NCBI GenBank assembly: GCA_963575745.1
Contig: CAUYUJ010000070.1
Span: forward strand, 310,001 to 374,000
Reading direction: 5' to 3'
Origin: Prorocentrum cordatum
Taxonomy: Eukaryota
Length of the DNA stretch: 64,000 nucleotides
Position numbers and translations under genes: made by a program. Position 1 is the first letter of the stretch; each line of letters starts with the position of its first letter. The notes below the pieces were generated by a model. It saw only the letters and a program-made list of their open reading frames with translations, had not been told where the DNA came from and searched no databases. Of the stretch, positions 1 to 64,000 are shown piece by piece.

Positions 1-59
1 CCAGCCGTGTTGCCTCTCCTACTGCGGGGTTCATCGTAACTGCCCGCCTTGTTTACTGT

Positions 60-225
60 GGAGGCCCATGCCAAGAAGCACCCTGCTTGCCTCCAGGGTT
101 CCCTTGGTTTCTTGGGTTTTTATGTTTGCGCTATGAAAGGCGTGACGTTTCCCACCAAAAATCATTGGACGTCCTGGCAGGGATGGGTTTCTTGTGGAGG
201 TTTCTTGTGGACTGCCTCCACTGTA
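60..225 (+). repeat. Dispersed repeat; second copy at ~23072-23235
   Basis: ggcccatgccaagaa..caccctgcttgcc..aaaaatca.tggacgtcctgg..ggtttcttgtgg shared. Confidence 0.75.
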
Positions 226-1089
226 CGTGGAAGGGGACTGGAAGGGCGGACGGACAATCGAGGGATGCCACCAGTACACCGACCTCGACCAGGGCCACCC
301 TGGGCCCAGGATCGGTTGATGCGCCCTGCAGGTCCTGCTAGGGGGGCGCGTACGCCGATCCCGATCCCAGGGTTGGCCTGTCAACGATAGTGTAGAGTTG
401 GCGTCCTCCTGACAGGAGGAGGGGGAGGAGGAGGAGGAGGAGGAGGAGGAGGAGGAGGGAGGAGGAGGAGGGAGATGATGGGGAGGGAATGGAGGAATCG
501 GAGGAGGAGGTGGAGGAGAAGGAGAAGGAGGAGGAGGAGGAGGAGGAGGAGGAGGATGTCACCAGATGGTCTCTAGAGGTAAACAGAGGCCTCCAGGTAC
601 CCCCGCGCCCGCCCACCCACCACCTGCCCTGCCGCCTGCCTCCTTCGTCCTTCTCCCTGGAAGATCGAAGCGGATCCAGCCGCCGCGACGCAAATCCTCC
701 CAGAGACCCCCCAAAACATTGAATCACATCGATATGTAGGTTTCGATCCTAATCCTTAGGATCGAAACTCCAGACCTCGAGGTGTCTGAGGAACTCAGGA
801 CCTAAGGAACCTCGAGGTCTGGGCAGGGGCTGGGATGGGGGCGGGGGAACGAGGGGTAGGAGAAGCGAGGAGGACGAGGAGGAGGATGAAGACGAGGGGT
901 TGGGAATGAGAAAGGAAGATGAGCAGGAAGAGGAGGGGAGGAGAAAGGAAGAGGAGGTGGGGGGAGGGGAAGGAGGGCAGGGGAGAAGGAGGAGGAGGTA
1001 AGAGGAGTAGGGGGACCGATGCCTCCTCGCTGCCTCGTCCACACCTCCGCCCTGCCTCGTTGCCCTCCCTCCCTTGTCTTCTGCCCTGG

Positions 1090-1445
1090 TGGCGCCGTCT
1101 TGGGGGCCTCGTAGGCCCTCTTGGGGCCCTCTGGGGCTGCGTGGGGTTCCTCTTGGGTGCCTCTAGGGCCGTCTGGGGGTGGACTTGGGGGCCTTTGTGG
1201 CCGTCTTGGAGCGTCGACGCCCGACAAGGCGAGAACGCCAAGATCGCTGACAAACCGTACGACGATACATGATTCGGGCATCTTGGGGCCCGCTTTGGCT
1301 GTCTTTTGGAGCCCGGCGTCTTGGGGCCTCATAAGTCGTCTGCAGGCTATCTGGGACATGTTGGAGCGCTCTTTGGGCCACTCGGCGCCTTCCTGGACCG
1401 TCTTGGGGGCCCCTTGAGGCCCCGTTTGGCCCATCCGGGGCCCAC
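1090..1445 (+). repeat. TTGGGGCC/TCTTGG-rich dispersed repeat; related tracts at ~41560-41880 and ~59460-59990
   Basis: Shared degenerate short units and ggcgagaacgc motif. Confidence 0.7.
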
Positions 1446-2269
1446 CTTGACCTGCGGAAGTCACGCGGGCGGGAGACAGAGCGTCTGCGAGACTCGGAGC
1501 GCCTGGGCACGAGGCCGCCCCTTTGTGGCTGGTCTGAGGGGGGGGGGGGCTATGCCTGCTCGTCTCGGGGGGGGGGGGGGGGCGACCCCCTCCCGCTCAC
1601 TACGAAGTCCGGAGTGTCCACTTCCTTGGGTCCCTGGGCGTCGGCGCCACGCGCAGTTCCCCGCCTCCCGCCGCGCAGAGCCGAGCGGCACGGCATTATC
1701 CGCCGACGGGGCATGGCGTGTCCCAGGGGGGGGGGGCGCCGCCGCGGCAATACGTCATTCCACAGGAGAGGAAAAAACACACAGACACAATGAATCGTCG
1801 ACTCCGGGGAAGATATGGGACAATATGGGAAGTGGGAGGGAAGACAGAAACCCAAAAAGTATTGGGGAAGATTGGGCATCCTGTTATCTGTGTCTATATG
1901 TATTTGTGTGTCCCTGGGCCACTTCAAGTCCAAAATTCGTAACCAGGGGGTCGCAGCCCTCCCAGGCGAGCCGTTCCAGAGCCACCCCCCAGACCAGCCA
2001 CGAGAGAGTGGCCTTTTTGTTGCCCAGGAGCCCCTCTGGAACCCTCCAGGGCAGCCCAGATCAGACCCCATCCCCCACACACGATCCCCCACTTTTCGTG
2101 TGACATTTGGGATCAGCTTGAGTCGGGCGTGTCCCTCTACAGGGGGAAGATCCCCAAATAGTTACAACAGATTTCATGGACGATGTGCTGAGTATTTTTG
2201 GCAATTGGTTCCATATTTATGTTGCATATTTTTCCGTCCAGATCCGCCTGCAGGGGGACATGCCCGACC

Positions 2270-2632
2270 TAAGAGTAAGCAATCCCCACCGTATGTGAGG
2301 CGTCCCAGAGACGTCTCGCCTTCAAGGGTCGAAGGGGCTGCCACCTCCTGCCCCGCGGAAGGCGGCGGAGGTGAAACGAGGCGGGGGGACGTGCCTGGCC
2401 TGAGAGTAAGCAATCCCCACCGTATGTGAGGCGTCCCAGAGACGTCTCGCCTTCAAGGGTCGAAGGGGCTGCCACCTCTGGCCCCGCGGAAGGCGGCGGA
2501 GGCAGAACGAGGCCTGGCCTGAGAGTAAGCAGTCCCCACCGTATGTGAGGCGTTCCAGGGACGTCTCGCCTTCAAGGGTCGAAGGGGCTGCCACCTCTTG
2601 CCCCGCGGAAGGCGGCGGAGGTGAAACGAGGG
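2270..2632. repeat. Three tandem ~120-130-bp units
   Basis: gagtaagcaatccccaccgtatgtgaggcg... three times. Confidence 0.9.
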
Positions 2633-3535
2633 GGGCCTCCGCCAGCGGAGGCGGGCGGACGGCGGACGGAAGCCGGCAGGGGTAGAAATCAGCCTCGCAG
2701 GCGACGGCCAGGTTTCTCCCTGAAAGGGCACTGGCCCAGGGTTTCCTGTCAGTGGGTCAACCTCGTCCCCCCGCGCCATACCTGAAGAGGGCCAGCTCAT
2801 TTCCGCCCGATTCAAAGAAAACGAGATGGGGTCCCGGGACAAATCGTTCCGCGCGTGCCCGCTCGAGGAAAGTGGTGCTCCCGATTGACGATGCCTGAAG
2901 GAATCCGCAGACCCCCGTTTTCCTTAGTTCAAAAACCGGTGCGGAGCGTTTTGTTCAGAGTCCTTGCTAAATAACAACGTCCGGAGACTCTGAAATTGTA
3001 CACAAAATTGAAGCATGTTGACTTTGTGCGTGTCCGCTCGAGGACGGCGCGTCCTGCGCGCAAAACTCTCGAGGATGTCTCGAACGAAACGCTTGTTTTG
3101 CAGAACTCGAGGGGCATGGGAGCCCCAGGATACCCAAGTCGTTCTGGGAGTGTGGTCGCACCGTCATTCACAACGGAACGTTGGCCTGGGTGGGCGGACG
3201 CCGCATAATTTACGATGGATCCTGGCCCTGGAAGCGCGGGCGCAGTGTAATTTACTAGGGATCGTAGCCTTGGGTGGAAGGGTACGGCGTAATTTACCAG
3301 GGATGCTGCTCTCTGGGGGCGCGGACACCGTGTGATTTACAAGGATTGGGCATCGTGGCCCTGAACGCGTGACGCAGTGTAATTTTCAGCTAATCGTGGC
3401 CCTGAAAGCGTGACTCTCGTAAAATGAGCGAAGGAACGCGACCCTGGGAGCACGAATGAAGTGTAGTTTACGAGGGATCCTCAGCGTGATTCACCAGGGA
3501 TCGTGGCTCTCGGGCCCTTTCCCTGGCGCCTCCCA

Positions 3536-3866
3536 GGGGCACGTCACGCGGCGCGTCCCCTGGCACGTCCCCTGGCACGTCCCCTGGCACGTCCCGTGGC
3601 GCGACCCCTGGCACACCGCGTTGCGAGTCCCCTGGCACGTCCCCTGGCGCGTCCCCTGACACTTCCCCTGGCACGTCCCCTGGCACGTCCCGTGGCGCGA
3701 CCCCTGGCACACCGCGCGGCGAGTCCCCTGGCACGTCCCCTGGCACGTCCACTGGCACTTCCCCGGGCACGTCCCCTGGCACGTCCCGTGGCGCAACCCC
3801 TGGCACACCGCGCGGCGAGTCCCCTGGCACGTCCCCTGGCACGTCCACTGGCACGTTCCATGGCAC
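3536..3866. repeat. 12-bp CCCCTGGCACGT minisatellite (related tract at ~12900-13025)
   Basis: Directly visible. Confidence 0.9.
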
Positions 3867-4939
3867 AGAAGCACCATCATTGATATCTCCAGCACTGCAA
3901 CTGCCCATCGCCCACTTGAGGTGCCTGGACGCGTCTCCAGGCTCCGCAGTTGTGCATCCTTTTCAGGGTTCGTGAGTCGACCACTCTTGGCCCAGGGCTT
4001 AAGACCCTGAGCCAAGAAAACCTTGCCATCTGCCCACCATGCTGCGGGTTCCGAAAACCTCAGGAACCCGTCACACAGTGGGCGGGGGGGAGTCACGACG
4101 TCCGAGATCTGAGCCCCTCCCCTCGTACTGCCCAGGGGCGCGGCGCGCCAGCCGGGCCGCCGCCGCCGCTGCTCTTCGCGCGGGCCCCGGCGGGCCCGCG
4201 GACTCCGCTGGCCGGCGAGCTGCAGGGGAGCGAGCCGGAGCTGTCGGAGGAGCACCCGTACCAGGAGGGGTGGGCTGGGGCAGGCAGGGCCGCCTTCGAT
4301 GCGACGCGGTGCGCTTCGATTCGCCGGCCGGGGCCGCGATTCCGATTCGATATTCGATTCGGTCGGATGTTCACCGGCACCAGCCGAGACCTCCGGGCGC
4401 TTGGCGCAGCGATTCGCTTTCGCTTCGATTCGGGACGAGCCGTTGGCGATCCGATCCGTTTCCGATCCGATCCGATCTGGCAGTGCTGGCGGAGGTCGTC
4501 GAGGTCTTCGTCGTTGGGAGGCCACCGCCTTCTAAGAAGCACCCCGCCCTCTTAGAAAGGCCACCCCGCTCGCGTTGTCTACCCTCCTGTGCGCGCCGAG
4601 CGGGAGGAGGAGGGGGGGAGGAGGAAAGAGGGCGACACCACAGGCAGACGGGCCTGGCCGAGGGCCTGAAGAGAACGGCCACCCGCGACGAGGATGCGGA
4701 CACTTCGGCGGCGGCGCTGGTCAGCCAGAGCAGCGTTGTGCACAAAGAGTTATTGCTTCGCTTGCCAAGTTCAGCCACGCTCAGAAGGGGAGCAGGGGGA
4801 GGGGGGAGGGCTTCTTCGAAGGAGGCTGACTCTTGGAAGGCGCGGGCCTGATCTATAGGTGTAAGGCCAGCGCCTTCCAAGAAGCAGCCTCCTTCAAAGA
4901 AGCCCTCCCCCCTCCCCCCATCCCCCTTCTGCTCACCGC

Positions 4940-5650
4940 CAACAATCAGGAGGGGAAAAAACACACAGACACAATGAATCCTCGATTCCCCAGAAAATAC
5001 GGGAAAATATGGGAAGTGGGGGGGAAGACAAAAACCCGGAAAATATGGGAAAATATGGGGGAATAATTTTATTTGTGTGTATTTATTTGTGTGTCCCAGT
5101 TCCCCTTCAAGCAAGTCGTTGCGCGGGTTCCCCAATTTTGGGCCCGTGGCCCGCCCGTCGGCGCGCCTCGTGGGCGCGCCCTGCGCTGGCTGTGGGTGGC
5201 CCGGTCTTCTCGCCCCGTGGGGGGTCCTCGTGCGCTCGCTGGCGCCGCCTGCGGCCCGGGTCTCGCCGGCGTGGAAAACACGCACAGTCACAAATCAGGA
5301 GGGGAAAAAAACACACAGACACAATTAATCCTCGATTCCAAAGAAAATATGGGAAAATATGGGAATTGGGCGGGAAGACCAAAACCAAGAAAATATGGGA
5401 AAATATGGGGGATCTGTTTATTTGTGTGTATTTATTTGTGTGTCCCAGGGCCTCTTCAACAAAGAATCACCGATCCCGAGAGAAAATGAGGGGGAGCATG
5501 TGGGAAGACCCGGAAAAGAGGGGGGGAAGACGGCGACCAGGAAAAATACGCACAAAACTATGCGGAGTCATGGGGCGTGTGCCTATTTGTTTGTGTGCCC
5601 CTCGGTCGTTTTTTTGGGGGGGTTTTGTTTGTGTTTTTTAATATTTTTTA
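4940..5650 (+). repeat. Dispersed repeat family (aaaaacacacagacacaatgaatc...aaaatatgggaa...tatttgtgtgtccc); copies also at ~1768-1940 and ~8770-8940
   Basis: Shared blocks visible. Confidence 0.8.
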
Positions 5651-5959
5651 ACATCCGCGGCGAGCTGGGTGCAGCAGGCAGTCGGCAATCGGCGGGGGCG
5701 CGCCGGCAGCGAGCCGCGCACGCAGGGGCAGGAGGGGCAGGAGCGAAGGGGGGCGGCCGCGGGACGGCAAGGCGCGCCCGCAGGGCACGCAACGCCCCGG
5801 GAGGTGCTGGGCTTCGGGACAGCAGAGGCCCCCCCCGCTGATTCGAGCGTTGCTCGGGGGCGGCAAAGAGGGGGGTGATGACTAACCCCAGGAAGCATTC
5901 AAGAACGCCCCCCCCCCCCCCTTCCGCAATCGATCCTTCCGCACCATCATCCATATCCG

Positions 5960-5960
<1 letters not shown>

Positions 5961-6038
<78 letters not shown>
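5961..6038. repeat. (CAT)n microsatellite
   Basis: Directly visible. Confidence 0.98.
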
Positions 6039-7870
6039 GTGTCCGGGTGCTACAGCTATCGTTCGGTTATTTCGGCCCTTCGGAATATCGAATAAAAAAT
6101 GCGGTGCTACGATATCGCCGGGGGGGTTCTTAAATGCTTCCTGGGGTTAAGGGGGGGGTGGATGTCATGGCGGGGGCCATGATATTTCCCCCCAGATTTC
6201 ATGGCGCCTCTTCTCATTTCATTGCGTCCCTGCGTCCCCCCGCTGGGCCGCGCACGTGCCGCCGGTTATGGTTTGCACCCCCCCCTCTTGGACACCCCCC
6301 TCTTGGCCGCTCCCGAGTTGCTGGAGGTGCCCCTGGCCCAGGGTGCCCCCAGGATTTCCAAGGAGTCCCCCACGCCCTCCAGAGCGTGCCTCGCGAGGCC
6401 CAGGGGGCCCCTGACTTTCAAGCTGGGGCAAGACGCCGGGGGCACACCTTTTAGCAATCCTCGACATGTGGAGCGTTCCACAAACGGGCCTCATCTTCGA
6501 GGATCGATGGGGTTGGCATCTTCTTTTCCTCGGCGGGGCGCCGCGGAAGGTCGGCGGAAGGCGACGGAAGGCGGCGGAAGGTCGGCGGAAGGCGGCCAAA
6601 GTACAACGAAGCCGGCTCCGTCGGCAGAAGCTTTTGGCAGTGCGGCGGAAGCCGGCGGAAGTAGAGGATTCGCCCCCAAGAGAGCGTGCAACATGGTTTG
6701 ATGCGTCTTGGTGGAATTGCAGGTTTTCGTCGCCGTAGCTGGTCGCGGTATGGCCGCCAGGGAAGGCTGGAAATCAACGGATTAGGTCAGAGAAGGGCAG
6801 GGATTGGTCTGCTTTTCTCTGCCCCCATCATCGCCCATTCGTGGAGCATTCAGCTAACACTGGGTCGTTGGTTGTGCTCCGTGCTTGTTTTGCTCATGTG
6901 TCTATATGTTTTTCTTTCTCGTTCGTTTTCTCGCTCTCTCTCTCTCTCTCTCGCTCTCGTTCTTTGTCTTTCCCTGTCTTCATGTAGTCATTCCACGTTT
7001 GTTTCATTATCGCTCTCTTTCATTTTCTCTTAGTTCTCTCTCTCTCGTTACCTTTCTTGTTTTTTGATATAAAAATCCATGTGTATATATATACACATAT
7101 ATAACTATACTGATATATATATATATATACATATATATCCGTATATTAGACATGCAAGAAAAAAACCTCGTATTCGAGTATCGAAGGCGTTGCCGTTTTG
7201 TCATGGGCGAAAGGCGGATGACGATTGCGGAAGTAAGACGGGGGCGGTTTCGCCGGTGGAAGTTCGGTGGCAGGCGTCGGAAGTAAGAGTTAATGCCCCA
7301 AGAGATGGCACAGTCTTTGGTTCAGGGTCTCTTTTTTTCTTGATGCGTATATATAAACATGTGCGCGTGTGTGTGTATATGTCTGGATCCCTTCAGACCA
7401 GATGCCTCTTTCTCTCTCTCTCTCTCTCTTTCTGTTTCTCTTCTTCTCTCCCTGAGTCTTCCCCTCTCCCTCCCATAGCTTTCATAGACATGCCCAGCCC
7501 TCGGGGCTGGCATGCCCCAGACGGTGTCATCGTGACCCTTCCCGAAGGGTGGTGGTCCCGAGCATGCGGCAGGCCCCATGCGTCTTCGGACATGCCGAAA
7601 GTTGCTCGTGGGCCCGGCGCCCCGCGGCGCAGCTGGGGCTCGACGACGAGTGCCTCGAAGAAGCTGTGCTGTTGCCCCAATTCACCTCCTCCTCCTCCTC
7701 CTCCTCCTTCTCCTCCTCCTCCTCCTCCTCCTCCTCCTCCTCCTCCTCCTCCTCCTCCTCCTCCTCCTCCCCCTTGCCCCGTAGTCTTTCAAAGGGGGCG
7801 CGCCCCGCGGTGGGAGGTAACGCCTGGCGGGACGGGAGGGCACCATTGCAGCATCTTGGGGGGGGGGGTC

Positions 7871-8607
7871 AAACAGGGCTAGGATCGGGATAAATCGCTC
7901 CAGAGCGTTCCGGAGCGCTCTCAGAGCGTTCCGGAACGCTCTGGGCGCCCGCGGCGCCCAATACATCCTCCAAACCCGCCGATTCTCAGAGATTTCGAGT
8001 TATCCCGATCCGATTTTGTCCTGAGCTTCGCGTCGTTTTAGGGGGGGGCGCCCGCGATCCGATCGAGCGGGCGACCCGCGCGGTGCCCGCGAGCGGCTGC
8101 GGCGGTCGCCTCGAGAAGCGGCGGGCGCGCCGCGGAGGGCGCGGGCCCGCCAGCAGGTGGCCCCCCCGCAAGCCTCCCTCCTCCTCCTCCTCCTCCTCCT
8201 CCTCCTCCCCTCCTCCTCCCCTCCTCCTCCTCCTCCTCCTCCTCCTCCTCCTCCTCCTCCTCCTCCTCCTCCTCCTCTCCTCCTCCTCCTCCTCCTCCTC
8301 CTCCTCCTCCTCCTCCTCGTTCTCCTCCTCCTCCTCCTCCTCCTCCTCCTCCTCGCACTGGGCGCGCAGCCGGTCCGGGGGGAGGCCCGCAGAAGCCTCG
8401 GGGCAGCCCAGGAATCGACTAGACGTACGACTAGACTAAAACGACGCGAAGATCGGGACAAAATCGGATCGGGATAACTCGAAATCTTTGAGAATCGGCG
8501 GGTTTGGAGGATGTATCGGGCGCCGCGGCCGCTCCAGAGCGTTCCGGAACGCTCTGAGAGCGCTCCGGAACGCTCTGGAGCGATTTATCCCGATCCTAGC
8601 TCTGTTT
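7871..8607. mobile_element. Foldback/MITE-like element with ~170-bp near-perfect TIRs around a (CCT)n core
   Basis: 7871-8041 is the reverse complement of 8436-8607 (aaacagggctaggatcgggataaatcgctccagagcgttccgg...). No clear TSD. Confidence 0.8.
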
Positions 8608-9039
8608 TATAGACGTAAGAGTGACCTTGCGCCGGAGTGACCTCTGGTGCGGACCCAGTGGGGCCCCCCGATCGCCGAGCGCGACGCGATAGCAGCGCCC
8701 TGCGCGCCTGTGTCTGGCCCCCCCGCGGCCCCCAGAAAGCCGCGCACCAGAGGTCACTCTTACCCGCACAGTCACAGAGGATCATCGATCCCAGGGGAAA
8801 GATGGGGAACAGATGGGAAGACCCGGAAAAGGGGGAAGACGAAGACCAGGAAGTACGTACAATTATATGCGGAGTCATGGGACGTGTGCCTATTTGTTTG
8901 TGTGCCCCTCGGTCTTTTGTGCTGTTTTTTTAAATCCGCGGCGAGGGTCGCTCCTGCGTTTGGCCACAGGAAGCGCACGTCTCGGCAGGGGAGGTGCCCC
9001 CAGAACTCCCCAAGCGCGGTGCTCTCGCCTGCGCAGCGG

Positions 9040-9650
9040 TCGTGTTCTTCGTCACTGGTCTGCCGATCGGATCGGCGGGGGCCCTCGCACGCCCCCGTTG
9101 TCCCCCCCCCCCCCCCATGGAGCAGATCTTGGCTGCCCCAGGATTCCCCCAAGCAGTGCTTTCACTCACGCAGTGGTCGTTTCCTTCGTCACTGGTTTGC
9201 CGGTCCGCGGGGGTTCTCGCATTTTCCCGTTGTCCCCGCCCCCCCCCCCATGGAGCAGATCTTGGCTGCCCCAGGATTCCCCCCAACAGTGCTTGCACTC
9301 ACGCAGTGGTCGTTTCCTTCGTCACCGGTTTGCCGGTCGGCGAGGGTTCTCGCACTTTCCCGTTGTCCCCGCCCCCCCCCCCCCATGGAGCAGATCTTGG
9401 CTGCCCCAGGATCCCCCACAGTGGTTTCACTCACGCAATGGTCGTTTCCTTCGTCACTGGTTTGCCGGTCGGCGGGGGTTATCGCACCCTCCCGTTCTCC
9501 TTGCCCCCCCCCATGGAGCAGATTTTGGCTGTCCCAGGATTCCCCAAACAGTGCTTTCACGCAGTGATCGTTTTCTCATTCGTTGTCTTGCCGATCGGCA
9601 CGGGCCCTCGCACGCCCCCCTCCCCCCCCATGGAGTAGATCTTGGCTGTG
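9040..9650. repeat. Tandem ~130-bp units
   Basis: ccccccatggagcagatcttggctgccccaggattcccc repeated about five times. Confidence 0.9.
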
Positions 9651-12129
9651 TTCGGCGCCTGCCTCCAGCGGGTGGGGTCTCCCCCCATCGGACGCACTGT
9701 TGCAAGCAGTGGCGCTAAGCAGAGGTCCGGAGCCAGACCCCCCCCCTCCCCCCAGCGGGATCGAGGACGGCAGGGAAGTGGCCCCATGCGGCGCCCCCTA
9801 GCCGGACCACATGCTGCCACCGCAGGCCCACAAGGCGCACGAAAGATGTTCCTCCTCCTCCTCCTCCTCCTCCTCCTCCTCCTCCTCCTCCAGCTCCTCC
9901 TCCTCCTCCTCCTCCTCCTCCTCCTCCTCCTCCTCCCGCCCTTCTGCCCAATGTCGAAACGCCGAAGAAGAACACGTTCACTTGGGGGTTCTTGCTCTTG
10001 TTGCTCCAGTCGCTTGCTGGGTGCTCCAGCTTTTCGCCGCGTGCTCGCCCGTGCAGCCTCGTGGGCGCCCCGCGCCCGAGGGGTTTATGCCGAGGTCGCA
10101 CCACGCTGCTGCCCGTGCCGCCTCCCCGTCGAGGTACCCCCCCCCCCCCAGGGAGGAGTCCCGGGTGATGGGCAAATGTTCCACCACCGCTACCATATGC
10201 AGGACGGGGGAGAAGGGAGGACGAGGGAGTCCTCTTCCTCCTCCTCCTCCTCCTCCTCTTCCTCCTCCTCCTCCTCCTCCTCCTCCTCCTCCTCCGCCTC
10301 CTCCTCCGCCTTCTCCTTCTCCTCTTCCTTCTCCTCCTCCTCCTCCTCCTTCTCCTTCTCCTCCTTCTCCTCCCTCTCCTACATATGGTAGTGGTGGTTG
10401 AAAATGGGCCCATCACCGGGTGGAGCATGCTTGGCGAGAGGTGCCCATCCAGGGCCAGGCCGCGAAGGGAAAATTGGCCAGGGCCGGAGGAGGTTGGGCG
10501 GGCGGGCCCCGGCCGTTTGTCCCTGTCACGTGCCCTGCAGACCTACACACAGGCCGAGGTATAAGGTCGAGGTCGGTTCGGGAAGGGCACCCTGGTGTTC
10601 TTCGTGGTTGTTGGATGTCCCTGTGCATCCTGGAGATGGCACCCTTGTATGTGCTGTTTGCTTTGGCCGACGGACGGTCTCATGTTCTTGAGGGATGTTC
10701 TTCTGGCCTACAGTCGGGGCCCTGAAGAAGGAACCCTTTTCGTTGGGGAGGGGCGTAAGTGTTTCACAGCTTGCCTCAGGTTTTCCGATGTTCTCGATAG
10801 GGAATCGAAGTTTAACTTATGGAAAAAAGGGGCCTCGTTCCTTAGGTCAACGCCCCGACTGTAGGTCGACTGTAGCTGCTGGACATGGCCACGGGTCGCT
10901 GTCTCCCCGGCGCGGATCCTGCAGAGTGCACTGCTGGTTCCGCGGGGTGCGGCGGGTGGGCCGGAGCTCCCGCCCCACCGTGGCGTGGCCGGGGTGGCTG
11001 GGGTGCAGTGGTGCATTTCGCCGCCTCGCAGCATCGTGGGTCGTCTCGGGCGCCACAGCAACCCAACGACTTCCGACCTGGTCGGGAGCCCGAGCACCGC
11101 TTCGTCCTCGCTCCTCCTCAGTCCTCCTTCTCCCTCCTTCTGGCTCCCTCCTCTTTATCATGATTATTTCCCTCCTCTTCCTCTTCCCATCCTCCTCTTC
11201 ATTACCCTCCTTCCGACCTGGTCGGTCCGACTGTACAAGCGCGCGCCGCTTTTCCCCCCTCGTGACCTCTCGAGCTCTGCCGAGATCGTAGCCCCCGGCC
11301 ACCCCGCACGAGGGCGGCAAGCAAGCGCGCGCACGCGGCGCCGCGGCCGCGGCCGCCGGGCACAATGCTGGGCCTGGCCGCGCGCGCCCTGCTGCTGGCG
11401 CCCCTCGCCGGCGCCGCGCTCCGCAACGGCCCTCCGAGGGAGGAGGGGAGGGCTCGCCGGGGAGGGGGAGGAGGAGGAGGAGGAGGAGGAGGAGGGAGGA
11501 GGAGGAGGAGGAGGAGAGAGGAGGAGGAGGAGGGAGGAGGAGGAGGAGGAGGAGGAGCGAGGAGGAGGAGGAGGGGAGGGCGGAGGAGGAGAGGAGGAGG
11601 GAGGAGGCGGAGGAGGAGGAGGAGGAGGAGGACCCTGAGAGCATGGCGTCGCATTTTTTCCGAGCCGGGCGTCTTCGCCTGGTAACGGGCCCCAGGACCC
11701 TAGCAGATCGATCGGGCTCGAAAGATGGTGACAAAGATGGGGTCCAGGATTTTGGTCGTGATTCCTTCAGGTGTTTCATTTTCGCTCGCGCCGTCGGATC
11801 TCAGGGGGGGAGGAAGGGGGAGGAGGGGGGGGGAAGAGGAGGGGGAGGAAGAGGAGGAGGAGGAGGAGAAGGAGGAGAAGGAGGGGGAGGACCTCCTGAT
11901 CCTCCCTTCTCCCTCCCACCCCCCCAGGGATTGGGGACATGGTTACCTTGCCCCCTGGGGGTTTCTCCGCCCGTCTTGCCTGTCTTCCCGTTTACTGTTC
12001 CCGGACAGGGCATAGGCCCAGAGTTCTATTTCAGGGGTTTACCCCTGGAATCGACTTGAGGTGGGCCGGCAACTTTCTCTTGCGATACATAACAAAGAAA
12101 GGGTGGGCCGGCGAATTAAGATTTGAGAT

Positions 12130-12900
12130 GAGAATGTCCCGAGCGAAACGCTTGTTTGCAGAAATTATTGAGAATGTCTCTGGCGACACATGTGTCTTGT
12201 GTGCATAGATTGTTCTCTCCTGGGGACCAGAATGCAGAGAATCTCTCAAGTGAGATGCTTGTTTTCACGTGCCCAGGTCTTGAGGATGTCTCAAGCGAGA
12301 TGCTTGGTTTCACGCGTCCAGGTTGCCCAGGCAGATGGCTAGCACGAGGATTTGTTGACGATGTCTCGAGCGAGACGCTTGTTTTCACGCGTCCAGGTCG
12401 CCCAGGCGGATGTCAGCATGAGGATTTGTTGAGGAAATCTCAGGCGACATGCTTTTTTGCACGTGTCCAGGTTGCCCAGGCGGATGTCTAGCATGAGGAT
12501 GTGTTGAGAATGTCGTGAGCGAGGCGCTTGTTCTCACGTGTCCAGGTCGCCCAGGCGGATCTCTAACATGAAGATGTGTTGAGGATGTCTCGAGCGAGAC
12601 GTTTGTTTTCACGTGTCCAGGTCACCCAGGCGGATCTAGCATCGTTTTGAGAATGTCTCGAGCGAAACGCTTGTTTTCACGTGCCCAGGTCACCCAGGCG
12701 GACGTCTAATAGGAAGATGGTTTGAGGATATCTCGAGCGAACCACTTGTTTTCACATGTCTAGTTCGCCCAGGCGGATGTCTAGTATCATAATGTGTTGA
12801 TGATGTGTTGAGCGAAACGTTTGTTTCCACGCGTCCAGGTCGCCCATCCGGATGTCTAGCATGAGGATTTGGGCAGGATGTCTAAAGCGAAACGCTTGTC
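12130..12900. repeat. ~60-bp minisatellite (related pieces at ~3070 and ~23830-24480)
   Basis: gaggatgtctcgagcgaaacgcttgttttcacgtgtccaggtcgcccaggcggatgtctagcat units. Confidence 0.9.
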
Positions 12901-13629
12901 CCCAGCACGTTCCGTAGCGCGTCCCCTTGGCACGTCCCGCGGTGCGTCCCCATGGCACGTCCCCTGGCACGTCGCCTGGCGCGTCCCTTGGGACGGTCCG
13001 CGGCGCGTCCTCCTGGCATGTCCCCTGTCAAACAGCTCTGGGGCAGCAACTGCTTGCTCAGGCAGATCGAGCTTCAGATCCAGATCAGTTCGTCAGGCCC
13101 CGGATGCAAAGGAGGACTCGATCCACAACGCCATAGAGCACAATCGCGGCATGGCACATCGCAGTTCAGCACGGCGCAGCACAGCACAGCCCGTGGCACG
13201 GCACATCATGATCGATACGCTCAGCATTGCAATTGCTCGTCGCCCAATCAGGTGTCTTGAAACCGCTGCCATGCCGCACATTTCTATATTCCCTACCAGG
13301 TTCGTGGGTCGATCCTGTTGAGCCTCCTGGCGGGGCCCTCGCCACCACAGCTGGATTCGTCTCGAAATTCGGGTCAGAGCGCACAACGGGAGTTGTCCGG
13401 TGAGCACTGGTAGCAGTGTTTATTCTTATTTCTCCCAAATGAGGAGGACAGGGAAAAAGGTGGAGGTGGAAGAGGTGCAGAGACAGGAGACCTGTGGGGA
13501 AGATGAGGTGAAGGACCCCGTCCTCCTCCCTCATCCCCCTCGTGCTGCTCCTCCTCCGTTCTCCACCTCCGCCCGAAGCAGACCCAATGCAGCTCTGGGC
13601 GGTTTGGCCGTTTTTAACATGTACGCAAT

Positions 13630-15090
13630 GGCGGCTTCGTGGCTTTTCCAAAGGATTCCGATTGTGAGGCTTTCGAATTGAATTCGTTTGTGGCGCCTTC
13701 CAAATGACTCATGTTGTGAGGTGTTCCAATAGAATTCCTTTGTGGTGGTTCCCGGAGGATTCCTGCTGTGAGGCTTTCCCATAAAATCCCTTTGTGGCGC
13801 TTTCCAAAGGATTCCTGTTGTGAGGCTTTCCAGTAGAATCCCTTCGTGGTGCTTTCCAGAGGATCCCTGCTGTGAGTCTTTCCTATAGAACCCCTTTGTG
13901 ACAGGATTCCTGCTGTGAGGCTTTCCGATGGAATCCCTTTGTGGCGCTTTCCAAAGGATTCCGATTGTGAGGCTTTCCAGCAGAATCTGTTTGTGGCGCT
14001 TTCCCAGGGATTTCTGTTGTGAGGCTTTCCAATGGAATCCTGATGTGGCGCTTTCCAAGGGATTCCGATTGTGAGGCTTTCCAATTGTGGCGCTGTCCGA
14101 AGGATTCCTGCTATGAGGTTTTCCAATGGGGTCCCTTTGTGGCGCCTTCCAACGCATTCCGATTGTGAGGCTTTCCTTTCGAATCCCTTTGAGGCGCTTT
14201 CCAAGAAATTTCTGTTGTGAGGCTTTCGAATGGAATCCTTTTGTGGCGCTGTCCAAAGGATTCCTGCTGTGAGGCTTTCAATGGGATCCCTTTGTGGCGC
14301 TTTCCAAAGGATTCCGATTGTGAGGTTTTCCAATCGAAGTTCGTTTGTGGCGCTTTCCAAGGGATTTCTGCTGTGAGGCTTTCCAATGAAATCCTTTTGT
14401 GGCGCTTTCCAAAAGATTCCGATTGTGAGGGGTTCCAATAGAATTTGTTGTTGTGCTTTCCAAACGATTCCTGTTGTGAGGCTTTCCCATAGAGTCCCTT
14501 GGTGGTGCTTTCCGGAGGATCCCTGCTGTGAGGTTTTCCAATCGAATCCGTTTCTCGCGCTTTCCAGAAGATTCCGGTCATGACGCTTCACAATCCAATC
14601 CCCTCTTGTGTTTTCCACTGGATTCCTGCTGTGAGGTTTTCCCATCCAATTCCTATGTGGCGTTTTCCAGAAGATTCCCGCTGTGAGGCTTTCCAAGGGA
14701 GTCCTGTTGTCAGGCTTTCCAGCGGAATCCCTATGTGGCGCTGCCCAAAGGATTCCGACTGTGAGGTTTTTCATGGAATCTCTTTGTGGCGCTTTCCAAG
14801 GGATTCCTGTTGTCAGGCTTTCCAGTAGAATCCCTATGTGGCGTTCTCCAAAGGATTCCGATTGTGAGTCTTTCCAATGGAATCCTTTTTTGGTGCTTTC
14901 CGGGGGATTCCTGCCGTGATGCTTCCCACTAGAATCTTGTTGTGGCGCTGTCCAAGGGGTTTCTGTTGTGACGCTTTCCGATGCAATCCGTCTGTGGTGG
15001 TTTCCAAGAGATTCCTGCTGTCAGGCTTTCCAGTTGAATTCCATTGTGGCGCTGTCCAAAGGATTTCTGTTGTGAGGCTTTCCAATCGAT
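13630..15090. repeat. ~50-bp minisatellite
   Basis: tgtggcgctttccaaaggattcctgctgtgaggctttccaatggaatccctt units. Confidence 0.95.
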
Positions 15091-16669
15091 TCCCTCGTTG
15101 TGCTATTCCCTCGTCTGGTCTGTCCTCCTCCCACCTCTCTCCTCAGCCCACCTCCTGCTCCTTTTCCTCCGCCCATCATTCCCCTTCCTTATTACTTATC
15201 CTCCTCTCCCCTCTTTTAGCTCCCTTTGTTTTCCCTCCTCCCTCGCCGTCCCCGCTCTCATCTCCCCACCTGTTTTACCCCTCCCAGTGCTCCTTCCACT
15301 CCCGAGCCCTTTTCCTAGTTGTGCGTCCGCATGTTTTTCATTCGTTTACGATTGCCACATCAAGACGCGCTTGCGCTGAATGGTTTCCATTGACTGTCTG
15401 GCTCCCAGGTCCCAGTTTAGTACCTAGCTGCATGCTGCAAGCCCCGCCACCTTGCTAGCGCAGCATCGTTGACTCTGCCATGCTCTCGCGAACAACCTCG
15501 GAAGAACCGTCTTTGTGCCGTGTAGGAAGTAGCGCCACGCTGCTGCTGCTGCTGCTGCTGCATGGCAGTATGGCCTAGCTGCATCGTTGTATGATTTTTG
15601 CCGTTTCACTTTGGGGCCTTTGGAGGGTCTCGCCGCTCCTGGTGGAGGACCTCTTGGCCGCCCATCGCGGGTAGTGGGGCAGTCTAGGGCGTTATGTGAT
15701 TACTGAGCTCTCCCGAAGATGCCTGGCCCTCTCGGGGCTGCCCTGCTGGGCCACACGAACATGACCTTGAGGTCAAGGTTTCCCTTTTTGTCGCTACTCG
15801 AGTGGCCGTGGGCTCATCGGGTACTCATTGTGTCAGCTTCGAGGCGATCGGGCTTACCGGGGATGGTGGCGTCGCATCCAAGGGCATTGCTAAGCTTACA
15901 CATTGTTCATTCCTAAGTATCCGAATGTTCTTTGATTTTCTCTGGGGGCCAAGATCCTCTCATTTCTAATTGTGCTATCCTGGGCCTCTTCCTGGCCACT
16001 AGGGGGCCAGGAACAATTCGAAACGAGCACCATTAGAATTGAGCACGATTAGAACTAAACGACGTGTATGCTGAATGGTCCGTCACCGATGCTCTTCAGT
16101 CTGGGGAGCGTTGAGGATCTCTCTGGCCTTCGCTGTCAACGTCCCAAGGACCGCGACCTCTCGGGAACACCTCGTAATCTCTTGGAGGGCTTCTGTGCCC
16201 GATCCGGGGCACGTTCTGGAGTGCCACGGATGGGTGAGGACAAGTCGTTTGCGCCGATAGCACAGAAATATCCAACAATAGCACAGAAATAGTCTGGGGA
16301 CGATGTGTTTGTCTTTTTTGTTGTTGACCAGTTGGGAGTATCTTTCTGATCAATTTTTATTTCCCGTTCAAAATCCGACTGTAGGGGGACATGTCCGACG
16401 TAAAGTTACTCCCTGGACCATTTGGGGTGCGCGGGGAGTTCGAGGCGGATCGAGCCCCCACAGGGGAAGCGTTTCGCTATGTCGTGCTGCTCCATCTTCG
16501 TGGAGGATCGGTGGCACGAGCTGTTTCTTCTTCTTCTTCTTCTTCCTCTTTTTCTTCTGCTTCTTCTTCTTCTTCTCCTCCTTCTCCTTCTTGTTCCTCG
16601 TGGAGGAAATCGGTGCCATGAGCTGCAGAGGCGAGGGGAGTCCGGAGGGCGCGGAGGCGCACGGAGGTC

Positions 16670-19145
16670 AAGTATGGGAGGCCGCCTCGCGCCCAGGCTC
16701 GTTCCGCGAGGATCCGCTCGGCGTCCCTCGTGGGCCTTACGACCCCGGCGACCTCCTGTGCCGCCGCGGCGAGCAGAAGGAGGGCTGGTGCGTGCAGTGG
16801 CTCCCGCCGGGGAGCGGAGGGATAGTTAGCCCCTTGGAGTTGGTTCCGATGTGAGGACGGTGATGCTGGCGACAATGGGGTTGGTGGTGAGGATGTGGGA
16901 AGGGGTGATGACGAGGGTCGTGATATTTTTCAGTGAAGATCATGGGAAGGAGTGTCATGATGATGACGATGATGATGGTGGTGGTGGTAATGATGATGAG
17001 GAGGAGGAGGAGGAAGAGGAGGAGGGGAAGAGAGGAGGATGAAGAGGAGGAGGTGGAAGGGGCTCCGTGCTCTTGCGGTCGGAAGGCCCTGCTCTGTCGG
17101 TCTGGGATTAGCATGGTCGTTCGAGGTCAGGGCGGTCGACTGGGCACTCGGTACAATTGACTCGTTGGACCGCGGGCCTTTTTGGGTGTGGATGGGGCTC
17201 GTGTTTCTTCAAATCCATCCTAATCTAGGTTCTCTCAGGTTCCTCGATCATCTAGGCGTAAGACCAGACGAGGGCCGAGGGCCTCGCCCATCATCTAGTG
17301 GCTTTTGTGGCAAGCGGATTGCCAGCGTGAACCCCAATCAGAAGGCATTCCCGAGTTAGAGACCTTGTAGTGCAGCATGCGCGCACGCGCGTGTGTGTGT
17401 GTGTGTACTGGATCACGCCATAGTCCCCCACTAGATGGCGCCAGGGGCCGAGCCATACATCCCAACACATTGGTCCATTATAGGGCATCATACCCAGCCA
17501 CCCCCTCCATTGGCCACCAGCGCGAGTTCAGCGCCACAACGGCAGGCTGAGATTGCGCGCCCGTGGTGCCGTACGGACACAGGTGCCGCGACGCACTCCT
17601 CCTTCCCCATCTCCACCCCCCTCCCTCCCCCCTCCTCCCTCCTGTTCCCTCCTCCCCGCTCATCTTCTGTCCTCCCCCTCCCCCTCACTCGCCTCTCACT
17701 TCCCCTCCCTGTCTCCTTGACAGGCTCAGCTGCATCAAGCAGAAGGCGGCCCCGCAGGGGGACCCGGCGTCGGTGATGACGGCGTGGGGGCCCGCCGACT
17801 GCCGGGAGTACTGCGGCACGTGGCCGGTCACGAGCGGCATGTGATGAGCGCGCGCCTCCTCCTCCTCCTCCTCCTCCTCCCCCTTCGCCCCATCCAACTT
17901 ATGGTGGTGGTGGTGGAAAACGCGCTCATCAGGCATGGAGGGCAACTCTAGCAGAGGCGCGGGCAACGCCAGCAGAGCCGCATCTTTCTTGTCGCTCCGT
18001 GCCAGCAGCAGGGACGACTGCCTGGAGTCGTGCGACAATTTCCAGCACAGCCTCTCTTCTTGCGTGGCGACCGTCCTCTTCGAGCCCGGCAAGGTCGTCG
18101 CCATGGGCATGCCCGACGGGGCGGCGGCGAAGAAGAGCGCGTCGCAGATCTGCACCAGCAGGAACACGTCCTGCATGCCGGACCTCCCGTTCGAGCACCA
18201 GAAGTGCATCTCGGCCAGGGCCGGCAGGGTGCTTGGTAAGACCATGTCCAAGGATCTCAGTGGGCCCTGGAAACGACAGGGCCGTTTTTGTTACCGGTTC
18301 CGTTTTGCCGTTTTTCTGCCGGTTCCGACGCCGTTTTTTCACCGGTTCCGTCGCCGTTGTTTGACCGGTTCCGGCTCGGGTTCCAATCCTGGACCCATTT
18401 TTTGGCCATTTCCGGTCGCCGTTTTGTTGCCGTTTCTTTTTTCGAGGGACATTTTTGTCGGGTGAGCGTAAGACCCGGGTTTGCCAGGACTCGGGTTCGC
18501 CATCGTTTTTTGACGACCGCGCCTCGGATTTTGACGAGGAGGAGTTTCGTGGGATGTCTGCAGCGGGAGGCCTCGTCAAAATGCAGGCTCGGCCTCGTCA
18601 TTTTTTTGACGACCTCGTCGGGGATTTCCGAGTCCCCTGTACCCAGGTCTTACGTCCCCCTGATTTTGCTGGAAACGGTGAAATTATGGGCCCTGCCGTT
18701 TCCCGGGCCCACAAAGCCAAGGATATTTTCAAGAGGGGCAGAAGTGTATAAGCATGCGCGGTCGGAGCTCTGGGCGGGCCTCGGGGAGCTTATGCTTGCG
18801 CAGCTCCTTGTTGTAAGGTCAAGTCGGGCATGTTCCTCTGCAGGAGGAATGTGCACAAATGGTACAACCATAGTTTTTGGGACGATTCTTCGATTATTTG
18901 TTTGACAGCTTCTGAGTATGTCTTGACTCTTTTTCATGTGTCGCCCAAAATCCGCCTGTCGGGGGACATGCCCGACCTAACTGTGAGGAGACCGAGATGG
19001 CATGCGAGCGGGTCAAGATGGACATGGAGGACTGCAAGGACTGCCCGCAGCTCTCGCCCGAGTACACCAGCCACTACCATTCGTTCGTGGGTGGATGCAT
19101 GGACCAGCTGAACGCATACTGGGCCGCCACTCACCCGAACGTGGG
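16670..19145 (+). CDS. Exons of a spliced host gene, Cys-rich unknown protein (approx. exons 16670-16810, 17724-17837, 18012-18219, 18997-19145)
   Basis: Short GC3-rich protein-like islands between repeats: ...YDPGDLLCRRGEQKEGWCVQWLPP; LSCIKQKAAPQGDPASVMTAWGPADCREYCGTWP; DDCLESCDNFQHSLSSCVATVLFEPGKVVAMG; MACERVKMDMEDCKDCPQLSPEYTSHYHSFVGGCMDQLNAYW. Pyrimidine tract plus AG precedes 17724. Boundaries are approximate. Confidence 0.55.
18256..18716. mobile_element. MITE with ~28-bp TIRs and 8-bp TSD
   Basis: ctcagtgggccctggaaacgacagggcc ... ggccctgccgtttcccgggcccacaaag. ccaaggat at 18248-18255 and 18717-18724. The internal ~200 bp recurs at ~23593-23795. Confidence 0.85.
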
Positions 19146-19204
19146 TGGGGCCCGAACAATCAGGACTAACACTAGTTGGCTCGAAGGAGGTGGAGGGGGA
19201 GAAG

Positions 19205-19535
19205 GATGACGATGCTGATGATAAGTGAGAATTCATGGATGATGGATGATGCTGGTGATGATGACGATTGTGATGCCGATGGCGATGACGATGAGAAAGA
19301 TGATGGTGGTGAGAATGGTGCTGATGATGCGGACGACCATGATGATACTTATGCTGATGATGATGCTGATGATGCTGATGATGAGGTTGTTGTTGTTGTT
19401 GATGATGATGATGATGGTGATGCTGGTGCTGCTGGTGATGATGATGATGATGATGATGATGATTCAGGTGATGATGGTGGTGATGGTGATGGTGATGGTG
19501 ATGATGATGGTGGTCATGGCGATGATGATGATGAG
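19205..19535. repeat. Degenerate (GAT)n tract
   Basis: Directly visible. Confidence 0.9.
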
Positions 19536-20110
19536 GAGGAGGCGTCTGGCGAGTTTGGTAGGACTAGCGCGAAAAGCTATGATCACAACGTGTACTGGTG
19601 AGTCAAGCGGGAAGTTGGAACCGTTTTCCCCATCCTGAAGCAATGCACGAAGTTCAAACTTTTGTCTACTGCATCCGAAGAACTAAAGCGTAGAGCCTCA
19701 GTTTGAACATAGATCGCCCTCCATCTGTGCATCTGTTACATATTGACCTTGTGGTCGTTGATTTCGGGGAAGCGCGAATGCGACAATCACATATTTACAA
19801 GGAGTCGCCATCCATCATCGTCGCTGTTGCAAGCAATCAAGACGTGTTCGCGGCGCGGATGCAATAACCCCCCATGCTGAGAAGCAGCCGCCCTTGACCC
19901 TTGGAACGGCTACACGTTTATGAGACGAAATGTTTGCGACACGTCCTTCCCCTCATCATCATCGCCATCACCATCGGGGGTCATCACCCCCCGATCATCA
20001 ACGTTGGCCGCCGCGGGGGCAGAATCATTGTTTCCATATTGGTGGGGGTCCCATTCCGATAGTAAGCCCGCGACTTACATGTCCCCATTATCGGCGGGTT
20101 GTTGTGGAAA

Positions 20111-20714
20111 GTGCCTTACGGGTTACCTTGTGGGGCTGTTTGTGCGCAGCCCGAGGCCCAACCCGAATGACACAATGAAGACGAAACCTTCTGAGGTCAG
20201 CGTCCTTGCATCTGGGGTAATCATTCGCGCGGTTTTGCTCGATACTTCTGCAGAACACACACACACGCACCTTATCCTTCATGTCTTGCGCCTCTCCACT
20301 TAGGTCCGCTCCCAAAAGGTCTGTGGTTCTTTCATTCCCCAATCAGTGCTTGCACTGAAGGGTTCCTAGCGGAAATTGAAAGATTTGGCCAAAGTGTCCC
20401 GCCGACTTTGGTGCCTTACGGGTTACCTTGTGGGGCTGTTTGTGCGCAGCCCGAGGCCCAACCCGAATGACACAATGAAGACGAAACCTTCTGAGGTCAG
20501 CGTCCTTGCATCTGGGGTAATCATTCGCGCGGTTTTGCTCGATACTTCTGCAGAACACACACACACACACCCCTTATCCTTCATGTCTTGCGCCTCTCCA
20601 CTTAGGTCCGCTCCCAAAAGGTCTGTGGTTCTTTCATTCCCCAATCAGTGCTTGCTCTGAAGGGTTCCTAGCGGAAATTGAAAGATTTGGCCAAAGTGTC
20701 CCGCCGACTTTGGT
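20111..20714. repeat. Near-identical tandem duplication of a ~300-bp unit
   Basis: gtgccttacgggttacc... begins at 20111 and at 20411. Confidence 0.95.
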
Positions 20715-21929
20715 GGCCGGCTGGGTTGTTCCCGGTTCTGGGTGCCGCAGTTCTTGGCTCCGGGCTGACTTCGATAGATTCCGGGTTCCGGGGTTCCCGG
20801 TCGATCTCCTTATCGATCAAACCACCCATTGATGGGGCTTGTTTTCTCTGGTGTAAACTGCCAGCCAAGGAGGATGTGCGCAGCCCGAGGCCTTGCCACT
20901 TGGGCCCCGCTCGCCCGCTCGCCCCCCCTGCTCCGCCGCAGGCGGGCCCGCACGCGGCGATCCCGGGCGCCAGCGGCTGCACCGTCCACGCGTGACGCGG
21001 CACGGGCCCGCCTCTCGTGGACTGTGTGCCTCGGGGGGCCCGAGAGGGACTGTGCCGCCTCCTCCTCGAGTGCCCAGTCGACCGCCCGGACCTCGAAAAC
21101 GACCATGCTAGTCCCAGGCAGCAGTGCAGGGCCTTCCGACCGACAGAGTACGGCGCTCATTCCACCACCTCCTCCTCCTCCTCCTCCTCATCCTCCTCCG
21201 CCTCCCCCTCCTCCCCCTCCCTCTCCTCCTCCTCCTCCTCCTCCCCCTCCTCCTCCTCGTCCTCCTCGTCCTCCCCGTCCTCCCCCTCCTCTCCCTCCTC
21301 CTCAGCGGGGCCTCCCAGCAACGCGGCGGCCGCCCCTCCCTCTCCTCCCCGTCCTCCCCCTCCCTCTCCTCCTCCTCCCCCTCCGTCCTCCTGCTCCTCC
21401 TCCTCCTCCTCCTCCTCCTCCTCCTCCTCCTCCTCCTCCTCCTCCTCAGCGGGGCCTCCCAGGAACGCGGCGGCCGCCCCAGGCGCAGGCTGCGCCCCGG
21501 GCGCGCCGCGCGCACCTCTCGGCTGGGGAGGCGCTTCGACCCCGAGGGGTCGCCTGGAGGATCACACAGTGGGTGCCCATGCCAAGAAACACCGGCCGCA
21601 GACACCGCGGGAGGAGGCACGCCCACAGGGGAACGAAGATTGACATACCTATACGACCGCCCTGCGGGGGGGGGGGGCATTGAGATCAAATGCCCACCCT
21701 GACTGACCTCCAGCCTGTCACCTTGCTCTCATCTCTCTCTCTCTCTCTGTCTCTCTCTCTCTCTCTCTGTCGTTCTCTCTCTCTCTCTCGCCCTCTCTCT
21801 CTCTCTCTCCCTCTCTATCAGAGTCTCCCTCCACCACAAGGATGATCGCGATGGCGATGAGATCCCACGATCTACCTATCGCAGATTGCCGCGATCGCTC
21901 GAGCCTCGCAGTCTGCCGCGATCGCGCCC

Positions 21930-22550
21930 AGGCGCCGGCAAAAATGAATTGATGGATTGGAATGGGCGGATTGGATTGGATGGGATAAGATGGATTGGAT
22001 AAGATAAAATGGGTTGGATTGGAAGAGTGGCTTGGGTAAGGTAAGGTGGATTCGATTGGGCCGCCGCAGGCGCAGCAACAAATGGATTTATGTATTGGGT
22101 TGGATGGATTGGATTGGGTGGGATAGGATAAGACGGGGCAATATACGTTGGATAATATAAGATGATTGGATTGGACAAGATGGATTGGACAAGATAAGTT
22201 GTATTGGGTACGAAAGCCCGCCGCAGGCGCCGACAAAAATGAACTGATGGATTGGGTTGGGTGGATTCAATTGGATGGGATAAGATGGAGTGGATAAGAT
22301 GATATGAGTTAGATGTTGAAGACATAAATTAAAGAAGATAATATGTATTCGATTGGCCCGCCGCAGGCGCAGAAACAAATGAATTGATGGATTGGGTTAG
22401 GTGGATCGCATTGGGTGGGATAAGATAATATGGGACAAGATGGGTTGGATAAGATAATATGGATTTGATAGGACAAGATGGATTGGATAAGATAGTTAAG
22501 CTGGGTTTGATAAGAATGCCCGCCGCAGGCGCCGAAAAACATGAACTATG
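21930..22550. repeat. GGATT/GATAA-rich degenerate satellite punctuated by ccgccgcaggcgc
   Basis: Directly visible. Confidence 0.85.
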
Positions 22551-25069
22551 AATTTAACGACATGCCTTAGCGCCGGGACGCCTGGGACACCCGGGACACC
22601 CAGGACACCCCTCCCGGCCACCGGTGGACGGGAAACGGACTTTCGCTCCTATTGACACCGGGGACACCCGCGACACCGCCCGGCCCAACTGGGACACTTC
22701 CCAGCCACCGGCGGACGGGAACGGACTTTCGCTCCTACTTCGGCCTAGCTACAGGAGGATCACGCGCAGCTTCGCCTCGCCCGCACGCACGACACGAACA
22801 CGAAACCGAAACCGATTTCCCAGTGGGGGGTCTCCGTTTCCTCGCGATCTCCCTTCCAACCTCCGACACATAAAAGCTCGGAGGTCCGCGCGGCTTTCTC
22901 GGGTCGGCGTTGGACCCCCCTTGGCGTCGCCTCTGGCGCCGCCCCTGGCGCGCTCCGCGCGCCAGGCAGGGGGTCCAGCGCGGATCCGGGAAATCCGCGC
23001 GGACCTCAGAGTTTTTATGTTTATGTCATTCTTCGTTCCTTCAGCCCAGAGATCCGATGTCTCCCACTGGGGGCCCATGCCAAGAAACACCCTGCTTGCC
23101 CCCAGGGTGCCCTGGGCTTCTTGGGCTTCGATGGTTTTGCGATGGGAAGCGTGGCGTACCCGCGCTAAAAATCAATGGACGTCCTGGGGTCTCAGGGTAC
23201 TTGTGGAAGGTTTCTTGTGGCTTGGCCTCCACGTAGGAGAAGGTGGATCTCATGGTCGGGACCGCGGTAGCTTCTCAGTTCCCATGGTCCGTCAAAGCCA
23301 TGTTCGCGCAAGGGCCTCGGCCCATGATTTGCGAACCCCCTTTTGGACGCCCCCCTCTTGGACGCCCCCGATCTGTGGATTGTGCTGGCGGATCGTTCGC
23401 AAGACGGTGCTCGCTGCTGGAGCCGGCTGGGGGTCTGAGGGGGCCCAGCACTGGTTCTGACCATCAGGAATGAGGGGGAGAGGTTCGAGGCTGTCGGTAC
23501 GGAAAAGTTCCTTCCCGGAAAGGACGTCAGCCTTGGGCGGTACGCTGTCTCTGCTGCCTTGATTGAGGTGGGCTGGCGGATTCTTCTTTCGGGGGAGCGT
23601 AAGACCCGGGTTTGCCAGGACTCGGGTTCGCCATCGTTTTTTGACGACCGCGCCTCGGATTTTGACGAGGAGGAGTTTCGTGGGATGTCTGCAGCGGGAG
23701 GCCTCGTCAAAGTGCAGGCTCGGCCTCGTCATTTTTTTGACGACCTCGTCGGGGATTTCCGAGTCCCCTGTACCCAGGTCTTACGTCCCCCTGATTCTTT
23801 CGATGAATCACATGGTCGAGGTGGGCCAGCGGACGTGTTCTTGAGGATGTCTCAAGAGAAACGTTTGCTGTGCAAAGTATGTTGAGGATGTCACGAGCAA
23901 ACTGCTCTGTTTCGTTTGTTGAGGAGGTCCCGAGCGAAACGCTTGTTATCCAGAATATGTCGAGGAAGTCTTGAGCAAAACACTTGTCTTCTCGTGCCTA
24001 GGCCGCCCAGGGGGATATCTAATATGACGTCGTCGGCGTCTGCGCACGTAGAAGTACGTGCCTTGAGGGGATGTCCGACATGCGTTTGGCGCCCGTGCCC
24101 TTGGCGCGTGCTTTCACGTCTCTAGGCCACCCAAAGGAGATGTCTAGCATGTGATCGCCGGCGCACGCAAAACATGCTCGCGCGGAGGGGTTATCTAGCA
24201 TGCGTCTGGCGTATGTGCTCTTGGCACGTGTTTCCATGTGTGCAGGCCACCCTGATCGGATATGTAACGTGAGGTCGTCGGATTCTTCGCCCGCGAGCCC
24301 AAACCATGCATTTGTACAGTTTCTCCTTTCGGGTGTGAGCTCAAGCCGCCTGTTTGTTACATTGGCTTCTTTCGACCGATAGCCAAAACCATGTGATTCC
24401 ACATGGATTGCTTTCGCCAGTGAACAAATGTTTGAGATTATTTTCGTCCGTGAGCACATGTTTGAGGATGTCTCGAGCGGGGGCTTCATTTGTGAGTGGA
24501 TTGAGGTGGGGTCTCGAGCGGGGGCTCCGCCCTGTGGAGCTCCAGCCGGAGAAAGGGGATGATGATGAGAAGGAGGAGGAGGAGGATCTAAAACCAAGTG
24601 TTTTTGCATGGGCTCGTTTCGCCTGCGAGCTCAAACCGTACGCATTTACGCACGACCGACCCCTTCGCCCGTCAACCAAGACCACGTGTTTTGTTATGGG
24701 CCAGTTTCGCTTGTGACACAAAATCCACTTGTTTTTGCAGGGGTTCTTTCGCCCGTGAGTACCAAGCTGGGGATGTCTCGAGCGAGGGTTTTCATTCGTG
24801 AGGAAGTTGCGGTGAGTCTCGAGCGGGGGCTCCGCCCTGTGGAGCTCAAGTAGGAGGAGGAGAGGGAGGGGGGGAGGAGGAGGAGTAGGGGGGAGGAGGA
24901 GGAGGAGGAGGAGGAGGACGAGGAGAGGGGGGAGGGAGAAGGAGGAGCTGAACCCATGCGTTTTCCCAACCATCCTGTGGTGCTGTGTCTTCGTTTTGAA
25001 GAGACAGCGTTCCGCGTTCCTTCCGCCTCCTCCCCTCTTCCTTCCCCTCGCTCCTCCCATCACCCCCTC

Positions 25070-26430
25070 ACTCTGGCACGCCCCTCACACGCTTCGTGGC
25101 CCCAAAGGGAGCTCCACCGAGGCCCTCTGTAGCGGTGCCCACATGCGTACCCGCCACCCATGTCGGCACACCCCGCACACGTAGGTCCCAGTGGCGCAGG
25201 CCGCGTGTGTCCCCGCCACCCTTTTCGACACATCCCTCACTCATTCCGTGGCCCCATAGGAGCTCCACCGAAGGTCCCAGTGGCGCAGCCCGCGTGCACC
25301 CCCGCCACCCATGCCTGCACACCCCTCACGCGCTTCGTGGCCCCATAGGAGCTGCACCGAAGGCCCCAGTGCCGCAGCCCGCGTGCGTCACCGCCACCCA
25401 TTCCAGCAAACCCCTCACACGCTTCGTGGCCCCAGAGGAGCTCCGCCGAAGGTCCCAGTTGCGCAGCCCGCGTGCACCCCCGCCACCCATTCCAGCACAC
25501 CTCTCACAAGCTTCGTGGCCCCATGGGAGCTCTAAGGAATACCCCAGTGGGGCCGCCCGCATGCGTCCGCGCCACCCGTTTCGGCACACTCCTCACTCGC
25601 TCCGTGCCCCATCGAGAGCCCCACCGAAGGTCCCAGTGGCCCAGCCTGATGCGCCCCCTCCACCCATGTCAGCTAACCCCTCACGTGTCGTGGCCCCATA
25701 GGAACTCCACCGAAGGCCACAGTGCCGCAGCCCGCATGGCCGCCACCCATTCCAGCACACCCCTCACACGCTTCGTGGCCCCAGGGGAGCTTCGCCGAAG
25801 GTCAGCCCGCATATGCCCCCGCCACCCATATCGGCATACCCCTCACACGTTTTGTGGCCCCAGAGGAGCCCCGCCGAAGGTCGCAGTTGCGCAGCCCGCG
25901 TGCGCCCCCGCCACCAAGTTTGACAAAGCCTTCAAACGCTTCGTGGCCCCATAGGAGCTTCACCGAAGGTCCCAGTCGCGCAGCCCGCATGCGTCACCCC
26001 CACCAAATCCAGCACACCTCTCGCAAGTTTCGTGCCCCCATGGGAGCTCTACCGAGTACCCCAGTGGTGCAGCCCGCATGCGTCCGCGCCACCAATGTCG
26101 GCACACTCCTCACTCGTTCCGTGGCCCCATAGGGAGCCCCACCGAAGGTCCCAGCGGCGCAGCCTGATGTGCCCCCGCCACCGATGTCGGCACACCGCTC
26201 GCACACTTCGTGGCCCCGATAGGAGTTCCACCGAAGGCCACAGTGCCGCAGCCCGCGTGGGTCACCGCCACCCATTCCAGCAAACCCCTCACACGTTTCG
26301 TGGCCACAGAGGACCTCCGCCGAAGGTCCCAGCTGCGCAGCCCGCATGTGTCCCCGCCACCCGTTCTGACACACATGTTCCGTGGCCCCGTCAGGAGCTT
26401 TGCCGAAGGTCCCAGTTGCGCAGCCTTCGT
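25070..26430. repeat. ~90-bp minisatellite
   Basis: cccctcacacgcttcgtggccccataggagctccaccgaaggtcccagtggcgcagcccgc units. Confidence 0.9.
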
Positions 26431-26449
26431 CCGTCCACGCTACCCATGT

Positions 26450-27100
26450 TGGGGTCAGTCCGGGGTCAGTCTGGGGTCAGTCCGGGGTCGGTCCGGGGTC
26501 AGTCCGGGGTCAGTCCCAGGGTCGGTCGGGGGTCGGTCCTGGGTCGGTCCGGGGTCAGTCAGCGGTCAGTCTGGGGTCAGTCCGGGCCGGTCCGGGGCCG
26601 GGGTCAGTCCGGGGTCAGTGCGGGGTCAGTCCGGGGTTCGTCCAGGGTCAGTCCGGGGTCAATCCAGGGTCAGTCTGGGGTCAGTCCGGGGTCAGTCAGG
26701 GGTCAGTCTGGGGTCAGTCCGGGGTCAGTCTGGGGTTCAGTCCGGGGTCGGTCCGGGGTCGGTCCGAGGTCAGTCTGGGGTCAGTCCCCCGGGGAGTCCG
26801 GGGACAGTCCGGGGTCAGTCTAGGACCATGACCAAGTCCGGGTCAGAGCCCGGGTCAGTTCAGGCGGGGGTCAGTCCGCGGCGAGGTCAGTCCGGGGTCA
26901 GTCCGGGCCGGGTCAGTCGGGGGTCAGTCCGGGGTTCAGTCCGGGGTCAGTCCGGGGTCAGTCGAGTCCGGGGTCAGTCCGAGGTCAGACAGTCCGGGGT
27001 CAATCCGGGGTCAGTTCGTGGTCAGTCGGGGGTCCGTCCGGGGTCAGTCCGGGGTCAGTCCGTCCGGGGTGAGTCCGGGGAACGCCCAGGGAACGTCCAG
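26450..27100. repeat. CGGGGTCAGTC 11-mer satellite (resumes at ~39897-39975)
   Basis: Directly visible. Confidence 0.95.
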
Positions 27101-27714
27101 GGACCGTCTGTTACCATGTTTTTCATGGTTGGTGTGCATGGTAAGTGCCCAATTTTGTTATAGGCGACTTATAATCACAGTAGTAAAAAATAATAATATA
27201 AAAAAACGTTGTATTGGTTTCCCCTTACGTGTTTATAAGTGTTTGTGAAGGCTTCTCAAGCTTATGTTAAATGTTATAATTGGGTGTAACGTTTTGTTTA
27301 GTTTAGCATAAGTGTTTGTAGTTGTTCCCTGATTGGCGTATACGTTGCCTTTGTTTTGCGGTCTACCCTGCCAGACAGCATGGCAGTCTACCACGCCTCA
27401 GAGTGCCAGGGGGCACGGTGGAATATGTATATTGTTTCCATTCGGGTCAACCACGGGACAACCAGAGGACAACGGCCTCAACCAGAACAAAGGCCGCATA
27501 CATATCGCCACAGACATTGCATGACACATCATATCAATCAGAAAACGCACGTCGTTTTTAGACCATCATCGACAACACCAAAGCCATCGTAACCATCAGA
27601 AACATCACCGCAATTACGTAATCATTCCCATCACAGTTACCATGCTCATAACAAACAGCAGCCACATGTCATAAACACCACAAAAACCAACATCATGAGC
27701 ACAATCAACAATGC

Positions 27715-27736
27715 ACCGTAGCCAGTTTGGGCTCAG
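27715..27736 (+). other. Relict DinoSL
   Basis: ACCGTAGCCAGTTTGGGCTCAG versus ACCGTAGCCATTTTGGCTCAAG (first 10 nt exact). Abuts a CA-rich spacer and precedes a decayed ORF. Confidence 0.8.
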
Positions 27737-27752
27737 TTCTTTCAGGTGGTTC

Positions 27753-29500
27753 ATGTTGGGCCCACGTCGCAGGCGGCGAGATATGTTTCAGTCGGTCACA
27801 TTTGTTCGGCAGCGCGTAGAGTATGTGGCCCATCATGTCGAAGTGCGGCGTGACGGGCGACAAGCTCGACTAGCTAAAGGTTGACACGTGCAGCGGTATA
27901 TTGCAGGCCACTAGCACCGCCAAGGCCGTGAAGCCAGACGACGCCATCATGAAACATCAGATCATTAGTGGGTGTCTCCAGTCAGGCGTGGAACTCATCA
28001 TGTGAGTGGTGCGGTCGCTCCAGAGAAGCAGCCCCGCACGTGCCTCGACATGTTCTTGACCGAAGAGGGCTGCTCGCAGTTCCTCGACGCGAATGCCGAC
28101 CCCCAGGCAAAATTGATGGTCATGGCGATGTTATTCGCCCTGATCTGCCTGAAGAGCCCCGACGAGAAGACGTTCGCCCGAGGTGAAGCGCTGGCCTCGC
28201 ATACGGAACCCTACAGCGATACGAAGCACATCGAGGAGACTCTGAATTCCAAGCTTCTCGTGAAGCGCACGGCCGAAAGCTCCCCGCGCGTGCTGGCGGG
28301 GCCGCGGGGGTGCCCGAATGACCTGGCAGCGTTCCAGCAGACGAGCCCAGACGTGTGCAAGCAGGCCTTCAAGTCTTCTCCTCCAGCGCCTGCGCGGTGG
28401 ACCCCGCAACACAGGGCCATGGTGGAGCAGATGAAGGTCTGCAGGAGCTCGAAGAGTGGATGCGATCAGTACTCGGCGGCGCCCGCGAGGCCGTCTAAGG
28501 GCCAGACGCGGCAGTTCATGGCCAAGTCCGTCCATGAGTGCCCCGAGGTCCCTCCTACCTGGCGCGGTGGCGAGCCCGACGGCCATTCAGCCCCATGGGT
28601 CACCGCCGCTGGCCAACGACTCGGCCCAGGGTGTCGCAGTCAGCTTGGCCCAGCCGCCGCCTGGGCGTTGGCGCCGCCAGCCTCCTTCCCAGGCGGTGCT
28701 CCAGATCCAGTCGGTGCTCATCCAGTTTCAGTCGGTGCCTCTGTTCCAGTCGGTGCCTTGCCAGTTCCAGGCGGTCCAGATCCAGTCGGTGCTGATTCTT
28801 TTCCAGGCGGTGCTCTCGTTCCAGTCGGTGCCCCCCCGGTCGGAGCTCCTGCAGCTGACGATGATGGCGATGGTGGCAGCGATGATGACGATGCCTCGCG
28901 AGGTGACACCACCCCGCCTCGCCTCCCTGTTCTCCCCCCCCTGGCCTGGGGGGGGCGGCGGGCGGCGCCTGGAGCTGCAACCCCGCGCCGCCCCCCCCCC
29001 CCCCCCATGCTCAGGGGCCAGAGCTCGCTGACAAGACGAAGAGCAAAGGCAAGGCCGGGGCAAAGGGCAAGGCTAAGGCCAAAGCAGCAGTGAAGAACAA
29101 GCCCGCCGCACATGCGATGAAAAAAGGCAGCCTCGAAGAATCGCGAGAATGACAACTTCGAGTACTCGGCGAAGTTCGCTCCGAGACGCTACAAGCAAGT
29201 GACGATCTACACGTCTCAGGCGAAGAAGTGCCGCCGCGTCGAGCCGCGCCCGGGCGCCATTGAGGAGGCTCTTTTCTCTTTCAACTCTCGCGGTGGTCGC
29301 CGGACGGCCCGGGCGGCAGCCGCGAGGCGCGCTCGGGCGTGCACGCGAGCAGGGCGCGCCTGAGGCGCGCGCCGGCGAGTGCGAATTCTGCGGGCTCGAG
29401 GGCGCCTGCGGTGATTCATTGCTCCCGCGGCGCGCGGGGTGGACGCGCGAGCTGCTCTTTTTTTTTCGGGCCGCCAGGCTGCCTCCAGTTTGCCGCGGGC
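27753..29500 (+). pseudogene. Decayed cargo gene 1 (unknown protein; PVGA repeats, K-rich tail)
   Basis: Protein-like stretch FLTEEGCSQFLDANADPQAKLMVMAMLFALICLKSPDEKTF in ORF 27972-29093, with apparent frameshifts. Follows a relict SL. Confidence 0.5.
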
Positions 29501-30669
29501 GCGACCTCGGGACCTCTCGCTTGACTGCGACGCGCGCGCATGGAAACCAGCGGCGAACACATGGCGCCACCGCCCGATGACCAATATGCAACGCAGCGAA
29601 ACGCGACCACACGATAAGCAGAGAGGCCACATACAACGCAACGAAATACAGCACAGCCAACATGTAGCACAGACAAAATATCATTAACATCGTCATGTTC
29701 ACCATCGGCACATCGTAAACATCTAGCATAAAACATCACATTGCCATCGCACAATATATCTACTCGTACGTCATCATCTTACCATCGCACATACATTCAT
29801 CATCATATTTGCACAATCTATCTACTAGCATCTTTACCATAGCACAGTGCACCCAATGCCATCATCACCGCCACCACCATCATCAAGTCAACATAGCACA
29901 CTACATCTAATAGCAGAAGCATCGTCATCTTCACCAACATTGCTGCAATTTGCTGCCTCGGCTCAATTTTCGAGTTTAGGCGCGCGCCGAGGCCCCTCCG
30001 TGGAACGAGATCACCCAATGCCCTCGCCCAGTGCCCAATTGACCAAAAAGGCGCAGAGGCTGGAGACAAAGGCACATAAGTACAAGACTGAGCGCGGCCG
30101 TGAGAGGCGCAAGGTCAAGGAGCTGAGCGCTGAGAAAGAGAAGCTCGAGAAAGCCAGCGGGGGTCTCATGGGGGCAGGATTTCCGACGCCTAAATCAGGG
30201 TGGACCCCGAGCGTCGCGAGGAGCGTCGTTCGCAAGGTGTTCGACGAAACGGGGCCCTCGCAGCGCACCTTGAGTTCGGTCAGCGAGGGCTCGCTGCGCG
30301 CTGTGATCTCGAGTTCTGCATCTGATTGGGTCTGCCAGTGAATTTCTCGTTGCGCGCTGTGCTTCAGGACTCGGTTGCCAAGTCGATCGGGCGTTGGAGG
30401 CGCGATGGGTGGATGGGGGGGGCATGCTATTAGTTGCAGTTTAGGGGCTACCGTGGAGGGGGGAGGGAGGATCGTAGCGCAACTTAGCAGAGCGTTGCAA
30501 GAATCAGATTCTGGCCTCCGCGAGTGTGCCATGAGTCGTTGCTCGGTGCCGGCCGTAAGGATAAAGCGGCGTCTGTTCGTTGCCTCATATCATCCCGCCC
30601 CCAACCCCAGCGAGAAGCCACGCGGCCGCATTGCCATTTCTTCCCTCGCGCCCCTCCATCCGCATATCG

Positions 30670-30683
30670 CATTCTGGCGCAAG
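30670..30683 (+). other. Possible truncated relict DinoSL
   Basis: CATTCTGGCGCAAG, 12/14 to the SL 3' end. ATG follows at 30738. Confidence 0.45.
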
Positions 30684-30737
30684 CATTTCGCTCCGACTCT
30701 TTGCGCCGCTGCGCCCCGTGCCAGTAGATCAGACACA

Positions 30738-31661
30738 ATGCCAGGCGCGGTGTCCAAGTGTTCCACTTGCAAGCCGGATTGCCCAGGAGGGCACAAGGGG
30801 CGCTTCGCGAGGTGCAACGCCATGATGAACAGGATCAATCGCGCGCTGGGCCTCGAGGGGGGTGGCGCCACCACGCCAGCGTTCAAAGCCGCGGTCGTCG
30901 ACGAGGCTGGCTCCCTCGAGCGCGCCGAGAATATGTTCGGGGAAGACCTGGCGCCCATGATCATGTCGGAGATCGGGGAGAAGGCCGAGACCTACACCGA
31001 GGTGGAGATGCAGGGGGCGGGGCACTTCCTCGACGAAGAGGGCGCGAGGAAGAAGTACAAGACCAAGCCGGAACGCTTGGCAGGCATCTTGGCCCGCGCG
31101 AGGCGCTTCGAGGACTTGATTTCGGGATCATCGAGGACATGGAGTGCAAGATCGTGTCGAAGTCAGGGCAGAAGGACGCGTTCACGGCGAAGCGCACGGG
31201 CACTTGCGAGGAGCAAGAGGCCGAATAAGAAGGTCGAGGTGAACCTTGCAGCAGGCGCTGCGGGATCGGGCGAGGGTGCGCCGGGGCATCCCGAGGCCTT
31301 GGCTGAGGCGGGCAAGAAACACCTCAGCGCGGCGAAGGAGGCCATCCAGAAGGCAGTGGATAAGCTCACCGCCACGCAGGGCGGCTGCATGATGGTCGAG
31401 GAGAAGCCCAGCTGGTACGACTTTGCCCCGCAGTGCGTCATTAACAGGAACGCCGCCGTGGGCACCAAGGCCGCGTCGCTACTGGCGCTCATCGGCATGG
31501 CCTTGGAGGTCAGCAGATCAGCAACCTCAAGAAGGTCGAAGCAGAGCTTGCGGATCTCAAGACGGAGCTGCAAGAGGCCATTCGCATCGTCAAGTTGCGG
31601 ACCGGCGAGCCCAAGAAGCTGGCCGACGACGGCGAGGAGGAGAAGTAGAGTCCAGGATTGA
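30738..31661 (+). pseudogene. Decayed cargo gene (unknown, helical, N-terminal Cys cluster)
   Basis: MPGAVSKCSTCKPDC...GHFLDEEGARKKYKTKPERLAGIL. GC3-rich codons; the reading frame appears to switch. Confidence 0.5.
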
Positions 31662-32999
31662 GGTCGCACAGCCCCTCCCAGGCCGCGTGGCGCCCGGTGC
31701 GAATGCACTGTGTCTAGTGTGATTAAACTGCGCCGCCGCACTTTTTTCACGTGGCGCCGACGATCGCGGGCCTGCGTTCACTGCTCGCATCGCACCCGAT
31801 ACGTGGTAGTCGCGCGATCAAGGAGGAAAAAAACAGCATCACCATCACCAGCATCATCAAAACACAGCATGACCCTCATACTCAGCATCAACATCAACAC
31901 CATTACCATCACCTCAAAATCAACGTCATTAACATCTTCATCATCATCAGCATCAACACCCTAGGCGACCCCAACAGCAACATCAATACCAACATCAACA
32001 TGGTCATCAGCACCAACATCAACATCGACGTCCTAGGGCGCTATCCACACCAACACCAAGGCCAATGTCAATACCCACATCAACATCAACATGACCATCC
32101 ACATCCACATATTAGGCCAACATCAACACCAGCAACAACACCAACTTCAACACCATATGCAAACATCGACATCAACATCAACATCCTAGGCCCCAGTAAG
32201 TTGCTGTTGTACTGGGGCCCTTTTTGCGTCAGCAGCGCTGCTGTTGTACTGGGGCCCTTTTCTTCGTCAGTAACGCTGCTGTTGTACTGGGGTGGGGGCC
32301 CTTTTTGCGTCAGTAACGCTGGAAGGCCCAGGCGGGCTTCCCAGCTGGGCCCCAACAGGGCCCCAGGGCCCCATTTGAAGTTCATGGCAGGAGTTATATA
32401 TGATCTCAGAGGGGCCCTGCAAAGCCCGAAGAAGCCCCCCCCCCCCACCCCCACGAGGGCTTAAGAGGGGCCCGAGAGCCCCAAGAGGACCCCATTTGAG
32501 TTCACAGCGGGGGCTGGGCTTTCTGGAGCGCAGCCCCGAAACGGTTTAGGGAGGGCCCCCCCCCTGTTATGCCAGAAATGTGCCGGGCGTGCGGGGCCCC
32601 CGCGGGCCAACGCAGTGCATCGAGTTCCGGCCCCCCCGCCGCTGTGCCGGAGCTGTGCCGGGATGTGCCGGGCCCCACGTGGGGGGGGGAACTTTCGGGC
32701 ACCCCTGGGGAAGATTTGCGCGGCCACCCCTGTGATACCTATGTACAGCGGAATCGTTAAGCCCTCCAGCGCCCCCAAAGAATTGGTTGGGCCCCCATGA
32801 TGGCTCCAAGTGGGCCCCATGGAGACGGTTCCAACATGGCCACAAAGACTCAGGGATGCTGTTAAAGTTCTGCCAGGCACTACGGGAGGTGGTTATAGAA
32901 AAGGCGACCCCCCATAGGCCCCACCCCTTGAAGTCCACCCCCATTGATTCTTTTTTTTTATATAAACAAGACTCTACCCCCCCCCCGGCGTTATCGGTC

Positions 33000-34230
33000 C
33001 CCTTTGGGTATGTAAATCACATATGGATGTTTCTGACCACGTGTCCATTTTGAACATGAAATCGCAATGTCCCAGGCCAACCGGGTTCCTCCCCTTGAGG
33101 TTCCTTTTTAACATAAAAATAACTATGCGATAACATCTTTTGTTCGAACATAGCAATTTTCACGAATCCCTTCCAACAAATGGAACGAAGTGCGCACGCG
33201 CGCGTCGTCGCGCGCGCATGCCGCAATCCCCCCAAAACCTTTGGTGCCGGGAGGATTTCGCAATCGAGTTCCCAAAACACATGCAAAAACATAGGGCTCC
33301 GCAGCACTGATTTGCGAAAAAAGCTTCCGCGCGAGCTTTTGCGAAATCTTAAGAAAACCATTCTGTTTTTTTCAAGATTTCACCAAATGCTATTAAACGG
33401 GTTTCGCGCGCATGTCGAAATCTGTCGAACGCCCTTGCGCGTGTGCCGTCGCGAGAATCCTCTGCAAAAAATGAGACGAAGTGCAGACGCGCGCGTCGTC
33501 GCGCGCGCATGCCGAAAACCTTCAAAACCCATCGGTTTCGAGAGGATGTCGCAATCGTGTGTCCAAAAACATACAAAAGCACAGGGTTTCGCAACACGGG
33601 TTTTCAACAAAAGCGTGCGCGCGCGCTCTTGCGTCGTCGTCGTCGTCGTCGCCGTCCTCCCTCCTCCCGCGTCGTCGTCGTCGTCGCCTACGTCGTCCTC
33701 TGTATTTGCTCGTGTTCGTCGTCGTCGTCGTCCTCTTTGGCGTCGTGGTCGTTTTCGTCGTCGTTGTCGCCGTGGTCGTCCTTCCTCCTCCTTCGTCGTC
33801 GTCGTCGTCGTCCGTCGCCAGCGTCTCGTCGTCATCCCTCCTATTTCGTCGCCGTCGTCGTCGTCGTTGTCGTCTTCCTCTTCCCTCCTCCCTCGTCGTT
33901 GTCGTCGTCGGCGTCGCCGTCCTTCCTCCTTCTTCGTCGTTCGCGTCGTCGCCGCCCTCCCTCCTCCCTCGTCGTTGTCGTCGTTGTCGTCGTTGTCGCC
34001 GTCGTCGTCCTTCCTCCTCGCTCGTCGTCGTCTTCGTCGGCGTCGTCGTCTTCGTCGGCGTCGGCGTCGGCGTCGTTGTCGTCGTCGAAGTCGTCGGAGA
34101 CGTCGTCGGTGCCCTTGTAGTCGTTGTCGTCGGTGTCGTCGTAGTCGGTCTTAAGAGGTTTTGCGCACCAAATTGCGGGTGGGTGGGTGGGATGTTTGCA
34201 AAAGCGTGGGATGTGTCAAATCATGTGTAA
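33000..34230 (+). repeat. Dispersed repeat (gcgcgcgtcgtcgcgcgcgcatgccg units plus (GTC)n tract); inverted copy at ~57640-58420
   Basis: Similar six-frame translations (RVVARACR..K..G..R.S) on opposite strands. Confidence 0.8.
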
Positions 34231-34358
34231 AAATCAGCTCCACCCCCCATAGGACCCACCCCCATAGGCGTGGAGTTGGCCCTCCTTTGCAGCGGGGTTC
34301 CAAATCTGACGGGGCCGTAATTGGCCCCGTCGTCATTCTGCCACCTCCCGAGCTACAC

Positions 34359-34374
34359 CCATTCTGGCTCAAAG
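34359..34374 (+). other. Truncated relict DinoSL
   Basis: CCATTCTGGCTCAAAG versus SL 3' part CCATTTTGGCTCAAG. ATG follows at ~34419. Confidence 0.6.
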
Positions 34375-34418
34375 CATCGGCGTCCGACGCACGCGCAGAC
34401 CAAGCCGAGGTCCGTCCG

Positions 34419-35186
34419 ATGGCGCAGGCCGAGGAGGTGCGTCCGATGGCGCAGGCCGAAGGTCGCACCGAACGCCCCAGCTTCACCATGGTGGTCCGTG
34501 TCCCCGAGGAGCACCTCCTGCAGGAGTACGACTACGTGGCGCGCCTGCCAGTGCTGGTCCAATTTCGCAAGAAGATCAAGCGCACCGAGACCCCGACCCC
34601 TGCAAGTAAGAAGGTGATCGCGGACCTGATCACGGATACCACCGACAAGGAAGGCCAGCCCAACCAGAAGGAGCAACCCAAACAGAAGGAGCACGAGGAC
34701 AACCAGAAGGAGCAGCCCACACAGAAGGAGCGGCCCAGCCAGGCGCAGCAGCAGGTGCACTTGCTGGACGTTCTCGCCCCCCTTGAGTGCTCCGACGACC
34801 GCCTGCCCAACAGTGCGCAAGCTCAACGACCAGGAGCCCCCCGAGCAAGTGCTGGGGGCCACGCTCGGCCCAGATGTGGCGACGCGGCCGGGGGGGGGAA
34901 GAAACGCGCGGCAGAACCGACGGTGGCAGCGAACGACTACTTCGCGACAGTCCACGCGGCTATCGGCCGTGCCTCGACGCTCGACAAGGCGGAACTCGTG
35001 GACCTGACCGGCGAGAGCGACACGATGGACACCTCCATCTTCGACGCGTTGGCAGCCTCGCAGTCCAGCCAGCCGCCGCTTGAGTTGGGGCCGCCGATCT
35101 CAGACTCGCTGCCAACCGCTGAGGACCCCTACGAGCAATGTTCGCAGCTCCGCTGGGCATCCCAGCAAGCGGTGCGAATGCATTGA
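34419..35186 (+). pseudogene. Cargo gene/pseudogene with QPxQKE repeats
   Basis: Protein-like ORF (MVVRVPEEHLLQEYDYVARLPVLVQFRKKIKR) downstream of a relict SL. Confidence 0.45.
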
Positions 35187-35616
35187 GTTTAGCGCGAGTT
35201 TTGCGCGCCGTAGCACTCTTTGACGCGGCGCCGACCCCCGCGGGCCTATGGCGATGCATTGCTCGCGCAGTACTCGCGCGATAAAGGGAAAATCGTCGTC
35301 GTCCGCCTCCGCCTCCCCCTCCCCATCATCATCGTGCTCGCTACTAGCATCAGCACTAGCACCAGCATCAACGCCAACATCTTCATCAACATCACCACCG
35401 TCATCACCAACTCACACCCAGCATCGTCAGACCACTCACATTGAGACTCGCTCCTTCCCAGACTCGCTCGCGTTTGCCAGGCAGGCTCGCTTTAAACTGG
35501 CCCCCCCCAGACTTGCCATCGCAGCGCCGCTCATGCTCAGACCCGCTCACGCACGTGCATGGGGATACTCGGTCTCGCCTGGTTCTTCAACTGTGCTGCC
35601 CCAGCTATAAGCCATT

Positions 35617-35638
35617 TCCGTTGCCGTTTTTGCTCGAG
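35617..35638 (+). other. Relict DinoSL upstream of the transposase-like remnant
   Basis: TCCGTTGCCGTTTTTGCTCGAG, 18/22 ungapped to DinoSL. Confidence 0.7.
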
Positions 35639-35769
35639 CTGAGGGGCCGCCCTATAGCGCATCATTCCCCCCTTAGCTGGTTTCGCGCAGTGGCTGGCAG
35701 GAAAAAGGAGTTCGACCAAACGCTGCAGGCTTGCGCCGCTGCGGCGGCTTCGAGCGGGCGCGCGGCGCA

Positions 35770-37684
35770 GCCGATGTTGCAGGCGATGTCAGCGCAGGCC
35801 GCGTCAGATGCGAGGAGAGCGCCACGGGCGCGCAAGCTGCCCCACCGACTGCTGCACGCCATTCGGCACGCAGGCACCCCGCAAGGCAACGTCGCCGTAG
35901 AATCACCGATGGCAGGCCCAAAGGGCACTCTGACGATTGATCACGTGCGCCTCGCTGCATTATTGTACCATGTGTGTTCTGCCTCGGCGAGTTTGTTTTA
36001 TAAAAAGTTTCCTTCGCGGGGTCGCACATCGCGTCGCCGTCAATGCATTGAACATCGCGATGTATCTGGACAAGGCCAAACCAGGGAGCGAAAGGCGCCC
36101 TGATGACGGAATGCCGTGCCAGCGCATGTACCTCCCCCCCCCCCCCCCCCCCCCCGCAGCATCCCGACCGGTCTAGAAAAGGTGACTCTGCCCGGCCGCC
36201 GTCCGTCTGCATGCGTGAAAGTATCTGACCAGAAAGCGCAGGCGCGGCGGACTCACGCCTCGTTCGGATCGTGACCGGATCGTTTCTCGGGTCGCTGAAT
36301 TGCGCTGGCTTGCAGTCGCAAAGGGGAGTCCCGCAGTTTCGCGCTCGGCCCTCGGTGCTCGTCGCCGACTGGGAACAGCGCGTGCGGGCCTTTAACCACG
36401 CGGGCTTCGACGGTAGCGTGCCCTGCGGATGGCGCTGCAATGCGCCGGGGCGGTGCCCCCCCCTCCCGCCGCGCCCACCCAGTTCACGTGAACAGCGCAG
36501 AGTACGACCGCGCGGGCTCCCACACGCCCGGGAGCAAGTGCGATTTGGCAAGGGGCGCGCAGGCGCGCGCGCAGGGCGGAGGCAACCTCGCGCACCCGCA
36601 ACAGTCCACAGGATCCAGCGGGACCCCGGAGGCGTGCTGTGGGCAAGCTTCGCGGGGTCCGCGCTGCGCCCGCCATGGCGCGAGTATCCAGACTGGATGC
36701 ACGTGCGCGCGGCGCCAGGGGGGGTACTACGAAATCAACGAGCTCGTGAACCTGCTATGCGGACACGGCATTACCGCAGTGACATGGACGCATGGTGTGG
36801 CCAGGTCGCTGCGCCGAGAAACTCGAAGAGCTTGGGGCGTATATTTTCCCGGGCCGCATCGCCATGAAACCTGGTAAGCACCTGAAAGGTTCTGCAGCGT
36901 AGGCGCTCTCAGCTACTGTCGTTTTGGGGGCTGTTCATCAATATCGTTGTGGCGCCGCAGAACATCCCTGGACTGCAGCGAGCATTGGACTGTTTCTTAT
37001 TGCTTCGGGTTATATGGGCTATATTACAGAGGGGCTGTCTTGGCAATATACCGACGCTGCAGGGCGCAATCCGGACTCGCCGCGAGCTTTTTGCGAGCTT
37101 GTATCCCATGTCTGTGAAAAGGAATATGCATCGGGGGAAACACCTTCCTGAGCTTTGGATCCGGTAGAAAGTTGTTCGGTCTTGATTTGGCCCAGAACGC
37201 CACCGCGAGCCGGCGAAGCGCGCGCGGCTACGCGCTCAACAATTGCACGACAACAATTCCCGCAAGCGATTTGCAGCAGTTGGTGGAAGGGTTGGGGGGG
37301 GCCGACACGGTGGAGCCATGCAGTCTGCGTGGGCGTGCCCATGCGTGCAACGCAGCTTTCGTGACTTCCGACCAGAGCCTCATCCAGCGCACAGCCTGGG
37401 CTCTCTTAATGAATTCACCGACAGGGCAACTCGCGAAGGGGGGCCTCCTGCAGTGGCGTGAGAATTGCTTGGCGCGCATCGGGTTTGAGTTAGGTTTCGC
37501 GCGCGCAGGTGGAGACCGCCCCGAACGCGTTGCCATCGCGCGCTCCTGCGCGGCGCGCGGCCCGTCGACCTGGGGGCGGCAGGTCGCCGAGGTTTGTGTC
37601 GCGCGGGCGCCGGCAATTGTAGGAAGCGTGTTCTGTGCTCACATTGGCGGCGAGATCACGCCTGCATTGTTGCGCGAGTCTTAG
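35770..37684 (+). pseudogene. Frameshifted transposase-like remnant (CMC/EnSpm-type resemblance)
   Basis: Motif fragments across frames: MYLDKAKPGSERRPDDG, VLVADWEQ, PCGWRCN, YPDWMH (a D-x-M-H motif as in EnSpm/CACTA transposases). Recognised by eye only. Confidence 0.5.
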
Positions 37685-38069
37685 CCGAGCCGCTTGCGAA
37701 AACAAAAAATGCAAACGCGCATCAGTACGCAGCCACTGCCATCATGCAATCCCAAAGCCAACGCACTTGCATCATAGAAAGTCGATGCCGCGATCATGCA
37801 TACAAGTACGTGCAGAGCTATAAACTGTGAGCATTCGTTCGTGCCACAATATATACGCGCATTATACAGCCAACATCGTCATCATCAGTGAACATATCGT
37901 AACCACCACCGCACAAACATCATCGTGCACGTCGTCACCATAACATCACCACCATCGTCATCATCGCACATACCGTCACTGTCATGCCGCGGCCGATCAC
38001 GAGTCCTAATGCATATTCGCGGGGCTCCCCGCTTTCTCGCCTTAATATATTACGTGAGCTCTCGTGGCG

Positions 38070-38790
38070 AGTCCATTCTTGCGTTGCGGCCGCGCCCTGC
38101 CCCCTGGCTGCGGCCGCGTTGCGCTGCCGCCGAGGCCTGGCTGCGGCCGAGCGGCGCTGCCAGTGGCGACGACGCCGCTGAGGTTGTAAGGTCTGCCTGC
38201 TCGGACGCGCCCATTGGCGGTGGTCTCGCCTCCGACCGGGCCGCCTCGGACGCTGCGGCCGCCGACCAGGGGGGGCTCGCCGCCTCGGGGGAGCTCGCCG
38301 CCCAGGCTGCCTCGGACAAGCCCTCCGACCAGGCCTCATCGGAGGGCGCAGCCGCCGACCAGGGCAAGCTCGACGGTCGGGCTGCTGCGGGGGGGGTCGC
38401 CGACCAGGCCGCCTCGGACAGGCTCGACAACGAAGCCGTCTCGGATGCGCTCGCCGACCCAGGAGCGTCGGGCGAGCTCGCCGACCAGGCCGCGGGGGGG
38501 CTCGCCGACCAAGCCACGGGCAAGCTCGCCGACCAGGCCATTTCGGACGCGGTCGTTGCCGCCTCCGCCGGCGGCGCCACGACCGACTGGGACGGCGGTG
38601 AAGAAGATCACCGCCCGCGACCGCGGCCAAAGCGCAGGCGCGGCAAAGTTGAGCCTATAGAGGAGAGGGTGCGCAAGTTAGGCAGGTTTGCCGAGCGCGT
38701 GCGCGCGCTTCCTAGCGAGATGCGGCGCTTGCTGAATTCGAGCGCGCAGCAATGGGCGGTGGCTCCGACCGGGAACACGGCCTGCGCAAA
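38070..38790 (+). pseudogene. Cargo ORF remnant with ADQAA-type tandem peptide repeats and a basic PRPKRRR motif
   Basis: Repeating gccgaccaggcc units at ~38230-38545 within ORF 37925-38848. Confidence 0.35.
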
Positions 38791-40517
38791 AATCAGCATC
38801 ACTTTCATCAGCATCCGCATTATTACGCATCGCCAGCATCAACGGTAAGCAAACGCAACACGAACGACAATAATAAACATCACCATCAATTTAGCACCAC
38901 CAGGTATCACCAACATCACCACCATAACCATGAAGGCTAAGCACCGCCAACAACAGCATACCACCAATTTACATCATCAGCATCATCAGCATCACTACTA
39001 ACACCACAATCGATACTATCAGCAGCAATCACAAACAACACAGCAGCAACACTCGTAGTAAGCATAACCACCAACATCTATATGTATATATAAATATACA
39101 CAAACATCTATATATATGTGTGTATATATATACACATACATACTGGCCTTCGGCCTATCCCGCCAACGTGCCTGGGTGGTGGGTCAGAGGCGTCATGGAT
39201 GCGGCGAATCCTTCGCGGACCCACCCACCCACCGCACGGTTCGGCAACGAGGCGGCGCTGACGGCAACGTGTCGAAACTTCGGCGGGCCCGCCCAGTGCA
39301 CGCGGCGGCAATGCTAGGTCCACAATACGCATGCAACGTGGCATAAACATCATAGAGCTCAAGTAACTTTATTATGCGACCCGCACCGCCCCCCAACACC
39401 CACCGCACGAACTAAACGTCATAAGTTTCAAGAGGCGATCACAAGTGCAATGCTACGGCCAACTGCGAAGGCTTTTATCGGCAACCTGTACGCACGTATG
39501 AAAATGATGTGGTGCATATGAAAACGCCCGGGATCGCATATATGTTGTTTTCATAAGTGTTTGTGTTTCGTAATTGCTAACATAAGCTTTCATACGTGAT
39601 TATGAATGTTTCGTCCATTTTACATACATAACTTTAAATCGTGTCGTTAACTTTTCGGTGAATCTTTATGTTGGCCTCATCATACACGTGTGAATGCCAT
39701 GCGGAAATTATAACTTCTCATTTGCGTTATATGTGTTTTAGACTTTAGCTTTGCCTCATACGTGCCTAGGCGGTTATAGTCGGTTATGACCAGGTTATAT
39801 ATATATATATAGAAGCTAGTTATAGTGCACCTTATAACGCCGCTTAAGCACTTATAAGGCAAGCCGACCAAAAAGGACATGGTAGTGGGGACCGTCCGGT
39901 CTCAGTCCGGGGTCAGTCTGGGGTCAGTCCGGGGTCAGTGTGGTCAGGCCGGGGTCAGTCCCGGGTCACTCTGGGTGGACCCCAATTGGAGCAAGTCTTG
40001 CGCAGCCGAGCCGACCGCCACAGTACGAGATACACGCGCACGTTGGGGCGAAAAGAGATATTGTAGTTTGCTTTAGGAAATGAGAGTGTGAGCGGGCCGA
40101 TCTAGTTTTCGGACTTGCGGAAGTCGGGTGCATCAATTTCCGATCTAGTTTAGCCGATACCTAGTTTCACCGATTTTTTTTGTAACGAGCGGAGAGTAGT
40201 TGAAGGGGCGTGCATTAATCATTTATACTTGGAAGCGCTTGGCAAATGTGGATCATACACATTGGACCAGCGTGAAGCACGTAGAAATACGTACGGATGC
40301 ATACGGTGGAAACAAAATGTGTGTTAAGTGCGGAGTTCGTTGGAAGACGCACCAAAAGTACAGCCAGCCAGCCTAACCCGATTGAGTAGCCGCACGAAGC
40401 ATTTCTTTCCATGCCCTTTCTTCTTGGTTCAAGCTTGCCTGAAGCGATGCCACTTCGGCCCCAGCCTAACTCAGGCATGCCTTTGTAACTGAACGCAACC
40501 TTAAGCACATTCGATCT

Positions 40518-41342
40518 ATGCTCGAGATTGCAAACAAATGCAGCATGATCTGCACGATGATGCTTACCTTCGCTTGCAAAGTGGGCGCCGACTCGCAGCT
40601 CATGCAGGTAAGGACCAACACGAAAGAAGCAAATAACGAGATGCCGCCAGAGTACCTAAACGTGGAGTGGCCGTGCTCGAATCCCACGATCGGCGCTTCT
40701 CTCTTCTCCCTGAGAGGAACGAGTGCAGCGGGAGCGCCATTCTACTCCAACTCAGACCACACTGACGTTCGTGTCGGGCCTGGCGCATACCTTTATTGGG
40801 ACCCCAGTTGTGACGCAGTTTCAGCAGGAGTACCTAGATGGATCGTTGATGTGGAGCAGCCAAGTGCGTCAGTTGCCAATGACCTCGATCTGGATACCCA
40901 GTGTTCTTATTTTGGGCATTACGCCACATCTCTTTCCAGTCATGTCCCTTTGGGGGCCTTACCTTTTTTCGCATACTGCGACGGTAATCTGACCGACATG
41001 ACGGTTACGATCACGGTCCCGCACGGAGCTGAGCCGGGGCTTGTGCTTGAGCCTGCTTCAAGAGCGTGCTACACATCTGTCCAGGGCGATAGGTGTTACG
41101 AACATGTATTGTGGGCTATGCAGACGGGAATCGTGGAGCACCCAGACTGGTATCAGGGCTTGACCAAGGACTCCAGCTTTGAGGACTTCCAGCAGCACTT
41201 GCACGGCTCGGCCAGGCTGTCCGCTGTCTGCCCCAAGCCATGTTTCGCACCGGAGGCGGCAAAGCTAGCTGCACGGACTTCAGACGGGATTCGCGATTTC
41301 ACTGACCCATTGGAGGGAACCTCAACGTACACTGAAGCATGA
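40518..41342 (+). CDS. Intronless gene for a Cys-containing protein of unknown function (possible retrogene)
   Basis: 274-aa non-repetitive ORF at lower GC than its surroundings. Contains CYTSVQGDRCYEHVLWAMQTGIVEHPDWYQGLTKDSSFEDFQQHLH...CPKPC, resembling a Cys-bounded module I recall from dinoflagellate proteins (unverified). Confidence 0.7.
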   Translation: MLEIANKCSMICTMMLTFACKVGADSQLMQVRTNTKEANNEMPPEYLNVEWPCSNPTIGASLFSLRGTSAAGAPFYSNSDHTDVRVGPGAYLYWDPSCDAVSAGVPRWIVDVEQPSASVANDLDLDTQCSYFGHYATSLSSHVPLGALPFFAYCDGNLTDMTVTITVPHGAEPGLVLEPASRACYTSVQGDRCYEHVLWAMQTGIVEHPDWYQGLTKDSSFEDFQQHLHGSARLSAVCPKPCFAPEAAKLAARTSDGIRDFTDPLEGTSTYTEA

Positions 41343-41948
41343 TGTTGGCACGTTTCATTCGCCCCTCCTTGTTTCCCCCCGCTTCCCCACACGCTTCCCC
41401 CTTCGCCTTTTGCTTCACATGCTCCCTTTTTGTTACTGTCAGGACTTGACATGGAGGATACTTCAAGTCTTCCCTGCAGGACTCCAACGGACGTCAAGTG
41501 GAGACGCCTGAGCCGACGCTGGAGCCTGGTGTTCCGAGGCTCGAACGGGTCTTCCAAAAAAATGGGGCCTCTTGGGAGTTTCCTGGGTGCCTCTTGGAGG
41601 TATCTTGTGGCCTCCTTGGGCATCTTGGGGGCTTTCGGGGGGCCTCTTTGGCCGTCTTATGCGGTGCCTGGCCCGTCTGAGGCCATCGTAGGCCTCTTGG
41701 GAGCTTCTCTGGGACGTCCTTGGGCCCTCTTTGGGTGCCATCTTGGACATCTTGGAAGCCTCGGGGGGCCGTCTGGGGAGCCTCTTGGGCCGTCCTGGGC
41801 CATCTTGGAGGCCTCCTGGGCGATCGTCGGGAAGTCTTGAGGTTTCTTGGGCCGTCGGAAAGCAGTTTTGAAGCACGTGCCAAACTCTTCCAACACCCGA
41901 CGGGAAATCAGAATGGTTGTTGCCGTCATTAGAGAGACCATGGTTTCG

Positions 41949-42024
41949 GTGTGTGTGTGTGTGCGTGTGTGTGTGTGTGTGTGTGTATGTGTGTGTGTGT
42001 ATGTGTGTGTGTGTGTGTGTGTGT
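41949..42024. repeat. (GT)n microsatellite at LINE 3' flank
   Basis: Directly visible. Confidence 0.98.
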
Positions 42025-42408
42025 TTTGGTGCTTTGGTGCCTCGGCGGCCTGGGGCGTCTGCACCTCGCCAGGCCCGTGCGCAGGGCCCTCGGGCGACGT
42101 CCGTCGCCTGCCGAGCCCGAGAGAGGGGCCGAGCCGCGGGCAGCGCCCCCGCGCGCTCCCCAGGGCGGGGCCGCCGTGGCCCCCTCGAGGCCGCGCCCCA
42201 CCCTAGGCCCCTCAGCCTGCCGCCAAGGGGGGCCGAAAAGCAGCGAGAAACGCGCCACGCCCAGGCCACCCGCAACGCGGGAAGGTAGGCCCGAGCGCCC
42301 CGAGCGGGGCGGCAGCCCCGCCCAGGCCCCTCAGCTCACGGATAACACCGCGCCAAGGGGGGCCGCACGCACTGAAACCAGACAGATCATTGAACGAGCA
42401 CAACGGCC

Positions 42409-45400
42409 TCACCTCAGATCCCGTCCAGTTTTTGGGTCCTGGCCGCGCTGGATGCGGCGGATGCGCCTGAGGCGCTCCCTGTCGCCTGGGTCACGCGGGT
42501 CCAGCCTCCTGCACGGCCCGCCGAGGTTCCTGGCCACCGAGCTGTAGTAGGAACCGCAAACCACGCAGACCACGAAGTGGCCGATGATCTCGACCGTATG
42601 CGGCCGCGGCTCCGACGAAGCGGCCCTGGCCGTCCCAGGCAGCGCCTGGCCACTCCTGGCGGGCTGGGCAGAGGCCGCCCGCCCGCGCGCACCCTGCTCT
42701 GGCTCCGAGGCCGCCGCGGCCGCAGCCGAGGGCGGCGGGGGCCCCGCCAGCGGTGCCAAGCCTCCCTGGCCCAAGCCCGCCGCCGCCGCCGAAGATGCTG
42801 GGGAACCAGTCCTTGGGGCCTTACCACCGTGTTTCAGGCTGCCCTGTCCAGCACGAGCTTGGTGTGCCGCCAAGGGGGCGGAGCACGCTGCGGCCGCTGC
42901 CTGGGTGGCAGCCTTGCCGTCCACGGCCAGGGAGCTGGCCAATTCGCCCAGATCAGCTCCAGGCTCACCATCAGGTTGAACCGCAGTCGACACCGTGGGA
43001 ACCGCTGCCCCAGCGCCAGCCACTCCACCGCCGACCACTTCTTGGGAACTGGTGGCTGCCGCACTGCGGATCCGCAAAACACCCTCCCGCCTCACCCCAC
43101 CCGCTGGAGCTCCCTCCTCCTGTGGCTGGAGTGCCCTGGGGGCGAGGTCGGGATTGGGCGACGACACGCGCTCCGACGCTTGGGTGCCGGTGGCCGCCGT
43201 GCCGCCTGCCTCCACCACCTCGAGGTCGCTGTGCACGCTGAGGGCCGCGAACTCGTCGGCATCGTCGTACCCCATGGCGCCCTCGGCTGCGCGGCCTGCC
43301 GCATCACCTCCTTGGTCGTCCTCCGAGGAGAGGGGCTCGAAGACCCACTGGTGCCACGAAGCCGTCTCAGGCGGGGCACGATCTCCCAGAAGCTCCTTGA
43401 AACGCTCCCTGACCTGGTTCAGCACGTCGAAGTGATGCCGAAGCAGCCGACGTCGCTGTTTGGCTGTCAAACCCGAGTCAGGCCGTACTCTGGCGAACTG
43501 GGCCTGACGGGCTGGCTCGGCCCGCGTCCAAGAGGTAGCGCATAGGTCGTCGACTACCTGCCCTAGAGTGCGGCCAGGGTTGCTGCGTAAAAGATGCTCT
43601 CGAACTGGAGTCCACGTCGCCAGGCTGAGAAACCTCTCAAGGTATTCCGAACACCACGTACGGTAGTCCCACTCGTTGGTGAAGCCTGCCACGTCGAAGC
43701 GATCGATCCAGAAAGACGCCCAGATGATGGCATCGTCCATGATGGAACGGACCTGCTGCTGCTCGAGCGTGATGTGCGGCTGGCTTGACGGGGTTCCCAT
43801 GCACGCAGGGCCGTCGGGTATCCGCTCCATCCTGCCCAGAGCCTCACGGGCTGCTGCGACATGAGCCCACAGCGGGTCGGGGCCCAGCTGGGAGGCTGGC
43901 GCAGGGTCGGGCTCTACCCGAGGCTCATCCTGATCTCCATGGTCTGCCCGTTGTCGGACAGGCCGAGCGGCGGCGCCTGCTGCCACGAGAAGAGGCACTG
44001 CCACCCTGCCTCTCTTGACCGCACTCTTGACTAACTTGCCCTGGAGCCCTTGGAGACGACCACGGCACTCCTGCAACTGAAAGGCCGCGAGGCGAGTGCG
44101 GGCAATCTTGCCGCAGCTGGTGCACTTGGAATAACCGCGGCACACTTCCAGAACGTGCGGGTGCCTGGGACCAGCCTGAGGTCGCGCTGCCTGCGGAATG
44201 TTGGCCTCTTGGCCCTGCTGTCGTTTGGGCCTAGGCTCCGCCAACTTGACCCCGTCGAGGAGGACCCTGAAGTGCCCGATGTACTCGAGCACGCGCTTGG
44301 TGGCCTTGAGCTCCTGCTTGACCTGCAACGTGGCCCACTCTGGCGGCGCGCTGAGGTCTGCCCCTTGCTTGGCCCATTCGTCTGCTAAATCATTGTGCTT
44401 CATATGAATCTGGACCTCCTCTGGCAGCTCTAGACGTTTGGCCTGCGATATGTGCGAGGTGACTTTGATGACAGACAGCTCTCTGCCAGGAAGGATGTCC
44501 ATGTCGTCCAGGCGGTCCCAGATCTCGAGCCAGACGTGCGCATAGGGCCTGGCCGAGGAGCAACACCATGCCCTGCCACGAGCCAAGCCTCGGACCACCT
44601 GGGCATTGTCAATGATGATGGCCGTGATGAAGAGCGCATGCCTGAGGGCGTGGAGGAGACCCCACAACTCTGCCAGGGCCGAGCTGGGGTCGGGAAAGGG
44701 CAGTGGGCCGTACAGGCCCTGCACCACATCATCGGCCTCCGCTGTGCACTGCAAAGCCGCCCAGCCGCCGTGCCTGAGGTCATCCAAGCCCTTGACTGAT
44801 CCGTCCGACACCAGCACACCCGTGAGCTCGGGGGCCGCGCCATTGACGATCCAATAGGTGCACTGCGACGGTAGACTCCAAGCCAAGCCGTAACATGGGG
44901 TCCGCCGCAAACCCCGTTCCCATAGCCACCTTGAGGCTTCCGACGAGGAGGCCGACACGCCCAGGTGGACGACGTCTCTGAAGGTAGGTGATGCGTCGTG
45001 GGCTGTCAGCTGCTCCCTTACTGTAGCACACGTCGGGCTGCCGCACCGCCAGTAATAGTGCTGGTGCGTGCCGAAACAGGTCGTGTCGTCGCACAGCTGG
45101 CAATACGGAGTGCCCGCCTGGCCCGACAAGAAAAGAGCCTCCTGCGAAGGGAAACCTCCCAGCACCGCCTTCTTGACCGCGTCGGCATGGTGCTGCAGCC
45201 ACCCGTCCTGCTTGCGTCGCTTGACCAACTGCCTCGCTGGGGTGAGCCACGGTGCTGGCAGGAGCGCCGCCCGCTCGGGCTGGGCCGCCGCCCACTGGCA
45301 CAAAGCTCGGGAACGGGCGGCCAACAGCACGGCGGCCTCAACGGACTTGGGGCAGATCTGCAGTAGATCCAGATGTACGTCCCCTCCTTGGAGCACTCCG

Positions 45401-48400
45401 CCACGTGGAGGCAAGACAACCTCAAAGGCTGATGGCATGCACCACCCATGGGCTCTAACTGTGACCGAGGTGGCCCCCGCTGGGCCGCGCACCACTGACC
45501 GCAACTCCTGCGCGTCGGCGTCGCTGTACATCGCGAGCTGTTGCTGCACTCGGGCCCATGCCGTGGCCTGCGCCCGTCGCCCCTCTGGGCGGTCCCAAGC
45601 TTCCCTGGCCCAGGCCAGCAGCGGCGCCAGAACGAGGGTGTCGGCACAACTGGGGTCGAGGCCGTCGTGCAAGACTCGGGAGGTAGAGGCTGTGGCGCCT
45701 CTGCGGACGGCCCGATCCTTCTGTTGGATGAAACGCACGATGGGCCTGGGCGTGCCACGGACACGGGCACCGTAGGCGACCGAGGCTCCGAGGCCCTGCC
45801 GCACGACCATCTGGAGCTTGCCCCCGCGTGCACGAGGAAGGCCGCGTATCTTAGGCCAGCGCTGCTTGGCTACCTTGAGCCTCGCGTGTCTGACTGGGGC
45901 TGACTGGTTCTCTGCGTTGACGCTGGGACCGTAGTCGATACCGAGCCACCGCTCAGAGGTGCTGGGTGGCACTCCCAGGACGGCCATGGCCTGCGTCAGG
46001 CCTGAAGACGGAGTGGCCGTTTGCAGGAAGGAGCACTTGCCTTTCGCCCCGTCCCGCGCTCGGGCTACCTCCAGGCCCAAGAAGGACTCCAGCATCCAGA
46101 ACAGCAAGCGCGTGGCCTGCGGCAAAATGTGCAGGACGCGCGCCTCGGTGGACATGACCCGCAGGGCGATGTCATCAACGTACAGGTAGATCGTGAGGCG
46201 GAAGACCCCCAGCAGGTCGTCTAAGCACAGCATGAGGTAGAACCTCAGGAAAGTGGGCGCGAAACGGCTGCCCGCTGGGAGCGCTGTGGAGGACAAGACC
46301 TCCGCCGAGCAGGCCTCCCCAAGACGAATGACACGGCCAAAGGCGAAACTCTCCAGCGCGAGCGCGACCACCTCCAGCGGGCCGCCCCACCAAGCTGCAA
46401 GCCACCACATACGCTCATGGGAAACCTTCTCATAACATTTGGCGAGGTCCGCCAGCATCGTAGCCGCACGTATGCCTGTGCCCAACACGAGCTCATCGTC
46501 CAACAAAGCTTTCCACAGGGCACGCTCGGAGGATTGGCCCGCCGCCGTGTAGTCGTAGCTCCTGGGGTGTGCCGCCAACCAACTCCTGATGGTGGGCATC
46601 TGCCACGCTTCCCAGATTCGGCAAGGGCCAGGTAGTAGAATGATGGGTCGGCCCCCTCCATCGAGCTTCCCGATGATGAACGCGAGCAGGAGGTGGATCT
46701 GAGTCGGCCACCGCCCCAGTTGTTGGCACCAGGCCAACAATGACGCGAGCACCGAGAGCGTGCCGTCCGTGAGGTACGCCCAAAGCTTTGGTTGCCATCC
46801 GTCCACGCCAATCCCCGTCTTGGCCTTGAAACGCTGGGCCAAGCCACGCAGGTGGTGCGGGCTGGGCGGCGTGACAGCGACTTGCTGGAGGCCTCTCCAT
46901 GGCTTGGGGAAACCTGAGCCAGTGACCCAGACCTTCGACCAGTCGTGCAACTCCTGGTCCACGGCGGCCTGAGGCTCCGCTGGGAGCAGCTTCTTGGATA
47001 TGCTGCCCTTGGGGGCCTGCCAAGCCTGGCGCCACTTGGTGACCCTGTGGAGGAGCCCCTGCGAGCCTGGGAAGTCGTCCTCCAACCGCTGCTTGAAGGA
47101 ATCTCGTCGTTCCTTGCCGATCTGCCACTCTAAGTACGAGGCATACTGACTGCAGCTGAGGCGCCACTCCGCGAGCTCCTGCAAGTCTTCGTAGCCGCGG
47201 TCCCGAGACGTGAAAACCTCGAAGAACTCCTGCAACTCAGCCACGCCTTCAACCAGCATGTGGCGTCTGAAGCGGTCACGCAACTTGCGAATGGAGGCGT
47301 GCCGCTGCTGGTGCAGCGTGGTGAGGACCAGGTCGGAAGCGCCCGTGTAGCTGAAAACCTTCACTTCAATGATGCCCAGCCAAGCCAACTCGTTGGCAAA
47401 CCACCTCCAGCGCTTGGCCTCCCCGTACGAGGCGATGGCCTCGGTGTGGGTCGGGAGCAACGGGCATTTCTTGAAGCGTGGTGGTCCCCCACGCCCTCGG
47501 CATTGATCGGCTTGCCGACTGCTGGGGTCCAAACCCACCTTTTGGATCAGTTCCTCCTCGGCGGCGTGGCAGAAGACCTCCCAGGTGCCGTCCAGGAGCT
47601 CCTGGGTAGGCACCGCATCGGGGTCGAAACCCGCAGGCACGTCTGGACATGAGAGATCGAAATGCTTCGGCTTGACTCCTGGGATCGGGAACTTGTGGGG
47701 TCGGATGAGCTTGGTGTAGGTAAAGGCGGACCAAGGCTGCAGAAACTCTACCCATGTGGCTCGATGAGGGTGGTAGACCGCGTCGTCGTCAATGCGGGCT
47801 GGGGAAATATTGGCCGCCAAACTGGAGTGCATCCAGAAGTAGTCGATCACGCGCTCACCATGCGGGGAGCGGTTGGTGCCCCCTTCCCCTTGCCATGCTA
47901 CGACACGGCCTCTAAGCTGGTTGTTCCACGGCGAACGCTCCAATGCGTCAGGTAGATTCTCCCAGTCCGCGATGACTAGCCAAGGCAGCTGGAGCTGGAC
48001 TGCCCACCCTGTGATGACCGACAGGAGAGCGGAATTGCCCACTGACGCCAGCTTCTGACCCGTGAAGCAATACGCACAGAAAACAAGTAACTTGCCGATG
48101 CCCTTGGCCTCGAGGGTGGCCATCAGGAGCCTGCCCGCACAACCTGGGGGCGATATGTCCCAGTGTCGCTGACCAGCTGCAAGGGTGACGCCGACGCAAG
48201 CAGGTATCGCCAGCATGACGCCCGCCGAGGCCCCTCCATTCGGGCCGTCCGTCGCTGGCGCGGGCAGGGCCCTCCAGCCCAAGGGCAGCAGGGCCCGTGC
48301 GCTCTCTTCGGCCCACAAACGCCGCTTGCCGTGCTCCTGGAAACCGATGATCGGAATCTTGCCCTCGGTGAGCTGCTGGTGTGCCGCTCCGTGGAGGTAG

Positions 48401-51189
48401 CCCACAACGTTGCCCCAGCTGAGGCTGGCGTTGACACTGTGGAAGGTGAAGCGCCTGTGGCTCCGCTGTCGACGCTTGCCTCTACGAGCTCCTGCTCCTG
48501 GGGGTCGATACTGGGCGACGTCGCACTGGGGCTTCGCCGAAGCCCCGCTGCAGGTGGACTGGCCGCCGACGCTGCCGACGCTGAGGTCCTTGCCCTCGGT
48601 AGGGTGAGCCACAGCCTCCTGCGCCGTGCCGACGATGCATGTCTGCCCAGGGCCGCGATGGCCTTCCCCAGATGAGACAGCTGAGCCAGCGGAAACAAAA
48701 CCAGACGCAAGCAACGCTTGACTGCCTCCGTGAGCAGAGCCTCCACAACCTGCTGTAACCACTGGGTCCGAGAAACCACCAACTGACGTACTTTGCGCCT
48801 GAGGGCCTCCAGTGGCCAGGAGAGGCTCGCCTGTGAGAACAGCAACGCCCGAACACCCACCGACTGTCGTAAACTGCTTCTGAGTGCCCCCAACGGCGAC
48901 AGAAAAACCCTCAACAGGTGAGGCATATGAGCCAGAGGGGCCGCGGCTTGACGTAAATTGCACCTGAGTGCCCCCAGGGGCCAAGAAACCACCATCCGCG
49001 GGTACTGTGGAGCACGAAAGACCGCTGGCTGAACAAAGCTGCGCTTGGGTGCCACCATCAGCGGCCGAGAGTCCATCGCCCGTGGAAACAGCTGAATCGT
49101 AGCAAACACCGACTGACGTAAGCTGGTCTGGGCTGCCTCGGACGGCAGAGAGGGCAGCAGCTGAAATGCTTGGGGCGGCTCCTCGGTGCTCGTCCGTGCG
49201 GTTGCTCGCGGCTGGGGTGGGAGTGAGCTCGGTGCAGTCTCCTGGCGAGGCAGCGCAGAGCCCCGGCTCCTCCGAAGTCCCAGTCGAGGTGGATGGGCCG
49301 AGCTCGGCCTCCAGCACCTCCGCGGCGCACAATCTCCAACAGTGGATGCGGTCGTCGAAGTAGACGGTGGGGGCCTGTGTTGTCTGCGTGGCCTGGGACT
49401 GACGGTCGAACCACCGCTCCGCGGCTGACTGGTTGCGGTCCTGCTGAGCCGCCTCACGCTCAAAAGCTTCCTGATTGGTAAACTGCAGCTGCTCTAACCA
49501 TTGCCGCTGGAGGCGCCTGGCCTCCCCTCCACGGTTCCAGGCTTCGTCACCCAACTCCCGTGCAGTCCTCATGCGCTCGGCAATTCGGGATCCGCTGCCC
49601 GTGGTGGCTGCCAGGTCGTCCAGCATGGCTGTGTACTCCCCAGAGCTCAGCTGGTGGAAGATGTACGGTACGCAGTAGGAGTCCCAGTGCCTGCGGTCCT
49701 GAGCCTCGGTCCCCCCTGACGGGGGTCGCCAGCGCCGAGCCATGCGGCGCATACGCGTGGCCAGGATGGCCAGCTGCCGTCTGCCCAGGCGGACGAGTCT
49801 GGGCTCTCGTGGCTTGGCCACTGGCGATGCATCAGGTCCCCAGGGCTGGGCCTTACGCATCTGCGCCCCCAGCTGGGACGGCGGCTGCTGCTTCCAAGTC
49901 CCGCCTGAGCTGAGCCAACTTGGCTGCGCCATCGGGGCCGCGGAGGCTGGGTGGCTCTGGAAGGTGAGCAACAGGAGGCCCAGCAGGGGCCCCAGGCGAC
50001 ACAGGGGCAGGGGCCTGGGCTGGGGCCGCGGCGGCCGCTGGGGCCTCCGCGGGGCCTGCTGCCGCATGGCCTGCGGCTGGCTCCTGGTCTGTCGTCTGGT
50101 CTGCTGCTCCTGCCGCCTCGGTGCGTGGCCGCTTGCGCCTGGCCAGCAGCTGCTGGTGCTTGGCGTCGATCTCGCTGCGCCTCTGCTCCAGCTGCGTCTT
50201 GGCCTCCCCGAAGGTGGTGCGCACGTGCTGCTTGACCTGCTCGACGAAGCCCTCCAGGGACTTGTTGAACTCCTCCCGCTCCGCGTCGGTGATGTCCAGG
50301 TCGGGGTCGTCCAGCCTGAAGGCGTCGCCTGCCTCGACCTGGAAGTCATCCGCCAACAGCGCCGTGACGTTGAGGCCCACGGCAGGCTGAGCCTTGGCGC
50401 CTGACTCCTGCGCCACCTGCGCCTGCACCTGGACGCCCTTGGGCGCGGCTGCCTTGTAGGCCTGCTCCACCTCAACGTCGCACGCCAGGACGAGCTCCCC
50501 AGCACGCACCTCCTCCTCGCGGCAGGCCTGGAGCCACTGCTCAGCGTCGCGAACCTGCTGGGACTTGGAGAGGAAGGCGGCTTGGGCCCGCCTCTGCTTG
50601 GCCTGGGCGCGGTTGAGAGCCACATCTGGCAACACCGTGGCCGCAACGGGCGGTGGTGCGACAGCCTTCTTGATGGCCTCGAGCTGCAGGCAGTGCTCGG
50701 GATGCCTGGCCGCCAACGCCGCGAGGCACTCTGCGTCCGACGGCGGGGCAGGCTGCGGCAGTGGTGCCTCGTGCCCGATCCAGTCGTCCGAGTGCACCCA
50801 CGGCTCGCGCACGAAAGACCACGCCGATGCCCGTAGCTGCGGAGGCTTGTCCACTGTTGCAGGCTTGAGCGGCTTCTTGCAATTGTAGCAGTCCATCCTG
50901 GCCTTGAAGTTCCACTTGTACGAGCAGTTCGCACAGCGGACGTAGTCCAGGGGGTTGCCTCCGCTCGCGTTGGTCTTGCCTGCCTTGCCCACTCCTTTGC
51001 TCTTGCCTTTGCCGCCGCCACCCTTGGCCCGCGGCTCGGACCTGGCCCTCTGCGAGGAACTGGACATGGCGAGTGGGCAGCGCACAGCCTACCCTCTGCC
51101 GAAACACGAATCAAAACTGTCGGGCCGAGAGGCCCTGGCACTGGCCGCGGACTAGCGGTATCCACTCGTTCCCCTGTGGAACAGATCAT
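42409..51189 (-). CDS. Retrotransposon ORF2/pol polyprotein: APE endonuclease, reverse transcriptase, CCHC knuckle, RNase H, C-terminal Cys/His motifs. The true start may be the ATG at 49860.
   Basis: APE motifs FHSVNAS, GFQEH, IADWEN, RVIDYF, HPH (~47745-48450). RT motifs GVDGW, RPIILL, ADLAKCYEKV, LPAGS, YVDD (46171-46182), WLGIDY. CQLC..GTHQHYYWRC (~45045-45102). RNase H motifs VSDGS, AELWG, IIDN, KVTSH, NDLADEWAKQGA (~44360-44810). Confidence 0.93.
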   Translation of the reverse strand: MICSTGERVDTASPRPVPGPLGPTVLIRVSAEGRLCAAHSPCPVPRRGPGPSRGPRVAAAKARAKEWARQARPTRAEATPWTTSAVRTARTSGTSRPGWTATIARSRSSLQQWTSLRSYGHRRGLSCASRGCTRTTGSGTRHHCRSLPRRRTQSASRRWRPGIPSTACSSRPSRRLSHHRPLRPRCCQMWLSTAPRPSRGGPKPPSSPSPSRFATLSSGSRPAARRRCVLGSSSWRATLRWSRPTRQPRPRASRCRRRWRRSQAPRLSLPWASTSRRCWRMTSRSRQATPSGWTTPTWTSPTRSGRSSTSPWRASSSRSSSTCAPPSGRPRRSWSRGAARSTPSTSSCWPGASGHAPRRQEQQTRRQTRSQPQAMRQQAPRRPQRPPRPQPRPLPLCRLGPLLGLLLLTFQSHPASAAPMAQPSWLSSGGTWKQQPPSQLGAQMRKAQPWGPDASPVAKPREPRLVRLGRRQLAILATRMRRMARRWRPPSGGTEAQDRRHWDSYCVPYIFHQLSSGEYTAMLDDLAATTGSGSRIAERMRTARELGDEAWNRGGEARRLQRQWLEQLQFTNQEAFEREAAQQDRNQSAAERWFDRQSQATQTTQAPTVYFDDRIHCWRLCAAEVLEAELGPSTSTGTSEEPGLCAASPGDCTELTPTPAASNRTDEHRGAAPSISAAALSAVRGSPDQLTSVGVCYDSAVSTGDGLSAADGGTQAQLCSASGLSCSTVPADGGFLAPGGTQVQFTSSRGPSGSYASPVEGFSVAVGGTQKQFTTVGGCSGVAVLTGEPLLATGGPQAQSTSVGGFSDPVVTAGCGGSAHGGSQALLASGFVSAGSAVSSGEGHRGPGQTCIVGTAQEAVAHPTEGKDLSVGSVGGQSTCSGASAKPQCDVAQYRPPGAGARRGKRRQRSHRRFTFHSVNASLSWGNVVGYLHGAAHQQLTEGKIPIIGFQEHGKRRLWAEESARALLPLGWRALPAPATDGPNGGASAGVMLAIPACVGVTLAAGQRHWDISPPGCAGRLLMATLEAKGIGKLLVFCAYCFTGQKLASVGNSALLSVITGWAVQLQLPWLVIADWENLPDALERSPWNNQLRGRVVAWQGEGGTNRSPHGERVIDYFWMHSSLAANISPARIDDDAVYHPHRATWVEFLQPWSAFTYTKLIRPHKFPIPGVKPKHFDLSCPDVPAGFDPDAVPTQELLDGTWEVFCHAAEEELIQKVGLDPSSRQADQCRGRGGPPRFKKCPLLPTHTEAIASYGEAKRWRWFANELAWLGIIEVKVFSYTGASDLVLTTLHQQRHASIRKLRDRFRRHMLVEGVAELQEFFEVFTSRDRGYEDLQELAEWRLSCSQYASYLEWQIGKERRDSFKQRLEDDFPGSQGLLHRVTKWRQAWQAPKGSISKKLLPAEPQAAVDQELHDWSKVWVTGSGFPKPWRGLQQVAVTPPSPHHLRGLAQRFKAKTGIGVDGWQPKLWAYLTDGTLSVLASLLAWCQQLGRWPTQIHLLLAFIIGKLDGGGRPIILLPGPCRIWEAWQMPTIRSWLAAHPRSYDYTAAGQSSERALWKALLDDELVLGTGIRAATMLADLAKCYEKVSHERMWWLAAWWGGPLEVVALALESFAFGRVIRLGEACSAEVLSSTALPAGSRFAPTFLRFYLMLCLDDLLGVFRLTIYLYVDDIALRVMSTEARVLHILPQATRLLFWMLESFLGLEVARARDGAKGKCSFLQTATPSSGLTQAMAVLGVPPSTSERWLGIDYGPSVNAENQSAPVRHARLKVAKQRWPKIRGLPRARGGKLQMVVRQGLGASVAYGARVRGTPRPIVRFIQQKDRAVRRGATASTSRVLHDGLDPSCADTLVLAPLLAWAREAWDRPEGRRAQATAWARVQQQLAMYSDADAQELRSVVRGPAGATSVTVRAHGWCMPSAFEVVLPPRGGVLQGGDVHLDLLQICPKSVEAAVLLAARSRALCQWAAAQPERAALLPAPWLTPARQLVKRRKQDGWLQHHADAVKKAVLGGFPSQEALFLSGQAGTPYCQLCDDTTCFGTHQHYYWRCGSPTCATVREQLTAHDASPTFRDVVHLGVSASSSEASRWLWERGLRRTPCYGLAWSLPSQCTYWIVNGAAPELTGVLVSDGSVKGLDDLRHGGWAALQCTAEADDVVQGLYGPLPFPDPSSALAELWGLLHALRHALFITAIIIDNAQVVRGLARGRAWCCSSARPYAHVWLEIWDRLDDMDILPGRELSVIKVTSHISQAKRLELPEEVQIHMKHNDLADEWAKQGADLSAPPEWATLQVKQELKATKRVLEYIGHFRVLLDGVKLAEPRPKRQQGQEANIPQAARPQAGPRHPHVLEVCRGYSKCTSCGKIARTRLAAFQLQECRGRLQGLQGKLVKSAVKRGRVAVPLLVAAGAAARPVRQRADHGDQDEPRVEPDPAPASQLGPDPLWAHVAAAREALGRMERIPDGPACMGTPSSQPHITLEQQQVRSIMDDAIIWASFWIDRFDVAGFTNEWDYRTWCSEYLERFLSLATWTPVREHLLRSNPGRTLGQVVDDLCATSWTRAEPARQAQFARVRPDSGLTAKQRRRLLRHHFDVLNQVRERFKELLGDRAPPETASWHQWVFEPLSSEDDQGGDAAGRAAEGAMGYDDADEFAALSVHSDLEVVEAGGTAATGTQASERVSSPNPDLAPRALQPQEEGAPAGGVRREGVLRIRSAAATSSQEVVGGGVAGAGAAVPTVSTAVQPDGEPGADLGELASSLAVDGKAATQAAAAACSAPLAAHQARAGQGSLKHGGKAPRTGSPASSAAAAGLGQGGLAPLAGPPPPSAAAAAASEPEQGARGRAASAQPARSGQALPGTARAASSEPRPHTVEIIGHFVVCVVCGSYYSSVARNLGGPCRRLDPRDPGDRERLRRIRRIQRGQDPKTGRDLR
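49853..51067 (-). CDS. Retrotransposon ORF1 (nucleic-acid-binding, gag-like) with RanBP2-like C4 zinc finger and predicted coiled coil
   Basis: ATG at 51067 (MSSSSQRAR). G/K-rich N-terminus, VRCANCSYKWNFKARMDCYNCKKP finger, A/E/Q-rich helical region. Lies directly upstream of the pol domains. Confidence 0.85.
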   Translation of the reverse strand: MSSSSQRARSEPRAKGGGGKGKSKGVGKAGKTNASGGNPLDYVRCANCSYKWNFKARMDCYNCKKPLKPATVDKPPQLRASAWSFVREPWVHSDDWIGHEAPLPQPAPPSDAECLAALAARHPEHCLQLEAIKKAVAPPPVAATVLPDVALNRAQAKQRRAQAAFLSKSQQVRDAEQWLQACREEEVRAGELVLACDVEVEQAYKAAAPKGVQVQAQVAQESGAKAQPAVGLNVTALLADDFQVEAGDAFRLDDPDLDITDAEREEFNKSLEGFVEQVKQHVRTTFGEAKTQLEQRRSEIDAKHQQLLARRKRPRTEAAGAADQTTDQEPAAGHAAAGPAEAPAAAAAPAQAPAPVSPGAPAGPPVAHLPEPPSLRGPDGAAKLAQLRRDLEAAAAVPAGGADA

Positions 51190-51592
<403 letters not shown>

Positions 51593-52929
51593 CGGGGATT
51601 CGTTTTTCTACTGTGGTTGGGGCTGGGGGGTGGGGCAGGCGCACAGCGACGACGACGGCGAACGACGACGAGGGCGACGAGAAAAAGGGGGACGAAGAAG
51701 AGGACGACGACGAGGGGGCGGAGGGCCAGCACCCCCATCCGCCCGATCGGCTCAAGCTAAGAGCAAGGACAGAAGAGAGAAACGCATCAGAGTCACATTG
51801 GAGCCATATTGGGGCAAGCTTGGAGTCAACTAAGGTTCACGGGGTCATTTGGCGGCAATCTTGAAGTCGCCTCGGATTCATGGGCTTCAAAGTCAATTCG
51901 TGGCCGTGCGGTAGCCTTATTTTAAGTCGGGGGACCATAGGTTTGTTTCGATGCTCTCTTGGGGCTGCGGGGTCGCTTTGGAGCCGCTCGGGGTCATACT
52001 GGGGCCATTTCTTAGCAGGGGGCGGGGACACTTTGGAACCACAGGGGTAATAGTGCGACAATAGTGCGATCCTTTTTGAACCCTTTTCGGTCCATCTCGG
52101 AATTATTTTACGGTGTTGCCTCTCTCGTTATTTGTAGATGAGGGTATCGATTTATTTGTTGTCGTTTTTGGCGATGTTCGTTCGGCCTCCCGCGAGCAGT
52201 ACGACGTGATGGCGGGGTGTTAACAATCAGCATCTGTTAGTTGACCTTGCACGTCAATGTTCACATGTGCAGTTACGAAAACGCGCAAGAAGACTGTAAG
52301 ACCACATGTTGTCACGCGTCCAGTGTGGCCTTGCGAAGGCAGGGCGCGTATGTCACGGACTACTCCCCGGAGGCGGCCTCAGAGTGTAACGGAACATTTT
52401 TGGAGGTGGCGCTCGTGAGCCACGGAATACCCAGTGGAGGCGGCGTCATGTTATAGTGGCGTTGTCGGTGATGTCGTTGGCTGTTACTTGTGACTTGATG
52501 TCGCTATAGTAGTCATGGTGTTGATTTCTCATCCCTAAAGAATAATGGTTGATGCCCCTCCCTGCCCGTTAACCATTGCATTGTTCAATGAGAGTGTTTC
52601 TCCTGGGGTTCGCCCACTGGTTGTTACAGGAGTCTGGAATCACGCGCTCGCTGCGGGTTTCCTCACGCGCGGTCGCTGGAGACTTCCCCGCGATTCATGC
52701 AGGACGCACGCTTCAGCATCCCGCCTGCTCGACCAGGCCGCCTGGGCCCGCCTTCCTGACCCGCCCGTTCGGGTTTACTCGCCCGATCTGCCCGTCTGGT
52801 TCTGCCACGTGTTTTCTGCTCCTCGCCCCCCTCCTGCTAGTTTCTCTCGTGCTCCATCCTCCTCCGTCCCCCTCGTCCCGTCCTTCCATTCGTCCTCCCT
52901 TCCCCTGCCGTAGGGGCTACACGAAATGC

Positions 52930-52957
52930 GCATATATATATATATATATATGCACAC

Positions 52958-53007
<50 letters not shown>

Positions 53008-53520
53008 CCAAAGGTGTACGTGTTGAATGGCACGCGGGTAGGTAGGGGGCGAAGAGTCTTTAAATGATTGTTGTTGTTGTTGGTGGTATTGTCGTTGGTG
53101 CTGATGGTGTTGCTGTTGTTGTTGTTGTTGTTGTTGTTGTTGCTGCTGGTGTGTGTTGTTGTGGTTCGCTGGTGTTGCTGGTTTTTGCGTTGTTGTTACT
53201 GTTGTTGGTGTCGTTGACGGTTTCGTCGTGGTTGTTGTGGTTGGTGTTGTTGTTGGTGTCATTGTTGATGTTGTTGCTGCTGTCGTTCATAGTGTTGTTG
53301 CCGTGTGCGTTGTCGTTGTTATGGTTGCTGTTTTTGTGGTAAGTGATCATGTTGTTGCTAATAATGATGTTGATGCCGTCTTTGTTGCTGCTGCTATTGG
53401 TGTTAGTGGTGCTGCTGCTGTTGTTGTTGCTGCTTTTGGTGGTGTTGGCGTTGGTGTTGTTATTGCTGTTGCTGTTGTTGATGCTGTCGTGCGGGCCATC
53501 GGGTTTGCTATTATTGTTGG
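52930..53520. repeat. (TA)n followed by degenerate (GTT)n
   Basis: Directly visible. Confidence 0.9.
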
Positions 53521-55471
53521 TCGCATTCGGTGTGGTCAGACCACAGCACACCCGAGAAGTCAACAACCAAGCGTACCCTCGAGGAGTGTGTTACATTGTA
53601 TACATACAAATGTAACTAAATAAGTATATGTGTCTGGGCCCCCGGGCCGCGTCACGCATCTGTGCGACCGCGTATCTGTTGGATCAGGCCTCGGAATCCA
53701 GACCGCGAGGGCGCGGATACGGATGTGTTCGCCGCTCGTGATGCCCGTCGCTGCCCCCCACCGCCTCGGCGCTCGTGCGGCGCGGCGGCGGGGAGGAGGC
53801 GTTCGAGTTCGCCGCCGCCCTTGTGCTGCTGCTCCAGGGCGTCGAAGATACCGCGAGCGTGCTCGACATTGCAGAGGACGGGGCGGGGCTTTCCAACCGC
53901 CGCCGCCGCTCTCTACGATCGGCATGGGGACGGAAAGAATGGGTACAAAAACCGACGTCCCATTTTGAAAGGGAACCGCTGTCGGTGTACCCGCTTGCCC
54001 AAGAGCGGCCGCTGTCGGCGTCGGGCAGCACGTGCCGTTCGGCATCGTAGCCTTTTTGTTCCTGTGCCCGCTCCCGGGGTCCCAAGTCGGGGCCGCCGAG
54101 GTCGTCGAGGGGGCGGAGGGGCAGAGTGGAAGTGCTGTCCAGGCGCTCCCTACCTCCCCCCCTCCACAATACCCGCGCTGCTCCTCCTCGTCCTCCTCCT
54201 CCTCCTCCTCCTCCTCCTCCGCCTCCTCCTCCTCCTCCTCCTCCTCCTGTCCACCTCGGTCTCTTCCACCGCTATCACTTCTTTTTTTTTCACCTTTTCT
54301 TTAATGAGCCCCCCTCCCACGCAGGTCCTTGCCGGGTGGGAGGGGCAGGAAGGGTGTGCATGGTTGCAGGAGCTTCCTTCGACCGCCATGAGTGAATGAG
54401 TGAGAGAGTGCAGGATGGAAGGGGGGTCATGAGGAGGAGATGGTGGAGGCGGGGCTGATCATCTCACGCCTGTGCTCTCTGCCTTACTTCTTCTCCTCCT
54501 GATATGTACACTTGCGCGTCCCTCGTGCTGTGCTTGGCTGACTCGCCCAAGTCGGTATGTCTGCATGTAGCCGCCGCGATCTAGTGGTCGGAGCCCGTGC
54601 GACGTGACAGAGGGGGGTGCGGATGCGGCACGAGATCAGGCGTCATGTGTCGAGGACTGGACAAGAACATGAACTTACACTCTCGGGGCTCTTGCCAGAT
54701 GTCTTGGATCGGTGCTGGGCACCCCTGGCGGCACCTCTGGCGCCGCCCTTGGCGCGCGCCAGGGGCGGTGGCGGCCAGCGCCGATCCAAGAGATCCGCGC
54801 GGAGCTCCGAGAGTTTACGCTTATGCCGTGCGCTTTTTCCTTTCTGCTGCATCGTCGGGGGACCTCGCCTGTCCCAAACATTGGTGTCTTTTGGGGGGCC
54901 CGACGCGTGCTCGATGCGGACTCGACGCGGATTTGGCGTTGATTCGACGAGGATTCGACACGGACTCGACACGGATCCGACGCGTCCGACATGGACTCGA
55001 CACGGATTCGACGCGGACTGGGCCGCGACGGGACAGACAAGGTCCCCCGAGGATGCAACATCATTTCCCCCACGCTTCGGCCGCGACCCCGCGGCCGCGG
55101 GGCGTGCTCCCGCGGAGGCTCCGCGCAGAACGTGCCAGCGAGACCGAGCCTGCACGGGGTCGCGCTCCAGAATCCAGACCGCGAGGGCGGTGATGCGGAT
55201 GCGTTCGCCGCCCGTGCGGACGAAGAGGAGGACGAAGAGGAGGAAGAAGAGGAGAACGAAGAGGGAGCCCCCCTCTTCGCCTCTTCGTTCTCCTCTTCGT
55301 CCTCCTCGTGGGGGGCGCGCGCAGCCAGCATGGCCGTGCGGCGGAGGGCTCGCGCGCGGCCAGGGCCGGCGCATACCAGCGCCGCGCGCGTTTCCGGGAG
55401 GTGGGGCGTGGCCGCGGCGCAAGCAGGGGCGGCGTGGCGAGCGACGCCGTCGCGGAGGTGAGGAGTTCTGG

Positions 55472-55614
55472 CAGACCAGCCACATTTGGGGGAGCTGTGG
55501 TCCTTACCCCCCTGGGGGACCCATTGATTTCGACACCCCTCTCGAGAGATCGCCGAGGCGATGGGTTCCCCCAGGGGGGTAAGGACCACAGCTCCCCCAG
55601 TTATTGCTGGTCGG
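55472..55614. mobile_element. 143-bp hairpin MITE with 6-bp TSD
   Basis: tgggggagctgtggtccttacccccc / ggggggtaaggaccacagctccccca inverted arms. ttctgg at 55466-55471 and 55615-55620. Confidence 0.75.
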
Positions 55615-57639
55615 TTCTGGGCGCCCGAGGGGAGTTCGGTAGCAAGTTATGGGAGCCTGGCGTACCCCTTGAATTCCGCCTTTAGCTTATGATGTTCCAG
55701 CCTGTTGGGCTGGCCTCCGGCCAGTGCCGCCGATCCGGGGGGGGGTGAGAGCGAGGGGAAGAAGGGGCCTGGGGTACCGACAAAAACGTCGGAAATGACG
55801 TCGGAAATATCTCCGGGTACCGAAACACGTCGGAAATGACGTCGGAAATAACGTACGCCCCCCCCCCTGCAGAGCGAAGCTTGAGCGAGCTCAAGTCCAC
55901 GCTCTCAGAAACTCACACGCCGGATCGGCGGACTTTAGCCTTGATCACCATAAAGAATTTCAAGCATCCAGAAAATACCGCAGCTTGAGTATTTTCACGT
56001 GTTGGGTCCTGGGTGGCGACATTCGTTCGACGCTGTTTCGACAATTTTCCGGGTGTTCGAAATTATCTTGGGGATTTTGTCCTTAAGTGCGATGGGAGCA
56101 ACATAACCTTTAGCGTCGATCGGCAACGATTATAGCGCCTGGGAGTCGACGAGACAGGGCCGATTTGGCGTCGGCTAGCGTCGATTAGCGTCGACTTAGC
56201 GTCGATTAGCGTTGGCTAGCGTCGATTCGCGAGAGCCGACAAGATGGCAGGGGAGGCTCCCATGAGTTGCCACCGAAGGGGAGTGGGAGTGGCCCTCGCC
56301 GCACGGGACCCGGTGCCCACTGGTCGACGGGGCCTCCACATCGCGAAGTCCTGGTCGAAGAGGTCGTCTTCTTCGTCGGTGTCTGGCCGTTCGTGTGTGC
56401 AAAGTCAGAGCCTTGATTTAGTCATCAACCTCGCCCGCTTCCTGGTGTGATCAGCCAGAGAACTCCCTTTCTCTCCGCTTCTGCTCCTCGGTGCGCCGCT
56501 CGCGCTCCGCTCCGGCTCTTGCTCCTTCGCCACCCTTCTCTATCCTTAGCCGCTCCCTGCTCCATTTGCCCGTCATTCGCTTGGCCCCGGAGGTGGCCCC
56601 CGAGGCTTTGGCATCGGACCTCCCCTCCTCTCATCTTCGCCCCCCCTCCCCCCCCCTGCGCGACTGTCCAGACCGTTGCGCCCCCCGCGAAAAATTCGCG
56701 AGAGTCCGGGCCCCTCGCGAAAAATTCGCGAGAGTCCCGCGAAAGATTCGCGTGAATCCTTCGCGCCGTGCGTTGTCCTCTGAGGCGCCCCTCGCGGTAC
56801 CTCGCCACCGTGAAACCCCCCTGGGCGATTCGCGACGGCTGTTCCCGCGCGCGACCACCCTGGGCGACTCGTGCAGGAACTGAGCGGTGGAGACCCCCCC
56901 GGGCGACTCCACCGCTCGGACCGACCCACCCACGGGCGAGTCGGCCCGTCCTGGAGCCCCCCCGGGCGATCCAGGACCCCCCGCACCCTCCCAGGCGAGC
57001 GGGGGCGCCTACGGGGAAAAAAACCCGCCTAAGCTCCCCCTTTTGAGAAAACTTCGGCGGGGGCGATCCGCGCCGGGGTGGCAGTCGAACCCCCGCGGGC
57101 GATCGACCGCGGCAGATCCCTCCCACATTAAAAATACAAAAAGGTATCCAAAAACACAAAACAACACAGTGCAACACACAAAACACACACACACACACAC
57201 ACACAACAAACACAAACAAGCACCGGACGGGACATAAAAACCCCAGGAAAACTCAAAAACCATACACACGCACACAATAATTATTAAATTATGGCTCTGA
57301 CTTTGCACACCTAATGCCGCTGGCGTCGTCGGGGGAATAGGAGGCGCAGGATTGAGGGGGGGCGCGAGGAGGAGGGAAAGGACCACAGTAATCCTAAGAT
57401 GCGTCGGCGACGCTGCAGTACCCAGCCACGCGTAGAAAAGGGGTAGGGAAGGGGGGAACGCTTCTTAGAAGCACCCATGCTTCTCAAAAGGCGCGGGCCT
57501 TCTCTGTAGACGTAAGGCCGGCGCCTTCTAAGGAGCAGCAGTGCCAGCCGCCAAAATTCACCCTTCCGTCCCAAGTCCCCTCGTTCAAATTAGTCCCCGA
57601 AGGAGGCGCCCCCCACAGAAGACAAGCGCCCCATGAGGC

Positions 57640-58420
57640 TTCAATTCGGGAAGAAAACGATGACCACGAAAGCGACGACGACGACGGCGACGAAATAGGA
57701 GGGACGACGACGAGACGCCGACGACGGACGACGACGACGAGGGAGTAGGAAGGACGACCACGACGACAACGACGATGGAAACGACGACGACGGAAACGAC
57801 GACGACGACGACGAGGAAATACAGAGGACGACGACGGCGACGACGACGACGAGGGAGCAGGGACGGCGACGACGACCACGACGACGACGCAAGATCGCGC
57901 GCGCGCACGTTTTTGTTGAAAATCCGTGTTGCGAAACCCTGTGTTTTTGTATGTTTCTTGGACTCTCGATTTTGAAATCCTTCCAGCACCGAAGGTTTTT
58001 GAAGTATTTCGGCATGCGCGCGCGACGACGCGCGCGCGGACACTTCGTCCCATCTTTTGCAGAGGACGCTCGCGACGGCACGCGCGCAAGGGCGTTCGAA
58101 AGATTTCGACATGCGCGCGCGAAGCCCGTTTGGTAGTATTTTTTTGGAAATGTTGAACAACCGATGTTTTTTCTCAAGATTTCGCAAGAGCGCGCGCGTA
58201 TGTCTTTTTAGAACATCAGTTTTGCGAAACCCTGTGTTCTTGCATATTTTTGGAAACTCGACAGCGAAATCCTTCCGAAACCAAAGGTTTTTGAAGGATT
58301 GCGGCATGCACGCGAGACGACGCGCGCGTGTGCACTTTGTCCCATTTGTTGCAAGGGATGTTTGAAAGCTTCTGATTCTTGATAATGGGGTGCGCGCGCA
58401 TAGTATGTTTTGCAGAGGAT
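57640..58420 (-). repeat. Second, inverted copy of the 33000-34230 dispersed repeat
   Basis: (GAC)n tract plus cggcatgcgcgcgcgacgacgcgcgcg units. Confidence 0.8.
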
Positions 58421-58827
58421 GGCTGGGGGCGGGGGGCGCCGATACCGGTTTGGCTGGGATGTTTTTCACAGGCAGGATGGACATTGGGTGAGAATCTGAT
58501 GTGGTTTACATCGGTACCCGGGGGGTCTTTAACCCAAGGGGGGGAGGGTGGTAGAACTTATGTTCTTTCCAGAAAGGAGATTTGATGTGGCAGTATATGT
58601 TGTGCAATATGTGACGTGCAGCCTGTGTATGTATGCATCATATATAGTTATACAATTACATATGTGTATATATATATACAGATAACTTTACGTTGTGCAG
58701 TCCATGTGGCCTAAACAATCCAGCTGCCTGCAGCAAGTCCCGTCGTCGCGCCAGCCCAGCATTCTGGGCGGCGACTGTTCGCGGGGGCGCGGGAGGCGGG
58801 CATGTGCGACAGGCTTGGGAGCAGCCG

Positions 58828-59375
58828 TGATGAGGATGATGCGGATTACTAGGATGATGGGAGTGTTGGCGATAGTTATGATGATGATGACGTTGATGAT
58901 GATGCTGATACTGATGATGATGATTCTGATGATGATGACGATGATGATGAGTATGGTGATGATGATTGGGCTGACATTGATGTTGCTGCTGATGATGATG
59001 GTGGTGATGAGAGTGATGATGACGAGGACGATGATGACGAAGCGATACCGTTGATCATGATGATGATGATGTTGATGATGATGATGACGTTCTTGATGCG
59101 GGTGCGAATAGTAATGATGATGATGATGATGCTGATGAGGTGGTGATGATGATGATGGTGAACATGATTACGATGATGTTGACAACGATGATGATGATGA
59201 TGATGTCGATGCTGATGATGATGATGATGCTGATGTTGTTGTTGTTGATGGTGCTGACTGTGATGGTGATGACGGTGATGATGATGACGATGATGATGAT
59301 GACGATGATGATGATGATGTTGTTGATGCTGATGCTGATTATGATGATGATGATGCTGCTGATGATGATGATGCT

Positions 59376-59445
<70 letters not shown>

Positions 59446-59458
59446 GATGGTGGTGATG
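58828..59458. repeat. Degenerate (GAT)n microsatellite
   Basis: Directly visible. Confidence 0.95.
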
Positions 59459-60699
59459 GACATCGTTTGGGCCGCCTTGGGGCTGTCTTGGCAGCTTGAG
59501 AAGTAGTATTTGGCCGTCGTGGGACCATCTAGCGCCGGTTTGGGGCTCTCTTGGGCCGTCTTGAGGCCTTATTGGTCGTATGGTGGGTGTCTGGGGGCCG
59601 TGGGGCGTATTGGCGCCGTCTTGGGCCGTCGAACGGCGTTCTAAGGCCGTATTGGATCCCACAGGAGGCCCTCGTGGGCTGTTTTGGGGCCGTCTTGGAT
59701 GCCTCTTGGACCATCGTGGAGTACGCTTGGGCCGTCTTGAGCTGATGGCAGCCCGAAAAGGCGAGAACGCGAAAATCATTCAAACCCAAGAGGAAATCAA
59801 TCCGAGGAAATCAATCCTGTTTGGTTTATGCTGACCCTATTGGAGGTATTATTGCGGGCCTTTTGGGCCCTTTTGGCGGCATCTTGGGCCGTTTTGAATC
59901 ACTGTTCGGCCGCCTTGTGGCCATCTTGGGCCGTCTTCGAGGCATCTTGGGCCATCTTGGTGTCATTGGTTGTCTGCGCGGTCCGTCTTGGTAGCTCGCC
60001 AGCGGACCTGGCCCGTGTCCCTGACTAGGGTGAGCCCTTGGTCGAATGACGAGGGGCGCAAAGATGGGGACGGTGATTCCGACCGCACGCAGGGCGAGCC
60101 CGATGTGTTTGGCTCGTCCTTCCGACATGGCCCTGCGACCGCATCTTGAAGCCACAGGGAGGACCTGTGAAACATGCCTTCGCGCACGTCGAGCAACTCG
60201 TCCCTCGCACAGAGTGGACCTGTGGAATATTCCCTCGCGCACGCGTAGGCGGCTCTTGCGACATGGCAGCAGGCGGCTGTCTCTGCTTGGACTGAGAGGC
60301 ATCTTAGGACTCGGACTCTAGCGCGACCCGACGTACGCACCAAGGGTGTGCGCGTGCACGGCAGGAATGGATGCTGGCGTTCACATTGTTGCTTGGAGTG
60401 ATCCCGACGGCGTCTGGCAGCTTCGCGCAAAAGGTGACGGCCGTTGGTGTTGCAGAGCCTCAGTTGCCCAGAGAGGAGGTGAACAGCCGCCATCCCGCGG
60501 CCATGCTATGAACGAACGCCGTAACTTCCTTCGCCGCTGTTGCCAGGCCAGCAATAGAAAAGCGACGGTTTGGCCCCGGCCACAGCGCCGCGCCGCTGGC
60601 AAAAACATGATGCATTGAATCGCGCTTGAAGGTTGAAGTCGGTGCTGGGCTCAAGCCCAGATCGCGTGGCAACAGTGACGACGAGGAGGCTGAAGAGGA

Positions 60700-61375
60700 A
60701 TAGACGGGGAGGAGGAGGAAGAGGAGGAGGCGGAGGAGGAGGAAGAGGAGGAGGAGTAGGAGGAGTAGGAGAAGGAGGAGGAGGAGGAGGAGGAGGAAAA
60801 GGTGGACGACCAGGGCAAGGAGGACGAGGGGGGAGGGGGAGGGGCAGGAGGAGGAGGGTCATCGGCATCAGGAGGCACGACTGAGGACTGGGACTGTGGG
60901 GGGGGGGTGATGACGACGAGGACGGTTGTGGGGAGGAGGGGTTTCCCCTCTGCAGCGAGAGGAAGTGTGGCTGCAGCAGCACCGGGAGGCGATCGCCGTC
61001 CAGGACGGCCCGCTCCCGGCTCCCGGCTGCCTTGTTTGGCCATTCCTCCTGCGGCCGCTCCTCATCCGTCCGAGGAGGATGCAGGAGGAGAAGGAGGAGG
61101 AGGAGGAGGAGGAGGACGAGGAGGGAGAGGTGGAGGAGGAGGAAAGAGCGAGGGAGGAGGAGGTGGATGACGAGGAGGAGGAGGTGGATAAGGAGGAGGA
61201 GGAGGAGGAGGAGGAGGAGGCAGAGGAGGAGGAGGAGGAGGAGGAGGAGGAGGAGGAGGAGCAGCGGCAGGAGGAGCAGGATGACGAGGAGGAGGAGGAG
61301 GAGGAGTAGGAGGAGGAGGAAGAACAAGAGAGGGAGAAGGAGGAGAAGGAGGGCGAGGAGGAGGAGGAGGAGGCC
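60700..61375. repeat. (GGA)n tracts; many similar (GGA)/(CCT) tracts occur across the window
   Basis: Directly visible. Confidence 0.9.
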
Positions 61376-63499
61376 GATGAGGCGGATGCTGTTGTTGAGC
61401 TCTCATTCCTTAAGGCACTGGTGCCCGCTCCGTGACTCTGTAGTCAAAGCACCCCATTCGGCTCTCGCGCTCTCGCTTTTGTCTGGGAAAGTGCTTGGGG
61501 TCATAAGCGAGCATGGCTCTGTAGTCGAAAGACCCCATTCGGCTCTCGCGCCTTCGTTTTTGTCCGGGCAGGTGTTTTGGGCCATGAGTGAACGTAGAAG
61601 TACGAGCGCTGTAGGAGGCCGGATTACAAATATGATGGAACCAGCACCACCCAACACTGCGCCCGCGTTCCCAGGCACACTTCCGTGTCCCTTGCAGCGG
61701 GAGATCATCCAAAGGAAGGACTGCCCGAACGGCTTGATCGCGTCTGCCCGCGGCCATTGCTCAGTGGCCCTGTCCGTCTCGCACGCGCCAGGTTTCTTAG
61801 TAAGCGTCGGGGGGGCGTCCCGCATCGACCCCCGTCGTGGGCAGCCACCGCGCGCCGAAGGCGCTTCGACCCCCGTCGCGGCGCGCCGAGGAGGCGAGAT
61901 TGACCCCCGTCGGGTGGGGGGGCCCTCCACGCTTATTATGAAACCCAGAGTAGTCTTCACATGAGCTCTCCCACCGTTGAGCACCTGACAACCTTGCGGG
62001 ATGCACGTGCACACATGACGCCACCGTGTGTGGTTCCACCGTTATTTGGAGGCTCTCCAGTCTTGGCGTTGCCTCACAACCATATTGTAAAAAGCCACGC
62101 GATGTGTGGGTTGAAAAAACAGCCCGCAAAAATCCTCGAATGGTTAATCCTCTTCGCTGTGTTCCCTTCCAACGCACGTCACCCGAACGTCCAAAGTTTA
62201 GGTGCGCGACTTACCAAATTCAATACGAAGGCAACAGCTTTGATCACATATCAACAGGTTGTTCTAGACGGATTGTCCACCGGCATGCAAGCGCTTCCCT
62301 CGGACACGTGCGCATAGTCTCCTCGCAAACACACGCGATCCTGAACTCTCTCACCTGCAGCATTCATGCACCCCTCACCCTGTGCAACATCATACCATGT
62401 GTATCGGCAGCTGTACTTAGATGTTCTAGGATGTTCAGGTCGCATTTCTACTCTAGGCGCTTTCCAATGTCAATAGCCGAGTGGTTATTTCTCGTCCCCC
62501 CTCTCCAGGGAGCTGGCGGGGGCCTACTCTCCAATGCCATTACGTTTCTCCCCACTTCTTCCGACCGATGGCTACCTGCTGCACCACCACGGTGCCCGGG
62601 GCGGGGCATGAGGGACTCCTCCTCCTCCCCCTCCTCCTCCCCTTTTCCCCCTTCCCCTCCTTCTCCTCCATCCCCATCGTCCTCCTCCTCCTCCTCCTCC
62701 TCCTCCTGCTCCTCCTCCTCCTCCTCCTGCTCCTCCTCCTCCTCCTCCTCCTCCTCCTCCTCCTCCTCCTCCTCCTCCTCCTCCTCCTGCTCTCTTCCCT
62801 CCGAGGATGCCCGGCCGGAGGCCCGCGCCGAGTGCCGGCGGCAGATGCGCGAGCTGGAGATCGGCTGCAGCCTGGTCGCCCGCCTGCGCACTCGGACGGC
62901 GTCCTCTGCCGCGTGGACAGCGGCGCCCGCCCTCCTCCTCCTCCTCCTCTCCTCCTCCTCTCCTCTCCTTTCCTCTTCCTCCTCCTCCTCCTCCTCCTCC
63001 TCCTCCTCCTCCTCCTCCTCCTCCTCCTCCTCCTCCTCCTCCCCCTCCCCCCTTCCTCCTCCTCTTCCTCCTCCTCGTGGGGAGGTGAGGAGGAGGAGGA
63101 GGAGGAGGAGGTCTTCTCAGGAGGTTCGGAACGCCCCCCGGCCTTCTGAGGAGTGTTCAGAGCCTTCCCCGAAGACGCGCGCGAGTGCTTCTGAGAGGCC
63201 TCCCCGCCTTCTGAAAAGGCCTTTTCCTTCTCTAGGGGACCACGTGCGAGCCCTACCCCTACCCCCCATTATTTCTGAAGGGAAGGGTGGGGTTCAGGTT
63301 CACTACCCCATCATTATTTCTGAGGCGAACCCCCCCACCCCCCACCCCCCCACTACCCCCACCCATTTCTGAGGCGAACGGAGTGAACCCCACCCTCCCC
63401 CTCAGCAATCGTGGGGGGTATGGATAGGGTTCGCATGTGTCGGGCCGGACGTTTGGGGGGGATTGGGAAAGCGGGGGTTACGAAATTTGCTGCATGCAG

Positions 63500-64000
63500 C
63501 TGGTTTCGGCCCGTCTCGATGGCCTGACCAGCATCCGCATGAGACGAAACAACCGCAGCCTTGTCGGTAGAAACAGTGGCCTCCATGTGAGTCTCCAGAG
63601 CCACCAAGAGGTCCACCGAGGCCTTCTTAAGCGAGGAAACCACCGACTTAGACGTCCCAGAGCTCGAAAGCCCGTAGTCATCAATGTAGATGTCCAGGGA
63701 GACTTGCTGGGGGAACCTGATGGGGTCCACAGTAGGAATAACGCAAACACGCACAAAGGATGTAGCCATACTGCATCCAGCCACAACCCCGTGCGTGACG
63801 AAATGGGGCCCGTGCAGGAGGCCCCCAAGAGAAACAAAGCGAGCTCCTCGATCAGCCCTAGCCGATATCCTGGCAATCCAAGGCCTGGCACCGATCAAGC
63901 AGCTTGGGAAGCCGAACCGTCTCGTAAAAATTACACAAATCCTATAGGATCTTCCAATAGCTATGCCCACGACCGACGACATGCTCGCTCTTGACCCAAG
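63500..64000 (-). pseudogene. Degenerate non-LTR reverse transcriptase fragment (runs off the window end)
   Basis: GVVAGCSMAT and LDIYIDDYGL (RT motifs) in ORF 63353-63982. Confidence 0.75.

Follow-up and report, generated by a model that had tools for sequence, protein, structure and literature searches.

The 64-kb window analysed here (the whole stretch of 64,000 nucleotides, numbered from its first letter) contains an 11-bp satellite that is split by an insert of 12,779 bp (27109–39887; Table 1). The window also holds a perfect 21-nt spliced leader (51190–51210), which marks it as dinoflagellate nuclear DNA. On the left, the satellite GGGGTCAGTCC was called by Tandem Repeats Finder at 26451–27062 and continues in variant units to 27108; the same unit resumes on the right flank. 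The 9-mer GGGACCGTC occurs twice in the window, at 27100 and 39888, and both copies abut the insert directly. An A-for-T departure is common to the last three units on the left (GGGGAACGCCC, AGGGAACGTCC and AGGGACCGTC) and the first on the right (GGGGACCGTCC), and taking out the insert with one 9-mer restores an 11-nt satellite unit in phase. Of the possible duplicates, the 9-mer alone fits; none of 2–5 bp does so at any shift of the boundaries that preserves the inverted ends. The interrupted satellite and the 9-bp duplication, with its departures from the satellite unit common to both sides, were features of a preliminary description of this DNA, and both are borne out. Adjacent satellite units with a common variant could imitate a target-site duplication, and the array has two instances of a 10-nt unit with GGGGG after it.

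A second satellite of the window, GGCACGTCCCCT, likewise forms two arrays separated by 9 kb, so a split array is nothing unusual in this region. The sequence TACCCATGTT, which precedes the 11-bp satellite at 26441, was considered as a related end and rejected because it belongs to a neighbouring 89-bp repeat.

Table 1. Coordinates of the insert, its flanks and its contents, in window positions
Feature	Position	Strand	Details
Satellite, left part	26451..27108	.	11-bp unit GGGGTCAGTCC; last 3 units with GGGGA/AGGGA variant
9-bp flanking duplicate GGGACCGTC, left copy (candidate target-site duplication)	27100..27108	.	
Left terminus, TGTTACCATGT...	27109..27153	+	Inverted-repeat arm 27112–27148
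Left A+T-rich sub-terminal region	27109..27460	+	13-mer ATAAGTGTTTGTG at 27235 and 27308 (1 mismatch); 12-mer AAGCTTATGTTA at 27258
Relict dinoflagellate spliced leader ahead of gene 1	27716..27735	+	Score 30
Gene 1, intronless processed pseudogene of P0001/P0002 family	27835..28838	+	63% identity
Short coding-like ORF	29920..30340	+	
Weak leader-like stretch CATTCTGGCGCAAG	30670..30683	+	Score 20; 55 nt before ATG at 30738
Gene 2, coding-like	30738..31650	+	Frame changes near 31100 and 31480
A/C-rich CATCA-type spacer	31834..32196	+	
High-copy genomic repeat	32977..33873	.	Second copy inverted at 58548–57666
Acidic low-complexity ORF over (CGT)n tract	33380..34150	-	
Relict spliced leader ahead of gene 3	34359..34372	+	3' two thirds; score 24
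Gene 3, open 255-aa ORF, strongly coding-like	34419..35186	+	
Relict spliced leader ahead of gene 4	35618..35638	+	Full length; score 26
Gene 4, intronless decayed copy of ~670-aa P0004/P0005 family (candidate transposase pseudogene)	35828..37684	+	
Gene 5, coding-like, repetitive	38020..38848	+	ADQAASD-type repeats
Right A+T-rich sub-terminal region	39300..39887	+	13-mer ATAAGTGTTTGTG at 39553; inverted 12-mer 39578–39589
Right terminus, inward reading CACTACCATGT...	39843..39887	-	Inverted-repeat arm 39848–39884
Satellite GGGGTCAGTCC, right part	about 39887..39975	.	About 8 units (Tandem Repeats Finder)
9-bp flanking duplicate GGGACCGTC, right copy	39888..39896	.	

Terminal inverted repeats lie at the exact ends of the insert, as in a TIR transposon. 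A repeat search of the window paired the two arms over 37 nt at 73% complementarity, and the anchored 45-nt termini score 13, a value reached in 0 of 5,000 shuffles. In a comparison with approximately 128,000 positions and strands, the left end finds its best non-self match in the right terminus, inverted, at 39887 (score 13), and the right end in the left terminus, inverted (score 14 at 27108 and 13 at 27109); the next unrelated place scores 11. This reciprocal-best match exactly at the junctions confirms the degenerate inverted termini reported previously, as does the inward reading of the right end, CACTACCATG (CACTACC). The left end reads TGTTACCATG (TGTTACC), so that the outermost three bases disagree (TGT versus CAC), and inverted-repeat likeness is only 64–73%, whereas the 9-mers are identical at 9 of 9 positions. 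The left terminus also holds a small hairpin (ACCATG-TTTTT-CATGGT).

Inside the termini, both ends consist of A+T-rich, non-genic DNA (about 350 bp on the left and 590 bp on the right) with a GC content of 0.48–0.49, versus about 0.6 in the interior, and the drop is abrupt and symmetric. Three copies of the 13-mer ATAAGTGTTTGTG occur at no more than one mismatch, all within the two sub-terminal regions (at up to two mismatches, 7 were found and 0.44 expected), and the 12-mer AAGCTTATGTTA is common to both regions in inverted orientation. At that stringency, neither motif occurs elsewhere in the window. A possible small relative with ends CGCTACCATAT and CACTACCATAT (10188 and 10393) was rejected because these sequences form the interior of a 45-nt inverted repeat that surrounds a (TCC)n tract. 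Identification as an LTR element, Helitron or Polinton was also rejected: the longest direct match between the ends is 13 nt, and domain searches gave no polymerase or integrase.

The interior of the insert is a plus-strand chain of intronless, mRNA-derived units with CAT-rich spacers between them, and three of the units have relict leaders. At least two are pseudogenes. Genes 1 and 4 combine a leader relic with a lack of introns, and gene 4 also has an A-rich 3' end, in keeping with processed retrogenes; their matches to P0001 and P0004 are colinear and free of intron-type gaps. Residues 146–178 of P0004 are unmatched in gene 4. Comparison with intact relatives shows a stop at codon 13 of gene 1, together with a 13-aa gap and frame changes, and for gene 4 a path through frames 2, 3, 1 and 2 with four in-frame stops. 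At least five decayed plus-strand ORFs had been proposed; decay is proven for these two genes, and three further plus-strand stretches (30721–31620, 34321–35160 and 38041–38760) are coding-like. The proposal that all cargo lies on the same strand does not hold, because one coding-like stretch (33901–34200, inside a high-copy repeat) is on the minus strand.

Gene 2 has a 3' untranslated region similar to that of gene 3; no relatives of gene 2 were found among 8,000 scored candidates in the searched length ranges, and the ESM Atlas gave no usable match for gene 3. Spacers similar to the one in Table 1 occur at 27450–27705, 29600–29940, 35318–35430, 37870–37985 and 38788–39070. The two copies of the high-copy repeat align by blastn at 83% over 723 nt (33158–33873 with 58367–57666), and a 100-aa tblastx segment (41%) extends the match to 32977 and 58548. 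A search of public runs listed three DNA runs and no RNA run. In a public sequencing run of the same organism (X1, about 3–4× depth; X2 and X3 were also used), the summed contig depth of this repeat is 1.4–2.6 × 10^4, versus 3–4 for unique pieces. It is the only match of the element to the window by tblastx, which found no cargo paralogues. Pfam searches with 130 stop-to-stop ORFs of at least 60 aa on both strands of the element (E up to 0.01–0.1) returned no credible family, the best matches being unrelated DUFs (E 0.003–0.08), and 88 long ORFs in the rest of the window gave only a weak RVT_1 match. One 2,931-aa ORF, 2.5 kb from the insert, has a weak reverse-transcriptase match and a perfect leader at its head. 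Rfam and tRNA scans of the window found none.

Three leader relics score 24 or more on the plus strand, where 0.03 would be expected per 12.8-kb strand. All significant relics are on that strand, and the relic of the first unit lies 607 bp inside the left end. Four leader-like sequences had been described; those near 27715, 34359 and 35617 stand, but the one at 30670 is not significant alone, as 0.88 hits are expected at its score. Relict leaders are general in dinoflagellate genomes, preceding more than 20% of genes according to PMC11453091 (further sources on retrogenes with relict DinoSL are PMC5585692 and PMC6050394). To judge from the sequence, the relic and 5' untranslated region of gene 1 seem to have come down with the gene family instead of having arisen at insertion here.

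Gene 4 matches residues 48–663 of P0004 over 35831–37669 (tblastn, summed E 1e-62). Among 1.84 billion representatives, the ORF at 37118–37681 has 14 relatives (E 7e-9 to 8e-4), two of which are 666–670 aa; the ORF at 35360–36100 had no match within the searched length ranges. The decayed copy retains YLDKA, ADWEQ, PCG..C, YPDWMH and FGPERH; its last part is a BAH-like domain (37214–37669), and a BAH fold is found at the C terminus of the P0004 family. Invariant in P0004 and P0005 are D125, C245-x2-C248, D335-W-M-H, H483-x3-H487 and E505; the cysteine and histidine pairs precede E505 and are also kept in L002, an intact relative on another contig. The presumed second aspartate, D226, is present in P0004, L002 and the window copy and is a tyrosine in P0005. 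The pairs lie between the second aspartate and the glutamate only if the former is D226/E228, not D335.

With this assignment, the intact relatives show a D..D..C(2)C..H(3)H..E pattern, and we take the C(2)C and H(3)H spacings to equal those of RAG1. Their helical domain comes closest to the ZnH2 domain of RAG1/Transib; in structure comparisons of gene 4 relatives, RAG1, RAGL and Transib rank highest once BAH matches are set aside, and the ESM Atlas returned Plavaka-bearing clusters at 0.93 and 0.91 (157–158 shared features). A comparison of 35770–37684 with EnSpm/Tnp2, Plavaka, KDZ and Mutator models had been suggested. The Pfam Plavaka, KDZ, Transposase_21 and MULE models matched neither window ORFs nor intact relatives (P0004, P0005 and P0011) at E up to 10, and a PDB search with a sequence profile of the P0004 family found nothing. 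An A-rich stretch follows the gene 4 stop, as in the related locus L001; leader relic, short untranslated regions, A-rich tail and CAT spacer make up the same build as in its unrelated neighbours, and gene 4 may simply be one more retro-pseudogene.

Contigs of X1 covering position 27380 have a summed depth of 14.6, and one of them (depth 8.5) carries a 2-bp insertion, a hint that the left sub-terminal region has at least one more copy, differing in sequence. Pieces of the interior behave as single-copy DNA in this run (8 contigs, 0 differences, depth 3.0–4.4). Neither junction is bridged by any of the X1–X3 contigs listed, and a terminus pattern with 27 specified bases had 0 matches in metagenome contigs. 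A protein-guided locus search of metagenome contigs yielded three loci (L001–L003); the same search of genome contigs and viral contigs yielded none. In L002, the intact relative lies on a 4-kb contig amid ordinary spacers of the CAT type seen in the window; this contig has no inverted repeat like the ends of the insert, and none of its leader-like stretches is significant. What lies beside an intact family member on another contig bears no relation to the window's cargo, so a conserved gene set is not shown. The previous interpretation, a large DNA transposon whose gene set passed through spliced-leader mRNA retroposition, is partly supported.

At its junctions the insert is built like a TIR DNA transposon, as supported by the split satellite, the unique 9-bp duplicate, the reciprocal-best termini and the sub-terminal motifs. 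Our preferred reading, held tentatively and at slightly less than an even chance, is that 27109–39887 is one dead copy of a TIR, DDE-type transposon in the 11-bp satellite, and that gene 4 is the CMCT-related transposase of this element or a sister element. The transposase would bind the imperfect terminal inverted repeats of about 40 bp, and probably also the sub-terminal 13-mers; strand transfers would fall 9 bp apart in the target satellite, and gap repair would leave GGGACCGTC on both sides. Gene 4, of a CMCT-related lineage (EnSpm/Transib/Plavaka-like), would have passed through a spliced-leader mRNA copy, a route taken by many dinoflagellate genes, and the present copy would no longer be able to move by itself. 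That this is the first member to be described from a dinoflagellate lineage of CMCT transposons, with a BAH-like chromatin-reader domain at the C terminus of the transposase, a 9-bp stagger and a transposase gene rebuilt from its own trans-spliced mRNA, we consider doubtful.

Only one copy was observed, which weighs against the TIR reading, as does the misfit between 9 bp and the 2–5 bp of the clade to which the candidate transposase is assigned. A real but non-autonomous TIR copy, carrying cargo and moved in trans by an unrelated 9-bp transposase (Mutator-like, compare Pack-MULEs), with gene 4 a captured or later-landed retro-pseudogene, is somewhat unlikely in our judgement. Its duplication would be the Mutator norm, and the build shared by gene 4 and its neighbours, the status of gene 1 as a host-family processed pseudogene with a seemingly inherited relic, the lack of conserved cargo beside the intact relative and the single-copy interior all agree with it; so does the CMCT range as given in PMC12730594, which stops short of 9 bp. 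However, the window showed neither a MULE transposase nor an inverted repeat of at least 100 bp, the single transposase-like gene detected in its 64 kb is inside the insert (about 20% expected by position), and the one CACTA end and short sub-terminal repeats fit EnSpm style better than MULEs.

Transposition may also have had no part. A retrogene array could have come to lie between satellite pieces by filler-DNA break repair, integration of circular DNA or unequal or ectopic recombination, with the 9-mer derived from neighbouring units and the inverted likeness due to chance. Neighbouring satellite units often have common variants, 10-nt units occur, the GGCACGTCCCCT satellite is split too, the inverted repeat is weak with discordant outermost bases, and CAT-type spacers with plus-strand retrogene units are normal genome fabric (L002; PMC11453091). 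We nevertheless think this quite unlikely, given termini that are mutual best inverted matches exactly at the junctions, a 9-mer variant found nowhere else in the window, the 13-mer and 12-mer confined, at the stringency used, to the two ends and the symmetric drop in G+C. Very improbable is a reverse-transcribed, head-to-tail concatemer of spliced-leader mRNAs, in which template switching joined the messages and target-primed reverse transcription, a process able to leave a 9-bp duplication, inserted them. Nearly all coding-like units, like the relics, share one strand, and the 2,931-aa ORF is close by, but poly(A) is present at neither outer end; the ends are instead non-genic with inverted termini, the first relic lies well inside the left one, and the high-copy repeat and a minus-strand unit are in the insert.

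Dinoflagellate genomes are huge and repeat-rich, and hardly anything is known of their DNA transposons beyond automatic repeat masking and small intron-generating elements (PMC11453091, PMC7789003, PMC9860276 and PMC12130899). Access to how class II elements work in a genome that lacks bulk nucleosomes and in which every mRNA is trans-spliced would come from a full-length element that has defined ends, a defined duplication and a candidate transposase. If the reading of a dead transposon with a CMCT-related transposase is true, a RAG1/Transib-related enzyme with a BAH-like reader and 9-bp duplications would extend what is known of the clade; if gene 4 is only a passenger pseudogene, the locus is ordinary, one old non-autonomous insertion in junk DNA.

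CACTA elements are of the order of 10 kb, with several genes and short sub-terminal repeats, and the insert resembles CACTA/En-Spm in each of these respects and in one CACTA end. The CACTA-like terminus of the preliminary description holds for the right end but not for the left, so that 5'-CACTA...TAGTG-3' is not found at both ends, and CACTA membership fails on the duplication, which is 9 bp, not 3 bp; Pfam gave no Transposase_21/Tnp2 match. Among Mutator-like elements, duplications of 9–11 bp are the norm, inverted repeats are usually long and non-autonomous members need no transposase; Pack-MULEs have a 9-bp duplication, a cargo of host-derived gene pieces and no working transposase of their own. 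The insert is like Pack-MULEs in its duplicate, its host-derived cargo and its lack of a working transposase, but its inverted repeat is about 40 bp at 64–73%, not long, and the window shows no MULE-type transposase. In its motifs the P0004 family presumably fits the CMCT description, not that of KDZ (Kyakuja, Dileera and Zisupton). KDZ elements, large DDE transposons of eukaryotes that acquire additional genes, share a longer duplication with the insert; this is 7–8 bp, with CA..TG ends, according to PMC12730594, versus 9 bp here, and no Pfam KDZ match was obtained.

For the CMCT clade (EnSpm, Mirage, Chapaev, Transib, RAG1, Plavaka, ESTA and Lanisha), the same paper gives duplications of 2–5 bp, mostly CA..TG ends, and C(2)C and H(3)H motifs that precede the final catalytic glutamate (PMC12730594). 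The gene 4 relatives are like the clade in these motifs, in their structural matches and in the Atlas lead to Plavaka; a BAH-like C terminus in CMCT transposases was not found in the literature searched on transposons and retrogenes. Plavaka itself is described there with TGT..ACA or CATCA..TGATG ends and 2–3-bp duplications (PMC12730594); the insert differs in both, has no PF18759 match by HMMER and is tied to Plavaka by Atlas feature scores only. Unlike CACTA and CMCT elements, the insert has a 9-bp duplication, a TGTTA left end, no HMMER match to Transposase_21 or Plavaka, and a gene 4 headed by a relict spliced leader. In this last respect it is like the relict-DinoSL retrogenes of dinoflagellates, which are intronless units with a degenerate 21–22-nt leader shortly before the start codon; unlike ordinary DinoSL retrogenes, these units form a chain, one of them transposase-like, inside inverted termini and a flanking duplicate.

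An 11-bp satellite is split at 27109–39887 by 12,779 bp of other DNA. Within the 64 kb, the 9-mer GGGACCGTC, which differs from the satellite unit at two positions, has just two occurrences, one abutting each border of this insert (27100 and 39888). An A-bearing variant is common to the last three units on the left and the first on the right. Removal of 27109–39896 gives ...AGGGAACGTCC AGGGACCGTCC GGTCTCAGTCC... in perfect 11-nt phase, as read from the junction sequence. Because the 9-mer is confined to the two junctions, the variant is common to both sides and the phase is restored, we conclude that the two arrays were formerly one, into which 12,779 bp was inserted. On the junction sequence, the simplest reading would be an exact 9-bp target-site duplication at the borders. 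Blunt insertion between two adjacent units carrying the same variant, without duplication, is a possible second reading, because 10-nt units followed by GGGGG are found twice in the array. Another satellite, of 12 bp (GGCACGTCCCCT), likewise forms two arrays on the same strand, 9 kb apart (3538–3866 and 12905–13027).

The ends of the insert resemble each other more than chance would predict when they are compared where a transposon reading places them. The longest inverted pair within 27000–40000 (27112–27148 and 39848–39884; 37 nt, 73%) has an identical offset from both ends, and its local score over 700 × 700 nt merely equals the best of 100 shuffles. Anchored 45-mer termini score 13, reached by 0 of 5,000 shuffles; across all window positions on both strands, the best non-self match of each terminus is the other terminus, inverted, at the junction, and the next unrelated place scores 11. 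The outermost three bases are unlike (TGT versus CAC, three transitions), so only the right end reads 'CACTA'. A+T-rich DNA extends over about 350 bp at the left end and about 590 bp at the right. The 13-mer ATAAGTGTTTGTG has its three best matches at 27235, 27308 (one mismatch) and 39553, all sub-terminal, and seven matches with up to two mismatches versus 0.44 expected; a 12-mer is common to both ends, inverted (27258 and 39589). Combined, these features are the look of a terminal-inverted-repeat (TIR) transposon with putative sub-terminal binding sites. Elsewhere, an imperfect inverted repeat of about 45 nt (CCGGGTGATGGGC...CTACCATATG) flanks a 144-bp (TCC)n tract at 10160–10440.

Positions of satellite arrays, coding-like stretches and CAT/CATCA-type repeats (window coordinates unless a contig is named)
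Feature	Position	Strand	Basis
11-bp satellite, unit GGGGTCAGTCC	26451–27108; again 39887–39975		Tandem Repeats Finder and unit reading
Coding-like stretches	27940–28780; 29920–30100; 30700–31600; 34300–34960; 37180–37480; 38020–38540	+	Codon log-odds
Coding-like stretch, sole one on minus strand	33880–34060	-	Codon log-odds
CAT/CATCA-type repeats	27450–27705; 29600–29940; 31834–32196; 35318–35430; 37870–37985; 38788–39070		
CAT/CATCA-type repeats, metagenome contig L002	476–520; 3205–3260		

The window comes from the nuclear genome of a G+C-rich dinoflagellate; its G+C content is about 0.6, and micro- and minisatellites occur throughout (136 Tandem Repeats Finder rows). The 21-nt dinoflagellate spliced leader (DinoSL), queried in the form that we take to be canonical, is present perfectly at 51190–51210 on the minus strand (any match in 0 of 100 shuffles in the window scan). 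Directly behind it lies an uninterrupted 2931-aa ORF (42412–51210, minus strand) with a weak RVT_1 match (E 5.7e-4, residues 1516–1694) and (GT)n or (GTGT)n tracts on both sides (41949–42024 and 51210–51592). This unit resembles a recent insertion, into an (AC)n microsatellite, of a retrocopied giant gene or retroelement bearing a reverse transcriptase. ORF 40470–41339 (plus strand), immediately to the right of the insert, carries a cysteine-rich C..CY..V.WA...GI..HP.WY.GL motif and had no Pfam match; it is probably a real gene.

We scanned the interior by codon log-odds trained on the 2931-aa ORF and found plus-strand cargo units parted by A/C-rich CATCA-type spacers (repeat family D1); 35860–36700 gave no coding-like signal. 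Three leader relics score at least 24, where 0.03 are expected per strand; they stand at 27716, 34359 and 35618, and every one is on the plus strand. The preliminary description had seen a bounded element with four leader-like sites, and its observation was confirmed except for the one at 30670, whose score of 20 is a level where 0.88 matches are expected. Its 'SL-retroposed gene set' is true and generic in dinoflagellates, in which relict leaders mark more than 20% of genes according to PMC11453091. A block at 32977–33873 is present inverted at 58548–57666 (a 723-nt core at 83%, extended at the protein level to those ends) and is very high-copy in X1, a public low-coverage DNA run of the same organism (about 3–4× coverage), with a summed depth of 1.4–2.6 × 10^4 versus 3–4 for unique DNA. 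Eight X1 contigs (222–727 nt, depth 3.0–4.4) match the interior without a single difference, and therefore the cargo is single-copy in X1.

The high-copy block has an internal duplicate (33164–33277 and 33455–33568), and the (CGT)n tract after it reads as an acidic minus-strand ORF. Behind each retrogene-like unit come first an A-rich stretch and then CAT/CATCA-type repeats, a layout found likewise after genes on L002, an unrelated contig of another, A+T-richer organism; such (CAT)n-type tracts may be favoured landing sites of retrocopies or a component of general intergenic spacer. Genes 2 and 3 have unrelated coding parts, yet their 3' UTRs (31695–31788 and 35170–35266) match at 73% over about 95 nt; the window has no third copy.

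Gene 1 (ORF 27969–29090) has two relatives, P0001 (404 aa, E 9e-95, 63% identity) and P0002. By tblastn it is colinear, intronless and broken, with a stop at codon 13, residues 58–70 absent and frame changes. The predicted N terminus of P0002 translates a 5' UTR matching that in the window (FVRQRVEYVA) and a leader-like stretch (EASFGL versus RSQFGL in the window). At the protein level this suggests that relic and UTR predate the split of these homologues, in which case the relic would attest retroposition in the past of the family without implying it upon entry into this element.

Gene 4 (35828–37684, plus strand) is the candidate transposase. ORF 37118–37681 matched 14 representatives (E 7e-9 to 8e-4) in the C-terminal 150 residues of proteins of up to 666–670 aa. 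One intact relative, P0004, covers 35831–37669 (summed E 1e-62): residues 48–102 in frame 2, 101–145 in frame 3, 179–514 in frame 1 and 512–663 in frame 2, with residues 146–178 lost around a poly-C tract and four stops, all in the frame-1 segment. The remnant previously bounded at 35770–37684 is thus a full-length, intronless, decayed copy. It lies 45–60 nt behind a leader relic, and an A-rich stretch follows its stop, as on L001, a metagenome contig with a P0004-type gene. Downstream of that gene, on the opposite strand, L001 has a tandem array of the spliced-leader 3' half (TTTTGGCTCAA), three to four copies at 41-nt spacing (1773–1982, minus strand).

Pfam searches at E up to 10 returned no match for P0004, P0005 or P0011, and a sequence profile of the family found nothing in the PDB. 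In the ESM Atlas, P0004 groups with unnamed clusters of 87–143 members (0.98) and, as a lead, with Plavaka (PF18759) clusters at 0.93 and 0.91, with 157–158 features in common. Invariant between the full-length relatives P0004 and P0005 are D125, C245-x2-C248, D335-W-M-H, H483-x3-H487 and E505; D226 is present in three of four sequences, P0005 having Y. The P0004 spacings D226–C245 (19) and H487–E505 (18) are equal or nearly equal to what we take to be those of RAG1 (D708–C727 and H942–E962). The family is probably a CMCT-related (EnSpm/Mirage/Chapaev/Transib/Plavaka/RAG1) DDE transposase to which a BAH-like domain has been added, a candidate member of that clade. Among the papers on transposons or retrogenes that our literature searches returned, none was found to describe such an element or a BAH-bearing dinoflagellate CMCT transposase, which does not prove absence.

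A transposon is the best reading of the insert, and a TIR insertion of some kind is quite likely. Whether gene 4 was the transposase of these termini is about evenly balanced, and the full statement, a TIR transposon whose own transposase is gene 4, falls slightly on the doubtful side. For the link, gene 4 is the sole transposase-like gene found in 64 kb and lies inside the insert, one end of which reads CACTA in an EnSpm-like architecture. Against it, gene 4 has exactly the build of its unrelated retro-neighbours, and its intact relative on the 4-kb L002 (51% identity) sits amid satellites and CAT spacers with unrelated neighbours, with no inverted ends on that contig. The 'unclassified superfamily' of the preliminary description is more than one copy can support, and membership in CACTA is contradicted by the duplication length and by one terminus. 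A 9-bp duplication is the norm for Mutator elements, and the putative duplication of the insert equals it. The insert differs in this from the CMCT clade (2–5 bp) and KDZ (7–8 bp), as given in PMC12730594, a difference that counts against gene 4 as the source of these ends.
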